Of a stretch of 64,000 nt of DNA, positions 1 through 64,000 are shown in pieces. Position numbers and translations under genes: made by a program. The DNA comes from Taishania sp. GTDB lineage: Bacteria; Bacteroidota; Bacteroidia; Flavobacteriales_D; Crocinitomicaceae. Under the pieces are notes generated by a model. It had not been told where the DNA came from. It was given only the letters and a program-made list of their open reading frames with translations, and did not search any database. The stretch covers positions 37,182 through 101,181 of the forward strand of contig JASLGM010000026.1 of assembly GCA_030150045.1 (NCBI GenBank), read 5' to 3'. Within the stretch, counting starts at the first letter, position 1. Each line of letters opens with the position of its first letter.

Positions 1-962
1 TAAACCAAAACATATTGTTTGTTGTTGCTGAAAATAGTTGCGCCATTAGGTATTGCAACCGCTTTTTCATCCAAGGTGTTTTTCTTTACAAGAATGTCTG
101 CTACCAAACCAGGGAAAAGATTCATTTTTGGATTTTTGAGTACAACTCTAGCTTTCAAGACATGTTCATTTTCGTCAAAGACGTTGAATATTTTATCGAT
201 TTTCCCTTCATATATTTCATCAGGATAGGCAATGGTTCTCACCTTTACTGGATCACCTACATGAATGTAACGTAGGTTGTTAGCATAGATGTTAATAAAA
301 ACCCACACTTCGTTTAAGTTGGAGATGGAGAACAAAGGGTCATTGTCTAAGGATAGGGTTTGTCCTGCACTGATGTTTTTTTGTACGATATATCCATCTT
401 TAGGTGCTAGTATTTTGTATATCCCGTTTTGTCCAGTGGATTTGTACATGACCAATTGTTCACTGATTTTATGTAGTTCAGCTTTTGCATCATTGAGTTC
501 GTATTCTAATTCCATTAATTCGAGGTTGGAAACCAATCCGTCTTTTAATAGTTCTTTTTTTGTTTTTATTTGTTCAGTGAGTAAGTCAATTTGCATTTTA
601 CGAGCTTGTTTACTTTGCGTAAGTTCCATTACTTGACTTGATTGAACAACGACTAAAGTTTGACCCTTTTGAACGCGATCACCTAATTCAAACTCTACCG
701 ATTCAACTACACCTTCAAGCATGTTCTTATAGCTTACTAGATCGTTTTGATCATATTCTATTTTTCCAGTTAATGCCAAGTGTTCTTGCATTTCTTCGAG
801 TTTTACCTCTTGAATTCTTGTCTTTTCTTTCAATGCAGCAGGAATACAAAAAGAGGTTTCTTTTTTCTCTTGCATCGTATTTTCGTTTTTCTGTCCACAT
901 GCGACTAACAGAATTGTTAAAAGGATAACTCCTTTTGATTTAGAAATCTTTTCCAACAACAT
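1..962 (-). CDS. efflux RND periplasmic adaptor subunit (HlyD/CzcB-like), partial; the 3' end runs off the left edge
   Basis: Absent from the ORF track because there is no stop in the window. Manual reverse-complement translation from the ATG at 960-962 stays open to position 1: MLLEKISKSKGVILLTILLVACGQ (lipoprotein-type signal)...GDRVQKGQTLVVVQSS...coiled coil...ILAPKDGYIVQKNISAGQ...VGDPVKVRT. The + strand ORFs at 15-928 are its antisense shadows. Overlaps the tolC-like stop by 23 nt. Confidence 0.85.
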   Translation of the reverse strand, partial: MLLEKISKSKGVILLTILLVACGQKNENTMQEKKETSFCIPAALKEKTRIQEVKLEEMQEHLALTGKIEYDQNDLVSYKNMLEGVVESVEFELGDRVQKGQTLVVVQSSQVMELTQSKQARKMQIDLLTEQIKTKKELLKDGLVSNLELMELEYELNDAKAELHKISEQLVMYKSTGQNGIYKILAPKDGYIVQKNISAGQTLSLDNDPLFSISNLNEVWVFINIYANNLRYIHVGDPVKVRTIAYPDEIYEGKIDKIFNVFDENEHVLKARVVLKNPKMNLFPGLVADILVKKNTLDEKAVAIPNGATIFSNNKQYVLV

Positions 963-2205
963 ATTGTATTTCTTCATAGGTTTTTAAATAGTTTTTTTCC
1001 AACTCAATTCTGTTTTCTTGAGCAATTTGATAAGCAGATAGAAAATCCATGTATTCTAAAAGTGTGATTTGTCTGTTCTGCAAATGCTTGGTATAAGCTG
1101 TTAACATTTTATCCAATTGATCTGGAGTTTCTTTGTCCAGGTTTTGAAGGGTTTCTTCGTAATTGTCTAGTTGGTTCTTTAGTTTGTCAATGTTGTTTTT
1201 TATCTGTGCATACACATATTGTTTGTTTACTTCTTGCTGACTTATATTGGCTTGAGCAATTTTTATTCCTGACTGATTTCTATTGTAAAAAGGTAAATCG
1301 ATAGACATCCCTATTCCAACAAAATCACGCATGATGTTACCTCCTCGATCATAAGAAACTTGTAAAGCTAAATCAGGTGATTTATTGGCTTTCTCAAGTT
1401 TTAAAATTTGTTCAGCTAATTCAGATTCTACATTGGTTTGTTTTATTTGTTTGTTTTCTTGTATGGCTAATGCATTTAAATCAATGGGTAATTTAGAGGA
1501 AAGGAATAGATTTGTTTCCGGGTATTCTTCAAAACTTGTTGCATTCAAATTTTGAATTCCTGTCCATAAACGCAAAAGACTTAGTTGTTCAACGATTTCG
1601 TTTTGTAGTTGGGCATAATCGTTTTTTTCTTGAATCATTTGCGTTTGTACACGGATATATTCAGCCAAAGGAATGACGTTCTGTTGTGCCAATTTCTTAT
1701 AGTCGTCAACTAATTTTTGAAGATTACTGATTACATCAGCTTGTACTTGTTTTGCTTTTTGATTAGCGATTAAATCCCAGTATGTACTACGTAACTCCCA
1801 TTTTAATTGGAGAACCAGTTCTTCAAATTCAATTTCCTTCTGTTTCTTTTCAATGTTCTTTACAGACCAACGTTTCTTTCTTTTACCAGCTGTCTCAATG
1901 ATTTGTTCAATGTCAACAGCAAATTGTTGGCGGCTACCGTAGTTGCCAAATAGAACAGGCATTTCTTCTGACGTTTTATTAGCCCAAAGGTTTACCTCGT
2001 TAATTGAAAGTGTGGGGTTTTGCCATAATTTTGCTTCTATGATTTCAGCATCTGCTTTATCAATTTCAAAGCGAGCAGCTAACAGTTCAAAATTGTTTTT
2101 CAAGAAAGCACTTTCCAGCTGGAGTAGCCCCAAAGGCGTTGCTTTTTCTTGAGAAAATACCGTGAAACTAGCAAGGCTTATGGTGATGATTGTGTTTTTT
2201 ATCAT
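940..2205 (-). CDS. TolC-family outer membrane efflux protein (CzcC-like)
   Basis: 421-aa ORF with signal peptide MIKNTIITISLASFTVFSQ and a long helical two-repeat composition typical of outer membrane efflux proteins. Lies in the same minus-strand operon as the adaptor and the two-component genes. Confidence 0.85.
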   Translation of the reverse strand: MIKNTIITISLASFTVFSQEKATPLGLLQLESAFLKNNFELLAARFEIDKADAEIIEAKLWQNPTLSINEVNLWANKTSEEMPVLFGNYGSRQQFAVDIEQIIETAGKRKKRWSVKNIEKKQKEIEFEELVLQLKWELRSTYWDLIANQKAKQVQADVISNLQKLVDDYKKLAQQNVIPLAEYIRVQTQMIQEKNDYAQLQNEIVEQLSLLRLWTGIQNLNATSFEEYPETNLFLSSKLPIDLNALAIQENKQIKQTNVESELAEQILKLEKANKSPDLALQVSYDRGGNIMRDFVGIGMSIDLPFYNRNQSGIKIAQANISQQEVNKQYVYAQIKNNIDKLKNQLDNYEETLQNLDKETPDQLDKMLTAYTKHLQNRQITLLEYMDFLSAYQIAQENRIELEKNYLKTYEEIQYVVGKDF

Positions 2206-2276
2206 GGTAATACATTCGATAATACAAATGTATTTCCTGAAAATTAAGATGAGATTGGAGCTAGATTAGAATTAGA

Positions 2277-3611
2277 TTAGAATATTAATGTCATTTTGGT
2301 TCCATCTTTAGATGAATCTATTTTAAGCGTGATTTCATGAATGTCAAAGATGATTTTTGCCATTGAAAGACCTATTCCTTTTCCTTGGAAACCTTCTGTA
2401 TTTGAACCTCGATAGAAATTGCGAGTGATTTGTGATAAATCTGATTCCGGTATACCAATTCCTTTATCAATAATGGCAATGCAAAGACGTGTTTCATCTT
2501 CGTAAATTACAGTTTTAATTTCTTGATTAGAAGAATATTTGATGGCGTTTTCTATCAGATTGTTTATTGCTAAAGTGATTAAGGATGCATTTCCTTTGCA
2601 TTGTAAAATCTGAGAGTCTTCAACTTGAAAATCGACACGAATTATAGCATTGTGTCTTTGCATTGCATTTTCTATCACTTCCCAAAGTACTTCGTCTACT
2701 CTAAAATCGGTTAGCTCAAAGTTGGTGTTAGCGCCCGAAAGTATCATCATATTATCGAGTGTTGTTTCTAGGTCTAGTGTGTACTGTTTTAATTTGTGCA
2801 ATAAATCATTCGTTTCTTCTAAACTTCTTTCTTTTTGTTTAGAAACTTCTAATGTTCCAAGAAGTGCTGTAATGGGAGTACGTAATTCATGAGAAACATA
2901 GTCGATGAAATTTTTTTGAACTACAAATGTTTGTGCTAAACGATCTACAAACAGGTTATAAGTGTCAACTAAATCATTGATTTCAGTATATGAATCTGGT
3001 AAAGTTAGTGGATGACCGAATGTTTGGGTATCTCTTCTTCTGATCTGAGAAATAATGTTTGTAATCGGTTTATAGGCAATGTTTCCCAACATTCTAGAGA
3101 AGAAATAAATGATAAGGATTCCAAAAAGACAAACTAGTGAAAGTATCTTGAGTAAAGAGGCCAATTGATCGTTATAAATGGATTTGTCTTCACGTGTAAT
3201 GATGATGAAATCTCCTTGATTGTCTTTGTAGAAAATTCCATAGTAGAAGTAACCTTGCGTCACTAAATAGGCGTCTTGTTTGTCTCGTATAAGATCAATG
3301 AATTCATTTGTTAACTCATGGTTGTCGAACATTTCACCGCTAACAAATAGGTTGGAGTTGTTATAGACAGCAATATCTTTTCTAGAAATATTTTTACGTA
3401 ATTGGTCTTTTATTGATTCATGTTCGTTGTAACTTATTTCATCTTTTTCTAAATAGTAAACAGCAGCCAATAGGGTTTTACTTTCGAGTCTTGAAAGGGT
3501 ATTGTTCTTCATCCAATGGCGGAAAGAAAAGAAAATAACGGCTGAGGCACTGATGAATACAATGCTGAAGATTAAGATCGAAATTAAACTTAAACGATGT
3601 TTTAATTGCAT
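2277..3611 (-). CDS. sensor histidine kinase
   Basis: 444 aa with two TM segments, H-box VSHELRTPITAL, N-box NLIENAIKYS, and G-boxes DKGIGIP and GKGIGLS. Confidence 0.9.
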   Translation of the reverse strand: MQLKHRLSLISILIFSIVFISASAVIFFSFRHWMKNNTLSRLESKTLLAAVYYLEKDEISYNEHESIKDQLRKNISRKDIAVYNNSNLFVSGEMFDNHELTNEFIDLIRDKQDAYLVTQGYFYYGIFYKDNQGDFIIITREDKSIYNDQLASLLKILSLVCLFGILIIYFFSRMLGNIAYKPITNIISQIRRRDTQTFGHPLTLPDSYTEINDLVDTYNLFVDRLAQTFVVQKNFIDYVSHELRTPITALLGTLEVSKQKERSLEETNDLLHKLKQYTLDLETTLDNMMILSGANTNFELTDFRVDEVLWEVIENAMQRHNAIIRVDFQVEDSQILQCKGNASLITLAINNLIENAIKYSSNQEIKTVIYEDETRLCIAIIDKGIGIPESDLSQITRNFYRGSNTEGFQGKGIGLSMAKIIFDIHEITLKIDSSKDGTKMTLIF

Positions 3612-4291
3612 GTGTTTTCTTTAAACATGTATCCAATTCCTTTTACAGTATGTATGTATTTATTTCCGTTTTTTTCAATTTTGTTTCTTAAATATGAAAT
3701 ATATACATCTACCACATTGGTTTGATTGTCAAATTGAATATCCCAAACAGCGTTTAAGATTTGGATTCGTGTTACAGCCTTGTTTTGGTTTTCTACTATA
3801 TACAAAAGGAGTTTTAATTCCCTTGGAGATAACTCAATCTGTTGGTTTGATTCAAAAACTTCATAAGTGTCTAGATTCAAGCGAAGATCACCTATTATTT
3901 TTTCATTCATTTGAGGAGCCTCTTGCACCAATTGATTCCTTCTGGTAAGTGCCCTTACTCTCGAGAGCAATTCATCAAAATGAAAAGGTTTTGTGATGTA
4001 ATCATCCGCACCGAAATCGAGTGCATTTACTTTGTCTTGTACCGTTTGTAATGCACTCAGCATAAGGATAGGCGTATAATTCTTTTTGAAACGTAGGGTT
4101 TGAAGTAATTGTAAACCATTGATTCCTGGAAGCATCACGTCCAAAATAAAAAGATCCCAATGTTGGGTAGTGTAGATTTCAAGCATTTCTTCACCAGAGC
4201 GACAAAGGGTAACCGAATAATTGTTCTCTCGTAAACCCTTCACCAAAAAATCACTGATCCGTTGATCGTCTTCCACTACTAAAATCTGCAT
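3602..4291 (-). CDS. OmpR/PhoB-type response regulator
   Basis: 229 aa. Receiver domain (ILVVEDD, LDVMLPGINGL, ITKPF) plus a winged-helix C-terminus (VKGIGYMF). Overlaps the kinase gene by 10 nt. Confidence 0.92.
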   Translation of the reverse strand: MQILVVEDDQRISDFLVKGLRENNYSVTLCRSGEEMLEIYTTQHWDLFILDVMLPGINGLQLLQTLRFKKNYTPILMLSALQTVQDKVNALDFGADDYITKPFHFDELLSRVRALTRRNQLVQEAPQMNEKIIGDLRLNLDTYEVFESNQQIELSPRELKLLLYIVENQNKAVTRIQILNAVWDIQFDNQTNVVDVYISYLRNKIEKNGNKYIHTVKGIGYMFKENTCN

Positions 4292-4329
4292 AATTACCTT
4301 TTCTCAAAAATAGAAATAACTTTCTACAT

Positions 4330-6084
4330 TTAGTTAAATAACAAAATACCAGAAACATGACTTAATTTCTTCTCGTCTGAATAATTGCAATTCTCAAAAT
4401 ACAATCGGAAATTTTTGTTTCCAATCTTTCCTTCAATGAAAATTGGTGTTTCAGAATATTGTATTTCCTTATTGTAGTATTTTGTGTAAAGATTATCAAA
4501 AGTTGAGGTAAGGTCAAATATTTGATCTTGGTATTTTAGTTCGATTGTTTTTCCTTCTTTAGTCGCGTGAATTTCCCATAATTCTGTATCGTTTTGATAT
4601 AGGTTTTCGAAGTTGCTTTTTCCGTAAACACTTAATTGAAAACGTTTGTATTTTGAGAAATCACTAATGTCTAGTTCATCCACGCTCGAATTAAAATAAA
4701 CATATTTTGAAGGCGAATTCACAATTGGTGAATCCTTGTAATTGACTTTTGTAAATAAATCTTGGATCGAATAACGAGAAAGGTAAGTTTCCTTTCTCAA
4801 GCTGTCAGGTAAGAATTGGAGTACATAAGCACGTTCGTTTCGATCAAGTAAATAATCCATCTTGTCAGTGATGGAATACATTTGTGCAGAAGGAATAGAT
4901 TTGTCAAAGTTAATTTTCCCGTCTGCTTCAATCAATTTATTTTTTTCTAGAATAAGAGCTATTTCTTTCTTTTGACTTCGTATTCCCATAGAGAATACAT
5001 TGAAATAAGGAACATAAGTAGCCGTAAATGCAATTAGTGCAAGTGAAATAGGAATAACGCGTATATTTCCTTTTGGACGGAATATAAAGTATAACACGAT
5101 AAAAGTAAGCCAAATACTTAACAGTAATAATAGTAAACGAGCTTCAGTAAAACCATATTGATGGATACGTTTATAGAGTGCGATGTATTGAATGATAATA
5201 AGTGGTAGTAGACTGTAATAGAATGCTTTTCCAAAAAAAGAAACCCAAGCATGCTCTGTTTTGTTTTTGAGCGGATGAACCAAAAGAATAGCCAAAATTC
5301 CAACGATAGAAAAAATTTGTAGCATATATGAAACCCATCCTTGTGGCCACGATTGTAACATTACAATACGACCGATGTATAAATACAAAATGACCAAATA
5401 CAATAAAAGCAAAGGAATAAGAATGAACTGAACGAAGAATTTCAAGACTATTGGATAGGGTGTTTCTTTCTCTAAATCATTTATACCATCTTTACTGAAT
5501 AATAAAAAGATAAATGTTCCTCCGATAATTTGACCAATAAAGAAAGCTCTTAGAATATTTATTTCCTCAATAGGAATGTTTAATAATTCGCGAACTCCGA
5601 ACAGGGCTAATGCCAAGCCACCACTGAAAACATTTGCAAAAAGGGATGTTACAATAAAGTGGATAAAAAGACTTTTATTATAATTCCAAAATCGTTCTTG
5701 ATCGCGATCTTGTAGAAATGGAGCAATAGCAACAAATAAATGGGAGATTAATAAAGATAGAAAGAGGGTGAGTACCCATTTCACTTCTTGATTTTCTTGA
5801 TTGGGAAATATAAAATAAAACAAAATCAATAGAAGGATTCCACTGAGGTTGAAAAGCAATCTACGACTGTGGCGTTGACCAAGCATTTCCATTGCAAAGA
5901 GTATAGAAATTCCGATTGAACTGGTAATAGAAAGCTTATAAAGAAATATACTTTCATTTCTGTGGTTCCAATTGATTAAATAGAGAATGCAACCACAAAA
6001 AATAAATGCAGAAAGCAAAACCAAAGGATATTTATAAATGACTTTTTGAACGTTTGATCCAAGTTCTTTGTTAAAGATTTTCAT
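4330..6084 (-). CDS. polytopic membrane protein (DUF4153-like from memory)
   Basis: 584 aa with about 10 hydrophobic helices in the N-terminal 370 aa, followed by a soluble C-terminal domain. The family name comes from recall only. Confidence 0.7.
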   Translation of the reverse strand: MKIFNKELGSNVQKVIYKYPLVLLSAFIFCGCILYLINWNHRNESIFLYKLSITSSIGISILFAMEMLGQRHSRRLLFNLSGILLLILFYFIFPNQENQEVKWVLTLFLSLLISHLFVAIAPFLQDRDQERFWNYNKSLFIHFIVTSLFANVFSGGLALALFGVRELLNIPIEEINILRAFFIGQIIGGTFIFLLFSKDGINDLEKETPYPIVLKFFVQFILIPLLLLYLVILYLYIGRIVMLQSWPQGWVSYMLQIFSIVGILAILLVHPLKNKTEHAWVSFFGKAFYYSLLPLIIIQYIALYKRIHQYGFTEARLLLLLLSIWLTFIVLYFIFRPKGNIRVIPISLALIAFTATYVPYFNVFSMGIRSQKKEIALILEKNKLIEADGKINFDKSIPSAQMYSITDKMDYLLDRNERAYVLQFLPDSLRKETYLSRYSIQDLFTKVNYKDSPIVNSPSKYVYFNSSVDELDISDFSKYKRFQLSVYGKSNFENLYQNDTELWEIHATKEGKTIELKYQDQIFDLTSTFDNLYTKYYNKEIQYSETPIFIEGKIGNKNFRLYFENCNYSDEKKLSHVSGILLFN

Positions 6085-6435
6085 TGTAAAAGAGATGAGG
6101 TTACTAAATATGGAATTAAAAATACATTTTTTAAAAGGAGGAAAATTTAATTCATTAAAAAAAAATAATAATGTGAAACAAAAAAACTAAATGTAACTTT
6201 TGAATGTGATATAAATAAAGAGGAAGTACTCATTAAATAGATGATTTCTTTTCAATCGATCAACTTGAATTAAGCGAATGAAAAGTAGGAAAGTGAAAAG
6301 ATTGAAAATAAAAATAAATATGCGTGCATAGTAATTGTTTGTTGAATAACCTGTATATTTAGTACGTTGAATTGATCTGAAATGGAGTAGGAGATAGTGA
6401 AAGTATTTCTTCCAATTCGGAAAGAAAGATAGAAA

Positions 6436-8223
6436 ATGAAAAATCGAGAAGAGAACGAACCCAAAAGAGTATTTGATTTAGCGTACTTACAATTAGAGCG
6501 TTATCCAAAACTGAATATGTTTGCAAGTAAAAAGGAAAACACTTGGCATTTCATGACAACAGAAGCTTTTTTAGAAGAAGCAAACAAAGTTTCTAAAGCG
6601 TTAATCCATTTAGGTGTGAATAAAGGTGATAAGATTGCGCTTGTAACAGAAAATCGGATCGAATGGAATATCATGGATATCGCAGTTCAACAAATTGGGG
6701 GTGTTTTAGTGGCAGTTTACCCTAATATTTCCACTAATGATTACCGCTATATCTTTAATGATGCATTGATTAAATTTGCTTTTGTGAGTACAGAAGAATT
6801 GTATCATAAAATTGAATTAATTAGGAAAGAATTAAACTCACTTCAGGAAATTTACACGTTCAATGAAGTGGCCGGAGCTAAGTCTTGGGAAAAGCTTTTT
6901 GATTACACGTCAACTACTGAAGCTGAAGTGTTGGAAGAACGTAGAGAAAGTGTTCAATCAGAAGATTTGTTAACCTTAATCTATACATCGGGAACAACAG
7001 GAAATCCTAAAGGAGTTATGTTAACACACGCTAATATGCTGGCAGAGGTAGAAGGAACTAGCTTCGCGACACCAACAGATGCCTACGATCGTGCACTTAC
7101 TTTTTTACCTGTTTGCCATGCCTATGAACGCATGTTTCATTATATCTATATCAATAAAGGGAATACTATTTATTTTGCCGAATCAATCGATGCATTAGGT
7201 AAAAACTTCCTTGAAGTAAAACCACATATTTTTGGAGCGGTACCACGCGTTTTAGAAAAAATATACAATAAAATTAATGATGCAGGAAATGCGCTTCCAG
7301 GCTTAAAAAAGAAAATCTTCTTTTGGGCAATTGCATTAGGAGAGAAGTATGAACTGGAGAATAGATCTTTATTCTATGATTTACAATTGGCTATTGCACG
7401 CAAGTTGGTGTTCAGTAAATGGGTAGATGCTTTAGGTGGTGAAGTAAAAGGATGTACAGTAGGATCTGCAGCTATGCAGGAAAGACTTTTAAGACTTTTT
7501 CTTGCAGCAGGTGTGCCGCTTTTAGAAGGTTATGGTTTAACAGAAGCTTCGCCTTGTGTTGCTGTAAATTGTTTAAAGAGAGGACGCAAAATTGGAACAG
7601 TAGGACCAATGTTAATCAATGCTGAAGCAAAAATAGCAGAAGATGGTGAAATCCTAGTGAGAGGAGGAATGGTAATGAAAGGATATTACAATCAACCAGA
7701 AGAAACGGCAAAAGTTTTAGTAGACGGATGGCTTCATACAGGTGATATTGGTGAGTTGATAGAAGGGAAATATCTAAAAATTACAGATCGAAAGAAAGAA
7801 ATCTTTAAAACATCTGGAGGTAAGTACATCATTCCGCAACAAATGGAAAATAAGTTCGGAGAGTGTAAATACATTGAGCAAATTATGGTCATCGGTGAAG
7901 GCGAAAAATTCCCTGCAGCTTTTATTGTTCCATCTTATAGCGAAATGCTTGCTTGGGCTAAATACAAAAAGTTCGAGGAAGCAAATTGGGAGAAAACTGA
8001 TTTCCTAAGTTCTAAAGTAGTAGAAGAAAAGATGTATAAAGAATTGGCGCGTATCAACAAAGAGTTTGGGAATTGGGAACAAATTAAAAAGATCGCCATA
8101 TTACCTCATGAATTTACAGTGGAATCAGGAGAGCTTACACCAACGTTAAAATTTAAACGAAAAATTATCCTTCAGAAATACCAAACGGAATATCACAAGA
8201 TATTCAACGAAGGAACGCATTAA
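6436..8223 (+). CDS. long-chain fatty acid-CoA ligase (AMP-dependent synthetase)
   Basis: 595 aa with the AMP-binding signature IYTSGTTGNPKGVMLTH, plus GYGLTE and TGDIG...DRKKEIFKTSGGKYI. Confidence 0.9.
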   Translation: MKNREENEPKRVFDLAYLQLERYPKLNMFASKKENTWHFMTTEAFLEEANKVSKALIHLGVNKGDKIALVTENRIEWNIMDIAVQQIGGVLVAVYPNISTNDYRYIFNDALIKFAFVSTEELYHKIELIRKELNSLQEIYTFNEVAGAKSWEKLFDYTSTTEAEVLEERRESVQSEDLLTLIYTSGTTGNPKGVMLTHANMLAEVEGTSFATPTDAYDRALTFLPVCHAYERMFHYIYINKGNTIYFAESIDALGKNFLEVKPHIFGAVPRVLEKIYNKINDAGNALPGLKKKIFFWAIALGEKYELENRSLFYDLQLAIARKLVFSKWVDALGGEVKGCTVGSAAMQERLLRLFLAAGVPLLEGYGLTEASPCVAVNCLKRGRKIGTVGPMLINAEAKIAEDGEILVRGGMVMKGYYNQPEETAKVLVDGWLHTGDIGELIEGKYLKITDRKKEIFKTSGGKYIIPQQMENKFGECKYIEQIMVIGEGEKFPAAFIVPSYSEMLAWAKYKKFEEANWEKTDFLSSKVVEEKMYKELARINKEFGNWEQIKKIAILPHEFTVESGELTPTLKFKRKIILQKYQTEYHKIFNEGTH

Positions 8224-8234
8224 AATGTAGACTT

Positions 8235-9608
8235 TTATTGCGCATTGTTGGGAAGGACAATCTGAAAGGTTGTTCCTAGACGAAGAACAGAAGAAATAGA
8301 GATAGATCCTTTGTGTAAGTGAATGATACGCTGGGTGAGCGATAATCCAATGCCATTTCCTTCAGCAAAGGATTTGTTTTCTCCACGATAAAACGGATTG
8401 AAAATAGATTCCATATCAGATGCTGGAATACCTACTCCTTGATCAATAAATCGCAGTACAATTTCTGTCATATTTAAAGAAATATTAACTGTACTTCTTT
8501 TGTCTTCTGAAAACTTACAGCCGTTTTCCATTAGGTTTGTAAAAGCAACCATTAACAAATATTCGTTTCCAAAACTGCTGATTTGATCCTCGTTGTCGAA
8601 ATCACCTTCAAAATGAAGGTCGATCTTATAATCCGGATTAGCCTTCAATACTTGTTGATGTGCGTCCAATAGAATCTCATCTATGCGCACAGGTTTAAAT
8701 GAAATCGTTGAGGAATCATAACTCGCCTTTGCGAAATCCAATAAACTATTGGAAAGCCGAGCAAGTTTCATGGCATCATTCCTGGTGTTATCAACTGCTT
8801 TTTGATATTCTTCAATCGTACGGATTTTATTGGAGGTGAGCTCCAATTCCGCAATAATGGCAGCCAAAGGCGTACGAATCTCATGTGAAATATTAGAAAC
8901 AAAATGTTTTTGAGCTTCAAACGAGGCTTCTAAGTGATCCAACATTTCATTAAATGTACTGGCCAAAGTAGCTAATTCATCTTTGTTTTTATTCTCTGTA
9001 ATGCGAATGTTCAAATTGTTTGCCGAAATTTGCTTGGCTTTTTCAGTCATTTCAGAAACCGGTTGCATCGCTTTTTTAGAAAAGAAACGTCCTGCCAAGT
9101 AAATAAAAAGAATGGAAATAATGAAAACCAAAATCATGGTTTGAAAAAGGTTTTCTAATTTTTTATAACCATATTGATCTAAAGCCGTAGCGGTGATGAT
9201 GTATCGTTCACCTTCAAAATCATACGTTAATCCGACCACTTGCCAATCGCCTTGAAAAAATTTCTTTTCACCTTTAGAATAGATTTCATGGATCATTTCT
9301 TGCGTTTCCTTCACCGCATCAATATCCAAAGCATCGTGGTAAAAAAGCTCAAAATCTCTATTGTAAATGGCGACTTCTACCTCGTTAATAGTTTCACGAT
9401 TGACTTTGTAAATGTCTTGTAAGGTTTGATCGTCTACTTTGGCTTTGAAAAATAAATTGGCCTTGGTTAAGGCTTCGTTTTTTAAAACGGAGAAGAATTC
9501 TTTTTCGCGGTTGCCACTCGCCGAGATGTAAATAACAGTAGCAAAAACCAAAAGAATGGTCGCTGTAATGAGCGTGTATAAAAGAGCTAATCGAGTTCCT
9601 ACCTTCAT
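8235..9608 (-). CDS. sensor histidine kinase (HAMP-containing)
   Basis: 457 aa with two TM segments, H-box SHEIRTPLAAI, N-box NLMENGCKFS, and DQGVGIP and GNGIGLS. Confidence 0.9.
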   Translation of the reverse strand: MKVGTRLALLYTLITATILLVFATVIYISASGNREKEFFSVLKNEALTKANLFFKAKVDDQTLQDIYKVNRETINEVEVAIYNRDFELFYHDALDIDAVKETQEMIHEIYSKGEKKFFQGDWQVVGLTYDFEGERYIITATALDQYGYKKLENLFQTMILVFIISILFIYLAGRFFSKKAMQPVSEMTEKAKQISANNLNIRITENKNKDELATLASTFNEMLDHLEASFEAQKHFVSNISHEIRTPLAAIIAELELTSNKIRTIEEYQKAVDNTRNDAMKLARLSNSLLDFAKASYDSSTISFKPVRIDEILLDAHQQVLKANPDYKIDLHFEGDFDNEDQISSFGNEYLLMVAFTNLMENGCKFSEDKRSTVNISLNMTEIVLRFIDQGVGIPASDMESIFNPFYRGENKSFAEGNGIGLSLTQRIIHLHKGSISISSVLRLGTTFQIVLPNNAQ

Positions 9609-10288
9609 TCTTCTTCTTTCAAAATAAAGCCCATTCCCGATTTAGTGTGAATGAGTTTTTTGTCAAATTCCTTATCCACTTTTTTGCGCAAATAATTAAT
9701 GTAAACATCAATGAAATTTGTTCCTGTATCAAAGTGAGTATTCCAAACTTTTTCTGCGATTTCCACTCGTGATAGGACACGTTCAGGATTTTGAAGCATG
9801 TACTGTAATAGATTAAATTCCTTTGGAGTAAGGTTTATTTCCTTGTCATTTCGTTTTACAATTTTTGTGTGTGAATTCATTTGTAAATCACCGTAAACCA
9901 ATTGAATACCACTGCTTCCAGCCGATTTGTTTTGTCTTTTCAAGAGTGAACGAATACGCGCAACCAACTCACGCATCTCAAATGGTTTTACTAAATAATC
10001 ATCGGCGCCGGCATCAAAACCCTCCACTTTATCGTCCGTGGTTCCTAAAGCGGTAAGTAAAATTATTGGTAAATCAGGTTTTATTTGGTTGAGTTCTTTG
10101 CACAGATCTAACCCATCTATTTTTGGTAAAATAACATCAGAAACAACAAGATCATACTCATTTTGTAAGGCTAATTTTTTTCCAGAAAGACCGTCATAAG
10201 CCAAAGTAGTGTTAAAACCTTGCTCTTCTAAACCGCGTTGAATCAGCTCGGCTACCCTTAAATCGTCTTCAATGATCAATATTTCCAT
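9605..10288 (-). CDS. OmpR/PhoB-type response regulator
   Basis: 227 aa. Receiver domain (ILIIEDD, SDVILPKIDGL, LVKPF) plus a winged helix (KSGMGFIL). Overlaps the kinase gene by 4 nt. Confidence 0.92.
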   Translation of the reverse strand: MEILIIEDDLRVAELIQRGLEEQGFNTTLAYDGLSGKKLALQNEYDLVVSDVILPKIDGLDLCKELNQIKPDLPIILLTALGTTDDKVEGFDAGADDYLVKPFEMRELVARIRSLLKRQNKSAGSSGIQLVYGDLQMNSHTKIVKRNDKEINLTPKEFNLLQYMLQNPERVLSRVEIAEKVWNTHFDTGTNFIDVYINYLRKKVDKEFDKKLIHTKSGMGFILKEEE

Positions 10289-10506
10289 ACCTCAAAAATC
10301 TTTACCTTGATGTGCAATAAAAGTACATAATCTTTGCCAAACAGCCGAACTTATTTGCCTTTCTTGGACACAAATCCTTCCATCCTTAAAATTTTCCGTT
10401 CCAACTTATTTCCCGCTGATTAATGATATAAAATATAATTTTACGTCGGTTAATTCACTTAATTTGAATTGATTGATCTATTTACGCTATTTAGATGAAG
10501 TTGAAG

Positions 10507-10540
10507 AATCCCGATTAGCATAAGATAATCGGGATTTTTT
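10507..10540 (+). terminator. hairpin plus T-run; remnant of a third tandem unit (C0)
   Basis: AATCCCGATT..AATCGGGATT followed by TTTTTT. The preceding tctatttacgctatttag resembles the bodies of the two units downstream, but no intact -24/-12 box lies upstream. Confidence 0.4.
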
Positions 10541-10554
10541 GGCATGTTATTTGC
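10540..10554 (+). promoter_or_regulatory. sigma-54-type -24/-12 promoter element (unit C1)
   Basis: TGGCATgttatTTGC matches the TGGCAC-N5-TTGC consensus with correct GG/GC spacing. A paralogous copy lies at 11110-11124. Confidence 0.35.
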
Positions 10555-10565
10555 CTTTTCATTTG

Positions 10566-10651
10566 CACAAAGTAGAAACATCTATTTTTATCTATAATTT
10601 ACGCATTTAGGTACTTAGAAATCCTGTGATCCAATTGATTACAGGATTTTT
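10566..10651 (+). ncRNA. candidate sigma-54-dependent small RNA (unit C1)
   Basis: About 85 nt between the predicted start (about 12 nt after the GC) and the intrinsic terminator AATCCTGT..ACAGGATTTTT at 10619-10651. No ORF. Paralogous to 11136-11218. Confidence 0.3.
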
Positions 10652-10676
10652 AATTTTCTAATATTTTCTTTTTTTA

Positions 10677-10830
10677 GCAGCCAATTTCGGTCTACAGGCT
10701 TTAGTAAACGTGTGAAAAAGTGTTCACTTGCCGCACCCCACGTGCTTCCTTTGGTCGCAGTGGCGTACTTGCGTTCACAACTCTTTCACTTTGTTTAGCT
10801 GACGCCTTTCGCCCGGGCTGGAAAGATCTC
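10677..10830 (+). repeat. Rep-A structured intergenic repeat, copy 1
   Basis: GCAGCCAATTTCGGTCTACAGGCTTTAGTAAA...CCAC(G)TGC-TTCCTTTGGTC-GCAGTGG...TTTAGCTGACGCCTTTCGCCCGGGCTGGAAAGATCTC. Confidence 0.9.
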
Positions 10831-10912
10831 GGTTGCAAATAAACAATCCAATAAATAGTGAAATAAAGGAAATAAATTTTATACATGTACTTATTAGAAG
10901 ACCGTAAATCCT

Positions 10913-11029
10913 GCGCTAAGGATAGGAGTGGATAGCTCGTTTTTCTTTCCCTAATGATAGGGAAGGAAAACGACTAAGAACGGATAGCCTGACGCTTCCC
11001 AAATGTTTTTTTTGGGGAGGGGAGCGCCC
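10913..11029 (+). repeat. Rep-B structured intergenic repeat, copy 1
   Basis: GCGCTAAGGATAGGAGTGGATAGC, hairpin, ACTAAGAACGGATAGCCTGAC, hairpin, AGCGCCC. The closing helix is GCGCT/AGCGC. Confidence 0.9.
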
Positions 11030-11109
11030 TGATAAAAGAAGAGAATAAATAAAATTATGGTTTCTTTTTAGGGAAATTTAGCTTAATTCAAAGGGGATTA
11101 GCATGTTTT

Positions 11110-11124
11110 TGGCATGCCGTTTGC
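11110..11124 (+). promoter_or_regulatory. sigma-54-type -24/-12 promoter element (unit C2)
   Basis: TGGCATgccgtTTGC. The GG and GC are conserved relative to unit C1, while the N5 spacer differs. Confidence 0.35.
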
Positions 11125-11135
11125 ATTTTGTTATT

Positions 11136-11218
11136 CGGTTAGGTATTTCAGTCTATTTTAATCTATTTTAGGTATAAAGTAAAATCCCGAAGATCGTAAT
11201 TGATTTCGGGATTTTTTT
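11136..11218 (+). ncRNA. candidate sigma-54-dependent small RNA (unit C2)
   Basis: About 83 nt ending at the hairpin AAATCCCGAA..TTCGGGATTTTTTT (11182-11218). The body aligns with C1 (tctatttt-a-tcta..ttt..aggta). Caveat: the same hairpin also works as the terminator of the convergent gene at 11220-11906. Confidence 0.3.
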
Positions 11219-11219
11219 C

Positions 11220-11906
11220 TTATAAATTTTTCACCAATTCGAAGAGTTCTTTTTCGGCAATGAAGCCATCTGTACGGGTTACGAAAACGCCATCTTTGTA
11301 ATATTTCACAACTGGTAATCCGGTAACGCCTTCTTTTTTACACAAGTCTGGATTTTTGTCCGCGTTGATACGAATAACGGTTACGTCTGTTTCTTTGTCT
11401 AATTTTTCTAAGCTAGGAATCATGCGTTTGCACGGCGTACACCAGTCTGCATAAAAGTCAATAACAACAATTTTATCTTTTTTCATTAATTCGGAGTAGT
11501 TTTTCACTTCGTCTGTTTGCGCTTTGTCGTCGGCTACAGGAAGTTCGTTTTTTCTCCAATTCAAGATTCCACCTTCTAGTTCTACGATGTTATATCCTTT
11601 CTCAACCATCATTTTCGCTGCGTCGGCACTACGTCCTCCTCCAAAACAATAGATATAAACCGGTTCAGATTTGTCTAAATGAGACATATCTTCCATGAAA
11701 TTTTTAGACTTGTAATCAATATTGATTGCGCCATCAATTTTACCTTCCTTAAATTCTTCGGGTGTACGTACATCCACTAATTGCACTTTTTTAGCTGTTA
11801 TTTCTTGTTGAAAAGCCAAAGGAGTGACCAACGTTTTTTGAGGTGTTGTTTGTGCACAAGCAGAAAGATAAATGCTAAGGCTAAGTAAAAATATTAATCG
11901 TTTCAT
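11220..11906 (-). CDS. rhodanese-thioredoxin fusion lipoprotein
   Basis: Signal MKRLIFLLSLSIYLSAC. Rhodanese domain with active-site loop IYCFGGGRS, followed by a thioredoxin fold with WCTPCK. The ATG at 11906 is preferred over the TTG at 11927. Confidence 0.85.
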   Translation of the reverse strand: MKRLIFLLSLSIYLSACAQTTPQKTLVTPLAFQQEITAKKVQLVDVRTPEEFKEGKIDGAINIDYKSKNFMEDMSHLDKSEPVYIYCFGGGRSADAAKMMVEKGYNIVELEGGILNWRKNELPVADDKAQTDEVKNYSELMKKDKIVVIDFYADWCTPCKRMIPSLEKLDKETDVTVIRINADKNPDLCKKEGVTGLPVVKYYKDGVFVTRTDGFIAEKELFELVKNL

Positions 11907-12108
11907 AAAAGGATGTTTTAATTTCAAATTTACAAAGCTTTCTTGCGAGAAGGAAATATAAGGTTGTAAATAATGGTTAAATGTTTGTTGGATTAATGGA
12001 TTCTTAAAGAATTCTTTTCTGTGTAGAAAGCAAAGGAATTCATTTTTTTATTTGCATATTCGGAGTGTAAATTTAGGCAAGTCATATTGGTATAAATTGA
12101 AAGATGAA

Positions 12109-12831
12109 ATGGGAGGGGAAATAAAAGTGGAGTTGTGCGCGACGTCTGTTCACGCAATTCAATTGGCAAAAGCGTTGAAGTTTGATAGAATTGAGCTTTG
12201 TGAAAATTTAATTCAAGGAGGAATTACGCCTTCCTCGGGTCGTATTTTATTTGCGGTGGAGAATGAGGTAGAGACGCACGTGCTGATCCGACCTAGACCA
12301 GGTGGTTTCGTTTATTTCCCAGATGAGGTGAAGGTGATGTTACACGATATTCGAATGGCAAAGCAGTTTGGCGCTAAAGGAATAGCCGTAGGTGTTTTGG
12401 ATGAATTTGGTGCGATAAACAAAGTAGTTCTAGAACAATTTGTGGCTGCTGCTGATGGAATGGATGTTACTTTTCACCGTGCTTTCGATGATTGCGTTTG
12501 GGATTGGGATAAATCTTTAGATGTGTTGATCGAGTTAGGAGTTAATCGTGTTTTGACTTCAGGTTTAGCACGAAATGTTTCTTTAGGAATTCCTATTCTC
12601 AAGGAGATGAAAGAATATGTGAATGGGAAAATTGAAATTATGCCAGGTGGTGGAGTGAATGCGGCAAATGTTACGCAGGTTATTCGTGAGGTGAAACCGG
12701 ATGCGATTCATTTTTCGGGAACTGTAAAAACGGTTGTAGATGAAAATTCGCTTTTCACAGAATCTTTTTTGAAGATTGATGAAAACCGTGTAAAGCGAAT
12801 TTTAGAAGCTATAGAAATATCTAGAAATTAG
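12109..12831 (+). CDS. cutC: copper homeostasis protein CutC
   Basis: VELCATSVHAIQLAKALKFDRIELCENLIQGGITPSSG...IRPRPGGFVY...FHRAFD...MPGGGV is the typical CutC TIM-barrel pattern. The ATG at 12109 is preferred over the upstream TTG. Confidence 0.85.
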   Translation: MGGEIKVELCATSVHAIQLAKALKFDRIELCENLIQGGITPSSGRILFAVENEVETHVLIRPRPGGFVYFPDEVKVMLHDIRMAKQFGAKGIAVGVLDEFGAINKVVLEQFVAAADGMDVTFHRAFDDCVWDWDKSLDVLIELGVNRVLTSGLARNVSLGIPILKEMKEYVNGKIEIMPGGGVNAANVTQVIREVKPDAIHFSGTVKTVVDENSLFTESFLKIDENRVKRILEAIEISRN

Positions 12832-13691
12832 AAACGGTCCAGCACATAGATAATTAAATCTTCCATGGGCTGGCTGTAATCTTTTGAAAACTCTTTTTTA
12901 ACCCGATTCGCTAATCCTAAACAAATAGCGGAAGATTTATGCCCCATACCTCTAGATAAAGAGAAAAGGGCGGAGGTTTCCATTTCAAAGTTATTGACTT
13001 TTTCGGGTACGCCTTCAAACGCTGTTAAGCGATCAGCTAAACCTACCGAATGCGTTTTTAAGCGTAACTGTCGAGATTGAGGGCCATAAAAACCACTTGA
13101 AGTAACTGTGATTCCAGCATGTACTTTTGGTCCCATTAATTTTTGATTTAAATCTTCATCAGAAGCAATCATATAGGGAATAATGGTTTCTGGTAATGCC
13201 ATTGCTTTTTGAATCTTTTTAGCGTTTTCTTTTTCGAAATCGGTAAAATGGATGTCGTAAAAGTGAGCGATATTATCTAAGCCTACAGAATATTTAGATA
13301 AAATGTAATCGTGGACATTGATGTGGCCTTGTAAAATTCCACATGTTCCAATTCGAATTAATTCTAGCTGTTGATGTTTTTCTTTTTCGGTACGTGTTTT
13401 TAAATCAATGTTTACTAAAGCATCTAATTCGTTCATGACAATGTCAAGGTTGTCCGTTCCGATTCCTGTAGAAATTACAGTTAATCTTTTTCCTTTGTAT
13501 GTTCCTGTGTGTGTAACAAATTCGCGATGTTGCTGTTTGTATTCAATGTTGTCAAAGTAAGCACTGATTTTCTGAACCCGATCTTGATCACCTACTAGAA
13601 TGATTTTTGAAGATATGTTTTCGGGTAAAAGACCAAGGTGGTATACTTCACCTTTAGCGTTTAGCGTAAGTTCTGATTCTGGAAATGTCAT
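12828..13691 (-). CDS. nucleoside phosphorylase (PNP/UDP family)
   Basis: 287 aa with ISTGIGTDN, RIGTCG and FEMETSALF motifs of the uridine/purine nucleoside phosphorylase family. Confidence 0.8.
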   Translation of the reverse strand: MTFPESELTLNAKGEVYHLGLLPENISSKIILVGDQDRVQKISAYFDNIEYKQQHREFVTHTGTYKGKRLTVISTGIGTDNLDIVMNELDALVNIDLKTRTEKEKHQQLELIRIGTCGILQGHINVHDYILSKYSVGLDNIAHFYDIHFTDFEKENAKKIQKAMALPETIIPYMIASDEDLNQKLMGPKVHAGITVTSSGFYGPQSRQLRLKTHSVGLADRLTAFEGVPEKVNNFEMETSALFSLSRGMGHKSSAICLGLANRVKKEFSKDYSQPMEDLIIYVLDRF

Positions 13692-13699
13692 TTTGCTAA

Positions 13700-13729
13700 A
13701 ATAAGAAAATCCCGTTTTAAACGGGATTT
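13700..13729 (-). terminator. intrinsic terminator downstream of 13746-14483
   Basis: AAATCCCGTT..AACGGGATTT, followed by a T-rich tract on the minus strand. Confidence 0.55.
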
Positions 13730-13745
13730 AATTGAAGATTATTCT

Positions 13746-14483
13746 TTATTTTTTGTCCAGGGAACCAAATACTTTTTGAAGTAGATCTGTTACACGTGCA
13801 GATGCATTATTTCTGATTTTGTTTTCTTCATCTTGTACTAGTTTGAAAAGTCCATCAGTTGCTAAATCTAATACATATTCGTTTAAGTCAGGGTTCACCT
13901 TGTTCAATCCCATAAAAGGTGCTGCAGAGTTGTATTTTGTCATGATGGGATTCCATACATCTGTTAATTTCACTTTTTGAATTGCTTCGTTTACTTTTGG
14001 ACGGAAGGCCGCTTTTAATGCTTCACCTGTTGTTCCTCTTAGATAAGAAGTTGCAGCTCCATTACCTCCTTTTAAAATATTAAATCCATCTTGAATGGTC
14101 ATTGATGTAATGGCTGTTTTGAAAATTGGAAGAGCTTCTTTTACAGCTTCTTCTGCTGCATGATTTAAGGTTTGTTCGAATTTATCTATTTGACCTTGGA
14201 ATCCAAGTTCAATTGCTTTTTCTTTTACTTTGATTGCGTCTTCAGGAAATGGAAGACGAATTTGCGCATTGTTTAAAAAACCGTTTGTTACCGATGAAAT
14301 GTTTACAGAATTGGTAATTCCAACAGTTAGAGCTTCTTTTAAACCATTAACTACATCCGTGTTTGTTAAGGCGTTTGAAGAATTGTTAGAAGGATTGTTC
14401 ATCATTTCTCCTGCAATTTCATTCATTGTATCACAAGAATTCAGCACTAAAAACATGGCTGGAATTAAAAATAGTTTTTTCAT
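13746..14483 (-). CDS. secreted lipoprotein (DUF4197-like from memory)
   Basis: 245 aa with signal MKKLFLIPAMFLVLNSC and a helical composition. Family recalled, not searched. Confidence 0.7.
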   Translation of the reverse strand: MKKLFLIPAMFLVLNSCDTMNEIAGEMMNNPSNNSSNALTNTDVVNGLKEALTVGITNSVNISSVTNGFLNNAQIRLPFPEDAIKVKEKAIELGFQGQIDKFEQTLNHAAEEAVKEALPIFKTAITSMTIQDGFNILKGGNGAATSYLRGTTGEALKAAFRPKVNEAIQKVKLTDVWNPIMTKYNSAAPFMGLNKVNPDLNEYVLDLATDGLFKLVQDEENKIRNNASARVTDLLQKVFGSLDKK

Positions 14484-14524
14484 GGTTTTGTTTTAAAAAC
14501 CAAAGCTACCAATTTTGTACCATA

Positions 14525-14558
14525 AATAAAAAAGGAGGAAATATTCTTTCCTCCTTTT
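14525..14558 (-). terminator. intrinsic terminator of the first T9SS paralog
   Basis: AAGGAGGAAA..TTTCCTCCTT flanked by an A-run and a T-run, so it could act in both directions. Confidence 0.7.
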
Positions 14559-14581
14559 GTGTGTATTAATGATTTTGCTGT

Positions 14582-17278
14582 TTATTTCAAGACGTTAACT
14601 GAACCCGTATAGACTTCCTTTCCATCATTATTATTGTTTCTAACAGTAGCTTTCCATAAATATTGACCTGAAGGGACAATTTTTCCATTGTAGCTCCCAT
14701 CCCATCCCATTGATGGGTCGAAGGATTCAAAAATCATTTCTCCCCAGCGATTATAAATGGACAAAGAATAATTATATACATCAATTCCTTTAATGCTCAA
14801 TTTCCAGGTGTTGTTATGTTCGTCACCATTAGGAGTGAACGCATTTGGAGCATAAAACAAGATTTGATCTTCTATTTTTAAGTTTAGTGTTAATGTATCA
14901 TTACAACCATAAATAGACGTTACTATTAGTGTAATTGGATATTCGGCTTCTTCGCCCTCCGGATACTTAAAAATAGGATGTTCTAGGATAGATTGGCTAG
15001 GGATTGCACCTGGTGCTAACCATTCCCATGTTACAACATCTTCTGAAGATTTATTATACACAGGTACCGTCGTTTCAAAAATAGATGTGGGGTTATTATT
15101 GAAATTAAAACGTGCCGTTGGAGCAGGGAGGACATGAAAGAAATCTTCAAGTGTTGTCGAATAAACACAACCGAAAATGGATGTGTTTACAACAGTTAAA
15201 GTGTAGGGTCTTGGTGTGAAATATACATGTGAACCGCTGTCTCCATTCATGAAAACATCATTTTTAGTATCACCAAAATCGATGAATGTACTTTTCAATT
15301 CTCCAATGTTTGTAGAGGTATTGGTGAATTCCATTAGCCCCGGAGTACAGTCTTCATTTGATATTAATGTCAATTGGGGAGGGATTGGAGTGGGGAAAGT
15401 AATGTTCATACATGTGTTTACACTTTCAGATGTTCCACAAACTTCGGAAACCGCAACGCAGTATTCAGTGTTCGTTACAGAAGGTTGAACGATTACTTCT
15501 TGAGTTCGCCCTATTTCAACTCCATTTGAAGACCAATAATAAAGGTACTCACTTGAACCTCCTTCAACTGATACAGAAAGTGTGATTGCATTTTCTTGAC
15601 AGATTTGTGTGTCAGGAGTACTTGCAGTAATACTTAAGGGCAAAGGTTCGATTAAAGATTTTGAAATGTTGAAAGGACACCCTTTTGCATCTTTAACTAA
15701 TATATCGTGGATACCCATTTCCAAATCGTTTGCAAAGTCTTCGTTTGCTGCAGTCGCTTGAGGAGAAGTCGTCCATGTGTATGTGTATGGTGCTGTTCCG
15801 TTAGTTGCCAATAGTTTTATTTTTCCATTATCTGCTTTGTGACAAGTAATGTCAGTAAATGATTCTACAATGACATTTAGTGCAGGAATTTCGCTTATTG
15901 TTGCTACCGTTGTTGCTGTGCAGCCATTATTACTAGTGATTTCACAAGTGTAATCTCCTGCAACTAATCCTGTAATGGTTTGAGTGGTTTCTCCATTACT
16001 CCATAAGTACGATTGTGTACCTATTGCTGGTGATATTGTAGCTGTTGCAGTTCCGTCATTTCCATTTCTACAAGAGACCAAAGTTGTGGTGCTTGATGCA
16101 TTTACCGTTTTGTTTTCAACTACAACGGTAGATGTTGCAATACATCCGTCGTCTGTTGTTAATGTTACAGTATATGAACCTTCTGTAAGGTTTGATAAAT
16201 CAGGAGTTGTAGGGGAGCCTGGAGAGCTCCAAGTGTAAGAATATGGCCCCTGACCGTTGTTTACGAATGTTGTAATGGCACCTACACCCTGTCTACAAGT
16301 GTCAGGAACAGCTGTTGCTGTAATTTGACAAGGTTGTATGATTGAACAGTCTGTAGCTCCAGTTGAGCCATTGTTAGAGAATCCGATAGAACCTCTAGCG
16401 CCATCGTAGTTTGTTACTAATAAAACATATACTTCTCCTGGTTGAGCGTTATGGACATTAACTTCTTCTGTTGCAGAAGTAGAGTAGGAACAGTCTACAG
16501 TTTCAGTAAAACGATTAATACTATTGCATCCATCTGCTAAAGTGGGGTATGGGCCATAAAGAGCGAAGTCTACATCAACTGCACGACCTGTATTACTGGT
16601 TTGATGAATGGTTACATTTATGTCCCCTGCATCTTGGACCTCCATGTAAAGCCACATAGCATTTGGAGTTGAGGTTAAACAACTATAACCGCCAAGGTTA
16701 GTACTTTCTATATTACAATAATTGACCTCAGGCATTTCTGTGCAAAAACCTTGTGCTGAATTGCAGTTAGGGTTTTCTCCACCTATGCATTCTTCAGTGG
16801 CTGGGGGAGATGAGGCACAGATACCAAATGTACCTCTATTTGGACTTGATCCATATTTCCAGAATCGGATATATATTTCTTGACCTGGAGTAAGGCCTAA
16901 ACGTGAAATTCGAGGCATAGGATTAACACCTACATTGTCATTGCATTCAATGAGTCTAAAGTTCCCATTACAATTCGGAGCAGTGTAAATAGCCATTGCA
17001 CCATCGACAATACTCCCTGCGAAAGTTATGATAGAGAGCGAACCGTTTGCTGGTACGATTGCTTTATACCAAACATCAGGACCGGAATAGCTACCACAAT
17101 TAGGACGTGGAATCCCTGTGGAATTAGTTGCCCCTTCTGTCGTTCCCAAAATAGGAGAGCAGTTTACACCACTGTTAACAGTAAGTAAAGTTGCGTCACA
17201 AGGATTGTCACCTTGCCCAAAAGTTATGATGGAAAGAAAAGTACACGTAAGAAGTGCGAAAAAAAATCTAAAATTCAT
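14582..17278 (-). CDS. T9SS type-B sorting domain cell-surface protein (SprB-repeat adhesin-like), paralog 1
   Basis: 898 aa with a signal peptide. Two N-terminal Cys-rich modules (GDNPCDA..DVWYK..IECND), SprB-type repeats (CxNGNDG..PYxYxW), a PKD-like module (FGDT..HVY), and a C-terminal gliding-motility CTD FAPNAFTPNGDEHNN..IYNRWGEMIF..WDG..GQY. Confidence 0.92.
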   Translation of the reverse strand: MNFRFFFALLTCTFLSIITFGQGDNPCDATLLTVNSGVNCSPILGTTEGATNSTGIPRPNCGSYSGPDVWYKAIVPANGSLSIITFAGSIVDGAMAIYTAPNCNGNFRLIECNDNVGVNPMPRISRLGLTPGQEIYIRFWKYGSSPNRGTFGICASSPPATEECIGGENPNCNSAQGFCTEMPEVNYCNIESTNLGGYSCLTSTPNAMWLYMEVQDAGDINVTIHQTSNTGRAVDVDFALYGPYPTLADGCNSINRFTETVDCSYSTSATEEVNVHNAQPGEVYVLLVTNYDGARGSIGFSNNGSTGATDCSIIQPCQITATAVPDTCRQGVGAITTFVNNGQGPYSYTWSSPGSPTTPDLSNLTEGSYTVTLTTDDGCIATSTVVVENKTVNASSTTTLVSCRNGNDGTATATISPAIGTQSYLWSNGETTQTITGLVAGDYTCEITSNNGCTATTVATISEIPALNVIVESFTDITCHKADNGKIKLLATNGTAPYTYTWTTSPQATAANEDFANDLEMGIHDILVKDAKGCPFNISKSLIEPLPLSITASTPDTQICQENAITLSVSVEGGSSEYLYYWSSNGVEIGRTQEVIVQPSVTNTEYCVAVSEVCGTSESVNTCMNITFPTPIPPQLTLISNEDCTPGLMEFTNTSTNIGELKSTFIDFGDTKNDVFMNGDSGSHVYFTPRPYTLTVVNTSIFGCVYSTTLEDFFHVLPAPTARFNFNNNPTSIFETTVPVYNKSSEDVVTWEWLAPGAIPSQSILEHPIFKYPEGEEAEYPITLIVTSIYGCNDTLTLNLKIEDQILFYAPNAFTPNGDEHNNTWKLSIKGIDVYNYSLSIYNRWGEMIFESFDPSMGWDGSYNGKIVPSGQYLWKATVRNNNNDGKEVYTGSVNVLK

Positions 17279-17289
17279 TGTAGGATTAA

Positions 17290-17655
17290 TTAATATACAA
17301 AGTAGTTAGAGGAGTATGCTTCAATGGATGAATTTACTTTGTTGATGTGTGTTTTTATATCGATGATTGAAAAAGCACCTTTGGCTTTTGCGGTTAACTT
17401 TGATAAATCTTTAGAAATTTCGAATGAGACAATTCGAGTGTCTGACTGTAAAGATTTTTTTAATAATCTAACAGAGGAATGCTTTAATCCATATAAAATA
17501 ACTTCGTAGTCTGAGTAGACATTTGTAAAGATTGAATGCCCATTTTGTTTGTTCTCATTCATCTTTTGTTGTACTGCTAAAGGCATGTCGATATAGTCCT
17601 GCGAGTAAACTGAATTTGCAAGCAGTGTTATTGTTAAGGCAAAAAATATTTTCAT
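17290..17655 (-). CDS. small secreted protein of unknown function, partner paralog 1
   Basis: 121 aa from the ATG at 17655, with signal MKIFFALTITLLANSVYSQ. Ends 11 nt before the start of the adhesin gene. Paralogous to 20632-20997. Confidence 0.75.
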   Translation of the reverse strand: MKIFFALTITLLANSVYSQDYIDMPLAVQQKMNENKQNGHSIFTNVYSDYEVILYGLKHSSVRLLKKSLQSDTRIVSFEISKDLSKLTAKAKGAFSIIDIKTHINKVNSSIEAYSSNYFVY

Positions 17656-17874
17656 TAAAGGCAATTAAAAGGGTGTTAAGTTCAGTAAAAAGAAGAGAAT
17701 AATACAAGGAATAGTCGAAGTACGTAAAAAAAAATAATTCAATGGTAGTAGTCCTAAGGTGATTTCTTTTGTTTATATAGTAGGAGAAGTACCTAGATAG
17801 TGTTTTGTTCAGTAGTTATTTAATAATAATAAAAAGGAAATTTTTATTACTGTTATTATTGGTATGCTATAAAT

Positions 17875-17902
17875 GAAAAAAGCCGATCATATTTGATCGG
17901 CT
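17875..17902 (-). terminator. intrinsic terminator of T9SS paralog 2
   Basis: AGCCGATCA..TGATCGGCT plus a T-run on the minus strand. The same stem sequence recurs at 21209-21238. Confidence 0.8.
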
Positions 17903-17921
17903 TTTGTTTGAGAAGACTTGT

Positions 17922-20621
17922 TTATTTTAAGATGTTAAGTGATCCTGTGAAAACTTCTTTTCCATCATTATTCTTATTTCTGATCGTTGCTTTCCAAGAA
18001 TACTGACCACTTGGAACGAGTTTTCCATTATATGTTCCATCCCATCCCATGGAAGGATCAAAGGATTCAAATACCATTTCTCCCCAGCGGTTGTAGATCG
18101 ATAAAGAGTAATTGTAAATGTCAATTCCTTTAATACTCAACTTCCAAATGTTGTTAAATTCATCTCCATTAGGAGTAAATGAGTTAGGAGCAAAGAACAA
18201 TATTTGATCTTCAATTTTTAAGTTTAATGTTAAAGTGTCAGTACAACCATAAATTGAAGTTACAACAAGTGTAACTGGGAATTCTGCCTCATCACCTTCA
18301 GGGAATTTAAAAATAGGATTTTCTAAATTTGATTGACTAGGTACAGCTCCAGGAACTGTCCATTGCCATTGAATAACATCTTCTGTTGATTTATTATAAA
18401 CTGGTACTGTAGTTTCAAAAACAGAAGTAGGGTTTGTACTGAAATTGAAACGTGCCGTTGGAGCAGGTAATACTTTGAAGAAATCTTCTAACACAGTGGA
18501 ATATACGCAACCAAATACAGATGTGTTAACTACTGTTAGTGTATAGTCTCTCGGTGTAATGTATACATGAGAACCGCTATCTCCGTTTAAGAAAATGTCA
18601 TTTTTTGTATCACCGAAATCGATGTAAGTACTTTCTAATTCACCAATATTAGGAGAAGTATTTGTGAATTCCATCAAACCTGGCGTACATTCTTCATAAG
18701 ATTTCAATGTCAGCTGAGGAGGAATTGGAGTTGGAAAGGTGATTGTTATGCATGTTTTTACACTATCTGATGTTCCACATGCTTCTGTTACCGCAACACA
18801 ATATTCTGTGTTTGTTATTGTAGGATCTACAACTATTTCTTGCGTGTTACCAATTTCAATACCGTTTGATGACCAATTGTAGATATAATCGCTTGAACCA
18901 CCTTCAACTGTTACAGTTAGTGAAGCTGTATTTTCAGGGCAAATCTGAGTATCTGGAGTACTAGCAACGATGCGTAATGGTAATGGCTCATCTAAAGTTT
19001 GAGAAATGGTAAATTCACATCCATTTGCATCCACGATTAAAACATCATGGTCACCAACTGATAAGTCATCAGCAAAATTTTGGTTTGCGGCTGTAGCACT
19101 AGGAGAGGTTGCCCAAGTGTAGGTATACGGTGCTGTCCCATTTGTTGTAAGTAATTGTACTTTACCATCATTACCTTTATTACAAGAAACATCAGTAAAT
19201 GAATTTACAATAACATTTATTGAAGGGATTTCACTAACTGTGGCAACTGCTGTGGCTGTACATCCATTACTACTTGTTATTTCACATGTATAGTCCCCTG
19301 CTGTTAAACCAGTAATTGTTTGTGTTGTTTCGCCATTGCTCCATAAATAAGACTGTGTGCCATTTGCAGGACTTATTGTTGCAGTAGCTGTTCCGTCATT
19401 TCCATTTAAACAAGAAATTAATGTTGTGGAACTTGATGCGGTAACAGTTTCATTTCCTACTACAACAGTTGAAGTAGAGGTGCATCCGTCATCTGTTGTC
19501 ATTGTTACAGAATATGAACCAGGTACAAGGTTTGCAATGTCCGCAGTTGTTGGGTTACCAGCTGAACTCCAAGCATACGTATAAGGTGCTAATCCATGGG
19601 TGATTTCCGTTGTTACTGCACCAACACCTTGTGCACAAGTGTCAGGAATTGCAGTAGCAATAATTTGACAAGGTTGGATGATGGAACAATCTGTTGCACC
19701 TGTTGAACCATTGTTTGAAAAACCGATAGAACCTTGTGCTCCATTGTAATTTGTTACCAATAACACATAAACTTGACCAGGCTGAGCATTAGGGACATTT
19801 ACTTCTTCAGTTGCTGAAGATGAATAAGAACAGTCTACAGTTGGAGTGCTAGGGTTTATTGTACCACAGCCGTCAGCTAAATTAGTATAAGGTCCATAGA
19901 GCGCGAAGTCAACGTCGATTGCACGACCTGTATCGCTTGTTTGATGAATGGTTACGTTAATATCCCCAGCGTCTTCAACTTGCATGTACAACCACATCGC
20001 GTTAGGTGTTGACCCTAAACAACTATATCGACCAAGATTTGAACTTTGAATATTACAATAGTTAACCTCTGGCATTTCTGTACAGAAACCTTGTGCCGAG
20101 TTACAGTCAGGATTATCACCACCTATGCATTCATCTGGTGGTACTGGTGAATTAGCACAAATTGAAAAAGTACCTCTTGTTGATGAAGAACCATATTTCC
20201 AAACGCGAATGTAAATCTCTTGACCAGGAGTTAGTCCAGAGCGTTCAATTAAAGGCATTAATCCAGTGCCTCCATCGTCATTACATTCTATTAATGTAAA
20301 ATTTCCGCTACAACTAGGTGCTGAATAAATTGCCATTCCTCCATCTGTAATAGTACCTTCAAATGTGGAAACTCTCAACGTCCCAGTTGGAGGAACTATT
20401 ACCTTATACCAAACATCGGGTCCAGAATAACTCGCACAACCTGGAGCTGGAATGTTTGGGGTGTTTGTTGCACCAACTGTGGTCCCCGCAATTCTAGTAC
20501 AAGCAGACCCATTGGCTACAGTTAAAACTTGTGCGTCACAAGGATTATCTCCTTGACTATAAGAAGATGTTATGGCAAACAATGTGGATGCTACGAATGT
20601 GAAAATTGATCTAAGATTCAT
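17922..20621 (-). CDS. T9SS type-B sorting domain cell-surface protein, paralog 2
   Basis: Collinear with 14582-17278 over its full length, with most aligned residues identical by eye. The start at MNLRSIFTFVAS (ATG at 20621) avoids overlap with the small upstream gene. Confidence 0.92.
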   Translation of the reverse strand: MNLRSIFTFVASTLFAITSSYSQGDNPCDAQVLTVANGSACTRIAGTTVGATNTPNIPAPGCASYSGPDVWYKVIVPPTGTLRVSTFEGTITDGGMAIYSAPSCSGNFTLIECNDDGGTGLMPLIERSGLTPGQEIYIRVWKYGSSSTRGTFSICANSPVPPDECIGGDNPDCNSAQGFCTEMPEVNYCNIQSSNLGRYSCLGSTPNAMWLYMQVEDAGDINVTIHQTSDTGRAIDVDFALYGPYTNLADGCGTINPSTPTVDCSYSSSATEEVNVPNAQPGQVYVLLVTNYNGAQGSIGFSNNGSTGATDCSIIQPCQIIATAIPDTCAQGVGAVTTEITHGLAPYTYAWSSAGNPTTADIANLVPGSYSVTMTTDDGCTSTSTVVVGNETVTASSSTTLISCLNGNDGTATATISPANGTQSYLWSNGETTQTITGLTAGDYTCEITSSNGCTATAVATVSEIPSINVIVNSFTDVSCNKGNDGKVQLLTTNGTAPYTYTWATSPSATAANQNFADDLSVGDHDVLIVDANGCEFTISQTLDEPLPLRIVASTPDTQICPENTASLTVTVEGGSSDYIYNWSSNGIEIGNTQEIVVDPTITNTEYCVAVTEACGTSDSVKTCITITFPTPIPPQLTLKSYEECTPGLMEFTNTSPNIGELESTYIDFGDTKNDIFLNGDSGSHVYITPRDYTLTVVNTSVFGCVYSTVLEDFFKVLPAPTARFNFSTNPTSVFETTVPVYNKSTEDVIQWQWTVPGAVPSQSNLENPIFKFPEGDEAEFPVTLVVTSIYGCTDTLTLNLKIEDQILFFAPNSFTPNGDEFNNIWKLSIKGIDIYNYSLSIYNRWGEMVFESFDPSMGWDGTYNGKLVPSGQYSWKATIRNKNNDGKEVFTGSLNILK

Positions 20622-20631
20622 AGTGTATGTT

Positions 20632-20997
20632 TTAATAGACAAAGTAGTTTGTTGTGTAGTTCTCAATAGAAGCTCCGCTTGGAGCAGTAATCAATTTCAT
20701 GTCCTTTATTGTAAAAGCCCCTTTTGCTTTAACAATTAGTTTGGAATAGTTATTCGTTACTTCAAATGATACAATTCTAGTGTCATTTTGAAGAGAATTT
20801 TTTAAAGGATTTATTGATGTTTGATTTAAACCGTACAATGTAATCTCGTAGTTAGAATATACATCAGTAAATATTGGAAGATTATTTTGTTTGTTCAAGT
20901 CCATTTTTTGTTGGACAGCTAAGGGCATGTCATTATAGTCTTGCGAAAAGGAATGGTTTGCAAGTAGTACTAATGTTAAGGCAAATATCAATTTCAT
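20632..20997 (-). CDS. small secreted protein of unknown function, partner paralog 2
   Basis: 121 aa with signal MKLIFALTLVLLANHSFSQ. Shares DMPLAVQQKM, TRIVSFE, KAKGAF and NYFVY with 17290-17655. Confidence 0.75.
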   Translation of the reverse strand: MKLIFALTLVLLANHSFSQDYNDMPLAVQQKMDLNKQNNLPIFTDVYSNYEITLYGLNQTSINPLKNSLQNDTRIVSFEVTNNYSKLIVKAKGAFTIKDMKLITAPSGASIENYTTNYFVY

Positions 20998-21208
20998 AAT
21001 AGTTTATTAAAACTTGGTTAATATCAGAATATAGACTGAATTTAATTGAAAAGGTTGCCATAGATGAAGGGAATTAATTGTGATATTTAGGAATCCTATA
21101 AGTGTTTTTTTTGGGACGTGAGGATAATCGTTTTATGATAACATGGGATTTATCTACGTGTTTGGTGGCTTTTTGAAGAGGGAGACTTGTTTATCATTGG
21201 AATGCTGT

Positions 21209-21238
21209 AAAAAAAAAGCCGATCAATTTTGATCGGCT
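21209..21238 (-). terminator. intrinsic terminator of T9SS paralog 3
   Basis: AGCCGATCA..TGATCGGCT plus a T-run on the minus strand. Confidence 0.8.
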
Positions 21239-21256
21239 CATATAGAAAAAAAGGTG

Positions 21257-23968
21257 TTATCTCAAGACGTTTACATAACCGCTGTATGTACTTCTGCCTT
21301 CATTGTTTTTGTTTTTAACTTGTGCTTTCCATGAATATTGACCTGTTTGAACTGGTTTACCATTGTAATTACCATCCCATCCAATAGCAGGGTCATTTGT
21401 TTCAAAAATTGCTTCTCCCCATCGGTTATATACAACTAGATTGAAATTATATATATCTGCACCTTTCAAAGAAAATTTCCAACTGTTATTAATTTCATCT
21501 CCATTAGGAGTAAATGCATTTGGTGCAAAGAAAAGGATATCATCTTCAATTCTTAAATCTAAAGTTAAAGTATCTGTACAGCCTAATTGAGAAGTTACAA
21601 TTAATGTTACTGGAAAGACTCCTTCTTCTCCTTCTGGGTAAGTAAAGATTGGGTTCTGTGCAGAAGAAGTACTCGGAGTAGCTCCTGGTGCAGACCATTG
21701 CCAATTGATTACATCCTCAGTTGATTTATCATAAGTTGGAACAGTTGTTTCGAAAACAGATGTGGGATTGTTATTGAAGTTAAAACGTGCTGTAGGAGGT
21801 GTAATTGCTCTGAAAAATTCATCAAATACTTGTGTGTAAACACATCCGTAGATTGAAGTGTTTGAAACGGTTAACGTATAGTTCCCTTGAAAAAGATACT
21901 CATGTGAACCACCAGCTCCATTTAAAAAGTTTTCATTTTTAGTATCTCCGAAGTCAATATAAGTAGATACTAATTCACTTTGATTTGGAGAGTCGTTGTT
22001 GAACATTAACATTGCAGGTAAACAATCCTCGTATGCTGTTGCTGACAATTGTGGTGGAATTGGAGTAGGAAAGGTAATAACCATACAAGATGATGTCATA
22101 GCTGATGATCCACACTCTTCTGTTAATTCTAAACAATATTGTGTATTCGTTGTTGTGGGATCTACTGTAATTGATGAAGTAGAGCCAATCAATTGGTTAT
22201 TTGAATACCAGTTGAAAATGTAAGGGCTTGATCCACCAGCTCCAGTTGCATTCAATTGCAGTTGGTCTTCAGGACATATTTGTGTGTCTGGAGTGATTTG
22301 TGAAATAGATAAAGGTTGTGGTTCACTAATAACTTGTGAAATAGTTTGTGTACAACCATTAGCATCTGTTACTAAAATAACATGAGTGTCTGCGATTAAG
22401 TCAAGAGCTGATGCACTATTTGAAGCTGTTCCAGAAGGAGAGTTACTCCATGTGTATGTGTATGGAGCTGTTCCGTTTGTCGTTGATAAGTAAATAGTAC
22501 CATCTGCTGCTCGGTTACAAGTTGCATCGGTGAAGCTATCTATAGTAACAGTCATTGGTGTAATTTCTGATACAGTAACTGTCGCTACGCCTGAACAGCC
22601 AACTGTTGAAGTTATGGTGCAAGAATGTGAGCCTGCTGTTAAACCTGTTGCAGTTTGTGTTGTTTGACCATCGTCCCATAAATAAGAAATCGTGCCGAGT
22701 GCAGGTGTCATGACAGCGGTAGCAGTTCCATCTGCCCCATTAGAGCAACTAACAAGTGTAGAGGTGGCTGTGAAAGCAGCAGTTTGATTAGGGACAATTG
22801 CTGTAGCGACTCCTGTACAGCCATTCAAATCTCTTACTTGAACCTGATGAGAACCAGCTAATACGTTGTTTACTGTTGCAGTTGTAGCTCCTAAACTAGG
22901 CCAGTTATAAGTGTAGTTTCCTTGACCACCAGCTGCGCTTACGGTAACTGAACCACTTGATGAATTACAGATATCGGTTGTGGTAGTTGTTTGCAAACTT
23001 AGATTGCCAACAGTAATCCATGATGTATCTCCTGTATATGCCGTGCTCGAATTACAAGCTGTAGAAGAGTAAGAAATATAATAACCAAAACGACCTATTG
23101 TATTGTTAGATAAGTTTAACACACCGTTGTTATAAGGAAAAGTCTGACCATTTGTAGAACGCCAAATTAATGAAGTTGGATCGTTTCTACGGATAGTCTT
23201 CATTGGAATTTGTGATGATGTATATGTGTTTGTGTTTGATGGAGAGGAGGGGGCAAATAAACGTGCGTCGTTTGTTGCGGTCCATTGCGAATTATTTCTC
23301 CCTGTAATGATTATAGCTTGATTACCGGCTGCATTTTGTAATCCTTGTGTTGCACGACCGCCATTCCAACCTGTGTTGATTGATTTTTGTGAAATATGAA
23401 ACTCAATCTCATTTGTAGATTCATGAAATGAAGCAGCCATGTAATTACAATCTGGGGCACTAAACATCTGAATATTCTCGTACACGACATAAAATACTCT
23501 GTTTGGAGCAACACCTAAAGTTTGATAGTAGATACGACCACCATTTGATGGATTGATATCTTGATAACAAAGCATTGCCGTGTTTTTTGCAGTTGTGAAT
23601 GAAGTTGATGGAAAAGTTGTAACTGATCCTGTACTCCATTCACATGATCCACCTGCTCTTGAAGTTTCAAAAGAAATTAATCCATTTGATCCAATTACCG
23701 CTTGCGTGTAGTTTTGACCATAAAAATTAAATGTAAATCCAATTGAAACAGCAGCAGACCAACGGTCATCTGTTAAAGTCACGTAGCTTGGATTGTTTAG
23801 AACTATGGTTCCGCCTGTTACATTGGTTAATGCATCACATACATCGATACGTACAGGTTGGTTAATGCAAACAAGTGAATCTTCACCCACGCATAGTTGT
23901 TGACTGAATACATTACCTTGCGTCGCTAAAAGAAGAAGGAGCATGTAAGCGTTTTTTAACAGTTTCAT
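21257..23968 (-). CDS. T9SS type-B sorting domain cell-surface protein, paralog 3 (different N-terminal head)
   Basis: 903 aa. The C-terminal ~570 aa (SprB repeats, PKD-like module, CTD) are collinear with paralogs 1 and 2. The N-terminal ~330 aa are unrelated and may be NIDO-like (FNFYGQNYTQAVIGSNGLISF). Confidence 0.9.
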   Translation of the reverse strand: MKLLKNAYMLLLLLATQGNVFSQQLCVGEDSLVCINQPVRIDVCDALTNVTGGTIVLNNPSYVTLTDDRWSAAVSIGFTFNFYGQNYTQAVIGSNGLISFETSRAGGSCEWSTGSVTTFPSTSFTTAKNTAMLCYQDINPSNGGRIYYQTLGVAPNRVFYVVYENIQMFSAPDCNYMAASFHESTNEIEFHISQKSINTGWNGGRATQGLQNAAGNQAIIITGRNNSQWTATNDARLFAPSSPSNTNTYTSSQIPMKTIRRNDPTSLIWRSTNGQTFPYNNGVLNLSNNTIGRFGYYISYSSTACNSSTAYTGDTSWITVGNLSLQTTTTTDICNSSSGSVTVSAAGGQGNYTYNWPSLGATTATVNNVLAGSHQVQVRDLNGCTGVATAIVPNQTAAFTATSTLVSCSNGADGTATAVMTPALGTISYLWDDGQTTQTATGLTAGSHSCTITSTVGCSGVATVTVSEITPMTVTIDSFTDATCNRAADGTIYLSTTNGTAPYTYTWSNSPSGTASNSASALDLIADTHVILVTDANGCTQTISQVISEPQPLSISQITPDTQICPEDQLQLNATGAGGSSPYIFNWYSNNQLIGSTSSITVDPTTTNTQYCLELTEECGSSAMTSSCMVITFPTPIPPQLSATAYEDCLPAMLMFNNDSPNQSELVSTYIDFGDTKNENFLNGAGGSHEYLFQGNYTLTVSNTSIYGCVYTQVFDEFFRAITPPTARFNFNNNPTSVFETTVPTYDKSTEDVINWQWSAPGATPSTSSAQNPIFTYPEGEEGVFPVTLIVTSQLGCTDTLTLDLRIEDDILFFAPNAFTPNGDEINNSWKFSLKGADIYNFNLVVYNRWGEAIFETNDPAIGWDGNYNGKPVQTGQYSWKAQVKNKNNEGRSTYSGYVNVLR

Positions 23969-24196
23969 AATAATATAGGTATTAATGAGTGTATTTTTCT
24001 TTTAAGTAGACGCAAATATCAGGAAATGGATGTTTCAAAAAGGGTTTTTGATGGTGGAAAAAAATGATGTATGAATAAAATCAATCATCTTGCGAATAAA
24101 ATAGACATCTGGATGATTATTTCCTTAAAAGAATATTAATCTTCGATGGTTAGACAAATTATTTAAGTTAGATTTGCCTATCCAATTATATTGAAA

Positions 24197-26200
24197 ATGC
24201 AAGTTCAACTCGACAAAAGAAATATTGAATTCGACAGAACGTCATTCAGCGATCAAGAATTGATTGACATTTATAAAAAACTGATTCTTCCAAGGTTAAT
24301 AGAAGAAAAAATGTTGATATACCTCCGCCAAGGGAAAATCACTAAATGGTTCTCTGGGTGGGGACAAGAAGGAATCTCTGTAGGAACGGCCTATGCAATG
24401 GACGAAAATGAATACATCTTTCCAATGCATAGAAATCTAGGTGTGTTTACTACAAGAGGAATTGAATTACCGCGCTTGTTTTCGCAGTTTCAAGGGAAAA
24501 TGAATGGCTTTACAAAAGGTAGAGACAGGTCTTTCCATTTTGGAACTCAAGAACACAAAGTAGTAGGGATGATTTCTCACCTTGGACCTCAATTGGCTTT
24601 AGCAGATGGTGTCGCTCTTGCGAATAAATTGAAAGAAAACAACCAAACAACTCTTGTGTTTACAGGTGATGGAGGTGCGTCAGAAGGAGATTTTCACGAA
24701 GCGTTAAACGTTGCTTCAGTATGGGATTTACCTGTAATCTTTGCTGTCGAAAATAATAAATGGGGACTTTCAACTCCATCGCGTGAACAGTTTAACTGTA
24801 AACAATTTACAGATAAAGCAATCGGATATGGAATAGAAGGAATTCAAATCGATGGGAATAACGTATTGGCTGTTATCGATGGAATGCGAAAAATTCGTGA
24901 AAAAATGCAAGAAGATCACAAACCGGTTATTCTTGAGTTTTTGACTTTCCGTATGCGTGGACATGAAGAAGCGTCTGGAACAAAATACTATCCAGAAGGA
25001 TTGCAAGATCAATGGAAAATTTACGATCCAATTGATAACTACCACCTTTTCTTGAAAGAAATTGGCGTATTGAACGAAGCTTTAGACGAGCAAATTACAA
25101 ATGAAATAAAAGCGCACATTCAGACCAGCTTTGATACAGCGCAAGCAGAAGATAAAATTGCACCTGATTTACAACGCGAGTTAGAAGACATGTACGCTCC
25201 GTACCAAGCAAATGAAATTGCTCCAAATACGGATATAAAAGAAATGCGCTTCATCGATGCCATTCAGGATGGATTGAAACAAAGTATGCAAAATCACCCA
25301 GACTTAGTTATCATGGGACAAGATATTGCAGAATACGGTGGCGTATTTAAAGTAACAGAAGGTTTTGTTGAAGAGTTCGGTAAAGGACGCGTTCGCAACA
25401 CTCCAATATGTGAAAGTGCCATTGTTGGTGCTGGTTTAGGACTTTCAATTGCAGGAATGAAAGCAGTAGTAGAAATGCAGTTCGCTGATTTTGTAACTTG
25501 TGGATTCAACCAAATCATCAATAACCTCGCGAAAATGCATTGGAGATGGGGACAAAATGCAGATGTAGTTGTGCGCATGCCGACGGGAGCAAACACTGCC
25601 GCAGGACCTTTCCACTCGCAATCTAACGAAGCTTGGTTTACACATACACCTGGGTTGAAAGTGGTTTACCCTTCAACGCCAGAAGACGCAAAAGGATTAC
25701 TTATTGCTGCTGTTAATGACCCAAATCCTGTCATTTTCTTCGAGCACAAATTCTTGTACCGCAGCCTAAAAGGGGAGGTAGCTTCCAACGCCTATACCGT
25801 TGAAATAGGGAAAGCAAGAACAGTAACTGAAGGAAATGATTTAACCATCATTACATACGGATTAGGTGTCATTTGGGCACAAGAATATATGGCGCAAAAC
25901 CCTGAATTATCCATTGAATTATTAGATTTACGTACCTTGTTGCCATTGGATACCGAAGCGATTTATAAAGCCGTTCGTAAGACCGGAAAAGTATTGGTTT
26001 TCCACGAAGATTGTCTAACAGGTGGATTGGGTGGAGAAGTTGCCGCGCTGATTGCTGAAAACTGCTTCAAAGATCTTGATGCACCGGTGAAACGTTTAGC
26101 TTCTATCGACACAGCAGTGCCGTTTACACCTTCTCTCGAAGCGCAGTTTTTACCGCAGTTGAGATTGGATCAAGCGATAAAGGAATTGTTAGCATTCTAA
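24197..26200 (+). CDS. 2-oxoacid dehydrogenase E1 component, fused alpha/beta subunits
   Basis: About 667 aa. The TPP-binding alpha part has GDGGASEGDFHEALN, and the beta part has PICESAIVGAGLG and the transketolase C-terminal region. This fusion is common in Bacteroidota. Confidence 0.9.
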   Translation: MQVQLDKRNIEFDRTSFSDQELIDIYKKLILPRLIEEKMLIYLRQGKITKWFSGWGQEGISVGTAYAMDENEYIFPMHRNLGVFTTRGIELPRLFSQFQGKMNGFTKGRDRSFHFGTQEHKVVGMISHLGPQLALADGVALANKLKENNQTTLVFTGDGGASEGDFHEALNVASVWDLPVIFAVENNKWGLSTPSREQFNCKQFTDKAIGYGIEGIQIDGNNVLAVIDGMRKIREKMQEDHKPVILEFLTFRMRGHEEASGTKYYPEGLQDQWKIYDPIDNYHLFLKEIGVLNEALDEQITNEIKAHIQTSFDTAQAEDKIAPDLQRELEDMYAPYQANEIAPNTDIKEMRFIDAIQDGLKQSMQNHPDLVIMGQDIAEYGGVFKVTEGFVEEFGKGRVRNTPICESAIVGAGLGLSIAGMKAVVEMQFADFVTCGFNQIINNLAKMHWRWGQNADVVVRMPTGANTAAGPFHSQSNEAWFTHTPGLKVVYPSTPEDAKGLLIAAVNDPNPVIFFEHKFLYRSLKGEVASNAYTVEIGKARTVTEGNDLTIITYGLGVIWAQEYMAQNPELSIELLDLRTLLPLDTEAIYKAVRKTGKVLVFHEDCLTGGLGGEVAALIAENCFKDLDAPVKRLASIDTAVPFTPSLEAQFLPQLRLDQAIKELLAF

Positions 26201-26221
26201 CAAAATATCCTCTTAAATATG

Positions 26222-26252
26222 AAACCTCAAGTGTAAAGCTTGAGGTTTTTTT
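26222..26252 (+). terminator. intrinsic terminator of the E1 gene
   Basis: AAACCTCAAG..CTTGAGGTTT followed by TTTTT. Confidence 0.8.
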
Positions 26253-26289
26253 ATTTCCCTTAAACGAATGTTTTTTACAAGTTTTTATT

Positions 26290-26433
26290 GGCTGCCATTT
26301 CCGTCTACAGGCTTTAGTAGCTTGCCAAAAACAGGTTAGCTAATTGTTCTGAAACGCTCCTAAAGTCGCCTTTCCTCACAAAGCAAACTTTCTGTTTTTT
26401 TGCAAGCCAGCTATCACCCTCCGCCGGGGCAGG
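26290..26433 (+). repeat. Rep-A copy 2 (variant core)
   Basis: Canonical ends GGCTGCCATTTCCGTCTACAGGCTTTAGTA and AGCTATCACCCTCCGCCGGGGCAGG. The outer stem GCTTGCCAAAAACAG/CTGTTTTTTTGCAAGC is retained, but the central loop is degenerate. Confidence 0.8.
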
Positions 26434-26483
26434 GGATCCATTTTTATTAAAGAAATGATTTTATAAGTGGAGATTTTTCTTTT

Positions 26484-26630
26484 CAGCCCGGGCAAAGCAC
26501 GATAGCTAAAGGAACTGAAAAAGGAGTGAATCCTGCATTTAGTACTGCGACCAAAGGAAGCACGTACTAAAGCAGATAGAGAACCCTTTTTTCAGGAGTT
26601 TACTAAAGGGCGGAGACCGTTAAGGCTGCC
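26484..26630 (-). repeat. Rep-A copy 3
   Basis: The reverse complement reads GGCAGCCTTAACGGTCT..CTTTAGTAAA..TAGTAC(G)TGC-TTCCTTTGGTC-GCAGTACTA..CTTTAGCTATC..CCCGGGCTG. Confidence 0.9.
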
Positions 26631-26664
26631 ATAAACATTTCCTTTTCAATATAGATTTAAAAGA

Positions 26665-26703
26665 CAAAAAAAAGTCCTTAAGCAAATAACTTAAGGACTT
26701 TTT
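26665..26703. terminator. bidirectional hairpin downstream of the LolA-like gene
   Basis: AGTCCTTAAG..CTTAAGGACT flanked by an A-run and a T-run. Confidence 0.7.
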
Positions 26704-26722
26704 AATTGGATATGTTTGAGAA

Positions 26723-27355
26723 TTAATCTTCAACAATTTGGTACCCTGGGAATTTCGATTTGTCGAACACAAATTTAGAATCTTCTACTGCCGTATTGAA
26801 CTGTAATTTATTCACCGTGTAGTTCATTGTTGTTCCATCTTTCCCTTTCATTGTTGCTTTTTTCAACTCGTTAGACGCTTTTGAAACATAAACCGTAATG
26901 GTGTGATATTCGGCTTTTTTAGGGTCTTTCGGGTATAAATTAATCATGTGAACAGCTTCGTTACCAAGGGTTGTTTCTTTTTCGTATTTTGTTTTGAAAC
27001 CGTTTTCCCACATAGTTAAAATTTGCTTTGGATTCATGGCCGCATCCCCCGCGTCAACGTCAGAAATGTACACCATTTTATCATCTTTTAATATGGTCCA
27101 AACTTTTTTACCATTTGAAAGGCGAACTGCTTCTCCATACGTTGCGTAATATTTGTTTCCTTTAACCCATCCTTTTCCGGTATTATTCTCGTTCACTCCC
27201 GAAGAAGCATTTTTGATATTTGCCGAAAATTCCATGTAGAAAGACGAACTGCTTTTTACCTTATCGGATATTTGTTTTAAAATCTGATCCGCTTTTGCAT
27301 CTTGTCCAAATGCAGTAAATCCGATCAATGAAAGAAGTACAAAAAAGTATTTCAT
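26723..27355 (-). CDS. LolA-like outer-membrane lipoprotein carrier protein
   Basis: 210 aa with a signal peptide. Size and beta-rich pattern are typical of Bacteroidota LolA-family proteins. Confidence 0.75.
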   Translation of the reverse strand: MKYFFVLLSLIGFTAFGQDAKADQILKQISDKVKSSSSFYMEFSANIKNASSGVNENNTGKGWVKGNKYYATYGEAVRLSNGKKVWTILKDDKMVYISDVDAGDAAMNPKQILTMWENGFKTKYEKETTLGNEAVHMINLYPKDPKKAEYHTITVYVSKASNELKKATMKGKDGTTMNYTVNKLQFNTAVEDSKFVFDKSKFPGYQIVED

Positions 27356-27412
27356 AGGATAATGTATTTCAAATTTAATTTCTCTACGTGATTTGCAGAA
27401 AGTGTGCCAAAT

Positions 27413-28015
27413 TTAGCGATTATTTAAAATATGCAACAATGTTGGCCCATCAATATCATGTTTTCCTTCGAAAGTAAATACCTCGAAACCTAAAGCTTTG
27501 TGTTTGAGGATCGATTGCTCAAAACTTTCGTCTTTAAAAAACACATCTTCTGAACCAATGGCGTAATCGCAGCTTACATTTTGAAAGGCTTTGTCTTGGA
27601 TTGGGGAAACATCTTCGGGGAAATCACTTGCCCACAAAACAAAATGGTCAACGGCATGCTTCCCTTTTTGAATGAAACGAGCGGCGGTTGCACCACCTTG
27701 TGAAAAACCAATTAGGCTTATTTTTTTGCCTGCACCGTATTTTTCTACTACTTGATTGAGGTAGTTTACATTGTCCGCAATATCCCATTCGCGCAGTTCT
27801 TTCGTCATCCATGATGCACCAACGCGGCCTGAGAATCCTTCTAAATAAAAACGGTGAGGACCTTCTGGCGCAACAATGAAGTAATCGTTGGATAGCATTT
27901 CAAATTTGCGAATGAAATAATTGGATAGCTGACCGTATCCGTGGAGCACCAACAACATTCGTTCTTGTTGTGGATCTCCGGAAGTAACGACTTTTGCCTG
28001 ACGTTGAATGAACAT
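27413..28015 (-). CDS. alpha/beta hydrolase (phospholipase/carboxylesterase family)
   Basis: 200 aa with nucleophile elbow GFSQGG and an upstream HGYG. Confidence 0.8.
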   Translation of the reverse strand: MFIQRQAKVVTSGDPQQERMLLVLHGYGQLSNYFIRKFEMLSNDYFIVAPEGPHRFYLEGFSGRVGASWMTKELREWDIADNVNYLNQVVEKYGAGKKISLIGFSQGGATAARFIQKGKHAVDHFVLWASDFPEDVSPIQDKAFQNVSCDYAIGSEDVFFKDESFEQSILKHKALGFEVFTFEGKHDIDGPTLLHILNNR

Positions 28016-28017
28016 GA

Positions 28018-28794
28018 TTAGTCTTCTGTATAATATTTACCGTCTTTAAGATTAAAGAAGAATCGTTTTTGAATGACGTCTTGACATTCAATTTTAGCGT
28101 CTACAAGATTGTAATCTTCTCCATCTGCCAATGGCAATAGTTTTGCGTTTTTGACAATGATATCTTTAAATGTTGATCTAGATCCAGTTGTGTGTTCAAA
28201 GCAAGAAGCTTGGGTTGCGCCTTTATTCCAATCCTCAAATACAATCCATTTGAACGCATAATTGATTTTTCCATTCGGATTATCAAACAAGAAGTATTTT
28301 CTAAATCGCGCATCACCAATGGTATAATCGAGAATGATGTCTTTGTGAGAATATGGACCCATATTTTCAAACGTTAAGTCTACTGGTTTGTATGCACTTG
28401 AAGCAATAATAATAGGCGCGTAAAATTGTTTTTTCTTACTGTTATAGATAACAAGGTAATTGTAGTTTCCAAAATAATCTATGGACGAAGCTTTGTCCAC
28501 AAAATTGTTTTTTATGGCTTGTTTGAAGGCAAAGTCCTTGCGGTTAACGGTAATGATCACTTCCTTTACATTATCATCGTTCAAATGCTCTTCAAATATA
28601 CGTGTTGAGTAATCTTCTCCTTCCTCAATCCCTATTGCATTTTTGAAATAGTCTTTTAAACGTACGTCAAAAGCTTTTGTGCTGTCTTGGTATAAAAACT
28701 TCTCTGTAATATTCAAGGTGTTCTCTTTCGTATCTGTTGATTGGCAAGCCAGAAGAAAACAAAAAGGAACAATAATCGTCATCCATTTTTTCAT
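28018..28794 (-). CDS. lipoprotein of unknown function
   Basis: 258 aa with lipobox FCFLLAC. Lies 2 nt upstream of the hydrolase gene. Confidence 0.7.
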   Translation of the reverse strand: MKKWMTIIVPFCFLLACQSTDTKENTLNITEKFLYQDSTKAFDVRLKDYFKNAIGIEEGEDYSTRIFEEHLNDDNVKEVIITVNRKDFAFKQAIKNNFVDKASSIDYFGNYNYLVIYNSKKKQFYAPIIIASSAYKPVDLTFENMGPYSHKDIILDYTIGDARFRKYFLFDNPNGKINYAFKWIVFEDWNKGATQASCFEHTTGSRSTFKDIIVKNAKLLPLADGEDYNLVDAKIECQDVIQKRFFFNLKDGKYYTED

Positions 28795-28856
28795 AGTACA
28801 AATATAATACGAGAAGTGGGAGCTTTGAATTAAATCAAATCAATTATTTTTGAACC

Positions 28857-29531
28857 ATGGAAAAAAACTTGGAACCATCTTGGAAAAATAGATTAAAGGA
28901 GGAATTCAGCAAGGAGTACTATCTCGATTTAAAAGCCTTTGTTGAAGAAGCATATCAGAAGGAAGATTCATCGGTTTTTCCTCCACAAGAGCATTTGTTT
29001 CAGGCCTTTAATGTTTGCCCATTTGACCAATTGAAAGTGGTGATCTTAGGACAAGATCCTTACCCAACGAAAGGGCATGCAAATGGATTGTGTTTTTCTG
29101 TAAATCAAGATGTTCGACCATTGGCTAAAAGTTTACAGAATATTTTTCGTGAAGTAAAGGAAGATCTTGAAGTTCCAATTCCTGAACATGGTGATTTGAC
29201 GCGTTGGGCTGCACAGGGTGTACTGTTGTTGAATGATGTGTTAACCGTACAGGAAGGAATGGCGGGGAGTCATCAGAAAAAAGGGTGGGAACACTTCACG
29301 AAAAGAGTCATTGAGGAAATTAATGATCAAAAAGAACATGTTGTTTTTCTGCTATGGGGAAATTACGCTCAGAAAAAAGCGAAATGGATAGACGAAGAAA
29401 AACACCTCGTATTAAGAAGTGGGCATCCATCCCCATTAAGTGCTAATCAAGGGAAATGGTTTGGCAATAAACATTTTTCAAAAACCAACGCGTATCTTAC
29501 AGGCAAAGGCTTGGAAGGTATCAATTGGTAA
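28857..29531 (+). CDS. ung: uracil-DNA glycosylase
   Basis: GQDPYP water-activating loop, HPSPLS and the overall family-1 UDG pattern. Confidence 0.93.
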   Translation: MEKNLEPSWKNRLKEEFSKEYYLDLKAFVEEAYQKEDSSVFPPQEHLFQAFNVCPFDQLKVVILGQDPYPTKGHANGLCFSVNQDVRPLAKSLQNIFREVKEDLEVPIPEHGDLTRWAAQGVLLLNDVLTVQEGMAGSHQKKGWEHFTKRVIEEINDQKEHVVFLLWGNYAQKKAKWIDEEKHLVLRSGHPSPLSANQGKWFGNKHFSKTNAYLTGKGLEGINW

Positions 29532-29563
29532 ATCTCCCATTTGTTTTATTATCTTTGTTCACA

Positions 29564-30610
29564 ATGTTACAGAACGATTTAATTTTGAGAGCTGCCCGTG
29601 GGGAGCAGATAGAAAGGTATCCCGTGTGGATGATGCGTCAAGCTGGACGTATATTACCTGAATATAGAGCCGTTAGAGCTTCGTTAAGTGGCTTTAAAGA
29701 ATTGGTAGAAACACCAGAGAGAGCGGCAGAAGTGACCATTCAACCCGTTGATCTTCTTGGTGTAGATGCAGCGATTATTTTTTCTGATATTCTAGTCGTT
29801 CCTGAAGCGATGGGATGTGAGTACCAAATGATTGAAGCGAAAGGACCATGGTTTGAAAATACAGTAAAAACGGAAGCAGACCTAATTAAATTAGCAGAAG
29901 TGGATTTTGATGTGAACGACCGTTTAGGTTATGTCATGGAAGCAATCAAAATCACAAATAAAGAGTTGGCTGGACGCGTTCCAACAATTGGTTTTGCAGG
30001 TGCGCCTTGGACAATCTTTTGCTACATGGTAGAAGGACATGGATCTAAAACATTTTCCGAAGCACGCAAAATGTTGTACACCAATCCAACTTTGGCACAT
30101 GAGTTGTTAGACCGTATCACAACGGTAACCATTAGTTACCTTAAAGCTCAAGTAAAAGCAGGCGCACACATGTTGCAAGTGTTTGATTCTTGGGCGGGAA
30201 TACTAGGACATGAACAATACATGGAATTCAGCGTGAAATATTTAAACAAAATAGCACAAGCCATCACAGAAGTACCTTTGACCTTATTCGGAAAAGGAGC
30301 TTACCAATCGCTTGAAGCCATCGCGGATTTAGATTGTAACACCATTGGACTAGATTGGAACATGGACGCGGAAACAGTTCGCAAATACGTAGGGGAAAAT
30401 AGAACGCTACAAGGAAATTTAGACCCTTGTGCTTTGTACGCTTCTCATGCTGAAGTAGAAAGATTAACAACAAATATGTTGAATTCGTTCTCAAGTAAAC
30501 GACATATTGTTAATTTAGGGCATGGCGTTTATCCTGATGTGGATGCAGAAAAGGTGAAAACGTTCATTAATACTGTGAAAAACTATAACATCCAAAATAA
30601 AAACCTATGA
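29564..30610 (+). CDS. hemE: uroporphyrinogen decarboxylase
   Basis: LILRAARGEQIERYPVWMMRQAGR at the N-terminus, and IFSDILV. The ATG at 29564 is preferred over the TTG at 29525. Confidence 0.92.
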   Translation: MLQNDLILRAARGEQIERYPVWMMRQAGRILPEYRAVRASLSGFKELVETPERAAEVTIQPVDLLGVDAAIIFSDILVVPEAMGCEYQMIEAKGPWFENTVKTEADLIKLAEVDFDVNDRLGYVMEAIKITNKELAGRVPTIGFAGAPWTIFCYMVEGHGSKTFSEARKMLYTNPTLAHELLDRITTVTISYLKAQVKAGAHMLQVFDSWAGILGHEQYMEFSVKYLNKIAQAITEVPLTLFGKGAYQSLEAIADLDCNTIGLDWNMDAETVRKYVGENRTLQGNLDPCALYASHAEVERLTTNMLNSFSSKRHIVNLGHGVYPDVDAEKVKTFINTVKNYNIQNKNL

Positions 30611-31785
30611 ATAGAACGTTCTCTTTTGCAATAACAAGTCTGTTGGCTTTTGGTGCATTTGCCCAAGATGGTGAAAACCTTGTGCCGAACGGTAGCTTTG
30701 AATCTATAGAAGGAAAAGGACCTAAGAAATTAGGTGGAATCGAAATGGCAACAGGTTGGGAGTCACCAACTGGTGTGAAAGCCGATTTGTTTACTTTCAA
30801 CAAAAAAGTACCAGATATTAGCGTACCTAAAAATATCTATGGCGAAGAAAATGCTAGAGATGGTGAAAACTACGTTGGAATTGTAGCATATTCTTATAAC
30901 AACAAAGTGCCACGTTCATACCTATTGACAAAATTGAACACACCTCTTAAAAAAGGAGAGAAATATTGCGTGCGTTATAACGTATCTTTGGCTGAAGCAT
31001 CCACTTATGCATCCAATGATTTGGGGGTAATGTTAACGAAAAAACCGTACGGAACAGAAGATAAAGGATTCATAACTGAAGCAAGACCAAGTATGCTCCC
31101 AGAAGGAAATCCAGTGCTTTCAGGAACCTACAATTGGGAAAAAGTATGCAATACTTTTGTTGCAGAAGGAGGAGAGAAATTCATTACAATCGGGAATTTT
31201 CAACCGGACAATAACGCCACTAAATACGTAAAACGTAAAAAAGGATCGAACGGAACATTTGCACCAATTTTGGCCGCTTATTACTACATCGATGACGTCG
31301 TATTGTATTTGGTAGACGAAGATCACCCTTGTGACTGCGTTTCTGCGGATCCAACAGCAGGATACTCTAAAACCATCTATTCAAAAGCTGTGAAAATTGC
31401 AGATGAAATGACGCCAGAGAAAAAAATTGAATTGCAACAAGTGTATTTTGCCTTCGGAAAAGCAGATATTTCTAGCGCAGGAGAAGAAGCATTGACATTG
31501 ATTGCAAATCAGTTGAAAGCAAACCCAACATTGAAATTGCAAATCAAAGGGTATGCTGACGAAGCCGAAGAATTAGCCGCTGAAAAAGTAGCACAATTCC
31601 AAGGTGTGGACAACCAACGAATCAACGCAGTGTTTAAATTCTTATCCGAAAAAGGAATCGAGGAAAATCGCCTGATCTCTTCGCCACAAGGTAGTAACGA
31701 GAAATCTTCAGACATTACAGAGACAGATGAAGACGATATCAAACAAGCGAAAAATAGAAGAATCGAATTCAAAGTAAGAAAATAA
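30607..31785 (+). CDS. OmpA-family protein
   Basis: 392 aa with a signal peptide. The C-terminal OmpA-like domain ends in NRRIEFKV. Confidence 0.85.
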   Translation: MNRTFSFAITSLLAFGAFAQDGENLVPNGSFESIEGKGPKKLGGIEMATGWESPTGVKADLFTFNKKVPDISVPKNIYGEENARDGENYVGIVAYSYNNKVPRSYLLTKLNTPLKKGEKYCVRYNVSLAEASTYASNDLGVMLTKKPYGTEDKGFITEARPSMLPEGNPVLSGTYNWEKVCNTFVAEGGEKFITIGNFQPDNNATKYVKRKKGSNGTFAPILAAYYYIDDVVLYLVDEDHPCDCVSADPTAGYSKTIYSKAVKIADEMTPEKKIELQQVYFAFGKADISSAGEEALTLIANQLKANPTLKLQIKGYADEAEELAAEKVAQFQGVDNQRINAVFKFLSEKGIEENRLISSPQGSNEKSSDITETDEDDIKQAKNRRIEFKVRK

Positions 31786-31807
31786 GAATTTGAGAAAAAA
31801 AACAAGA

Positions 31808-31836
31808 AGGCTGTTCATTTTGGACAGCCTTTTTTG
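31808..31836 (+). terminator. intrinsic terminator of the OmpA-family gene
   Basis: AAGGCTGT..ACAGCCTT followed by TTTTT. Rep-A starts immediately after the T-run. Confidence 0.8.
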
Positions 31837-31838
31837 TT

Positions 31839-31983
31839 GGCATCCATTTCGGTCTACAGGCTTTAGTAAAATCGTGAACAAAGGGTTTGCTGTAAGTCGG
31901 TCACGAGCTTCCGCTGGTCGCTGTGGCCAACCAACAGAAACCTCTTTTTCACTTCTTTTAGCTATCGCCTTTCACCCGGGCTG
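31839..31983 (+). repeat. Rep-A copy 4
   Basis: GGCATCCATTTCGGTCTACAGGCTTTAGTAAA..TCAC(G)AGC-TTCCGCTGGTC-GCTGTGG..TTTAGCTATCGCCTTTCACCCGGGCTG. Confidence 0.9.
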
Positions 31984-32093
31984 AGTTCGTTTTTCAGAAA
32001 CAAACATTTCCTCCATCACAATATCTGAATATGCGCATATTACAATCAGAATGGGAATTTTAGCGTCAATAATTGATTTGAAAACGGAACTTG

Positions 32094-32162
32094 CAGCCCG
32101 GCCTGAGTGAAGCTCTTTTGACGCAGGAAAAAAGCGGGAACGGAGGACGGATTAAGCTGCCC
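32094..32162 (-). repeat. Rep-A copy 5 (69-nt mini form, ends only)
   Basis: The reverse complement reads GGCAGCTTAATCCGTCC....GGCCGGGCTG. It faces copy 4 across about 110 nt of AT-rich spacer. Confidence 0.6.
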
Positions 32163-32219
32163 AAAAGAAAAAAAGTGTACCTTTCCAACAGATTTGAAAC
32201 GATTTCTTAATGATTTAGC

Positions 32220-32780
32220 ATGCAGATTTATATAAAAAATATGGTTTGCGACCGATGTAAAATGGTTGTCGATAAAGAATTAAGGGATTTCGGATTGCTA
32301 CCGCTCGAAGTCGATTTGGGAGTGGTCACCCTCGCTGAAAGTGAAATTGATGCGGTGAAAGACTCTTTGATTGCTCGACTTTCCGCCCTTGGATTTGAAT
32401 GGATTGATGATAGAAAAGCAAAGTTAGTAGAGCAAATAAAGGCAATAGTTATTGCTTTTGTAAAAGAAATAGAAAATGGAAATAAGATCAATTTCTCTCA
32501 CTTTTTAGAACAAAAAATCCCTTTGGAATATAATTATTTATCCAATGTTTTCAAGGAAGTGGAGCAAAATACCATTGAAAAATACTTGATCCTTCAAAAG
32601 ACAGAACGCGTCAAAGAGTTACTACTTATTGATGGTATGCAATTGAATGAAATCGCTTACGTTTTGAATTATTCTAGTGTGGCATATCTAAGTAATCAAT
32701 TTAAAAAAGTGACCGGATTAACGCCTTCAAACTTCAAAAAAGAAGGGGTGAAAGGACGTAAATCACTTGATACGCTGTAA
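32220..32780 (+). CDS. AraC-family transcriptional regulator with N-terminal HMA-like metal-binding domain
   Basis: 186 aa with MVCDRCKMVV (CxxC) at the N-terminus and an AraC HTH at the C-terminus (SSVAYLSNQFKKVTGLTPSNF). Lies directly upstream of the copper ATPase. Confidence 0.85.
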   Translation: MQIYIKNMVCDRCKMVVDKELRDFGLLPLEVDLGVVTLAESEIDAVKDSLIARLSALGFEWIDDRKAKLVEQIKAIVIAFVKEIENGNKINFSHFLEQKIPLEYNYLSNVFKEVEQNTIEKYLILQKTERVKELLLIDGMQLNEIAYVLNYSSVAYLSNQFKKVTGLTPSNFKKEGVKGRKSLDTL

Positions 32781-32857
32781 ATGTTACAATATTTGACAAG
32801 AAAACTGTAATTCTTTTCTAAGCAAATCTGCGGAAATTTGTGTTTCAATTATAGAGC

Positions 32858-35269
32858 ATGAATACGCAACAAAATCAAACATATACTTTCCCTTTACCTA
32901 AGGAAAATGAAAGCATAGATTTCCCTCAGTTATATGAGTTTTTATCCCATAATAAAGAGGTAGCAACCTTTGATTTTGAGGAAGGAAAGGAAGCAGTAAA
33001 GCTTAAATTCGCCCCAAATGGAACCTTGAAATCTTTTGTTAATGCTTGGCGCCAAGAAGGATTTTCGCTGAAAACGGAATGGCTTCACTTTCCGGTTATG
33101 CAAATGAGTTGTGCCTCTTGTGCAGCAGGTATTGCGTCCGAAATGGAAGGGTACGAAGGTGTTTTAGATGCTACAGTAAATTACGCGAATGCAAATATGC
33201 GATTGGAGGTGATTCCGACCTTGTTTTCAGAAGAGCATTTACAAGAATTTATTGCTGATTTAGGGTACGAATTGGTACGTGGGAAAGAACAGGATTCAAC
33301 AGTGTTGGAAGATAAGTCAAAGGCAGCCTATCGAGCTTTGGCAAAAAACACTTTTTGGGGATCCGTATTTACACTTCCTGTTTTTTTCCTCGGAATGTTT
33401 TGGATGGATTTTCCTTATGCAAATGAAATTATGTGGGTTTTATCTACACCAGTTGTATTTTGGTTTGGACGATCGTTTTTCAAAAATGCATGGAAACAAA
33501 TACAACATGGAAAAACCAATATGGATACTTTGGTAGCGTTAAGTACTGGAATTGCTTACGTTTTTAGTGTTTTCAATTTGTTTTTCGCAGATTATTTACA
33601 TCAAAAAGGATTAGCACCTCATGTTTATTTTGAAGCATCGGCTGTAATCATTACGTTTATTTTATTAGGGAAATGGTTGGAAGAGCGTGCAAAAGCAAAT
33701 ACAACATCCGCGTTACGAAAGTTAATGGGACTGCAAGTTAAATCTGCCCGAATCTTAAAAAACGGACAAGAAGTGGAAATACCTATTGCACAATTGATGG
33801 AAGAAGATTTGATTTTGGTGAAACCAGGAGAGAGAATTCCCGCTGACGGTCATTTGTATTCTGGACAATCTTATGTAGATGAGAGTATGTTGAGTGGTGA
33901 AGCCATTCCTGTATCTAAATCTGGTCAAGATTTCGTTTTCGCAGGGACATTAAACCAATCAGGAAGTTTCGTTTTTCAGGCAGAAAAAATTGGTGATACT
34001 ACCTTGTTAGCAGGAATAATTGATGCAGTGAAATTAGCACAAGGAAGTAATGTACCGGTTCAAAAAAGAGTCGATAAAATAGCTTCGATATTTGTACCTA
34101 TTGTTTTAGGACTTTCAATTCTCACCTTTTTTGTTTGGGGATTTTCGGGTGTAGAGAATCATTGGGCGCAAGGGTTGATTTCAGCTATAACGGTACTTGT
34201 TATTGCTTGTCCTTGTGCCTTAGGATTAGCAACACCAACAGCAATAATGGTTGGAATTGGGAAAGCTGCAAGTTCAGGTATGCTTATTAAAGATGCAACA
34301 AGTTTAGAATTAGCTGAAAAGTTAGATGTCCTTCTTTTAGATAAAACAGGCACAATCACTGAAGGTAAACCTAAAGTAGATGAAATTGTTTGGTTTTCAT
34401 TTGAAGAAGAACTAGAAAGTGTTTTGTTCAGCATGGAAAGTGCATCAGAGCATCCATTAGCTACAGCGGTGGTAAATCATTTGTCCACGGCTAAAAAACT
34501 CATATTATCCGATTTTGAAAGCATTACAGGTAAAGGAGTGAAAGCGGAGTTTGATGGTTCTTCTTTCTTTTTAGGAAGTCCACGATTTATGGAAGAAAGC
34601 GACCTCCTTGTTTCGGTTGAACAACACAAATGTATTTTAGAATGGGAGCAACAAGCTAAAACAGTTATTTGCTTTTCAAAAGAGAAAGAGTTGCGTGCCA
34701 TTATTGCGATTTCAGATCAAATAAAAGTGCATTCAAAAGAAGCAATTACAAGTATGAAAGAAATGGGAATAGAAGTGATGATGTTGACAGGAGACAATCG
34801 CTTAACAGCCCAAGCCATTTCCAAAGCGGTGGGAATAACTACATTTCAAGCCGAAATGATGCCAGAAGACAAAGCAGAAGTTGTTCGTCAGCTTCAAGGA
34901 AAAGGGAAAATTGTGGGAATGGTTGGAGATGGAATCAATGACAGTACTGCCTTAGCAACAGCAGATGTTAGTATTGCTATGGGAAATGGAAGTGACATCG
35001 CAATGGATGTTGCCAACATTACGTTGTTAGGTTCAGACCTAATGAAAATTCCGCATGTCATTCGTTTGTCAAGGCATACAGTAAATACCATTAAACAAAA
35101 TTTATTTTGGGCATTCATTTACAATTTGATTGGGATTCCTATCGCCGCAGGCTTGTTGTATCCAAGTTTTGGTTTTTTACTAAATCCTATGATTGCGGGA
35201 GGTGCAATGGCTTTGAGTAGTGTAAGCGTGGTCAGTAATAGCTTACGTTTGAAATGGAAAAAAATATAA
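32858..35269 (+). CDS. copA: heavy-metal (copper) translocating P1B-type ATPase
   Basis: 803 aa with HMA motif MSCASCA, the TM CPC motif, phosphorylation site DKTGTITEG and hinge GDGINDS. Confidence 0.93.
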   Translation: MNTQQNQTYTFPLPKENESIDFPQLYEFLSHNKEVATFDFEEGKEAVKLKFAPNGTLKSFVNAWRQEGFSLKTEWLHFPVMQMSCASCAAGIASEMEGYEGVLDATVNYANANMRLEVIPTLFSEEHLQEFIADLGYELVRGKEQDSTVLEDKSKAAYRALAKNTFWGSVFTLPVFFLGMFWMDFPYANEIMWVLSTPVVFWFGRSFFKNAWKQIQHGKTNMDTLVALSTGIAYVFSVFNLFFADYLHQKGLAPHVYFEASAVIITFILLGKWLEERAKANTTSALRKLMGLQVKSARILKNGQEVEIPIAQLMEEDLILVKPGERIPADGHLYSGQSYVDESMLSGEAIPVSKSGQDFVFAGTLNQSGSFVFQAEKIGDTTLLAGIIDAVKLAQGSNVPVQKRVDKIASIFVPIVLGLSILTFFVWGFSGVENHWAQGLISAITVLVIACPCALGLATPTAIMVGIGKAASSGMLIKDATSLELAEKLDVLLLDKTGTITEGKPKVDEIVWFSFEEELESVLFSMESASEHPLATAVVNHLSTAKKLILSDFESITGKGVKAEFDGSSFFLGSPRFMEESDLLVSVEQHKCILEWEQQAKTVICFSKEKELRAIIAISDQIKVHSKEAITSMKEMGIEVMMLTGDNRLTAQAISKAVGITTFQAEMMPEDKAEVVRQLQGKGKIVGMVGDGINDSTALATADVSIAMGNGSDIAMDVANITLLGSDLMKIPHVIRLSRHTVNTIKQNLFWAFIYNLIGIPIAAGLLYPSFGFLLNPMIAGGAMALSSVSVVSNSLRLKWKKI

Positions 35270-35285
35270 ATTAATAGTAGCAGAT

Positions 35286-35492
35286 ATGAAATACAGAACA
35301 ACCTTAAAGTGCGCAGGATGCGTTTCGAAAATAGAACCGATTTTAGCCGCTTATCCACAAGTGAAAAGTTGGGGAGTAGATTTGAAAATGAAGGAAAAAA
35401 TTTTGAATTTGGAAGGAGAAAGCATTCCTTTCGATCAAATCGAAGAACAAATTAAATCACTAGGATTTGAGTTGGATCCTATAAAAGAATAG
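35286..35492 (+). CDS. small heavy-metal-associated domain protein (CopZ-like)
   Basis: 68 aa with CAGC (CxxC) near the N-terminus. Size matches a ferredoxin-like fold. Confidence 0.75.
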   Translation: MKYRTTLKCAGCVSKIEPILAAYPQVKSWGVDLKMKEKILNLEGESIPFDQIEEQIKSLGFELDPIKE

Positions 35493-35501
35493 CATAAAAA
35501 A

Positions 35502-35536
35502 AGGAAACACGGGAAATCTGTGTTTCCTTTTTTTTG
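35502..35536 (+). terminator. intrinsic terminator of the copper operon
   Basis: AGGAAACAC..GTGTTTCCT followed by TTTTTTTT. Confidence 0.85.
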
Positions 35537-35651
35537 TAAAAATGTAGGAATCTACCTTGTTGACTAATGTTAACATATCTAAATAAAATAAAAATTCGAG
35601 GTGTTGTTACATTCGGATTATTAAATTTGTCAAAAAAATAGAATAAGATAC

Positions 35652-36041
35652 GTGTTTACTTACACCAGATATTTAATCATAGGATTACTTTTCTTTGCAA
35701 AGTTGTCTTTTGCTGGTGCTGTGGTAGACGAAATTATTGATCACAATAAACGTCAAATTTCAGGGTCTTTTGAAGAGTATCTTTCTTTATTGGAAGATGT
35801 TGATTTTGGAATGGGCGTAGATGTTGTTGAATTAGATGGGATTCAAAGTTCTACAAATAACAATAGACGATCAGACAATTCTACCTTAACGAAAGACAAT
35901 CAATTCTTTAGTGATTATATTTTTCTTTTTAATTTGCATCCAAAAAAGCAATTAAAAGCCAAAGAAAATTCCTTTTTTAGTACAGCGATTCCTTCATGTA
36001 GGGAACATTTTTTTGCGGTACATCGTATGTGCCCATTCTAA
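35652..36041 (+). CDS. hypothetical secreted protein (weak call)
   Basis: 129 aa with a GTG start and a signal-like N-terminus, but no recognisable motifs. Upstream of the RND operon. Confidence 0.3.
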   Translation: MFTYTRYLIIGLLFFAKLSFAGAVVDEIIDHNKRQISGSFEEYLSLLEDVDFGMGVDVVELDGIQSSTNNNRRSDNSTLTKDNQFFSDYIFLFNLHPKKQLKAKENSFFSTAIPSCREHFFAVHRMCPF

Positions 36042-36130
36042 TTATTTTTTTTAGATACAATCGCTTTTATTTCAGCTGATTACGGCTTTCTTATTACTAA
36101 AAATTTTACAACATCATTTATTAAATAAAT

Positions 36131-37234
36131 ATGAAATTTTCCTATTGGTTTTTACCAGTTGCGATGGTTCTTGTTGGTTGCAGTAACTCCAACACGAATA
36201 GCAATGACGATGCATCAAAAACAGTTCCAACCTTATATGTTACAGAAGTTGACACCTTGATTAACAATGTGTTTGTAACTGATATTCAGGCAAAGAAAAA
36301 TGTTGAAATTCATGCTCTAATCGCAGGGTTATTACAAAAAGTACATGTAAACGAAGGGCAGAAAGTGAAAAAAGGACAATTGATGTTCAAAATCTCTGAT
36401 CTTCAATTACAAATCGATTTACAAAAAGCGGTTGCTATTCAAAAATCAGTGAAAGCTGAATTGAAGATTGCTAGTGTAGAGTTAAAACAAATGCAAACTT
36501 TGTTTGACAAAAATGTAATTGCGGATAATGAATTGGAGTTAGCGAAAGCAAAACATCAAGCTGCTGAAGCTAAATTAGAGCAAGCAAGTGCTGAAATAAG
36601 CGGAATAAAACAATTGATCGCTTATACCGAAATTACAGCACCTTTCGATGGAATCATTGACCGTATTCCCTTGAAAGAAGGAAGTTTGGTACAAGTTGGA
36701 AGTTTGCTAACTACTGTCTCAGAATTAGATGAAGTTTATGCTTATTTTCCAATTTCGGAAGATTATTATTTCAATTTGGTTAAGGATGAAAGTTTAGCAC
36801 GTTCAGGACAAATCACTTTGATATTACCAAACGGTGAAGCATTTGAATTTAAAGGACAAATAGAATCTGCAGAAGGTGAAATCGACCGCGCAACAGGCTC
36901 TATTTCATTTAAAGCTAAGTTCCCAAATCCACAAGGAATTATTAAGCACGGAACATCAGGTAAACTTCTGATCCAAGAGGAAAAGAAACAAGCTATTATT
37001 GTTCCTCAAAAAGCAGTTTTTGCGATTCAAGATCGTTTTTATGTTTTCGTTGTGAACAAGAACACAAAGAAAGTAAAACAGAAACAAGTTGAAATCGGTA
37101 ATACTTTATCAAAAGAATACTTGATTAAATCAGGATTAGAATCAGGTGATTTAATTGTTGTTGAAGGTACTCAGTCATTAAGAGATGGTGATTTGGTTAA
37201 GCCTACAAAGTATAAAAGCGTAGCTACTCATTAG
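36131..37234 (+). CDS. efflux RND periplasmic adaptor subunit
   Basis: 367 aa with lipobox LVGC and a coiled-coil hairpin. Matches the MFP pattern (ITAPFDGII, GSLL). Confidence 0.9.
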   Translation: MKFSYWFLPVAMVLVGCSNSNTNSNDDASKTVPTLYVTEVDTLINNVFVTDIQAKKNVEIHALIAGLLQKVHVNEGQKVKKGQLMFKISDLQLQIDLQKAVAIQKSVKAELKIASVELKQMQTLFDKNVIADNELELAKAKHQAAEAKLEQASAEISGIKQLIAYTEITAPFDGIIDRIPLKEGSLVQVGSLLTTVSELDEVYAYFPISEDYYFNLVKDESLARSGQITLILPNGEAFEFKGQIESAEGEIDRATGSISFKAKFPNPQGIIKHGTSGKLLIQEEKKQAIIVPQKAVFAIQDRFYVFVVNKNTKKVKQKQVEIGNTLSKEYLIKSGLESGDLIVVEGTQSLRDGDLVKPTKYKSVATH

Positions 37235-37254
37235 TATAAAATAAGATTTTTATC

Positions 37255-40200
37255 ATGATTGAAACATTTATCAAACGAAAAGTATTTTCGTTAGTTATTT
37301 CTATCGTAATTGTATTGATGGGGCTTTTATCGCTTTTCAGTCTTCCAATTACGCAATTCCCTGATATCGTTCCACCATCTGTATTGGTGACGGCGCGCTA
37401 TCAAGGAGCAAATGCTGAAGTTGCCGTAGACGCGGTTGCTTTACCTCTAGAAAGAGCCATTAATGGTGTTCCAGGAATGACCTATATGACTTCTGTCGCT
37501 TCAAATGACGGCGTTGTAATGGTTAATATTTACTTTGAAGTAGGGACAGATCCTGACGTTGCTGCAATTAACGTACAAAACAGGGTTGCAATTGTTATTG
37601 ATGAGTTACCCGAAGAAGTAATTCGTGCTGGGGTCGTTACGGAAAAGGAAGTAAACTCAATGTTGATGTATTTAAATATCATCAGTACAGATGATAACGT
37701 AGATGAACAGTTTATTTTTAATTATACAGATATTAATGTCCTACAAGAGTTAAAACGTATTGACGGAGTAGGGCGTGCAGAAATCATGGGCCAGAAAGAA
37801 TACTCCATGCGTGTATGGTTGGATCCCGAAAAAATGATGGCCTATAATATCTCTGCAGATGATGTTGTAAGCGCATTGAGAGCACAAAACGTTGCTGCAG
37901 CCCCTGGTAAAGTGGGTGAAACCTCAGGTAAATTGGATAGTCAATTACAATATGTAATAAAATACAAAGGGAAATTTAAAGAACCTGCTGAATACGCTGA
38001 TATTCCTGTAAGATCTAATTCTGATGGAACGATTTTGAAAATCAAAGACATTGCTAAAGTTGAATTTGGTGCCATGTCCTATGGAATGATTTCCAAAACG
38101 GACGGAAAACCGTCAGCTTCTATCATGATGAAGCAAAGACCTGGTTCAAACGCATCGGAGGTAATAAAAAATGTAAAGGAAAAAATGACGGAACTTAAAG
38201 AAACGTCTTTCCCTCCAGGTATGGACTTTACACTCGCTTATGATGTTTCCAATTTCTTAGATGCTTCCATTCACGAAGTATTGAAAACGTTGATTGAAGC
38301 GTTTATTTTAGTAGCGTTAGTGGTTTTCTTATTCCTTCAAGATTGGAGGTCAACTTTGATTCCAATCTTAGCCGTTCCTGTTTCCTTAATTGGATCGTTT
38401 GCGTTCATGTCTGCTATGGACTTCTCTATTAACTTGTTGACATTGTTCGCTCTAGTTTTAGCAATTGGTATTGTGGTCGATGACGCGATTGTGGTCGTGG
38501 AAGCCGTCCATGTAAAGCTTTCACAAGGGCTTAGTCCTTATGAAGCAACAGTTGAAGCGATGAAAGAAATCACGGGGGCGGTAATCGCAATCACAATTGT
38601 AATGGCTGCCGTATTTATTCCTGTAGCATTCTTAGATGGACCTGTTGGGGTTTTTTATAGACAATTTTCCTTGACGCTGGCGGTGAGTATCTTTATTTCA
38701 GGTGTAAACGCATTAACATTAACCCCGGTTTTATGTACGATTATCTTAAAACCACATGATGCTCATAGCAGTAAAGGTTTGTTGGCTCGTTTTTTTAAAG
38801 CATTTAACACTGGATTTGATAAGGTCACTTTTGGATACACTAAAGTATTGCGCAAATTTGCTGTGCGTAAAGTGGTAACATTAGGATTACTCGTTCTTTT
38901 CTTTTTCCTAGCTTTTGGAATGGGGAAAATGGTCCCGTCAGGATTTATTCCAATGGAAGATCAAGGTATGGTTTATGTGGATGTACGAACTCCTCCAGGA
39001 GCGACTGTGGAGAGAACAGGTGCTGTGTTGGACGAAATATCACGTATCGCTAAATCAATGAAAGGAGTAGATAACGTAACTACACTTGCTGGATATAGTA
39101 TTGTGACTGAGGTTGCTGGGTCTTCTTTTGGAATGGGAATGGTCAATCTAGATCCATGGAGTGAACGGGATTTTGATATGTGGCAATTTATTGAGGAACT
39201 CAAGAAAAAATTAAAACATATCTCTGATGCAGAAATAGAGATATTTGCACCTCCAACTGTTCCTGGATTTGGAAATACTTCTGGTTATGAATTGAGATTG
39301 AAAGACAGATCAAGAGTGTCTATTGAACAAATGGACAAAGTGAATAAAGAATTTGTAACTGCCTTGAATAAAGCACCAGAATTACAAAGTAACTTCTCTT
39401 CCTTTGATGCTTCATATCCACAATTTATGATTCATATTGATTACGATATGGCTGCAAAAAAAGGTGTTTCTGTTTCCAATGCAATGAATACACTAGAAAC
39501 TTTGTTGGGGTCTTATTATGCCACAAACTTTATTCGTTTCCAACAGATGTATAAAGTAATGGTGCAAGCTGGACCTGAGTTCCGACAAAACCCTGAAAGC
39601 ATTCTGAGTATGTACACGAAAAATAACGCAGGTGAGATGGTTCCGTTTTCTACTTTTATTCGTTTAGAACGTATTTACGGACCTGAAATTCTTACCCGAT
39701 ATAATATGTATGCTTCTGCAATGATTAATGGGGAGCCATCTGCTGGATATTCTTCTGGACAAGCTATTGATGCAGTAGAAAAAATTGCTAAAGAAAAACT
39801 TCCTCGTGGATTCGAAATTGAATGGTCAGGAATGACACGTGAGGAAATCCTATCAGGAAATCAAACCGTGTACATTTTCGGTTTGTGTATTCTTTTCGTT
39901 TACCTCGTGTTGTCCGCTCAGTACGAAAGTTTCTTATTACCATTGGCGGTGTTATTAAGCTTGCCTACTGGTTTGTTTGGAGCCTACTTCTTACTTTGGC
40001 TAACCGGATTGCAGAACAATATCTACGCACAAGTGGCCGTGGTCATGTTGATTGGTTTATTGGCTAAAAATGCCATCCTTATTGTAGAGTTTGCCCTGCA
40101 ACGCTACCATGAAACGGGCGAAATTTACGAAGCTGCTATCGAAGGAGCAAAAGAAAGGTTTAGACCTATCTTAATGACTTCATTTGCTTTTGTTGCGGGA

Positions 40201-40368
40201 TTAGTTCCATTATGTATCGCAAGTGGTGCAGGGGCAGTAGGAAACCGCTCCATCGGAACCGCAGCAGCTGGGGGAATGCTTATTGGAACACTTTTCGGAT
40301 TGGTAATCATTCCAGGTTTATACATCATTTTCGCCAAACTACAATTTGGCTCGAAAAAGAAGAATTAA
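37255..40368 (+). CDS. efflux RND transporter permease (AcrB family)
   Basis: 1037 aa with 12 TM segments and two large periplasmic loops. Conserved GIVVDDAIVVVE is present. Confidence 0.95.
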   Translation: MIETFIKRKVFSLVISIVIVLMGLLSLFSLPITQFPDIVPPSVLVTARYQGANAEVAVDAVALPLERAINGVPGMTYMTSVASNDGVVMVNIYFEVGTDPDVAAINVQNRVAIVIDELPEEVIRAGVVTEKEVNSMLMYLNIISTDDNVDEQFIFNYTDINVLQELKRIDGVGRAEIMGQKEYSMRVWLDPEKMMAYNISADDVVSALRAQNVAAAPGKVGETSGKLDSQLQYVIKYKGKFKEPAEYADIPVRSNSDGTILKIKDIAKVEFGAMSYGMISKTDGKPSASIMMKQRPGSNASEVIKNVKEKMTELKETSFPPGMDFTLAYDVSNFLDASIHEVLKTLIEAFILVALVVFLFLQDWRSTLIPILAVPVSLIGSFAFMSAMDFSINLLTLFALVLAIGIVVDDAIVVVEAVHVKLSQGLSPYEATVEAMKEITGAVIAITIVMAAVFIPVAFLDGPVGVFYRQFSLTLAVSIFISGVNALTLTPVLCTIILKPHDAHSSKGLLARFFKAFNTGFDKVTFGYTKVLRKFAVRKVVTLGLLVLFFFLAFGMGKMVPSGFIPMEDQGMVYVDVRTPPGATVERTGAVLDEISRIAKSMKGVDNVTTLAGYSIVTEVAGSSFGMGMVNLDPWSERDFDMWQFIEELKKKLKHISDAEIEIFAPPTVPGFGNTSGYELRLKDRSRVSIEQMDKVNKEFVTALNKAPELQSNFSSFDASYPQFMIHIDYDMAAKKGVSVSNAMNTLETLLGSYYATNFIRFQQMYKVMVQAGPEFRQNPESILSMYTKNNAGEMVPFSTFIRLERIYGPEILTRYNMYASAMINGEPSAGYSSGQAIDAVEKIAKEKLPRGFEIEWSGMTREEILSGNQTVYIFGLCILFVYLVLSAQYESFLLPLAVLLSLPTGLFGAYFLLWLTGLQNNIYAQVAVVMLIGLLAKNAILIVEFALQRYHETGEIYEAAIEGAKERFRPILMTSFAFVAGLVPLCIASGAGAVGNRSIGTAAAGGMLIGTLFGLVIIPGLYIIFAKLQFGSKKKN

Positions 40369-40369
40369 T

Positions 40370-41806
40370 ATGAGAAATATACTTTATTTAGCAAGTGGCT
40401 TATTATTATTGACCGCTTGCTCGGTGAGCAAAAATATGGAGGAAACGCACAAGAAATTGGAAGTGCCCTCCCAGGTAAACAACATTCAATTAGATACCGT
40501 AACTACTTTTGTTGCACCTACAATTGAAACGTTCTTTGCTGATCCAGGATTGATAGCGCTGTATAACGTTGTCAAAAATTCAAACTTGGATTATCAAATT
40601 GTGCAAGAACGAATTGCCATTGCAAATCAATATTTGAAAAGGAGTAAATTAGCTTTACTTCCTTCGTTAAATGCAAGGCTTGGAGCTTCAGGAACAAAAT
40701 TTGGTGAGTATACCATGGAAGGCGTGGGTAATAAAGAAACCAACATTTCACCAACTATTTCAGATAATGAAAGAGTGAACACAAACATAACTCCAGATTT
40801 ATACCTTGGTCTACAAGCAAATTGGGAAATCGATGTTTGGGGAAAGCTGAGAAACGAGAAAAAAGCCGCACAGCAAAAGTTTTTCGCTTCACACGAAGGA
40901 CTTAAATTATTGAAAGTGGAAGTATTCACAAACCTTGCCGTGTTGTATTACGACCTGATCGCATTGGATAAACAGTTGAAGATTTATGAAGACAACTTGA
41001 TCATTCAAGAAAAAGCTTCTGAAATTATCTTGGCTCAACGTTCTACAGGAAAAGCAACAGAATTGGCTGTGCAATCGTTCTTGGCGCAGAATAACAATTT
41101 GAAAGCATCTATTGAAGCTATCAAATCAGATATTTTTGAAAAGGAAAGAGCCATTTTAGCTTTAGCAGGAGTGTATAATGGAGAGGTATTGCGTTCCGAT
41201 AATTTTATCAACAAACAGTTGACTTATTTGAATGCTATGCACAACGTCGATACAATCATTCATTGTCGTCCTGATGTGAAAAAAGCTTACTTGGAATTCG
41301 GAGCTTCTTTGCATCAAGTAAAAGCTTCCCGTGCAGCGTTTTACCCCAAAATAGAAATCGGTGGTTTTATCGCTATGAATGCATTTAAAGGAAATGTTTG
41401 GTTTAATCCAGGGTCGCTGGCTTGGCAATTTTTAGGGAATTTAACAGCACCAATTTTCAATCAAGGGGAATTGAGAATGCGATATAATATTGCAAATAGT
41501 GAACAGAATATTGCCTTTATCGAGTACCGAAAATCCGTTTTGGGAGCCTATAACGAACTTAGCGCCATGCTAAATCAGTTAGAAGCTAACCAAAAAATCC
41601 TAACGCTTAAAGAGCAAGAAGTAGGATATTTGGATAGGGGTGTTGAGGTGGCTAATGACTTGTATATCACTGGATACGCGAATTATTTAGAAATCATTAC
41701 CGCACAGAAAACAAGTCTTTCTGCACAGTTAGAATACGTGGATTATCAGTTGAGAAGCTCTCGAGCACTTGTGAAATTGTACAAAGCATTGGGAGGAACA
41801 ATGTAA
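40370..41806 (+). CDS. efflux outer membrane factor lipoprotein (NodT/TolC family)
   Basis: The start at MRNILYLASGLLLLTAC lies 1 nt after the pump stop. The protein is a two-repeat OEP. Confidence 0.9.
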   Translation: MRNILYLASGLLLLTACSVSKNMEETHKKLEVPSQVNNIQLDTVTTFVAPTIETFFADPGLIALYNVVKNSNLDYQIVQERIAIANQYLKRSKLALLPSLNARLGASGTKFGEYTMEGVGNKETNISPTISDNERVNTNITPDLYLGLQANWEIDVWGKLRNEKKAAQQKFFASHEGLKLLKVEVFTNLAVLYYDLIALDKQLKIYEDNLIIQEKASEIILAQRSTGKATELAVQSFLAQNNNLKASIEAIKSDIFEKERAILALAGVYNGEVLRSDNFINKQLTYLNAMHNVDTIIHCRPDVKKAYLEFGASLHQVKASRAAFYPKIEIGGFIAMNAFKGNVWFNPGSLAWQFLGNLTAPIFNQGELRMRYNIANSEQNIAFIEYRKSVLGAYNELSAMLNQLEANQKILTLKEQEVGYLDRGVEVANDLYITGYANYLEIITAQKTSLSAQLEYVDYQLRSSRALVKLYKALGGTM

Positions 41807-41827
41807 AACGAAAATTAAATAAAGGAA

Positions 41828-41855
41828 AGGAGGTAAGCAATTGCCTCCTTTTTTT
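41828..41855 (+). terminator. intrinsic terminator of the RND operon
   Basis: AGGAGGTAA..TTGCCTCCT followed by TTTTTT. Confidence 0.75.
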
Positions 41856-41883
41856 ATGCATACCTTTTTGCAATTTTTCTTTA

Positions 41884-41994
41884 GGGCGTTACCTTGCCAA
41901 ATACTTGGCAAGGTCAGGCTTTTCGTTACTAGTCCGCTTTATCCCCAAAAAAAAATGGGAATAAATGCGGGCTATTCACTGCAATCCTTAACGC
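41884..41994 (-). repeat. Rep-B copy 2
   Basis: The reverse complement reads GCGTTAAGGATTGCAGTGAATAGC, hairpin, ACTAGTAACGAAAAGCCTGAC, CCTTGCCAA-GTAT-TTGGCAAGG, TAACGCCC. Confidence 0.9.
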
Positions 41995-42178
41995 GGAAAT
42001 CTCTGTTTCCAAAAATAAATCGATAGAAATGTGAACAAATTTCAATCAAATAAGCAAGAAACGTTTCCTTTAATTAACCGATTTATAGCGTAAAAATCAA
42101 AAAAGAAAGACATCTTATTGTCAGAATATCTTTTTTACATACATTCGAGAAAATTATTGCATCTGATTACAGTGAACT

Positions 42179-43339
42179 ATGCTCAATAAAATACTACTTC
42201 TTTTCCTTGTCTTAATTGTGCAAAACGTTTTTTCTCAATTCATTTTTGGATGCACAGATCCAGAAGCATTGAATTACAATAACGTAGCCGATGCAAATGA
42301 CTTCTCATGTCAATACGCACATACCACCGTCCAACTTTCTGGGAACGCCTGTAAACAATTACCATCTTATATCAATGAATCCTCAGGATTAGCATTTTAT
42401 AATTCACTTTTATGGACACATAATGACGACGGCCGCGCCCTTATCTTCGGATTAAACCCAAATACATTAGCCGTTGAAATTCAATTAGAATTACCCATTC
42501 AAGTGGTCGATTGGGAAGAAATACAGATTCATAACGATATACTTTACATTGGTGATTTTGGAAACAATTCAGACGGCGCCCGCACAGATTTAAACATTTA
42601 TAAATATTCATTTCAAACCGGACTGGTAGAAACCATTCGATTTACCTATAACGACCAAACAACAATAGATCCCGTTGGGCCTAATCAAACCAATTTTGAT
42701 TGTGAAGCATTTTTAGTCTCCGACACCATGATTTATCTGTTCACAAAAAGATGGGGAGATCACCAGAGTGGATTCTATAAATTACCCAATCAAAGTGGAG
42801 CGCAAGTAGCCGTTTTTCAAAACCTTATTCCTGTAGATGGATTGATTACTGGAGCAACATTTGGAAAAGAAAATGAAATAGTCTTAGTCGGATATAATGC
42901 ATTGTTGGTTCCTTTTGTGATTTCCTTGAAAGGATTTGAAAACGATCAGTTTTCGCGTGCAAACTTGCGTAAACGAAGAATTAATAAAGATTTCTTTCAA
43001 GTAGAAGGTATTGCCTACGACAGAGCGACACAAACTTATTTCATTTCTTCAGAAGAATTCATTTTCTATGGGAACTATTATGCGCCAAATGTATGCACAT
43101 TTACTTGGGAGAATATACTTACAACGGGAAGTGTATCGAATGAAAATGATTGGTTCAAAATGTCCACAAAAGGAGTTGATGTACTTACACCAAATAGTGT
43201 TCAGATTGTAGATACGATGGGTAAAGAAATGTATCGCGGAGAACAACAAATCTCTCTTTCATTTCAAGATTGGACTTCAGGAGTTTATTTGATACGAAAC
43301 GAAAAAACCGGACAATCAAGCCGGTTTTTAGTACAATGA
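42179..43339 (+). CDS. secreted protein with T9SS type-A C-terminal sorting domain
   Basis: 386 aa with a signal peptide. The ESSGL-containing beta-propeller-like body may be SdiA-regulated-domain-like. The C-terminal tail VDTMGKEMY..GVYLIRNEKTGQSSRFLVQ matches the Por-type CTD. Confidence 0.85.
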   Translation: MLNKILLLFLVLIVQNVFSQFIFGCTDPEALNYNNVADANDFSCQYAHTTVQLSGNACKQLPSYINESSGLAFYNSLLWTHNDDGRALIFGLNPNTLAVEIQLELPIQVVDWEEIQIHNDILYIGDFGNNSDGARTDLNIYKYSFQTGLVETIRFTYNDQTTIDPVGPNQTNFDCEAFLVSDTMIYLFTKRWGDHQSGFYKLPNQSGAQVAVFQNLIPVDGLITGATFGKENEIVLVGYNALLVPFVISLKGFENDQFSRANLRKRRINKDFFQVEGIAYDRATQTYFISSEEFIFYGNYYAPNVCTFTWENILTTGSVSNENDWFKMSTKGVDVLTPNSVQIVDTMGKEMYRGEQQISLSFQDWTSGVYLIRNEKTGQSSRFLVQ

Positions 43340-43343
43340 GTTA

Positions 43344-43838
43344 TTAGATTGCAGTGAAGTGACATTCAAAACCAAGACTCTTCCAGTTCTCGTTGTCAAT
43401 AAGATGATCTTGATCTAATTCTGGAATTCGTTTAAATCCAGCACTGCTATAACAACGTATTCCATCTGTGTTCCATTCATAAAGATGTGCGATAACGCGA
43501 TGCTTTTTAAGGTTGTGGTTTGCAATATCAAGTACTCGCTCCACCATTTCGCGACCTATACCTTGCCCTCTAAAATTAGGGTCAGCAATAATTACACGAC
43601 AAATTTCGGCAGTATCCTCATCTAATTCACGAATAGCCGCATGGCCAATCAATTGATCCTCTTTCCAAACACTAAATAAATGTAAATCTGGATTAGCAAG
43701 ATCGTTAGCCAATTTCTCAGCTGTAACCGGATAAATTAAATGAAGACCATCCAATTGACGTGTAACATTTTCGTTGGTGCACCAGTTGATGAAAGTTGTA
43801 AAATCTGATGCATGGAACGGAAGAAATTCAATATTCAT
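43344..43838 (-). CDS. GNAT-family N-acetyltransferase
   Basis: The acetyl-CoA binding motif RGQGIGREMV follows a beta strand. The start at MNIEFLPF is preferred. Confidence 0.85.
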   Translation of the reverse strand: MNIEFLPFHASDFTTFINWCTNENVTRQLDGLHLIYPVTAEKLANDLANPDLHLFSVWKEDQLIGHAAIRELDEDTAEICRVIIADPNFRGQGIGREMVERVLDIANHNLKKHRVIAHLYEWNTDGIRCYSSAGFKRIPELDQDHLIDNENWKSLGFECHFTAI

Positions 43839-43865
43839 TTTGCGTGTTTTTTTGAAAAAAAGATA

Positions 43866-43891
43866 CAAAAAAAGCGTCCATTGGGACGCTT
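43866..43891 (-). terminator. intrinsic terminator of the SIMPL-domain gene
   Basis: AAGCGTCC..GGACGCTT plus a T-run on the minus strand. Confidence 0.7.
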
Positions 43892-43901
43892 TAGAAAAAA
43901 A

Positions 43902-44633
43902 TTATTTAGTGTTGTAATCTAGCTTAATGGTAATGGATGCCGTTTTATTCTTCGAAGAAGTGTTGTAATTTCCACCCCAAGAATAATCTTCACTCGTGTT
44001 TTTACCAATGATTTGAATTACGCCCATGTTTGCATTCTTTAAGTTAGAAAGCTTCCCTTTCGCGTTTGAAGCAATAATTTCAGCTCTTTTTCGAGCATCC
44101 TGCGTTGCATTTTCAATCATCTTCAATTTTAAATCCGCCAACTTTGTATAATGATACTCAGGATCATTTGACGTCAACTCAATGTTTTCGGCAATCAAGT
44201 CTGAAACCTCACGAGATAAACGCTCGACTTTTTCTACATCCGAAGATTCAATACGAACTGTTTGGGACAAATTATATCCGGTAAAAACGGAACGTTGAAA
44301 ATTCCCATTTGAATCATACGTATTGTCATATAATTGATTGATATTTACTGCAGAAAAAACAATATCTTTTTCATTTATTCCAAAGTTTTTCAAATATGAC
44401 ATGATTTTTTTCTTGTCCTGTTCCAGCTCCAAAGAAGCATGTTTTAAATTTACATTTGCTTTTGAAAAATGCCCTTGCCATACGATTAAATCGGAGGTGA
44501 AATGCTCCTGCGCCTGACCTGTTACGGCAATGACTTGACTAGAAGTGTATTTGCTTTTGTAGGCGTTTGCTAGAATTGCCACAGAAACAATCGTTGTTAC
44601 GGCGAAAATTCCTGAAATCGTTGTGCTTCTCAT
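43902..44633 (-). CDS. SIMPL (DUF541) domain protein
   Basis: 243 aa with an N-terminal TM anchor. Pattern typical of SIMPL-family periplasmic proteins; family recalled, not searched. Confidence 0.75.
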   Translation of the reverse strand: MRSTTISGIFAVTTIVSVAILANAYKSKYTSSQVIAVTGQAQEHFTSDLIVWQGHFSKANVNLKHASLELEQDKKKIMSYLKNFGINEKDIVFSAVNINQLYDNTYDSNGNFQRSVFTGYNLSQTVRIESSDVEKVERLSREVSDLIAENIELTSNDPEYHYTKLADLKLKMIENATQDARKRAEIIASNAKGKLSNLKNANMGVIQIIGKNTSEDYSWGGNYNTSSKNKTASITIKLDYNTK

Positions 44634-44674
44634 AAATGATTGTTTTTTTGAATTGAATATATTTACAAATACGA

Positions 44675-44893
44675 TTACAAACAGTTTGCCAACTTTGTAA
44701 AATGATCACGCATTTGCGTAAAAAAACTTACCTCCGTTTCCGAAGAAATTAAATTTTTAGTGTTTTGAAAAGCATCTGTAAGAATCCCTTTTAATTCATT
44801 GAAACGATTTTCATCAAAATATTCTGTTGCGGTTCCCACTGCAATCTCGTCCATTTCGTCAAGATATTGCGCGATTGATAATAAAGTATCCAT
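44675..44893 (-). CDS. hypothetical small helical protein
   Basis: 72 aa, acidic, with no recognisable motif. Confidence 0.45.
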   Translation of the reverse strand: MDTLLSIAQYLDEMDEIAVGTATEYFDENRFNELKGILTDAFQNTKNLISSETEVSFFTQMRDHFTKLANCL

Positions 44894-45143
44894 TTCGAAA
44901 AAAAAATAGGGTTAATAACTCTTTGTATGTACACAAAAATAACGCTTAATAAAGACCTGGAAAAACTTTTCAATGCCTATAAACGCCCCATTTTTCACAA
45001 CAATTCTTAAAATTCTAAAGGAAAGTTAAAATGTCAATCCTTTGTCCTATTTTCTCCCGAAAAAGTTCTCGAAAAATTAGCCTCATTCTTTCAATAATAG
45101 ATGTTGAGGAGTCCAAATACAGCTTTTGATTAGATTATTTTTT

Positions 45144-45285
45144 GCAGCCTTAACGGTCTTTGTGCTTTAGTCAAGTCGTGCACCGTAAGTGCTGCACTTT
45201 AGCCAGCGAGCTTCCATTGGTCGCTGCTACCAAAAGGCATTACTAACGCCGCACTTCCTTGAGCTATCGCACGCCGCCCTGGCTG
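45144..45285 (+). repeat. Rep-A copy 6 (subfamily with an extra hairpin)
   Basis: GCAGCCTTAACGGTCTTTGTGCTTTAGTC..GC(G)AGC-TTCCATTGGTC-GCTGC..GAGCTATCGCACGCCGCCCTGGCTG. Differs at 8 of 142 positions from the copy at 47227-47368. Confidence 0.9.
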
Positions 45286-45440
45286 GGGAATCCCAGTGAG
45301 AATATAAGATTCCGTTAAAAGTGAAAGTATTTCTGACTACTTTTTCAAAACCAATTTCAAGCAATTATTCTTAATAAAGAATATTGAAACTCAACGAAGT
45401 GTTTATATTCAAATCCTTATGTAAACGATTTTTTGATAAA

Positions 45441-45594
45441 CAGATCTTCCAGCCCGGGGGAAGTTTCGGTAGCTAAACGTACGTAATACGTTGTGAACCT
45501 TAGTTTTGCGCTGCGACCAACGGAAGCACGTGCAAAGCTGTAGGTGAACACGTTTTTAGAAGTTTACTAAAGAACGTACACCGAAATGGCTGCC
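45441..45594 (-). repeat. Rep-A copy 7
   Basis: The reverse complement reads GGCAGCCATTTCGGTGTACG..TTTAGTAAA..TTTGCAC(G)TGC-TTCCGTTGGTC-GCAGCGCAAA..TTTAGCTACCGAAAC..CCCGGGCTGGAAGATCTG. Confidence 0.9.
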
Positions 45595-45791
45595 AAAACA
45601 GGATTAATTACTATGTTTTTTGTGAGAATAGTGAACTTATATGACATTAAAGCTTTATTTTTGGATTTGTAAACGGATTCACAGAAAAATAAAATCCGCG
45701 TAAAAACAAGTGTAAACCATTAATAATTATTGGTGTTCACTGTTTTGGATAAGGTTGAAAAAGAAAATAAAACGCTAATTACGAAAACATC

Positions 45792-47162
45792 ATGAAAAGA
45801 AAAATGATCATGTTCGGTGCTTTGATGATGGCATCGACGGTACTTGCAAGTTGCAATGGAAATTCCATGGAAAATGACGCTAAAGAATTGGCTGGAGTGC
45901 TTTGTAAAGTAAATGAATTGTCACAAAAGGCAGCCGAATCTGCTGACGTATCTTTAGGTGCAGAAGCGAGTGCTTTAATGGTAGAAGCCGCAAATTTGTC
46001 CAAAAAAATGGAGGATAAATACCGAATGGGAGAGGACAAAGTGAAATTCTTTGAGCTGTTAAACATCGAGCAAGCTAAATGTGTGAATGCGATGACGAAT
46101 CCCATATCAAATACGGGGAATCAAACAGAGGAAACGGCAACTCAAAGCACGCAAAGCTCACAGAATAATGATAAAATCCCGACAATAAAGGCAACTGGCG
46201 GGCAAGGGAAAAATGTAAATTGGCCAGCGATTAAAGCAGAAGCTGAAAAAAATGACGGTCCCGAATTTTTTTACAACGGATGTGAGCAAGGAGTAACGCC
46301 TCTTCGTGCTTCCTCTACGTTGGCAGGACAAGGCGCTAAAAGTTATGGTGTCAAAAACCTTTATGATTTCAACCCGATGACGGCGTGGGTAGAAGGAAAA
46401 GAAGATTACGGAATTGGTGAATCCTTCGAAATTAAAGGCGAAGGGGTGAATCATATTTATAATGGCTATCAATCTTCACCTAAAACTTGGGCGGATAATT
46501 CGAGGGTAAAAATCTTTAAAGTATACAAAAATAATGTCCCTCTTTGCTTTTTGGAATTGAAAGACGAAATGGGACAACAGTATTTTGAACTTCCTGATCA
46601 CAACACGGATCAAGTCAAAGCAAATACGTATAAATTCGAAATCGTGGAAGTGTATCCAGGAGCAAAATGGAAAGATGTAGCCATCTCTGAAATTGGATAT
46701 TCTCTGTGTTGTTTTTCAAGCTCAACGCTGATCAGTACTAAATTAACTGCTCAAAGCATCACCAACCTTAAAGAAGGAAACGAAATCTATTCCGTGGACA
46801 TCAATAATGGGAAAGTGACGAGCGCGCAAGTGTTGAAAACTACGAAACAAACCCACTTAAGCTTATTGCAAATAGCGTGTGAAAATTCAAAAATTGAAGT
46901 GACAAGTGATCATCCATTATACATCAAGGATCAAGGGTTTATGTCCGTTGCGCGTTATATGCGAATCAAAAATATTGAGAACTATGCTGATTTAGTAGGG
47001 AAAATCGAATTCATGGTTTGGAACGAAAAAACGCAAAGTTTGGTGTACGAAAAATTACAATCTATTTCCCTTATTACAGGTGAATTTGATACGTACAGTA
47101 TTTCTAAATTGAAAGAAGGAAGTACGTTCATTGCAAATGGATTCGTGACGAAAACGTACTAA
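45792..47162 (+). CDS. lipoprotein with a glycan-binding-like middle domain and a C-terminal Hint (Hedgehog/intein-like) domain
   Basis: 456 aa with lipobox VLASC. The middle domain has NLYDFNPMTAWVEGKEDYGIGESFEI...DVAISEI. The Hint blocks follow: CCFSSSTLIS (block A Cys), IEVTSDHPLY (TxxH block B) and STFIANGFVTKTY (block F/G without the terminal HN). The protein stops 3 residues later. Confidence 0.85.
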   Translation: MKRKMIMFGALMMASTVLASCNGNSMENDAKELAGVLCKVNELSQKAAESADVSLGAEASALMVEAANLSKKMEDKYRMGEDKVKFFELLNIEQAKCVNAMTNPISNTGNQTEETATQSTQSSQNNDKIPTIKATGGQGKNVNWPAIKAEAEKNDGPEFFYNGCEQGVTPLRASSTLAGQGAKSYGVKNLYDFNPMTAWVEGKEDYGIGESFEIKGEGVNHIYNGYQSSPKTWADNSRVKIFKVYKNNVPLCFLELKDEMGQQYFELPDHNTDQVKANTYKFEIVEVYPGAKWKDVAISEIGYSLCCFSSSTLISTKLTAQSITNLKEGNEIYSVDINNGKVTSAQVLKTTKQTHLSLLQIACENSKIEVTSDHPLYIKDQGFMSVARYMRIKNIENYADLVGKIEFMVWNEKTQSLVYEKLQSISLITGEFDTYSISKLKEGSTFIANGFVTKTY

Positions 47163-47185
47163 TATTATTTAATTATTCTTTATTA

Positions 47186-47224
47186 AACCGTTGATGTGAG
47201 CAATCATGTCAGCGGTTTTTTTTT
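47186..47224 (+). terminator. intrinsic terminator of the Hint-domain gene
   Basis: Imperfect hairpin AACCGTTGA..TCAGCGGTT followed by a 9-nt T-run. Rep-A starts right after it. Confidence 0.6.
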
Positions 47225-47226
47225 GG

Positions 47227-47368
47227 GTAGCCTTAACGGTCTTTGTGCTTTAGTCAAGTCGTGCACCGTAAGTCCTGTACTTTAGCCAGCGAGCTTCCGT
47301 TGGTCGCTGCTACCAAAAGGCATTACTAACGTCGCACTTCCTTGAGCTATTGCACGCCGCCCTAGCTG
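47227..47368 (+). repeat. Rep-A copy 8 (same subfamily as copy 6)
   Basis: GTAGCCTTAACGGTCTTTGTGCTTTAGTC..TTCCGTTGGTC..GAGCTATTGCACGCCGCCCTAGCTG. Confidence 0.9.
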
Positions 47369-47505
47369 TGGTCAGAAGCAAAAATGTAGTAGTGTTGTTT
47401 TAAGGAGTAATTGGTCTTTCACCTTTTTAATTTTTTTTCTGGTTGAAAATGAAAAAATGCTTTATTTTAACATATTGAAACTCTTGATAAAATTTAGGAA
47501 AAGCC

Positions 47506-47946
47506 ATGGCAAGTGAAATTGACATTTTTAGTTTATATAAGCATAAAGACAACTTTTTTTTGCTGAAAACCGTACAAGCGAGTTATTCAAATGCTTCGCA
47601 AATAGAAGAGGATATAGCTGTTGAACAAGAGGTACAAAAACGTAAATGGATTTTACAGCAAATTCAGCAGTTGAAACAGTTAGATTTCCTAAATGATTTG
47701 ATTTTTGTTGGGGAATATCAAGGTTATCCGATGGGAGATGTACTTTATCAAGAAAAAGGAAACGTGGAATTGTCTCTTTTTTATATGGAAACGGCACATG
47801 GTTTTCCGTGGATTGTACTTGGTCATACTGAATCTGAAAATGAATTTCTGACAGAATTGTATGAAGACGATGATTTTGATTCTCTTCAACCCATAGGACA
47901 CCCCAAACACATTAAAGCATTGTTTTTCACCGAAAATGATTTTTAA
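47506..47946 (+). CDS. hypothetical acidic cytoplasmic protein
   Basis: 146 aa with no signal peptide and no recognisable motif. Confidence 0.55.
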   Translation: MASEIDIFSLYKHKDNFFLLKTVQASYSNASQIEEDIAVEQEVQKRKWILQQIQQLKQLDFLNDLIFVGEYQGYPMGDVLYQEKGNVELSLFYMETAHGFPWIVLGHTESENEFLTELYEDDDFDSLQPIGHPKHIKALFFTENDF

Positions 47947-47998
47947 TTCCTAGACGAATTCGAGTAGTTAGTACAAGAATGAAAAACTAATTTATTAA

Positions 47999-48037
47999 GT
48001 TGCTGTATCCTCAAGCAAGGATACAGCAACTTTTTTT
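47999..48037 (+). terminator. intrinsic terminator between convergent genes
   Basis: GTTGCTGTATCC..GGATACAGCAAC (12 bp perfect) followed by TTTTTTT. Confidence 0.85.
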
Positions 48038-49959
48038 CATCTGTTTTGTACCGGAATTAATCGGTCTTTTTTTATTGTACTTTTTAGAGAACCAAAACTC
48101 ACAGTAGCTTGATTTCCTTTTATTTCTATTACTATGCCAATGACAGATTGACCTTCCATACGAACTTTATCGCCGATTTCTAAAGGCTTCTCTTTTTGAA
48201 TCGATTGTGGTTTGTTTTCTACTTTCTTTGTTTTATCCTCTATTGTTTGTGCGACCTCTTGTTCTGCATCCTGTTTAGATAAATAAGCCGTTTCTATTTC
48301 TTTTTTCTTGTTTTCCCAATACAATTTGTCCTTGGCAATGGATTGTAAAAAGCGATCCATATTAATATAGTTTTCGCCAAGTTTTTGTGTTGCATCTGAG
48401 ATTATGTCCTTATCCAATCCAATTCTTTTGGCAACTTCAATCGCAAATGAACTGCCTGGACTTCCAATCGATAATTTATACATAGGTTGGTTCTTTTCTG
48501 CATCAAAAAGCATCGCTCCATTGATTATTCCCTCTGTTTTATATGCGTAGTCCTTTAAATTTTGGAAATGAGTTGTAATTACTCCAAAACTTTTCTTTTT
48601 GTTGAAGCGTTCCAAGATGGATTCTGCGATTGCGCCACCAATTTGAGGTTCTGTTCCACCACCAAATTCGTCAATTAGTATAAGAGATTTCTCATCGTTG
48701 TGGTCAAGGATGAATTTCATGTTACCTAAATGAGCCGTGTAGGTACTTAAGCTATTTTCCATACTTTGCCCATCACCTATGTCCATGAAAATATGATCAA
48801 ATACTCCAGCGCGGGATGCGCTGGTTACTGGAATTGGATTGCCACATTGTAACATGTATTGCAGTAGGGCAACCGTTTTTAGACATAAGGATTTACCACC
48901 TGCATTAACTCCAGAGATGATTAGTATTCTATTTAGAGAAGTAAGTTCAATATCTAAAGGATGTGCACTTTTATTTTGTTTGCGTAGTTCTATATCTAAT
49001 AAGGGATGCGTTGCGTTTATCCATTCTATGTTTTGATTGTTTTCAAAATGTGGTTTTATTGCATTGAAACGTAGTGCCACAAATGCTTTAGCTTGTGTAA
49101 AATCAATTTCTGCTAAAAAGTTGTACGAACGTAAAATCGCTACAATATCTGGACGTATGCTAGAAGTGAATTCCGTTAAAATACGTGCAATTTCTTTTCT
49201 TTCATCGTTTTGTAAATCTCGAAAGCGATTTGAGGCTTCAACGACTTCTTCGGGTTCTATGAAAACGGTTTTACCACTTCCAGAATTGTCGCGTATTATT
49301 CCTTTAATTTTTCTTTTATTCGCAGCAGTTACTGGAATTAGATAATGACCATCTCTTAGGTTTCCTCGCGTATCTTTATCTATTATTCCTTGTGCTTGAG
49401 CAGTTCTTAAGACGGCTGCCAATGCTTTTGTAATGTCTTTTTCTGCTTCAAATTTATTTTTCCGAATACTGAATAAGAGTTTTGAAGCGTTGTCTTTTAT
49501 AAGACCTGATTTGTCTAGAATTGCATTTGCTCTTTCAACAATGTTTGGAAATGTTTTTATGTCATTTGACATGTTTTTCAATTCCGGATATGTATATTCC
49601 TCGTTTTTTTGGCCCTTTTTTTTAGTTAGAAAGTCAACTATCTGGGCTATAGTCTCTAATGAATTTGCTAAAAGCGGTATTTCTTTTTCTGAAAGCCAAA
49701 AAGAAAGGTCATTTTCAATCTGATGAAGTGAAGTTCTTATATCTAGGTAATTATTTAGAGGGAAATTCTCTTTACAGGCAATAATTTGCTGAAATTCATG
49801 TGTTTGTTCTAAAGCTTTTCGAATGTATTTATAGTCGGTTGAAAAATGCATTTCATTCACTTTTTCTATTCCTAAAGGACTTAAACACTTTTCTTTAAGG
49901 TATTCTCTTATTTCATCGAAGTTTATTTTTTGTTCGAAGTTTTCTGGATAAATATTCAT
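48037..49959 (-). CDS. MutS2-like ATPase lacking a Smr domain
   Basis: About 640 aa from MNIYPENFEQKINFDEIREYL. Walker A GVNAGGKSLCLKT, Walker B LILIDEFGGGTEP, a coiled coil and a KOW-like end GDKVRMEGQSVIGIVIEIKG..V. The protein stops without the Smr nuclease module. Confidence 0.85.
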   Translation of the reverse strand: MNIYPENFEQKINFDEIREYLKEKCLSPLGIEKVNEMHFSTDYKYIRKALEQTHEFQQIIACKENFPLNNYLDIRTSLHQIENDLSFWLSEKEIPLLANSLETIAQIVDFLTKKKGQKNEEYTYPELKNMSNDIKTFPNIVERANAILDKSGLIKDNASKLLFSIRKNKFEAEKDITKALAAVLRTAQAQGIIDKDTRGNLRDGHYLIPVTAANKRKIKGIIRDNSGSGKTVFIEPEEVVEASNRFRDLQNDERKEIARILTEFTSSIRPDIVAILRSYNFLAEIDFTQAKAFVALRFNAIKPHFENNQNIEWINATHPLLDIELRKQNKSAHPLDIELTSLNRILIISGVNAGGKSLCLKTVALLQYMLQCGNPIPVTSASRAGVFDHIFMDIGDGQSMENSLSTYTAHLGNMKFILDHNDEKSLILIDEFGGGTEPQIGGAIAESILERFNKKKSFGVITTHFQNLKDYAYKTEGIINGAMLFDAEKNQPMYKLSIGSPGSSFAIEVAKRIGLDKDIISDATQKLGENYINMDRFLQSIAKDKLYWENKKKEIETAYLSKQDAEQEVAQTIEDKTKKVENKPQSIQKEKPLEIGDKVRMEGQSVIGIVIEIKGNQATVSFGSLKSTIKKDRLIPVQNR

Positions 49960-50057
49960 TTCAATAGATGTAAATAAGCTGTAAATAGATTTTAAAAGTC
50001 TATTTGACAGCATTGTGTAAATAAAATTGTTTGAAATTATTCCATATCGCATCTAAG

Positions 50058-50101
50058 ATTCTAGGGAAATACTGTTTATATAAAAGCAGTATTTCTAGAA
50101 T
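50058..50101. promoter_or_regulatory. long inverted repeat upstream of the mutS2-like gene
   Basis: ATTCTAGGGAAATACTG-N12-CAGTATTTCTAGAAT. No T-run follows it on either strand. Confidence 0.3.
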
Positions 50102-50304
50102 TAATCTAGGCTTTTCTATGATTCGAAAAGCAAAAAAGGCGATATGGTATTTATGCGGATAACAAAAAAGTAATTTAGTAAACTAATTCGTTGGTAAAGT
50201 TAATTCAATAAATATGATTTCATAAATATTATCATCTTAAATGTATGGTGATAAAGGATTAATCTTGAATTCCAATAAAATCTATGTTTTGAAAATCAAT
50301 TTTC

Positions 50305-50409
50305 GCGTGAAGGATAGGAGTGAAAAGCCCACAGGGGATACACAATTTATTGGGTAGAGCCGAGGACTTGTAGCGGATAGCCTGACCCCAATGCCTTGGG
50401 GGCACGCCC
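50305..50409 (+). repeat. Rep-B copy 3
   Basis: GCGTGAAGGATAGGAGTGAAAAGCC..ACTTGTAGCGGATAGCCTGAC-CCCCAA-TGCC-TTGGGG-GCACGCCC. The closing helix is GCGTG/CACGC. Confidence 0.85.
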
Positions 50410-50596
50410 TCTAAAATAAAATTAAGTTTTAAGGGGAACTGATTTTTGATGGTATTAGGTATGAAACCATCCATTTTAGCGAGAAAAACACAGCAGGTTT
50501 CGGAACATGGTTTTTACCTGTTTCTTTGTTATTACTGGCATTAGTTAGGAGAGGATCGATTTATGAATCTTTAGCAATAAAAAAAGTGGAGGAGAA

Positions 50597-50627
50597 ACAA
50601 AAATCCCGATAGTAGCTACCGGGATTT
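50597..50627 (-). terminator. intrinsic terminator of the pirin gene
   Basis: AAATCCCG..CGGGATTT with a T-run on the minus strand. Confidence 0.7.
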
Positions 50628-50649
50628 ATAAGAGATAAAGGAAAATCGG

Positions 50650-51528
50650 TTAGTCTTCTAAGTGACCAAAAGCTCCGTTATTAAAGTCCTCAAATGCTTG
50701 CATTAGTTCCTGACGTGTATTCATTACGAAAGGGCCGTGAGCTGCAATTGGTTCGTTGATGGGCTCTGCGCTGATTAAGAAAACCAATGCGTCTTCGTGT
50801 GCTTCAAAGCTGAACGATTCTCCTTCGTTTTCTAATAATACAAAGTGATCGGTTGGTGCATCAGCCTCTTCATTGACACGAATTGCTCCTTCAATAATCA
50901 GTAAACCCGTGTTGAAGTGAGCGGGGAAATTAAATGACGCTTTGTCGCCTTTTTTTAATCGGACGTTGAATAAATTCACTGTCGTAAAAGTATCTGCACT
51001 TCCGCGTTGATCTTTGTATTCACCAGCAATGATTTCAATTTCACTTCCGTTTTCACCAATTTTATAACGTGGTATTTCAGCATTTTTTATTGCTTGGTAC
51101 TTTGGAGTACTCATTTTGTCCTTTGCAGGTAAATTGACCCACAATTGTACCATTTGGAAAATCCCCCCTTTTTTACTCCATTCACTTTCGTGAAATTCTT
51201 TATGTAAAACGCCTGATGCTGCCGTCATCCATTGAACATCTCCTTGGCCAATGATTCCTCCACCGCCACTGCTGTCGTGGTGCTCTACACTGCCTTGGTA
51301 AGCAATGGTTACGGTTTCAAAACCTCGGTGTGGATGTACACCAACACCACGAGGAATTTCTGTTGGAGTAAAATTGTATTTAGAGTTGTAATCCAACATA
51401 ATGATCGGATCCATGCGCTGCATATCCATTCGGTATGAACTTGGAATAAAGTTATGGACTCTAAAACCATCTCCTACAAAATGAGGTTCTCTAGGAGGAA
51501 TTACGATTTCTACATTTTTTGTTGCCAT
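50650..51528 (-). CDS. pirin-family protein
   Basis: 292 aa with the cupin metal site HPHRGFETVT..H and the conserved pirin C-terminal domain. Confidence 0.9.
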   Translation of the reverse strand: MATKNVEIVIPPREPHFVGDGFRVHNFIPSSYRMDMQRMDPIIMLDYNSKYNFTPTEIPRGVGVHPHRGFETVTIAYQGSVEHHDSSGGGGIIGQGDVQWMTAASGVLHKEFHESEWSKKGGIFQMVQLWVNLPAKDKMSTPKYQAIKNAEIPRYKIGENGSEIEIIAGEYKDQRGSADTFTTVNLFNVRLKKGDKASFNFPAHFNTGLLIIEGAIRVNEEADAPTDHFVLLENEGESFSFEAHEDALVFLISAEPINEPIAAHGPFVMNTRQELMQAFEDFNNGAFGHLED

Positions 51529-51637
51529 ATGCTTTGATTTTGTAGTACAAAGTTAAGGCTAAGATGTCTTAATATTGTTAATCTAGATTAAGAAACACTT
51601 TAATGTGAAAAATCACAATGAAAAGAAGTGAATCCAT

Positions 51638-52816
51638 TTATGGAACCGCTATTTTCCACTTTTTTACGACTTTATAAGTTTTGTTTCGAGCAATGATTTC
51701 GTAAGAACCTGCAGTTAAATACAGGGTGTTTTCTGTTGAAGGCTTGTCTATTTCCAAGCAGTCTACAGGAACGCCTTGTTTCTTATAACTACCCGTTTTA
51801 TACGCTAGAATCTGCAAAGGAAAAGTTTGACCTTTTAATGCTTTTTCAGAAAGGGTAATAGGTGTTTTTCCTGCTGTATACCATGTTGGACGACCGTTTA
51901 CTACGATTGTTTTGGGATGGAAAAGTTGAATGTCCGTTTGTTTTGGTGAACGATATCCTGAAAAAGGCACCTTGTTTTCATCGACTAATACACTTGGCTC
52001 TTTGGGCGTAAAAGCATTTAATAGCGGATGGTTGAAAGCATCTTCACTACGCTCCGTTAATGGAATTTGACTTATTGTTAGGGGATTAATTCCTGTAAGT
52101 TCACTTAACCTTCCTGCCATGGCTAAACCCCAATTAGAAACTTCGATCTCACTCGCATGATCATACCCACAAAAAATTAGTGTTTTACCATTTTGATTTG
52201 ATTGTAGAAATTTATATATGTTATCCGCTTGTTTTTGTTCGCGTTCAGCAGGTGTTTTTGTGTCTTCTGCCTCATATCCAAATACGGTAAATCCGATCTG
52301 AACAGCCGTTTCAATTAACCGCGCCATCTCAGGCTCTCTCGTGTAATAACCGTCGTTTATTTGAATGAATTTCCGATTGTTTACACCAGTCTCCCAAAGT
52401 GCTTCTAATCCGAAATAACGGTATCCATTTACATAAAGACCTTCCAATAAACTCTTTGCAAATACGCGATGTTGCGCTTGGTGGTGTGCTTCGTTAAGAA
52501 TAATGATTTCTTCTTTTTTAGCTTGTTCAATAATGTAATCTTTTGCTGAAACGGCCGTGAGGCGCTCCATCCAAATAGAATCTTCTTGTGTTGGAATAAT
52601 CATTCGCGGCAAGGTTGCTAAATCCCAAGATGCTTTGACTTTATCATAGTTCCCTATAAAAGAATAACTGACGGCCAAAAGTTGGTTTTTCCAGCCGATA
52701 GAATCTGGATTTATTTCTTTTTGTACATCTGAAGTAAAGAGATAAGGCTCTGTTGATTGAGCAAACAGCGACGAGGAGAAAATACAGATGATGAATAAGG
52801 AAAACAGTTTTTTCAT
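51638..52816 (-). CDS. secreted protein, possibly ChaN/Tiki-superfamily
   Basis: The start at MKKLFSLFIICIFSSSLFAQ is preferred. IIILNEAHHQAQHR resembles the GExH motif of ChaN-like proteins, so the functional assignment is weak. Confidence 0.6.
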   Translation of the reverse strand: MKKLFSLFIICIFSSSLFAQSTEPYLFTSDVQKEINPDSIGWKNQLLAVSYSFIGNYDKVKASWDLATLPRMIIPTQEDSIWMERLTAVSAKDYIIEQAKKEEIIILNEAHHQAQHRVFAKSLLEGLYVNGYRYFGLEALWETGVNNRKFIQINDGYYTREPEMARLIETAVQIGFTVFGYEAEDTKTPAEREQKQADNIYKFLQSNQNGKTLIFCGYDHASEIEVSNWGLAMAGRLSELTGINPLTISQIPLTERSEDAFNHPLLNAFTPKEPSVLVDENKVPFSGYRSPKQTDIQLFHPKTIVVNGRPTWYTAGKTPITLSEKALKGQTFPLQILAYKTGSYKKQGVPVDCLEIDKPSTENTLYLTAGSYEIIARNKTYKVVKKWKIAVP

Positions 52817-52835
52817 AAGGTACAATGCAAATATT

Positions 52836-53279
52836 TTATATAGAGATTTGTTTACCATTCTTTTTTGCTTTTTTGTCTTTTATATACCCATAAAAAACGC
52901 CTAACAAGAATCCAAAGGAAATACCACTCACAATCATTTGATAATTTTCATAAATAATGAAAAGTACTATTCCAATTGGAAAACCGATATACATTGAACC
53001 ATAAGTTTCCCAGGTTTTTATATAAAACTTTGGGGGGACGATGTCGTATTTTCTCTCAACAATTTTAGCAACTGAAGTGAATGTTTTTTGTGTTTCCCAT
53101 GTTCTGCGGTACGCAGGTACGGATTCTAATAATTCATTTCTAGCTTCGATTTGAGATATAGTTTCTGCATCAATGTCAAAATTGTTGAGCGCCTTTAAAT
53201 AATTAAGGTACGTATTATGAGCTTTTAATAATCTCCGTTTTGGAGAGGCTACCATTAGTGTCGGAAGTGTTATTTTCAT
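52836..53279 (-). CDS. small membrane protein of unknown function
   Basis: About 147 aa from the ATG at 53279, with two C-terminal TM helices. Confidence 0.55.
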   Translation of the reverse strand: MKITLPTLMVASPKRRLLKAHNTYLNYLKALNNFDIDAETISQIEARNELLESVPAYRRTWETQKTFTSVAKIVERKYDIVPPKFYIKTWETYGSMYIGFPIGIVLFIIYENYQMIVSGISFGFLLGVFYGYIKDKKAKKNGKQISI

Positions 53280-53358
53280 AGTTTGTTGTAATAGATACAC
53301 TAAATATAATGAAAAGTTGACTTTGAGCTTTACCGTTCATCCAAAAAAACAAAGGGAA

Positions 53359-53973
53359 TCAGGGTTGGTTGACGATTGACCTAAATGTCAAATTGATACG
53401 TGGTGCTTTTACTTTTGTTGTTGGCGGTAAGCGATGAAGCCAAAAATGTTGGGTAGCAGCTTTCATGATGAGTAAACTACCATTTTCTAAAAGTAGTTCT
53501 ATTTTTTCTTTGGTTTCTTTGTGTTTAAAAGCAAATTTACGTTCTGCACCAAAACTCAGTGAAGCAATTGCACCAAAGGGTTTCAAGTCTTTTTCACCAT
53601 CACTGTGCCAAGCCATTCCTTCCGTTCCGTCGTGATATAAATTAAGTAAGCAAGCATTAAACGATTCACCCGTTTTTGCTTCGATCTCGTCTTTTAATTT
53701 TAAAAGGGTTGTAGTCCAGGGAAGTGCATTTTTGGTTTTGTTTGAATAAGTATAATGAAATTCCCGGTCGCCATGCCATGCCACTTTTCGCTTGGTGAGA
53801 ATGTTTTTCCCGAAAATAATAGCTTCGTCATTTTTCCATTCAATTTCATGTAGAAGGGTTTCATAGAAATGCTGTGCCTCCAATTCCGAGAAAATTTTTC
53901 CGAAGTAGATTACCGTTCCATCTTTTGGAAGTAGGTTTTGCGCTGGGTCGGCAGGGAAATCAAACAATTTCAT
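53359..53973 (-). CDS. alkB: alpha-ketoglutarate-dependent dioxygenase AlkB
   Basis: 2OG-Fe(II) oxygenase pattern WHSDGE (HxD) ... H ... RINLTFR. Overlaps the ada-like gene by 14 nt. Confidence 0.88.
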   Translation of the reverse strand: MKLFDFPADPAQNLLPKDGTVIYFGKIFSELEAQHFYETLLHEIEWKNDEAIIFGKNILTKRKVAWHGDREFHYTYSNKTKNALPWTTTLLKLKDEIEAKTGESFNACLLNLYHDGTEGMAWHSDGEKDLKPFGAIASLSFGAERKFAFKHKETKEKIELLLENGSLLIMKAATQHFWLHRLPPTTKVKAPRINLTFRSIVNQP

Positions 53974-54820
53974 CCTCCGAATTTGATTTAATTTGAGCAC
54001 TTTCCCATGCAATCATCGCTTTTTTACGTGTCACGCCCCAACGATATCCACTGATCATACCAGAAGATTGAATGACGCGATGGCACGGAATTAAAAAGGC
54101 AATCGGATTATTACCAATCGCAGTACCTACAGCGCGCGAAGCTTTAGGATTCCCTGTTTTTTCAGCAATTACACCATAGGTACTTAATGCACCAGAAGGA
54201 ATTTTCAATAAAGCTTCCCATACTTTTAACTGAAATGGCGTTCCTTTTAAGTGCAATTTTACGGTTTCTAATTGGGAAAAATCCTGGTGAAAGAAGCGTA
54301 AGGCAGTTGTTTGGTGCAGGTCTATTTCCTTCCTAAAAGTAGCGTTAGGAAATTGATCGAAAAGTAACTTTAAATCTTCTTTTTCCTCTTCAATAAAGGA
54401 AATGAAACACATCCCTTTTTCTGTTGAAGCAAGCAGCAAAGTGCCAAATAGAGTGGAGGCCGTTTGGTATCGAATAACCAAATTTTCGCCTCCGTTTTTA
54501 TATTCAAATGGCGTCATACCTTCTATTTGAACAAACAAATCATGCAAGCGACTTGTGCTTGATAATCCGGATTCAAAACTGACATCAAAAAGTGTTTTTT
54601 CAGGAGATTGCAGCAATCTTTTAGCATGTTGAAGTTTCAAATATTGAATGAATTTCTTAGGACTTGTGCCTGCCCATTCTGTAAAAATACGATGGAAGTG
54701 GAAGGGACTCAATTGCATTTCAGATGCCAAATCTTCGAGTGAAAAGGACCGCGTTGGATCTTGGGAAATCCATTCAATCGCTTGTGCTATGCGTTGATAA
54801 TTGACCTGTTTCTGATCCAT
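53960..54820 (-). CDS. AraC-HTH / methylated-DNA-protein-cysteine methyltransferase fusion (Ada-like)
   Basis: 286 aa with an N-terminal AraC-type HTH and a C-terminal MGMT domain carrying the active site IPCHRV. Confidence 0.9.
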   Translation of the reverse strand: MDQKQVNYQRIAQAIEWISQDPTRSFSLEDLASEMQLSPFHFHRIFTEWAGTSPKKFIQYLKLQHAKRLLQSPEKTLFDVSFESGLSSTSRLHDLFVQIEGMTPFEYKNGGENLVIRYQTASTLFGTLLLASTEKGMCFISFIEEEKEDLKLLFDQFPNATFRKEIDLHQTTALRFFHQDFSQLETVKLHLKGTPFQLKVWEALLKIPSGALSTYGVIAEKTGNPKASRAVGTAIGNNPIAFLIPCHRVIQSSGMISGYRWGVTRKKAMIAWESAQIKSNSEDEIV

Positions 54821-54927
54821 TTTTTCTTACAAATATCGATAATTGCGCTTTGGCAAACAATCCATTTCTTGCTTTTTGTTTTCTTTTTTAGGGGGAATTT
54901 AAGCACTTGAAAAGCAGGAATAATTAT

Positions 54928-55036
54928 GGGCGTTACCCAACCCTTTGTCAAAAAAAGAGGAAGGTTGGGTCGGGCTTTTCGTTACAATCTTTTTGTTCGT
55001 TCCTCCAAAAAGGATTTTCTCTGCAATCCCTAACGC
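54928..55036 (-). repeat. Rep-B copy 4
   Basis: The reverse complement reads GCGTTAGGGATTGCAGAGAAAATCC..GTAACGAAAAGCCCGAC-CCAACC..GGTTGG-GTAACGCCC. Confidence 0.85.
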
Positions 55037-55048
55037 AAACTGGAAAAA

Positions 55049-55897
55049 CTAACGATTTACATTCTCTCGAACAAAATCATATTTTTCTTTGCGTTTGAAT
55101 AAGGTGTATTCTTCAATATATGGCGCGTTTGGAATAAAACCATAATACTGTGATCCAGAATGATTGTATAAATAAATGTCATAGATTTGATAAAGGTTGG
55201 ATCCAATTTTACCTTCAAAATAAGCCTTGTCAATATACGGTAGGATGAATTCCCATGTGATATTTATTTTACTAGGAAAAGCGAGTGCTTTTTCAATTAA
55301 TAAATCTAATTCTCCCATGGAGATCCCTAAATCCAATTGATTAGGGAGGGTGTTATTGTTCATTTTTGCAATTTCTACTATTTTGACAATTAATTCAAAA
55401 TGTTGATTCCATGAATTAGGATTGATGAGCTCATTGTTGTTTATAACTTCTGATTTATTCTTTAATTGTTTGATGACGTTGGAAACTGAGTAGGAAAAAT
55501 AATTGTTTTGAATCCATTGTGGATGGTAGATCAAAGATTGCTCAATCATCCAATTTTGTAGATTGTTTTCATAGACTAATTGGTTGATATAGTAAAATCG
55601 ATTTTGAATTATAGTATCATTGAAGGTATAGAAATAACCATGGTTTTTCATTAGATCGATGATTTCACCTTTAAACGTTTCAATGTGTTGATTTTTTAAT
55701 AAAAAATACGAGAAATAAAGCGTATGATCTGGTAATAGTATTCTGTCTTCGGAAGACTTTACTTCCTTATAATATGCAAATTGATTATCGAAAGAGGCAT
55801 TCATATCAATAAGTACAATTTTTTTATGCGGTTGTGCATCGTATTGCCCTAATAGAATAAAGGGCAATGAGAAAATTAGTAGTAATCTTGATTTCAT
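55049..55897 (-). CDS. hypothetical secreted protein
   Basis: 282 aa with a signal peptide, rich in N, Y and I, and no recognisable motif. Confidence 0.6.
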   Translation of the reverse strand: MKSRLLLIFSLPFILLGQYDAQPHKKIVLIDMNASFDNQFAYYKEVKSSEDRILLPDHTLYFSYFLLKNQHIETFKGEIIDLMKNHGYFYTFNDTIIQNRFYYINQLVYENNLQNWMIEQSLIYHPQWIQNNYFSYSVSNVIKQLKNKSEVINNNELINPNSWNQHFELIVKIVEIAKMNNNTLPNQLDLGISMGELDLLIEKALAFPSKINITWEFILPYIDKAYFEGKIGSNLYQIYDIYLYNHSGSQYYGFIPNAPYIEEYTLFKRKEKYDFVRENVNR

Positions 55898-55996
55898 ATA
55901 CTAAAAGTAATTTTTTTTTGAATATTATATTTCCCTTCTATTGTATAAAAGAATTGAATTGATAAAACGATAAATTTTAGTGGCTGCCAATCACTT

Positions 55997-56164
55997 GCGT
56001 TAGGGATTGCAGCGGTTAGCTCTCTTGCGGTTCATTTTTTTGAAAGAAGTGTACGAACTAAATTATTATTTTTTTTTGGGAGAAAAGATGCAAGAGACTA
56101 GTAACGAAAAGCCCGCCCCGTTTTACTTTCCGAGAGAAAGGAGGAGGTAAAACGGGGAACGCCC
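55997..56164 (+). repeat. Rep-B copy 5 (long first hairpin)
   Basis: GCGTTAGGGATTGCAGCGGTTAGC, TCTCTTGC..GCAAGAGA, CTAGTAACGAAAAGCCCGC, CCCGTTTTAC..GTAAAACGGG, GAACGCCC. It is preceded by a GGCTGCC fragment. Confidence 0.85.
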
Positions 56165-56291
56165 AAAACGTATTGAATAAGAATTTCTTTCACCAAATCT
56201 TTCCTTTGAAAGGGTAAATAATTGTTAAGAATACAAGATTGGGCTGTTTTTTGGATTTTGTTTGCCTACATTTATAGTCAACTTTGTAAGT

Positions 56292-56639
56292 ATGTGGAAT
56301 CGTTTTGTTTTTTCGCGTTTATTGATTGCTAGTCTTGGCCTTTTCGCTTTGATGCCTTGTGTATTGAAGCAACACTTGGCGATGGATTTGCAGACGATTT
56401 ACGTGAAAGGAAATAGCAAGGCGGTAGCTACATGTGTTTTTGTACAAGAACGTCAGGCGGGCGCAACGAAAAGTGTTCAAATGGCCGACAGGCAAAGACA
56501 AATTCCGGCAACTGTTTCGGCGCAAACGGTTTTTGAAACAATGGAAAAGGCTTCTATTTGGCAGACCATTCCGAAATCGCTAGTTGCCAATAGTCCCCCT
56601 CTTTATATTTTACATGAGAACATGAAGATTGCGTGTTGA
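56292..56639 (+). CDS. small secreted protein of unknown function
   Basis: 115 aa from the ATG at 56292, with signal MWNRFVFSRLLIASLGLFALMPC. The C-terminal SPPLYILHENMKI resembles the PP tail of small Bacteroidota proteins found next to metal or redox operons; this resemblance is from memory. Confidence 0.5.
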   Translation: MWNRFVFSRLLIASLGLFALMPCVLKQHLAMDLQTIYVKGNSKAVATCVFVQERQAGATKSVQMADRQRQIPATVSAQTVFETMEKASIWQTIPKSLVANSPPLYILHENMKIAC

Positions 56640-56692
56640 TATCTATTTATCCGTTTTTAAATCAGTATATTACACAATAAATTCATTTTTTT

Positions 56693-57670
56693 ATGCAACA
56701 AAATCATTTTCAATCATACGCAACTACAGCCTTGCGATGGGTTATCGGCTGGACTTATTTTTCCGCTTTTTGGCGTCGATTAATTCTTGAGAACAAATTA
56801 GATCCCGAAGTGGCGGGATATATCGGAGCGAAGTTTAATCACTTTTTACCGAATGCCATTGGTATCAAACCAGTTATCGAATATTTAGTGTCTAACCCTA
56901 CAGAATTGTGGATTTCCATGTGGATTTTCACTATCGTTGAGGCCATCGTTGGATTGTTCCTTATGTTAGGATTGTTCACCCGTGTAATGAGCCTTGGCGT
57001 AATAGGTTTGGCTATGGGGATTTTACTCGGTTCTGGTTGGATAGGAACGACATGTTTGGACGAATGGCAAATTGGAATTTTAGGCGTTGCCGGTGGATTT
57101 ACTTTGTTGCTTTTTGGTCCAGACAGAGCTTCTCTTGATGCGTATTGGGCACGCAAGAAAGGATTGGATTTACAATGTAAGTTTCAAGCAAAACCTTGGT
57201 TTCCGAAAGCAGCTTTGGGTGTTTCAATCGGTATTTTCATTTTGACTTTAGCGACTAACCAAATCTTCCATGGAGGTGTTTGGGGGACATTACACAATAA
57301 ATCTGTTCGACCAATAGTAGAAATTGCAAACGCATCGTTAAAATCTGAAACTTTGAAATTTGAGGTGTACAGAGTAGAAGGCGCGGACGTTTACGGTTCG
57401 TTCTTGATTGGTATTCGTTTGGAAAATACGGATGGAGAAGTTGTATTTGAAAAAACAATGGATGATTTAGCAAACCTTAGCAAAGAAGAGGTGAGCAACC
57501 ATTACGTAGCGAAAGTACAGCCTGGAAAACACAGTTTAATCATTCCGCTTGGAGCGAAGGCAGATCTTATTTTTAAAGAAGAAGGATTGAAATTCTTACC
57601 ACAAGGATCATATAAATTAACTTTAACAGACATTAGTGGTGCGCAATGGCATCAAACAATTGTACGTTAA
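56693..57670 (+). CDS. DoxD-DoxA fusion membrane protein (thiosulfate:quinone oxidoreductase-like)
   Basis: 325 aa. The N-terminal 4-TM DoxD/DoxX-like domain has WVIGWTYFSAFWRR, followed by another TM and a soluble beta-rich C-terminal domain. Confidence 0.75.
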   Translation: MQQNHFQSYATTALRWVIGWTYFSAFWRRLILENKLDPEVAGYIGAKFNHFLPNAIGIKPVIEYLVSNPTELWISMWIFTIVEAIVGLFLMLGLFTRVMSLGVIGLAMGILLGSGWIGTTCLDEWQIGILGVAGGFTLLLFGPDRASLDAYWARKKGLDLQCKFQAKPWFPKAALGVSIGIFILTLATNQIFHGGVWGTLHNKSVRPIVEIANASLKSETLKFEVYRVEGADVYGSFLIGIRLENTDGEVVFEKTMDDLANLSKEEVSNHYVAKVQPGKHSLIIPLGAKADLIFKEEGLKFLPQGSYKLTLTDISGAQWHQTIVR

Positions 57671-57685
57671 TTGACGCGGTAAAAC

Positions 57686-58309
57686 ATGGAATACATAGAT
57701 GAAATTGAGTCTTTTCGGTCTTCACCTGAATTGATTCGAAAATTAAAGGAGAATGGTACCACTAAACAATTAAAAATTGGAGAAGTGCTACTGAGTGAGA
57801 ATGCATACATCAAATCCATTCCAATCGTAATGTCAGGCGCTTTGCGTGTCATACGTACGGAAGAAGATGGCCGTGAAATATTGCTGTATTACATTAAACC
57901 AGGAGAAAGTTGTATTATGTCATTCTTGGGTGGAATTCACAATGACACAAGTAAAGTGAGAGCAGAAGTAGTTGAAGATTCAGAGGTGCTTTTTGTACCT
58001 GTGGACAAAACGTCTGTGCTCATTAAGGAACATCCTGAATGGCTGAATTTTATCTTCCGCTTATATCATCAACGTTTCGAGGAACTCTTGGAAGTAATCA
58101 ATGCGATTGCCTTTAAAAAAGTAGACGAGCGCATGTTGAATTTACTTCAAATGAAGCAAGAATTGACCCAGTCTAATAGTATTTCCATTACCCACGAACA
58201 ATTGGCAAACGAACTAGGTACCGCTCGTGTAGTGGTTTCTAGGTTACTCAAGCAATTAGAAGAAGAAGGGAAAGTGGAGCTCGGGAGAAATAAAATTGTT
58301 TTGAAATAA
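57686..58309 (+). CDS. Crp/Fnr-family transcriptional regulator
   Basis: 207 aa with a cNMP-binding-like beta-roll and the C-terminal HTH ELANELGTARVVVSRLLKQLEEEG. Confidence 0.88.
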   Translation: MEYIDEIESFRSSPELIRKLKENGTTKQLKIGEVLLSENAYIKSIPIVMSGALRVIRTEEDGREILLYYIKPGESCIMSFLGGIHNDTSKVRAEVVEDSEVLFVPVDKTSVLIKEHPEWLNFIFRLYHQRFEELLEVINAIAFKKVDERMLNLLQMKQELTQSNSISITHEQLANELGTARVVVSRLLKQLEEEGKVELGRNKIVLK

Positions 58310-58333
58310 ATAGCTTGCCTAAAGCAAACAAAA

Positions 58334-58361
58334 AAGGATGGGTTTTCCCATCCTTTTTTTT
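58334..58361 (+). terminator. intrinsic terminator after the Crp/Fnr gene
   Basis: AAGGATGGG-TTTT-CCCATCCTT followed by TTTTTTT. Confidence 0.85.
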
Positions 58362-58985
58362 GTTTAACGAAACAACACATCAACAAATTATTATCTATCC
58401 TTAATCTTAAGGAAACACGAATTAACACTTTGGTAAAACGATTTAGCTAAATGCTTGTTATCTTTGTTGTGTATGAAAATCGTAAAGGAAATAATGCGCG
58501 GAGCAGGACAAAAACGGAAGGAAACGAATCAAATTGATGTTCAAGAAGTGATTTCCATTCCTTTTTTCTTTCAACTACAGCGATGCCAGCCCTTTTGTTT
58601 GAATCCTTTTACCGCCAATTTCTTATCGCGATTTTCCTTTCCCCGAATTTCTTATTCAAAAATAGTAGAACCTACTCTACCTTTAGTTAACAGCCAAGAT
58701 CACACCGTTGTCGTATTTCACAAGAATATTTACTTAAAACGTAAAGCATTCCTTGTCGTTCAAAGCCTTCTACTTTTACAATTAACCTCGTTCTATAAGC
58801 GGTTCAAAAAGCAAACGAGCTTACCCGAAACGCAAAATAGGTTATAGTTTAAATCAGCACTGCATCCGTTTTTTCAAGTGTCATCACAAAGAAACACCCT
58901 TGACAATTACCAAATAGATTATCCGTCAAAATGCAGTGAACAATACGACAGCGACTTGGTTTTCTTATGCTTACATTTCTTTTTT

Positions 58986-59138
58986 GGCGTCCATTTCGGT
59001 CTACACGCTTAAGTGAAGCCTAATAAAAACGGTTCACCAGCTGTTTACCACGTGCTTCCGTTGGTCGCAGTGGTAACCTAGCGTTCACACGCTTTTATTA
59101 GGCTCCAGCTATCACGTTTCGACCGGGCCGAAGATCTC
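58986..59138 (+). repeat. Rep-A copy 9
   Basis: GGCGTCCATTTCGGTCTACACGCTTAAGTG-AGCCTAATAAAA..TTACCAC(G)TGC-TTCCGTTGGTC-GCAGTGGTAA..TTTTATTAGGCT-CCAGCTATCACGTTTCGACCGGGCCGAAGATCTC. Confidence 0.92.
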
Positions 59139-59209
59139 ACGAATCAATCAAACGTTCGGTACAAGTGGAGCTTTAATTTACCAAGATTGTTTATCTGAAA
59201 ACAATATTT

Positions 59210-59332
59210 GCGCTAAGGATAGTAGTGGATAGCCCGGAGTTCCTCCCCAACGCATTGGGGAGGAACGAGGACTAAGAACGAATAGCCTGACCCAAGTGCC
59301 TGACCGGAAGGAAAGGTACGCAGGGTAGCGCC
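59210..59332 (+). repeat. Rep-B copy 6
   Basis: GCGCTAAGGATAGTAGTGGATAGC, GTTCCTCCCCA-ACGCAT-TGGGGAGGAAC, ACTAAGAACGAATAGCCTGAC, second hairpin, TAGCGCC. The closing helix is GCGCTA/TAGCGC. Confidence 0.92.
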
Positions 59333-59487
59333 AAAAAAAAAGAAAACAATATCGTAACCGAAAAAAAGAATAGGGTGGAGTTGAACTTAAATGAAAAGGA
59401 ATTACACGCGTAGTGGAGAAAAGAAGAATTAGTTTTCCTAGGTAGCAGTCACGAAGGGTGGCTGAAAAATCACGAATCGAAATCTAT

Positions 59488-59649
59488 TCAACGAAGAGAG
59501 AAACGTTCATCTTCATAATTCACAATCAATTCCGAAAGTTGATCATATTCCTCTTTCGTCGCAACTGAAGCCGGAGCATCAAAAATTTCTTCTAAACGTT
59601 CTACCGCTAAAGTGTAGTCGTTGTCATTGGAAAGTTGTTTAAAATCCAT
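59488..59649 (-). pseudogene. orphan 53-codon ORF resembling only the N-terminal helical part of HigA/XRE-type antitoxins
   Basis: MDFKQLSNDNDYTLAVERLEEIFDAPASVATKEEYDQLSELIVNYEDERFSLR*. The expected HTH domain is absent in all three downstream frames. Too short for the ORF track. Confidence 0.35.
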
Positions 59650-59742
59650 ACCTTTTTTTTAGAGATGATTATTTACTTCTTCGTTCGACCTTAATAATAA
59701 GGTATATACAATTTAATCAAAAAAAAATGAGGTTCAAAAAAA

Positions 59743-59765
59743 CTTGTGTAACAAATGTAACTGTA
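59743..59765 (+). promoter_or_regulatory. conserved 23-nt box upstream of the tauE-like gene
   Basis: CTTGTGTAACAAATGTAACTGTA, ending 42 nt before the ATG. 20 of 23 positions are identical to the box at 60608-60630. Confidence 0.5.
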
Positions 59766-59806
59766 TGTTTTAAAGCTAAAGGTGACATTTGCATTAAATA
59801 AGTTCA

Positions 59807-60589
59807 ATGATTGTAGGATTTACAGCAGCTCTTTTAATAGGCTTAAGTTTAGGAATAATTGGTGGAGGTGGGAGTATATTGACCGTTCCCGTTTTGGTGT
59901 ATTTATTTCATGTAAATGCCATTGAAGCAACTGTTTATTCACTTTTTATTGTCGGTGTTACCAGCTCAATTGGAGCTTTTTCCGCTGCCAAAAAACAAAG
60001 GGTTGATTTCCAAAAAGTAATTTATTTTGGACTTCCATCTGTGGTTGGTGTTTACCTTGCTCGGTATTTTTTATTGCCCTTATTACCAGCAGAAATCCCA
60101 TTGCTTTTTAATGTGTCAATCAGAAAAGAAAAGTTGATGATGTTCTCTTTTGCACTGTTAATGCTCTTTGCAGCTTATCACATGTTACGACCTCAAAAAG
60201 CGGAATCGACTGCGCAAAAAACAAATGTATCTCAATTGCTATTTCAAGGATTAGGAATCGGAATGATTACCGGATTTATTGGTGCCGGTGGAGGGTTTTT
60301 AATCATTCCAGTGTTAGTGGGAATGTTAAAGCTCCCTATGAAAAAGGCCATCGGAACTTCCTTGGTGATTATTTCCATTAATTCTCTCTTTGGATTTCTT
60401 GCCGGAATGGGACAAGTAGAAACCCTAAATTGGATCTTCTTACTTCAATTTTCAGGCTTAGCCATTATTGGAATCTTAATTGGTGGAAGATTATCTAATA
60501 ATGTGGATGGTGCACGACTAAAACCGGCTTTCGGATGGTTCATTTTATGTGTTGGAATTGCCATAGTAGGGTTAGAAATTTGGAGATAA
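59807..60589 (+). CDS. sulfite exporter TauE/SafE-family membrane protein
   Basis: 260 aa with about 8 TM segments and duplicated GGGGS/GAGGG-type motifs (IGGGGSILTVPVL, GAGGGFLIIPVL). Confidence 0.88.
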   Translation: MIVGFTAALLIGLSLGIIGGGGSILTVPVLVYLFHVNAIEATVYSLFIVGVTSSIGAFSAAKKQRVDFQKVIYFGLPSVVGVYLARYFLLPLLPAEIPLLFNVSIRKEKLMMFSFALLMLFAAYHMLRPQKAESTAQKTNVSQLLFQGLGIGMITGFIGAGGGFLIIPVLVGMLKLPMKKAIGTSLVIISINSLFGFLAGMGQVETLNWIFLLQFSGLAIIGILIGGRLSNNVDGARLKPAFGWFILCVGIAIVGLEIWR

Positions 60590-60607
60590 GGAAATAAATG
60601 TTTTTCG

Positions 60608-60630
60608 CTTGTGTAACATAAGTGACTGTA
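60608..60630 (+). promoter_or_regulatory. conserved 23-nt box upstream of the MBL-rhodanese gene
   Basis: CTTGTGTAACATAAGTGACTGTA, ending 41 nt before the ATG. Confidence 0.5.
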
Positions 60631-60670
60631 CAGTAAATAGTAAAGTAGGATATTTGTTAAAAATAAAGAT

Positions 60671-62080
60671 ATGAAAGTAGAACAGATTTATACCGGATGT
60701 TTGGCGCAAGGAGCGTACTACATTGTTTCAAATGGAGAAGCAGCAATCATTGATCCGTTGAGAGAATCTCAACCCTATTTGGATCGATTGGCAAAAGATA
60801 ACGTTACCCTAAAATATATTTTTGAAACCCATTTTCATGCGGATTTTGTTTCCGGACATTGGGATTTAGCATCCAAAACGGGGGCGCCAATTGTTTACGG
60901 ACCAAATGCTACAACAGACCAAAAAGTGACTGTTGCGGAAGATGGAGCGGTTTTTAAAATCGGGAATGCAAGTATTAAGGTAATTCACACACCTGGGCAT
61001 ACCATGGAAAGTACGTGTTTCTTGTTGTTGGACGAAGAAGGGAAAGAAACCGCTTTGTTTTCAGGTGACACCTTATTTTTAGGTGATGTCGGACGACCTG
61101 ATTTAGCACAAAAGGCAACTGGAATGACGCAAGCGGAATTGGCAGGACATTTATACGACAGTTTGTACACTAAAATATTGCCTTTACCAGATTATGTTAC
61201 CGTTTATCCTGGACATGGAGCGGGGTCAGCATGTGGGAAAAACATGATGAAAGAAACCGTTGACAGCTTAGGGAATCAAAAGAAAATGAATTATGCGCTG
61301 AATCAACCTTCCAAAGAAGCATTTATTGAAGCGGTAACAGATGGATTAACGCCTCCGCCAGCGTATTTTGGAATGAACGTAGCCATGAATAAAAAAGGAT
61401 ATGAAGATTTTGAAATCGTTAAAGGTAAAGGAATGAACGCCTTGTCTCCTTCTGACTTCCAAACGATACAAGAGCAACACGATGCCTTGATTTTAGACAC
61501 GAGAAGCAGCGGAGAGTTTAGTCAAGGATACATTCCCGGAGCAATTAATATTGGATTAAAAGGCGATTTTGCTCCTTGGGTCGGAACCATGCTAATTGAC
61601 GTGAAACAGCCTTTGTTATTGGTTGTTGATCAAGGAATGGAGGAAGAAGCTGTGACTCGTTTGGCGCGTGTAGGGTTTGATAATGTACTTGGTTTCTTAA
61701 ACAATGGCATGAATGCTTGGAAAGAAGAACATTTACCCATAGAACGCATCAACCGTATTTCAGCTGAAACTTTCGAGAAAACAGTTGATTTAGCGAAGGA
61801 TAAAATCATCGATTTAAGAAAAGAAAGCGAATATCAGGCACAACATTTACAAGAAGCATTCAACCGACCGTTAGCGGAAATAAACGATTGGATTTCAAGT
61901 CTTGGAAACGAACATTTCTTCATGCACTGCGCTGGGGGATATAGAAGTATGATCGCAGCAAGTATTTTGCATGCACGAGGCATTCGAAATTTCACAGAAG
62001 TAGATGGTGGATTTTCCGCAATTGCCAACACTCAACTGCCAACCACAGATTTTATGTGTACCAGTAAAACGACTTTTTAA
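60671..62080 (+). CDS. MBL-fold hydrolase fused to two rhodanese domains (CstB-like persulfide dioxygenase-sulfurtransferase)
   Basis: 469 aa with metallo-beta-lactamase motif THFHADFVSG and HTPGHT, followed by two rhodanese modules. The last one has catalytic loop HCAGGYRS. Confidence 0.88.
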   Translation: MKVEQIYTGCLAQGAYYIVSNGEAAIIDPLRESQPYLDRLAKDNVTLKYIFETHFHADFVSGHWDLASKTGAPIVYGPNATTDQKVTVAEDGAVFKIGNASIKVIHTPGHTMESTCFLLLDEEGKETALFSGDTLFLGDVGRPDLAQKATGMTQAELAGHLYDSLYTKILPLPDYVTVYPGHGAGSACGKNMMKETVDSLGNQKKMNYALNQPSKEAFIEAVTDGLTPPPAYFGMNVAMNKKGYEDFEIVKGKGMNALSPSDFQTIQEQHDALILDTRSSGEFSQGYIPGAINIGLKGDFAPWVGTMLIDVKQPLLLVVDQGMEEEAVTRLARVGFDNVLGFLNNGMNAWKEEHLPIERINRISAETFEKTVDLAKDKIIDLRKESEYQAQHLQEAFNRPLAEINDWISSLGNEHFFMHCAGGYRSMIAASILHARGIRNFTEVDGGFSAIANTQLPTTDFMCTSKTTF

Positions 62081-62103
62081 TCCTTTTACGGAATAGTCAA
62101 GGG

Positions 62104-62134
62104 AAAGACGCTGTATTTTTACGGCGTCTTTTTT
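62104..62134 (+). terminator. intrinsic terminator of the MBL-rhodanese gene
   Basis: AAAGACGCTG..CGGCGTCTTT followed by TTTT. Confidence 0.75.
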
Positions 62135-62247
62135 GTTTAGAGATAAAATGTGAGAAATAATCACTAAAATAGTACTAGTTTAAGAGTAAATTGAAGCACT
62201 TATTGACGACAATATGCTGTGGATAAATCAATAATAAAGGAAATTAA

Positions 62248-62910
62248 ATGAAGGCGGTACTTATCGGAGCAACAGGAGCGACAGGCGTTGAATTATTAAA
62301 GTCATTAATTGCAGATGCAAGTATTTCAGAAGTGGTTGCCCTTGTGCGCAGACCGCTTAATAGTCAGCATGGAAAAGTGAAGGAAGTCCTTGTTGATTTT
62401 GATAATTTAGAACACTGGAAACATGAAATTACAGGTGATTTGGCGTTTTCATGTTTAGGGACTACGTTAAAAGCCGCAGGAAGCAAAGCCGCACAATATC
62501 GCGTAGATTTCGATTATCAATATGATTTTGCAAGGTTGGCGAAAGATAATCAGATTCCAACATTTGTTCTTGTTTCATCGGCTTCTGCGCATCCAAAATC
62601 TATGTTTTTTTATTCTAAAATCAAAGGCGAGCTTGAACAGGCGATTACGGCGTTGACCTTCGAGCATTTTGCGATTTTTAGACCTGGACCTTTAGTGCGT
62701 GAAAATACCGATCGAAAAGGAGAGAAAATTACAATTATTATCGCAAATACCTTTAATAAAATGGGTTTGTTGAAAGGATTTACGCCTTTACACGTAAGTG
62801 ATTTAGCTAATTTGATGCTCAAAAAAGGGAAAGAGGTAAAGGATAAAAAGGTCATTTTGGAATCCAAACAAATTCTTTTAGAAGTAAAGCGATTAAAGGA
62901 AAGTAAATAG
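62248..62910 (+). CDS. NAD(P)H-binding atypical SDR-family protein
   Basis: 220 aa with the N-terminal Rossmann motif VLIGATGATGVELLK. Confidence 0.8.
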   Translation: MKAVLIGATGATGVELLKSLIADASISEVVALVRRPLNSQHGKVKEVLVDFDNLEHWKHEITGDLAFSCLGTTLKAAGSKAAQYRVDFDYQYDFARLAKDNQIPTFVLVSSASAHPKSMFFYSKIKGELEQAITALTFEHFAIFRPGPLVRENTDRKGEKITIIIANTFNKMGLLKGFTPLHVSDLANLMLKKGKEVKDKKVILESKQILLEVKRLKESK

Positions 62911-62936
62911 CTGTATTAAGTTTCTCTTTTTTTTTT

Positions 62937-63082
62937 GGCAGCCCATTCGGTCTACGCGTTTTAGTAAAGTTGTAAAATGCCATTCACACACCTGTTGGCA
63001 ACGTGCTTCCTTTGGTCGCAGTTGCCAAATGGTGTTCATAGGCTTTTTACTTCCTTTAGCTATCACCGCTCCGCCCTGGCTG
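62937..63082 (+). repeat. Rep-A copy 10
   Basis: GGCAGCCCATTCGGTCTACGCGTTTTAGTAAA..TTGGCAAC(G)TGC-TTCCTTTGGTC-GCAGTTGCCAA..CTTTAGCTATCACCGCTCCGCCCTGGCTG. It starts right after a 10-nt T-run. Confidence 0.92.
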
Positions 63083-63107
63083 AACTGATTCTTGAAAACG
63101 GATTCTC

Positions 63108-63214
63108 GCGTTAGGGATAAAAGCGGCATCCTTCTTCTCCAAGTAAACTTGGGGGAGAAGATATAGCGAATAGCCCGACGCCTTACTCAAGACTTTGAGG
63201 AAGGAGAAACGCCC
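63108..63214 (+). repeat. Rep-B copy 7
   Basis: GCGTTAGGGATAAAAGCGGCATCC, TCTTCTCC..GGAGAAGA, TATAGCGAATAGCCCGAC, CCTTACTCAA-GAC-TTGAGGAAGG, AGAAACGCCC. Confidence 0.9.
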
Positions 63215-63234
63215 AAAAACGAATTTTCAGACAT

Positions 63235-63263
63235 AAAAAAAAGGCCATCAGAAAGATGACCTT
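63235..63263 (-). terminator. intrinsic terminator of 63283-63960
   Basis: AAGGCCATC..GATGACCTT with a T-run on the minus strand. Confidence 0.7.
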
Positions 63264-63282
63264 AAATGATTGGCTTTCAAGA

Positions 63283-63960
63283 TTATTCTCTTGATTTTGC
63301 CCATTCGTTATATTCTCGGATGACTTCGAATAGATTGAAAAATGTATATCCTTTTTCTTTATTTACAACTTTTTGAGTTAAAGCTTCGTTGTCGCCAATA
63401 TAAGCAGGCATTTTTTTGACAAAAGAGAGACCAAGCATACTGAAATCAATCGGATCAACATTTGGTTTTGCAACAATTAGGTTAATTGTAAATCGTCTTG
63501 CGTCATAATTTTCTGTTGTTTCTTCCATTCCACGACGAACAGTTGAGTAATTGTCTTTGGTTGCATACCATTCGTATAAACGGATTTCACCGTCTTCGAC
63601 TACTAAGTTGAAGTTATTTTTCTTAAATAATCCGCCGCTATATGCAATTGATTCATATACTTTACCAGCAACCATATAGCCCTTTATGTCTGACGGTCCG
63701 TATTTAGCAATTGGTTTTTTATCTGTTTCATTGGTGAAGAAAGCGACGTTGTTTTGGTTGCTTGCTCCAATTCCCCCAATAGCACAGCGATTGTCAGCTT
63801 TAATAAATCCGTGTAGGGTATCGCCTTTTGCTTGGATAATGTAGCCTGGGTATATTTTTCCAACGGAATAAACATTGTGGTCCCAATTGGCTCTAGAAAT
63901 GTCTTGTGCAAAAGCAGAAAACAGTAAAATAGAAGAGGCTAAAGAAGCTAAAATTTTCAT
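63283..63960 (-). CDS. hypothetical secreted protein
   Basis: 225 aa with signal MKILASLASSILLFSAFAQ and no recognisable motif. Confidence 0.65.
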   Translation of the reverse strand: MKILASLASSILLFSAFAQDISRANWDHNVYSVGKIYPGYIIQAKGDTLHGFIKADNRCAIGGIGASNQNNVAFFTNETDKKPIAKYGPSDIKGYMVAGKVYESIAYSGGLFKKNNFNLVVEDGEIRLYEWYATKDNYSTVRRGMEETTENYDARRFTINLIVAKPNVDPIDFSMLGLSFVKKMPAYIGDNEALTQKVVNKEKGYTFFNLFEVIREYNEWAKSRE

Positions 63961-64000
63961 AAAAGTAGATTTTAGTGGTAAATTAAGAAAAAAATAGTTT

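Follow-up and report, generated by a model that had tools for sequence, protein, structure and literature searches.

The dispersed repeat Rep-A is, as judged from its sequence and fold, a divergent long-form subfamily of the Flavo-1 motif (Rfam RF01705), which had been written on the opposite strand in an earlier note on this DNA. Flavo-1 itself, described in 2010, is a hairpin repeat that occurs throughout Bacteroidota in many copies, all of them intergenic; it resembles the REP and ERIC elements of enterobacteria in lifestyle, not in sequence. As the best explanation, to which we give about an even chance, we propose that Rep-A is a REP/ERIC-like dispersed hairpin that was inserted 3' of oligo-T tracts and has been retained as a protein platform; it does not appear to be a gene that carries a promoter and a terminator of its own.

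Rep-A and Flavo-1 copies in the 64-kb window

The window, by which we mean the whole 64-kb stretch of DNA analyzed, contains nine full copies of Rep-A and one mini copy. R1, a covariance model of Rep-A built from the nine window copies alone and run with search filters off (its E-values are rough), recovered exactly nine full-length copies at 94-143 bits and the mini form weakly at 6.6 bits, which bears out the earlier count of ten copies in 64 kb. The CGWGCTTCCNYTGGTCGCWG core occurs eight times in the window compared with zero occurrences expected from 100 shuffles, and a repeat search returned a 5' arm common to the seven copies on the plus strand of the earlier layout, which was also recovered in the inverted copies. 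The members of the family are listed below; the strand given for the focal copy (-) is the better-folding strand, which is the Rfam orientation of Flavo-1.

58986..59130 (-): focal Rep-A, a long-form Flavo-1-type rod (R1 131.4 bits; complement strand, minimum free energy (MFE) -63.3 kcal/mol, z = -5.85)
59051..59070 (-): conserved apical hairpin of the focal copy (pattern match; columns invariant in 77-79 of 79 members)
58976..58985 (+): T-tract adjoining the focal element (from the sequence; on the folding strand it becomes an A-tract on the 3' side of the element)
10676..10820 (-): Rep-A copy (R1 137.1 bits)
26290..26432 (-): Rep-A copy whose apical loop is degenerate (R1 93.7 bits; loop motif absent)
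26484..26630 (+): Rep-A copy, inverted partner of 26290 (R1 143.4 bits)
31839..31983 (-): Rep-A copy right after an intrinsic-terminator hairpin, with a T-tract common to both (R1 142.6 bits)
32094..32161 (+): Rep-A mini form (R1 6.6 bits, E ~9; weak evidence)
45143..45285 (-): Rep-A copy with 93% identity to copy 47226 (R1 133.2 bits; repeat family D5)
45450..45594 (+): Rep-A copy, inverted partner of 45143 (R1 133.6 bits)
47226..47368 (-): Rep-A copy right after a terminator hairpin, with a T-tract common to both (R1 131.2 bits)
62937..63082 (-): Rep-A copy with a stop codon 27 nt before it (R1 139.5 bits; gene context)
63103..63184 (+): short Flavo-1 that forms an inverted pair with Rep-A 62937 (RF01705 48.7 bits, exceeding the gathering score, 42)
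59207..59296 (+): short Flavo-1-like element that forms an inverted pair with the focal Rep-A (RF01705 30.3 bits, under the gathering score)
10904..10998 (+): short Flavo-1-like element, inverted partner of Rep-A 10676 (RF01705 39.3 bits; weak R1 match)
54964..55045 (-): short Flavo-1 (RF01705 52.5 bits)
41908..42002 (-): short Flavo-1-like element (RF01705 35.3 bits)
50300..50391 (+): short Flavo-1-like element (RF01705 29 bits)
55992..56122 (+): Flavo-1-like element of intermediate length (RF01705 28.8 bits)

Seven short-type copies are thus matched by RF01705, two above the gathering score and five below it, and three of the short Flavo-1-type elements lie only 20-80 nt away from a Rep-A copy. 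Together, the Flavo-1/Rep-A family has 17 members in 64 kb, approximately one element per 4 kb, and short, intermediate, long, and mini sizes occur side by side. The mini form at 32094 keeps the outer stems and lacks the apical part, and its ends, GGGCAGC...GGCCGGGCTG, are visible in the sequence. The two nearly identical copies, 45143 and 47226, are located 2 kb apart. The intergenic and GC-rich character described earlier agrees with the ORF map and the base composition: every Rep-A copy is located outside the ORFs (80 aa or longer) and between them, and the GC content of the copies is 0.48-0.58, compared with 0.26-0.39 in the 150-nt flanks and 0.365 in the whole window. A tRNA/tmRNA scan of the window returned no match. 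In an independent short-read contig, both ends break inside the Rep-A core.

Fold, covariation, and fixed loops

Covariation had been claimed for a central and an outer stem, and it extends to the entire element: RNAalifold applied to the window copies gave one rod of ~145 nt with 35-38 pairs, 24 of which are changed on both sides. The stems of the rod drift freely in sequence while their pairing is retained, and the element ends in a short inverted repeat, CAGCC/GGCTG. The apical hairpin of the focal copy reads CGTGC-TTCCGTTGGTC-GCAG on the plus strand and CUGC-GACCAACGGAA-GCACG on the folding strand, with two C-G pairs within the loop and a bulged base. A few single-stranded patches are fixed, namely GCGACCAAMGGAAGC at the apex and motifs of the GAAAG(G)C type, which are repeated on the two strands of the large internal loop. 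The 11-nt loop with its bulged G, which had been ascribed to every copy, is present in eight of the ten; copy 26290 is degenerate and the mini form is devoid of the apical part. The layout proposed earlier also placed GTTCAC on both sides of the hairpin, and this part does not hold, with an exact pair in three copies only.

When 79 distinct family members were aligned to R1, pairing was observed in 86.5% of cells compared with 60.1% in shuffles, a value inflated by the fitting of the alignment to the R1 structure; both sides are changed in 39 of 44 pairs, and the covariation score is 0.559 compared with at most 0.129 when the 3' partners were slid. The slid controls and independent MAFFT/RNAalifold results concur with this alignment. 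The columns of the apical hairpin are invariant or nearly so. The W/W' position covaries strictly (A-U in 64 copies, U-A in 13). Compensatory change around fixed single-stranded motifs, the central observation of the earlier note, is real and gains much strength as sequences are added; it is found in 79 copies and, as described below, between orthologues, and because of this, selection on a folded single strand, rather than recent amplification of a MITE, is the right reading. In Flavobacterium copies, an A-N-GGA-A-G motif recurs in the apical and internal loops.

Identification of Rep-A as a long form of Flavo-1

The earlier note could not assign Rep-A to a named family, and a scan of the window with Rfam seemed to agree: RF01705 matched no Rep-A copy at E of up to 5 over the whole window or up to 10 around the focal copy, and at gathering and E-value thresholds no Rfam family matched Rep-A itself. 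The homologues of Rep-A lead to a different answer. One genome per species was scanned with the apical core, which yielded at least 96 loci; those listed belong mostly to Flavobacterium, with some from other Bacteroidota. Because an exact match to the apical core was required to retrieve them, they represent the long forms with a bias. Around the core, each of these loci has a rod of like size and layout. R1 matched other genomes over its full length at 28-78 bits in at least 60 Bacteroidota loci, so that homologues of Rep-A are present in dozens of genomes from Flavobacterium and from other Bacteroidota. At 27 non-Bacteroidota loci, which carry the 20-nt core by chance and served as core-only controls, R1 scored 10-21 bits, mostly over model positions 59-82 alone; the likeness of Rep-A to its homologues therefore exceeds the core used for fishing.

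These homologous long forms are recognized by RF01705, whose gathering threshold is 42 bits. In 8 of 18 loci tested, and in L073, R1 and above-gathering RF01705 matches share coordinates and strand; the long forms concerned (L073, L092, L049, L041, L001, L017, L008, L064, and L067) score 44-54 bits with RF01705 and 41-78 bits with R1, full-length and on the same strand. The RF01705 matches on them carry a 66-67-nt insertion in the apical loop. The Flavo-1 alignment published in 2010 already contains such a form: the long Flavobacterium psychrophilum member NC_009613.1/1376902-1377443 has an apical loop as in Rep-A and reads ...AGCGACCAACGGAA...GCU in its variable apical region (Weinberg et al., 2010; PMC2864571). 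The family matches listed come from Flavobacterium, Crocinitomicaceae, Cryomorpha, Cytophagaceae, and Bacteroidales, and this taxonomic range is that of Flavo-1 (Bacteroidetes, mainly Flavobacteria). Since the window copies score below the Rfam threshold while their homologues pass it, Rep-A is best classified as a divergent subfamily.

Flavo-1 and Rep-A share the phylum, the strand, and the multi-copy habit, and they appear to share the rod as well, with a large internal loop that has similar GA-rich motifs on its two strands and an apical part of variable length, in which the long members of Flavo-1 carry an identical apical GCGACCAACGGAAGC. Rep-A differs in its remodeled outer internal loop, which has an extra helix (AGGC/GCCU), in CGAAA(U)GGC taking the place of the GGAAAGC of the Flavobacterium Flavo-1 consensus, and in its closing helix, CAGCC/GGCUG, unlike that consensus. 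The architecture and the repetition of the internal-loop motif on two strands are kept; the motif itself differs, being CGAAAGGC / CCGAAAUGGC in the window and GGAAAGC in Flavobacterium. Rep-A stands as a separate subfamily beside classic short Flavo-1 copies in one window. The window-type subfamily was not found elsewhere in metagenomes, since of two scans with the window-type 5' arm the first gave no locus and the second gave three, none of them significant with R1. Phage and plasmid collections gave no match to a Flavobacterium long form.

The better-folding strand

The strand of any transcript had been left open, and the comparison of the two strands narrows it. The strand in Rfam orientation, the complement of the earlier plus-strand layout, has the lower MFE in each of the nine copies in the window, with an average difference of -9.2 kcal/mol; among the matches listed, the same is true of 53 of 66 other copies (Wilcoxon p = 6e-8). 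Window copies have 22 G-U cells compared with 4 A-C cells. Outside the window, among the matches listed, the excess is small (90 G-U compared with 71 A-C), and one conserved position of the wider family is U-G on the strand of the earlier layout and C-A on the other; because of these two observations, the assignment of the better-folding strand to the Rfam orientation is good but not absolute. The folded molecule may be either RNA or ssDNA.

Age of the copies and selection in place

In eight Flavobacterium species, an orthologous copy is located 125-127 nt upstream of one gene, which we take, from its N-terminal sequence, to encode a carboxymuconolactone-decarboxylase/AhpD-like protein. Seven of these copies were aligned, and their divergence is 0.076 in unpaired and 0.11 in paired columns, 2.5-4 times lower than the 0.28 at third codon positions of the neighboring gene. 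Eight pairs are changed on both sides between the orthologues, for example CUCCAAAGCCUGA / UCAGGCUUUGGAG compared with CCGCAAGCCCUUA / UAAGGGCUUGCGG, and G-U intermediates lie mostly on the Rfam strand. Two further syntenic groups comprise five and four species. The copies are old, have been passed on vertically, and experience purifying selection at their sites; since orthologous copies diverge little and do so with compensatory changes, a young MITE is excluded and the fold has been maintained in place. The statement of the earlier note that Rep-A is not a plain young MITE is also in line with the lack of target-site duplications and with a mean column identity of 69% among window copies, of which one pair alone reaches 93%. 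Two processes, quasi-palindrome correction and gene conversion, might imitate some of the compensatory changes; the former could add to the pairing and would not account for the conserved loops. Purifying selection at orthologous sites is easier to reconcile with a host function than with an element that is purely selfish. The closest relatives of the window's MutS2 in the protein collection are from Flavobacteriaceae, with 68% identity at best, and no relative close enough to compare the presence and absence of copies was found there. The copies may have been mobile in the past.

Position relative to genes, T-tracts, and terminators

The T-run of the earlier layout is real and family-wide. 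On the Rfam strand it is an A-tract 3' of the element, with an A frequency of 0.6-0.72 at positions +2 to +8 in 78 copies, and the opposite side of the same copies gives no base-composition signal. In 56 scorable copies, the A-tract end faces the nearest gene, which is convergent in 34 and co-directional in 22, and a stop codon lies within 12 nt of this end in approximately 14 of the 56. Of 72 copies, 11 have on their A/T-tract side a terminator-like hairpin that shares its T-tract with the element, and 0 have one on the opposite side; clear cases in the window are copies 31839 and 47226. The element is polarized towards gene ends, and because the A/T-tract ends point at gene ends, the six doublets in the window are uniformly arranged with these ends outward. 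A promoter-like TAnnTTTG box is located between the element and the start codon in 3 of 13 co-directional copies examined (L065, L079, and window copy 45450), which argues against a 5'-UTR role at these three sites. The neighbors of the copies are ordinary housekeeping genes of unrelated function. A bias with respect to the replication strand was also considered and rejected: GC skew is positive throughout the window, and the better-folding strand is the plus strand in eight copies and the minus strand in nine.

Search for a mobilizer and comparison with other dispersed elements

No consistent flanking direct repeat that would indicate target-site duplication was found at the nine window copies. 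No transposase is encoded in the window or recurs near copies in other genomes; in particular, no Y1 (HUH) transposase was seen in the 64-kb window or in the 8-kb loci of other genomes, and when ORFs near 69 family loci were clustered, orthologue groups alone recurred. The gene enclosed by an inverted Flavo-1 pair (55049-55897) was considered as a candidate and set aside: its 282-aa product, which appears by eye to have a signal-peptide-like N-terminus, has no Pfam/NCBIfam match and nothing transposase-like.

REPs are 20-40 nt long and carry a conserved 5' tetranucleotide foot, GT[AG]G or one of the subclass 2.6 variants. Rep-A resembles REP/BIME/REPIN-RAYT (TnpA-REP) systems as a dispersed extragenic palindrome, often in inverted pairs, with presumed hairpin recognition on one strand, no target-site duplication, and vertical persistence; it differs in that doublet partners are heterogeneous, spacers are unrelated, and no Y1 transposase lies near any copy. 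ERIC (IRU) elements of Enterobacteriaceae are imperfect palindromes of 127 bp, and they are similar to Rep-A in size (100-150 nt), strictly intergenic location in either orientation, size variants produced by internal insertions and deletions, and old copies with preserved pairing. To our knowledge, no transposase has been assigned to ERIC. ERIC elements belong to another phylum, have no sequence relation to Rep-A, and lack both the invariant apical loop and the one-sided A/T tract. PATEs derived from IS200/IS605 insert on the 3' side of a short specific sequence, leave no duplication, and have hairpins that are recognized in a strand-specific manner, all of which is proposed for Rep-A as well; they have separate left-end and right-end hairpins, whereas the covariation of Rep-A links its 5' half with its 3' half in one rod, and the orientation of Rep-A is unbiased relative to GC skew (eight plus, nine minus). 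A link to RAYT/REPIN was rejected, since Rep-A is a 145-nt element, and the REPs published for RAYT subclass 2.6, which is specific to Bacteroidetes, are short hairpins unrelated to it in foot and hairpin (PMC6006769 and its Table S1). These REPs therefore point to no mobilizer for Rep-A.

Transcription evidence from Flavobacterium psychrophilum

In F. psychrophilum, 128 Flavo-1 copies are predicted by Rfam; the authors of that study did not treat the predictions as bona fide RNAs, and the matches lie sense or antisense to transcribed regions, or outside them (PMC9723704 and its supplement). We sampled 13 Flavo-1 features from the array table of the same study. Seven fall in one expression cluster, with own-strand signal rising, like that of tRNA, in late stationary phase and on agar; four are silent on their own strand, and in five the opposite strand is transcribed (PMC9723704). 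The 5' UTRs of alaS and ftsY have the element annotated on the opposite strand (PMC9723704). The common array profile may reflect cross-hybridization between copies. The array evidence allows an RNA form of Flavo-1 and does not establish one.

Discussion

The favored explanation would account for Rep-A in two steps. The copies would have arisen through duplicative insertion directly 3' of oligo-T tracts, by a mechanism that leaves no duplication and presumably reads the hairpin on one strand, as HUH-type ssDNA systems do. The folded single strand would then have been retained as a platform for a putative protein, to which it would be accessible as RNA, within antisense or read-through transcripts, or else as ssDNA formed transiently. 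A dimeric partner is suggested because the same motif is present on both strands of the internal loop.

Among the other readings, the original Rfam label, namely independently transcribed small RNA genes that would act in trans or sequester a protein in the Rfam orientation, is unlikely, although covariation, strand asymmetry, and purifying selection in place are compatible with it, as are the shared expression cluster and tRNA-like rise of 7 of 13 F. psychrophilum features and the recurrence of A-N-GGA-A-G in two kinds of loop. The spacers of inverted doublets (20-155 nt) are too short for two divergent promoters, an A-tract and not a hairpin-plus-U terminator lies 3' of the element on the Rfam strand, the promoter-like box lies between element and start codon in 3 of 13 co-directional copies, and the array study shows own-strand silence in 4 of 13 copies, opposite-strand transcription in 5, the opposite-strand annotation at alaS and ftsY, and a shared profile that may come from cross-hybridization. 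Somewhat less probable still is a cis-acting RNA device, either a terminator/insulator against read-through or a 3'-end stabilizer of the upstream mRNA. The A/T-tract end does adjoin stop codons and terminators, and in convergent regions the arrangement of the two copies is such that read-through from either gene would reach a best-folding copy just before the opposite gene; however, no U-tract follows the hairpin on either strand, since the tract is 5' of the hairpin on one and an A-tract 3' of it on the other, and the mRNA of the upstream gene carries the less stable strand. In addition, 22 of 56 copies instead precede a gene that runs in the same direction, and the neighboring genes are functionally unrelated.

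Readings that treat Rep-A as an ordinary mobile or recombining element fare worse. A recently amplified MITE with terminal inverted repeats, moved by a DDE transposase, would suit the size, the intergenic sites, the rod shape, the CAGCC/GGCTG ends, and the single 93% identical pair, but this is very improbable in view of the 69% mean column identity, the absence of target-site duplications, the synteny over 5-8 species with compensatory changes in place, and the lack of a transposase in the window or recurring near copies. We rate just as low a SINE-like retroposon, in which an A-tailed transcript in Rfam orientation would be reverse-transcribed into T-tracts. It agrees with the A-tract that immediately follows the better-folding strand at its 3' end in 78 copies and with the location of copies at T-tracts; against it, target-site duplications are absent, the tract is short, is conserved between orthologues, and is a pre-existing terminator U-tract in at least 5-6 copies, and no reverse transcriptase was seen near copies. 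Least probable of all, to the point of being barely credible, are integron attC-like sites folded as ssDNA, with which Rep-A shares a conserved structure over drifting sequence, strand-specific folding, an extrahelical base, and a size within the attC range. The base of its stem, CAGCC/GGCUG, has no R''/R' core sites (RYYYAAC...GTTRRRY), the copies form no co-oriented array around promoterless cassettes and instead lie on both strands between housekeeping genes, and no integrase was seen.

The significance of these results is moderate: they provide clues to the nature of Flavo-1 and do not establish a new class of element. Since 2010, Flavo-1 has stood as an orphan motif among the candidate small RNAs, and a single transcriptome study encountered it and set it aside despite its 128 copies. 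To this we add that the family includes a long form, whose apical loop is invariant across Bacteroidota, and that some lineages have divergent subfamilies not recognized by Rfam, so that copy numbers are underestimated. We also add the density of approximately one element per 4 kb and the evidence for purifying selection in place, a defined better-folding strand, and polarity towards gene ends. Taken together, these points make the element a tractable target in a search for the protein that would bind it. In practice, Rep-A-type repeats break short-read assemblies and could pass for riboswitch-like leaders.

We know of no well-characterized global RNA chaperone of the Hfq, ProQ, or CsrA type in Bacteroidota. 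It is conceivable, if rather unlikely, that Flavo-1/Rep-A, far from being a junk repeat, is the nucleic-acid half of a phylum-wide, host-maintained system in which hundreds of rods per genome act with a putative dimeric protein. If so, that protein would find on every rod an identical display of the apical loop and of an internal loop with two-fold symmetry, the short and long subfamilies would be matched to different protein variants in one genome, and the whole would constitute a global post-transcriptional network or serve a chromosome-level ssDNA function.

Flavo-1 family members in the window

Besides Rep-A, the divergent long form of Flavo-1 (Rfam RF01705), the window holds seven short or intermediate Flavo-1 copies, of which two exceed the gathering score and five fall short of it. 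This brings the family to 17 members in the 64 kb. Neighbouring members are inverted alike in all six pairs (6/6), with their A/T-tract ends, i.e. the one-sided tracts abutting the elements, pointing outward.

Short and intermediate Flavo-1 copies (RF01705 matches)
10904-10998
41908-42002
50300-50391
54964-55045
55992-56122
59207-59296
63103-63184

Two Rep-A copies, 45143-45285 and 47226-47368, share 93% identity with each other and differ from the remaining copies. In direct orientation, the two flank a gene (45792-47162) that carries an NADase_transloc / F5/8 type C domain, an arrangement that looks like either a local duplication or insertion of the gene between the copies. Elsewhere in the window, three tandem units of ~3.34 kb (14579-23968; mutual identity 69-79%) each encode a ~900-aa protein preceded by a small ~120-aa ORF. 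A scan of one of the large proteins identified SprB repeats together with a CHU_C type IX secretion signal.

Sequences adjoining Rep-A copies

Directly beyond five Rep-A copies, on the side opposite the T-tract, lies a short palindrome. In three of the five it reads AGATCT or AGATCTC/G; the other two have GGATCC and GGGAATCCC, respectively.

Palindromes next to Rep-A (non-T-tract side)
10821-10830
59131-59138
45441-45449
26433-26440
45286-45295

A strong hairpin between A and T runs, AAATCCTGTGATC...GATTACAGGATTTTT, occupies positions 10610-10650, ~25 nt from the Rep-A copy at 10676, and has the appearance of a bidirectional terminator.

Other repeats in and beside Flavobacterium copies

At five Flavobacterium loci (L004, L058, L081, L096, and L077), a small perfect palindrome, TCCCGATAGCTATCGGGA or TCCCGAAGCTTCGGGA, present in some species, takes the place of part of the Flavo-1 rod or interrupts it, and has the look of a second family of REP-like repeats nested within the first. 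The 50-250 nt 5' of the orthologous element, the Flavo-1 copy kept upstream of the same gene in several Flavobacterium species (L025, L052, L074, L004, L055, and others), cannot be aligned between species and are full of other short repeats and palindromes, e.g. GTTCCTCGAAATGACAA and CTTTGTCAAAGTTTGAAACTTTGACAAAG.

Rep-A and assembly breaks

The Logan contig ERR11479721_5201 (locus L097) comes from another, independent short-read assembly of this organism. At its two ends it breaks off inside two Rep-A copies, in each case exactly within the invariant apical core GCGACC.

Rep-A pieces at the contig ends
1-83
11701-11767

The Rep-A repeat fragments assemblies.

Follow-up and report, generated by a model that had tools for sequence, protein, structure and literature searches.

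The 64,000-nt stretch of DNA analysed here (the window) lies on an ordinary chromosome of a deep-branching member of the Flavobacteriales. Nearby genes encode a response regulator, a thioredoxin-rhodanese protein, an efflux outer-membrane protein, MutS2, pirin and TauE, and the type IX secretion proteins or domains SprB and CHU_C are also encoded in the window. The nearest MutS2 homologues, at 68% identity, are from Flavobacteriaceae, and the host thus belongs to the Bacteroidota. Close relatives are few, one flanking protein having a single homologue. No mobile-element genes were seen in the window, and no Y1 (HUH) transposase was found among the 20 window ORFs scanned. Dispersed between the genes are seven copies of a structured repeat, termed Rep-B in an earlier reading made from the DNA letters without database searches (the sequence-only reading); all seven are present at the coordinates and on the strands it gave, and the conserved blocks it listed align. 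We refer to them as c1 to c7 (Table 1).

Table 1. Copies of the element in the window, parts of c6, and plasmid copies, with scores under our covariance model R1 and the Rfam Flavo-1 model
Feature	Positions	Strand	Description
c1	10913..11029	+	Type I, P1 GCGCT/AGCGC; R1 64.5 bits; Rfam 39.3 bits, E=7e-5
Possible eighth copy, degenerate	32090..32166	+	Weak candidate; R1 14.6 bits, E=0.15
c2	41884..41994	-	P1 GCGTTA/TAACGC; R1 69.9 bits; Rfam 35.3 bits
c3	50305..50409	+	P1 GCGTG/CACGC; R1 71.2 bits; Rfam 29.0 bits
c4	54928..55036	-	P1 GCGTTA/TAACGC; R1 75.3 bits; Rfam 52.5 bits (match 54964-55045), above the gathering cut-off of 42
c5	55997..56164	+	Hairpin 1 ~70 nt longer than in other copies; R1 41.7 bits; Rfam 28.8 bits
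c6	59210..59332	+	Whole element, P1 GCGCTA/TAGCGC; R1 69.0 bits; MFE fold a three-way junction, z=-5.3
c6, P1 5' strand GCGCT	59210..59214	+	Pairs with 59327-59331 (AGCGC)
c6, long arm	59216..59288	+	P2-P4, two 3x3 G-N-A/G-N-A internal loops, variable hairpin 1
c6, hairpin 2	59290..59326	+	Variable; beyond the Rfam model
c6, P1 3' strand, then conserved unpaired C(C)AAA tail	59327..59336	+	From the position profile
c7	63108..63214	+	R1 69.9 bits; Rfam 48.7 bits (match 63103-63184), above the gathering cut-off
B. thetaiotaomicron p5482			Two copies; R1 73 bits
B. fragilis plasmid			R1 77.5 bits
Capnocytophaga plasmid			R1 45.9 bits
Sphingobacterium plasmid			R1 56.3 bits
Mucilaginibacter plasmid			R1 59.4 bits
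M. ovis pMOV1			R1 65.7 and 55.7 bits
M. bovoculi plasmid			Four identical copies; R1 59.6 bits
S. baltica plasmid			Three copies; R1 ~36 bits
Paraclostridium bifermentans, four records			R1 53-69 bits
Terrisporobacter plasmid			Three copies; R1 weak, 17-27 bits

The covariance model R1 was seeded with six of the window copies and 29 foreign copies, c5 being left out. Run on the window with filters off, R1 returned exactly the seven copies, at 41.7-75.3 bits and E values from 3e-8 to 1e-16, and thus recovered c5 despite its absence from the seed. The variants of the closing helix (P1) and the hairpin stems quoted by the sequence-only reading are all found in the copies, and the ~70-nt expansion of hairpin 1 that it ascribed to one copy is seen in c5. 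Its statement that no hairpin sequence is common to the copies holds within the window but not across the family, in which some of the tips are found repeatedly (of the 121 elements among the matches listed, 10 carry GAGGNACGA and 16 carry AGCGNAGCG). To call seven copies in 64 kb very dense was likewise fair, but the density is not exceptional: F. psychrophilum has 128 in ~2.8 Mb, and the element-bearing genomes that we sampled hold about one extra copy per 58 kb. The weak eighth candidate at 32090-32166 keeps a P1 (GCAGC/GCTGC) and a CCAAAA tail, and its core has decayed.

The sequence-only reading had not recognised the family, and had itself stated that membership of a known Rfam family would count against its view. 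On this point it was wrong, since an Rfam scan matched all seven copies to RF01705, Flavo-1, of which they are chromosomal copies. With the gathering cut-off set at 42 bits, two matches lie above it (52.5 and 48.7 bits) and five below it, at 28.8-39.3 bits (E 7e-5 to 0.055). The scan of the copies returned nothing besides Flavo-1, and in particular no hammerhead, other ribozyme or riboswitch. The Flavo-1 core, GGAUWGNAGYGR ... ARCGRAWAGCCYGAC, is present and paired with covariation; core pair 15:77, for instance, is A-U 62 times and U-A 52 times, and pair 20:72 is C-G 58 times and U-A 42 times. The window elements are like Flavo-1 in this conserved core, in the pairing of the long arm, in phylum and in their multi-copy intergenic habit. 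As such, the window copies are a rediscovery of a family already known. Flavo-1, which has no known function, was given one sentence by Weinberg et al. (2010; PMC2864571), who had also scored its covariation, and its Rfam entry is typed 'Gene; sRNA'.

The family was surveyed with an exact pattern across both core blocks, taking one genome per species. This gave at least 119 loci, which among the matches listed were all in Bacteroidota and came from the Flavobacteriales, Sphingobacteriales, Bacteroidales, Chitinophagales and Cytophagales. The window copies are all of one form, type I, with the layout GCGUKAGGGAU...AGCCYGAC...MACGC-CCAAA. The published Flavo-1 seed also holds a second type, UAGCC-CCGAU...AGCGGGA, which does not have the P1 of type I and predominates in F. 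psychrophilum and F. johnsoniae. The FopS sRNAs of Bacteroides, which have their own promoters, a single-stranded seed and a terminator, are unrelated. The other repeat of the window, Rep-A, considered as a partner in a shared composite, was absent at 120 other loci. No Flavo-1 was found in GenBank phages and IMG/VR gave only 23 matches, and an association with phages was therefore rejected.

The three-way junction proposed by the sequence-only reading was borne out by the fold of c6 and by covariation across the family, and goes beyond the published model. The MFE fold of c6 is exactly this junction, with an energy of -55.4 kcal/mol as RNA and z=-5.3; folded as DNA the same strand gives z=-4.25, and the reverse strand gives z=-3.2. 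RNAalifold, run with no structure as input, predicts the same three-way junction. Across 116 R1 matches from five Bacteroidota orders, 97.1% of pair cells are paired, compared with 28-48% when the partners are slid, and compensatory changes occur at 15 of the 18 pairs in these 116 sequences, with all five helices represented. Nearly all conserved bases lie in the junction and in the two 3x3 G-N-A/G-N-A loops of the long arm, the cap hairpin being free to vary.

P1 was examined separately by taking the 5-mer that precedes AG-GGAU and searching downstream for its perfect complement. The covariation of this helix, whose loss in a larger alignment the sequence-only reading had listed as evidence against itself, was retained: a perfect complement was present in 110 of 121 elements among the matches listed. 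GCGTT was accompanied by AACGC in 57 of 59 elements and GCGTG by CACGC in 30 of 30, and the rare 5-mers found their own complement in 23 of 32 elements compared with 1.8 in the control. On one strand, each copy is thus predicted to form a P1 of 5-6 bp, a long arm, a short and dispensable hairpin 2, and an unpaired CCAAA tail. The Rfam and Weinberg model is instead one long hairpin, with a published consensus of 76 positions; the bases 5' of the hairpin are left unpaired, and the model ends just past AGCCCGAC, so that in c6 it spans the long arm. The covarying P1, hairpin 2 and the CCAAA tail are what the window elements add to it. Hairpin 2, which can dwindle to almost nothing, and the 3' strand of P1 are visible in the flanks of the original Flavo-1 seed and were never annotated there. 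The Rfam model is therefore too short, and P1 and hairpin 2 belong to the element.

The ends of the element are sharp. Information content falls to zero directly outside it (Y, then GCGUK...MACGC-CCAAA), and the only conservation in the flanks is that Y at position -1. The position profile of the flanks showed no conserved promoter box at a fixed distance, no conserved terminator and no conserved T-run. Relative to the flanking genes, 30 copies were sense, 38 antisense, 25 convergent and 14 divergent (128 elements examined), and antisense copies preserve the fold as well as sense copies do. In either orientation the 3' end of a gene lies closer, at a median of ~55 nt, than the 5' end of the next gene, at 126-195 nt. 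No protein family recurred beside the element other than large paralogous ones such as histidine kinases. Two Algibacter species share an orthologous copy, placed 12 nt before a start codon; it shows one compensatory pair change and a hairpin 2 that is entirely different.

Flavo-1 is also carried by plasmids. BLAST searches with the consensus and the 5' core found it on 79 plasmid records, 38 of them typed as conjugative. Most are from Bacteroides, Phocaeicola or Parabacteroides; others are from Moraxella, Paraclostridium and Terrisporobacter, and Shewanella plasmids came to light with the 3' core as query. R1 confirmed full-length type I copies on the plasmids of Table 1, most of which have conjugation genes. 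Ten plasmid backbones carry 25 copies between them, and in all 10 of 10 each copy is found on the strand complementary to the coding strand of the neighbouring genes and points its 5' end toward the gene starts. A gene for an ArdC-like or zincin metallopeptidase adjoins the element in four of these backbones (p5482, B. fragilis, S. baltica and, in the downstream block, Sphingobacterium). The genes adjacent to the Capnocytophaga copy include ssb, and ParB-like and radC genes are found beside other plasmid copies. In Moraxella the copies lie by relaxase and coupling-protein operons next to anti-restriction clusters. The three Terrisporobacter copies are each 323-326 nt from a start codon and thus belong to an upstream module that is repeated. 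In conjugative leading regions the transferred strand is the gene template, and folded Frpo/ssi signals lie upstream of genes (PMC11541004). By this rule the plasmid copies would lie on the transferred (template) strand and in a promoter or priming position, as read from gene orientation rather than from nic sites. On chromosomes the same configuration is seen in 52 of 107 copies, and in four of the seven in the window. As chromosomal copies outside this configuration are so common, a function on plasmids may not apply to the seven copies in the window.

The sense strand of the element is under constraint. It folds better than its complement in 100 of 115 elements, and stem mismatches are G.T in 43 cases versus A.C in 18. 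This preference would suit the reading under which Rfam files the family, a small-RNA gene, in which some or all copies would give rise to a stable ~100-nt trans-acting RNA that might, for example, bind or titrate a conserved protein through its G/A-rich loops. Purine-rich 3x3 loops are typical of RNA motifs, and the sharp ends, the U at position -1, the unpaired CCA-like tail and the covariation scored by the original authors point the same way. The composition of the helices and loops does not. G.U accounts for 1-2% of pairs compared with 7.8% in 18 tRNAs from the same loci, which makes it 4-8 times rarer, and GNRA and UNCG loops are virtually absent (three and none, respectively). The terminal loops are GNA in 20 cases versus TNC in two, and GNNA in 20 versus TNNC in three; GNA and GNNA are the classic stable mini-hairpin loops of DNA. 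The want of a conserved promoter or terminator, the random orientation to genes and the position of all plasmid copies on the template strand of their neighbours likewise count against an RNA gene.

Published expression in F. psychrophilum is inconsistent across copies. The study of that species reported 128 matches lying 'indistinctly sense or antisense' of transcribed regions, with many untranscribed, and its authors did not accept the Flavo-1 matches as bona fide RNAs. In the array rows, copies antisense to operons stand at background (copies 0001 and 0006, whose opposite strand is expressed). Several other copies have a moderate sense signal that rises in those samples in which tRNAs rise and clusters with tRNA-like profiles, a pattern that favours a small RNA but to which cross-hybridisation may contribute. 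The evidence from context, from wobble-pair and loop statistics and from the one-strand plasmid copies argues against the sRNA label. The element is probably no sRNA gene, and we consider that reading unlikely, although it fares best among the alternatives. The sequence-only reading had left the choice between a functional RNA and a structure-specific DNA site; the DNA site is now favoured, and the functional RNA is weakened by genomic context, base-pair statistics and published expression.

A purely selfish miniature element of the REP/RAYT, PATE or MITE kind would account for the dispersal in another way: the core would be only the recognition site of a transposase and would benefit neither host nor plasmid. 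The element would have entered plasmids by inserting into transferred DNA in its single-stranded state, and strand-specific insertion would give the uniform strand. Sharp ends and a multi-copy, intergenic habit are consistent with this, as is homogenisation within genomes, where core identity is 0.86 compared with 0.76 between genomes (permutation p<0.0005). The window copies are as diverse as the whole family, with a core identity of 0.737 vs 0.723. The sole syntenic locus that could be obtained, the distant L120 (48% protein identity), has spacers of 85-89 nt at the c4 and c5 sites with no match to the element. Near-identical copies occupy different sites in related Bacteroidales MAGs, and there are six identical copies in F. 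psychrophilum and four in M. bovoculi. Against a selfish origin, the longest words shared between flanks match a shuffled-pair control, so that neither a target-site duplication nor a classical MITE is indicated. An 11-nt repeat flanks c6, a single case. No pair of empty and filled sites was found among close relatives and no partner enzyme was found; no transposase recurs nearby, and a search for orphan half-elements around a gene gave none, bar one truncated copy in L039. Moreover, the core is kept between phyla to a much greater degree than are REP-RAYT pairs, and on plasmids the element recurs a short way upstream of genes of the same kinds.

Strand counts bear on the same question. Using the genome coordinates of the Weinberg seed, with the origin taken near coordinate 0, we scored whether the sense strand was the leading-strand sequence. 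F. psychrophilum agreed in 52 of 90 copies and F. johnsoniae in 20 of 35, and a two-changepoint scan of these genomes revealed no partition either. Type II copies gave no signal (39 of 71). Type I copies leaned weakly toward the leading-strand sequence (13 of 19 and 5 of 6 in the two genomes, 18 of 25 together; 5 of 7 in the window), and a GC-skew proxy on the fetched loci gave 60:45. Replication-strand bias was thus not significant in the two genomes, by the GC-skew proxy or in the window, and these counts exclude a strong bias of the IS200/IS605 kind. Derivation from IS200/IS605 (PATE) or from REP/RAYT was rejected, there being no conserved target or cleavage tetranucleotide, no flank-to-core covariation and no lagging-strand-template bias. 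Overall we judge a purely selfish element to be improbable, a shade more so than the small-RNA gene.

A cis-acting UTR RNA, whose fold would shield the ends of mRNAs, steer RNase processing or alter read-through, roles demonstrated for some REP, ERIC and BOX repeats, is the least probable of the three. The closeness of gene 3' ends, the excess of convergent over divergent sites, the start of c4 12 nt past the stop codon of ORF 55049-55897 and the ability of both strands to fold would all be expected of it, and the Algibacter copy, kept under structural constraint just upstream of a start codon, fits such an RNA too; but the conserved unpaired bases are strand-specific and half of the copies would be transcribed as the reverse complement, sense copies keep the structure no better, many F. 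psychrophilum copies lie outside transcribed regions, and the plasmid pattern is left unexplained.

The reading that we favour takes the DNA strand itself to be the folding molecule. That the element is a strand-specific single-stranded DNA signal or a dispersed repeat, not a small-RNA gene, is an explanation to which we give roughly even weight. A more specific form is put forward tentatively: Flavo-1 elements may be strand-specific, cross-phylum single-stranded DNA signals whose three-way junction mimics a fork or a promoter on conjugatively transferred DNA and starts the synthesis of the complementary strand or of early-gene products upstream of ArdC-like, ssb and similar genes. They would then be to Bacteroidota, Moraxella and clostridia what Frpo/ssi is elsewhere, and would in addition have spread on chromosomes in the Flavobacteriia. 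On plasmids of several phyla, the element sits upstream of ArdC-like, ssb and other adjacent genes, on what would be the transferred strand and in the Frpo/ssi position. Its junction and G/A-rich loops may allow the fold to persist on SSB-coated DNA, where it would be recognised by a conserved replication or transcription factor of the host or the plasmid, and recruitment of this factor would start complementary-strand or RNA synthesis. Our preferred guess is that PriA or a primase acts on the fork-like three-way junction; alternatively, RNA polymerase may act on the junction as it does on Frpo. Inspection of the folds revealed no convincing promoter hexamers, whether -35/-10 or the Bacteroidota -33/-7, in the conserved stems. 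On the chromosomes of Flavobacteriia the element would have spread as a dispersed, REP/ERIC-like intergenic offshoot whose copies are presumably mobile and, whichever way they point, are tolerated chiefly a short way past the 3' ends of genes.

Among known systems, the leading regions of conjugative plasmids have Frpo/ssi elements, which are described as promoters or priming signals in single-stranded form (Masai & Arai 1997, cited through PMC11541004). Flavo-1 resembles them in its strand-specific fold, in often having several copies in one orientation, and in lying, on what appears to be the transferred strand, ahead of ssb and of genes of the anti-restriction type. Frpo/ssi is one long hairpin, however, whereas the Flavo-1 element is a three-way junction without convincing -35/-10 hexamers in its conserved stems. 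Flavo-1 also differs in occurring in Bacteroidota, Moraxella, Shewanella and clostridia, and in having more than 100 chromosomal copies in random orientation. With REP/BIME, ERIC and the pneumococcal BOX it shares the character of a small structured intergenic repeat that may point either way, is mostly close to the 3' ends of genes, and is modular and mosaic with other repeats (here Rep-A; head-to-head pairs elsewhere). Those repeats are simple palindromes confined to a genus or family, in contrast to the asymmetric three-way junction of Flavo-1, whose unpaired bases are conserved across the phylum and beyond.

The PriA primosome sites of phiX174 and ColE1 (n' sites) are, like the element, folded single-stranded DNA active on one strand only, and a three-way junction resembles a fork, the substrate of PriA. 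The n' sites have a GAAGCGG consensus, and there is a short motif resemblance between the ColE1 site, GAGCGAGGA..AGCGGAAGAGC, and type I cores, GAGCGAGGAC..AGCGGAAAGCC. Homology to the ColE1 primosome assembly site was rejected, as neither R1 nor the Rfam Flavo-1 model matched the site region of L153. Integron attC sites were also set aside. Those sites follow cassettes in arrays of a single orientation and have AAC 5' and GTT 3'; copies of the element are dispersed, in mixed orientation, and carry GTT 5' and AAC 3', the reverse.

For 15 years Flavo-1 has been classed as an orphan sRNA, and it is among the most abundant 'sRNA' families of Rfam. A model that includes P1 and hairpin 2 recovers all seven copies of the window, of which the Rfam cut-off keeps two, and such an extended model would better annotate hundreds of elements per flavobacterial genome. 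If the proposed role in conjugative transfer is true, Flavo-1 would be the first candidate early-establishment signal for the plasmids of gut Bacteroides and their relatives.

The window holds a second repeat family beside Rep-B, the seven Flavo-1 copies c1–c7. This family, Rep-A, is present in nine copies of ~180 nt each. Rep-A gave no match to Rfam at E ≤ 10 and was not found in 120 loci from other Bacteroidota. Four Rep-A copies precede a Rep-B element on the same strand, ending 4–83 nt upstream of it; one of these partners is the weak copy, a possible eighth, degenerate Flavo-1 element.

Features of the window and of other records carrying Flavo-1 elements (L numbers, loci of other organisms)
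Feature	Record	Position	Strand	Rep-B partner
Rep-A copy	window	10657-10847	+	10913
Rep-A copy	window	26270-26457	+	
Rep-A copy	window	26478-26651	-	
Rep-A copy	window	31818-32007	+	32090 (weak copy)
Rep-A copy	window	45125-45301	+	
Rep-A copy	window	45429-45614	-	
Rep-A copy	window	47209-47385	+	
Rep-A copy	window	58967-59146	+	59210
Rep-A copy	window	62918-63104	+	63108
GCTTCCNNTGGTCGC in Rep-A	window	59054-59068 and 7 further sites		
Shared Rep-A/Flavo-1 tip sequence	L080	1731-1745		
Pre-P1 motif, examples	window	59197-59209; 63094-63107		
Direct repeat around c6	window	59197-59207; 59342-59352		
Tandem units	window	14579-23968	-	
ORF between c4 and c5	window	55049-55897	-	
Identical type I copies	NC_009613	570785, 1039046	-	
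Identical type I copies	NC_009613	1244341, 1590815, 1726586, 2504159	+	
Head-to-head pair	L048	1437-1791		
Head-to-head pair	L063	5749-6032		
Head-to-head pair	L066	3382-3688		
Tandem-like repeats, 3' flank	L034, L036, L046, L051, L074, L079, L104, L114			

The flanks of the window copies show a motif, GAAAAY/GGAAAC...ATTYY, located 10–16 nt upstream of the closing helix P1 in five of the eight copies of this genome (c2, c3, c6, c7 and the weak copy), and several Rep-A copies terminate in a motif resembling it. The motif was not seen across the Flavo-1 family at large and is local to this genome. Copy c6 is also bracketed by an 11-nt direct repeat, GAAAACAATAT, the second occurrence of which follows a run of nine A residues. 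Copy c6 is the sole such case in 127 elements, and the repeat is compatible with chance.

Copies c4 and c5 flank an ORF of 282 aa head-to-head. No Pfam domain is recorded for its product. A set of 5.8 billion proteins contains just one homologue, 48% identical, which is encoded in a syntenic locus without the elements. Elsewhere in the window, three tandem units of ~3.3 kb, 69–79% identical, each code for a protein of ~900 aa; in the one protein scanned, an SprB repeat is accompanied by a CHU_C type IX secretion signal.

Head-to-head Flavo-1 pairs also occur in three unrelated genomes (L048, L063 and L066), with spacers of 103, 106 and 107 nt that show no evident sequence similarity. Tandem pairs number two (L011 and L064), and their spacing is about 220–230 nt. 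In rumen and gut Bacteroidales MAGs, short runs of 7–8-nt tandem-like repeats lie 3' of the elements and vary between loci (e.g. ttgaaaa, ttaacaa, gactacaa). In Paraclostridium bifermentans plasmids (L144–L147), the element lies within a non-coding stretch of the backbone that is conserved. About 100 nt upstream of the element, this stretch also includes a second conserved block resembling a hairpin, TCAGAGGGGCACGACCGTAAGGTCAT. Among these plasmid copies the P2 pair switches from GGG/CCC to GCG/CGC, a variant also present in whale-fall metagenome seeds.

F. psychrophilum (NC_009613) carries six type I copies of identical sequence, all from Weinberg's seed. These may be parts of a larger repeat. 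The species presumably has six rRNA operons, the same number as the identical copies.

The sequence GCTTCCNNTGGTCGC is present in every Rep-A copy but one, with eight matches in the window versus 0.02 expected, and its reverse complement, GCGACCAAAGGAAGC, forms the tip of hairpin 1 in Flavobacterium-type Flavo-1 copies (F. psychrophilum, L080). In the predicted fold of the Rep-A minus strand (z = -5.2), a long hairpin contains a 3x3 G-N-A/G-N-A loop (GAA/GUA). Rep-A may be a distant cousin of Flavo-1 on the opposite strand.
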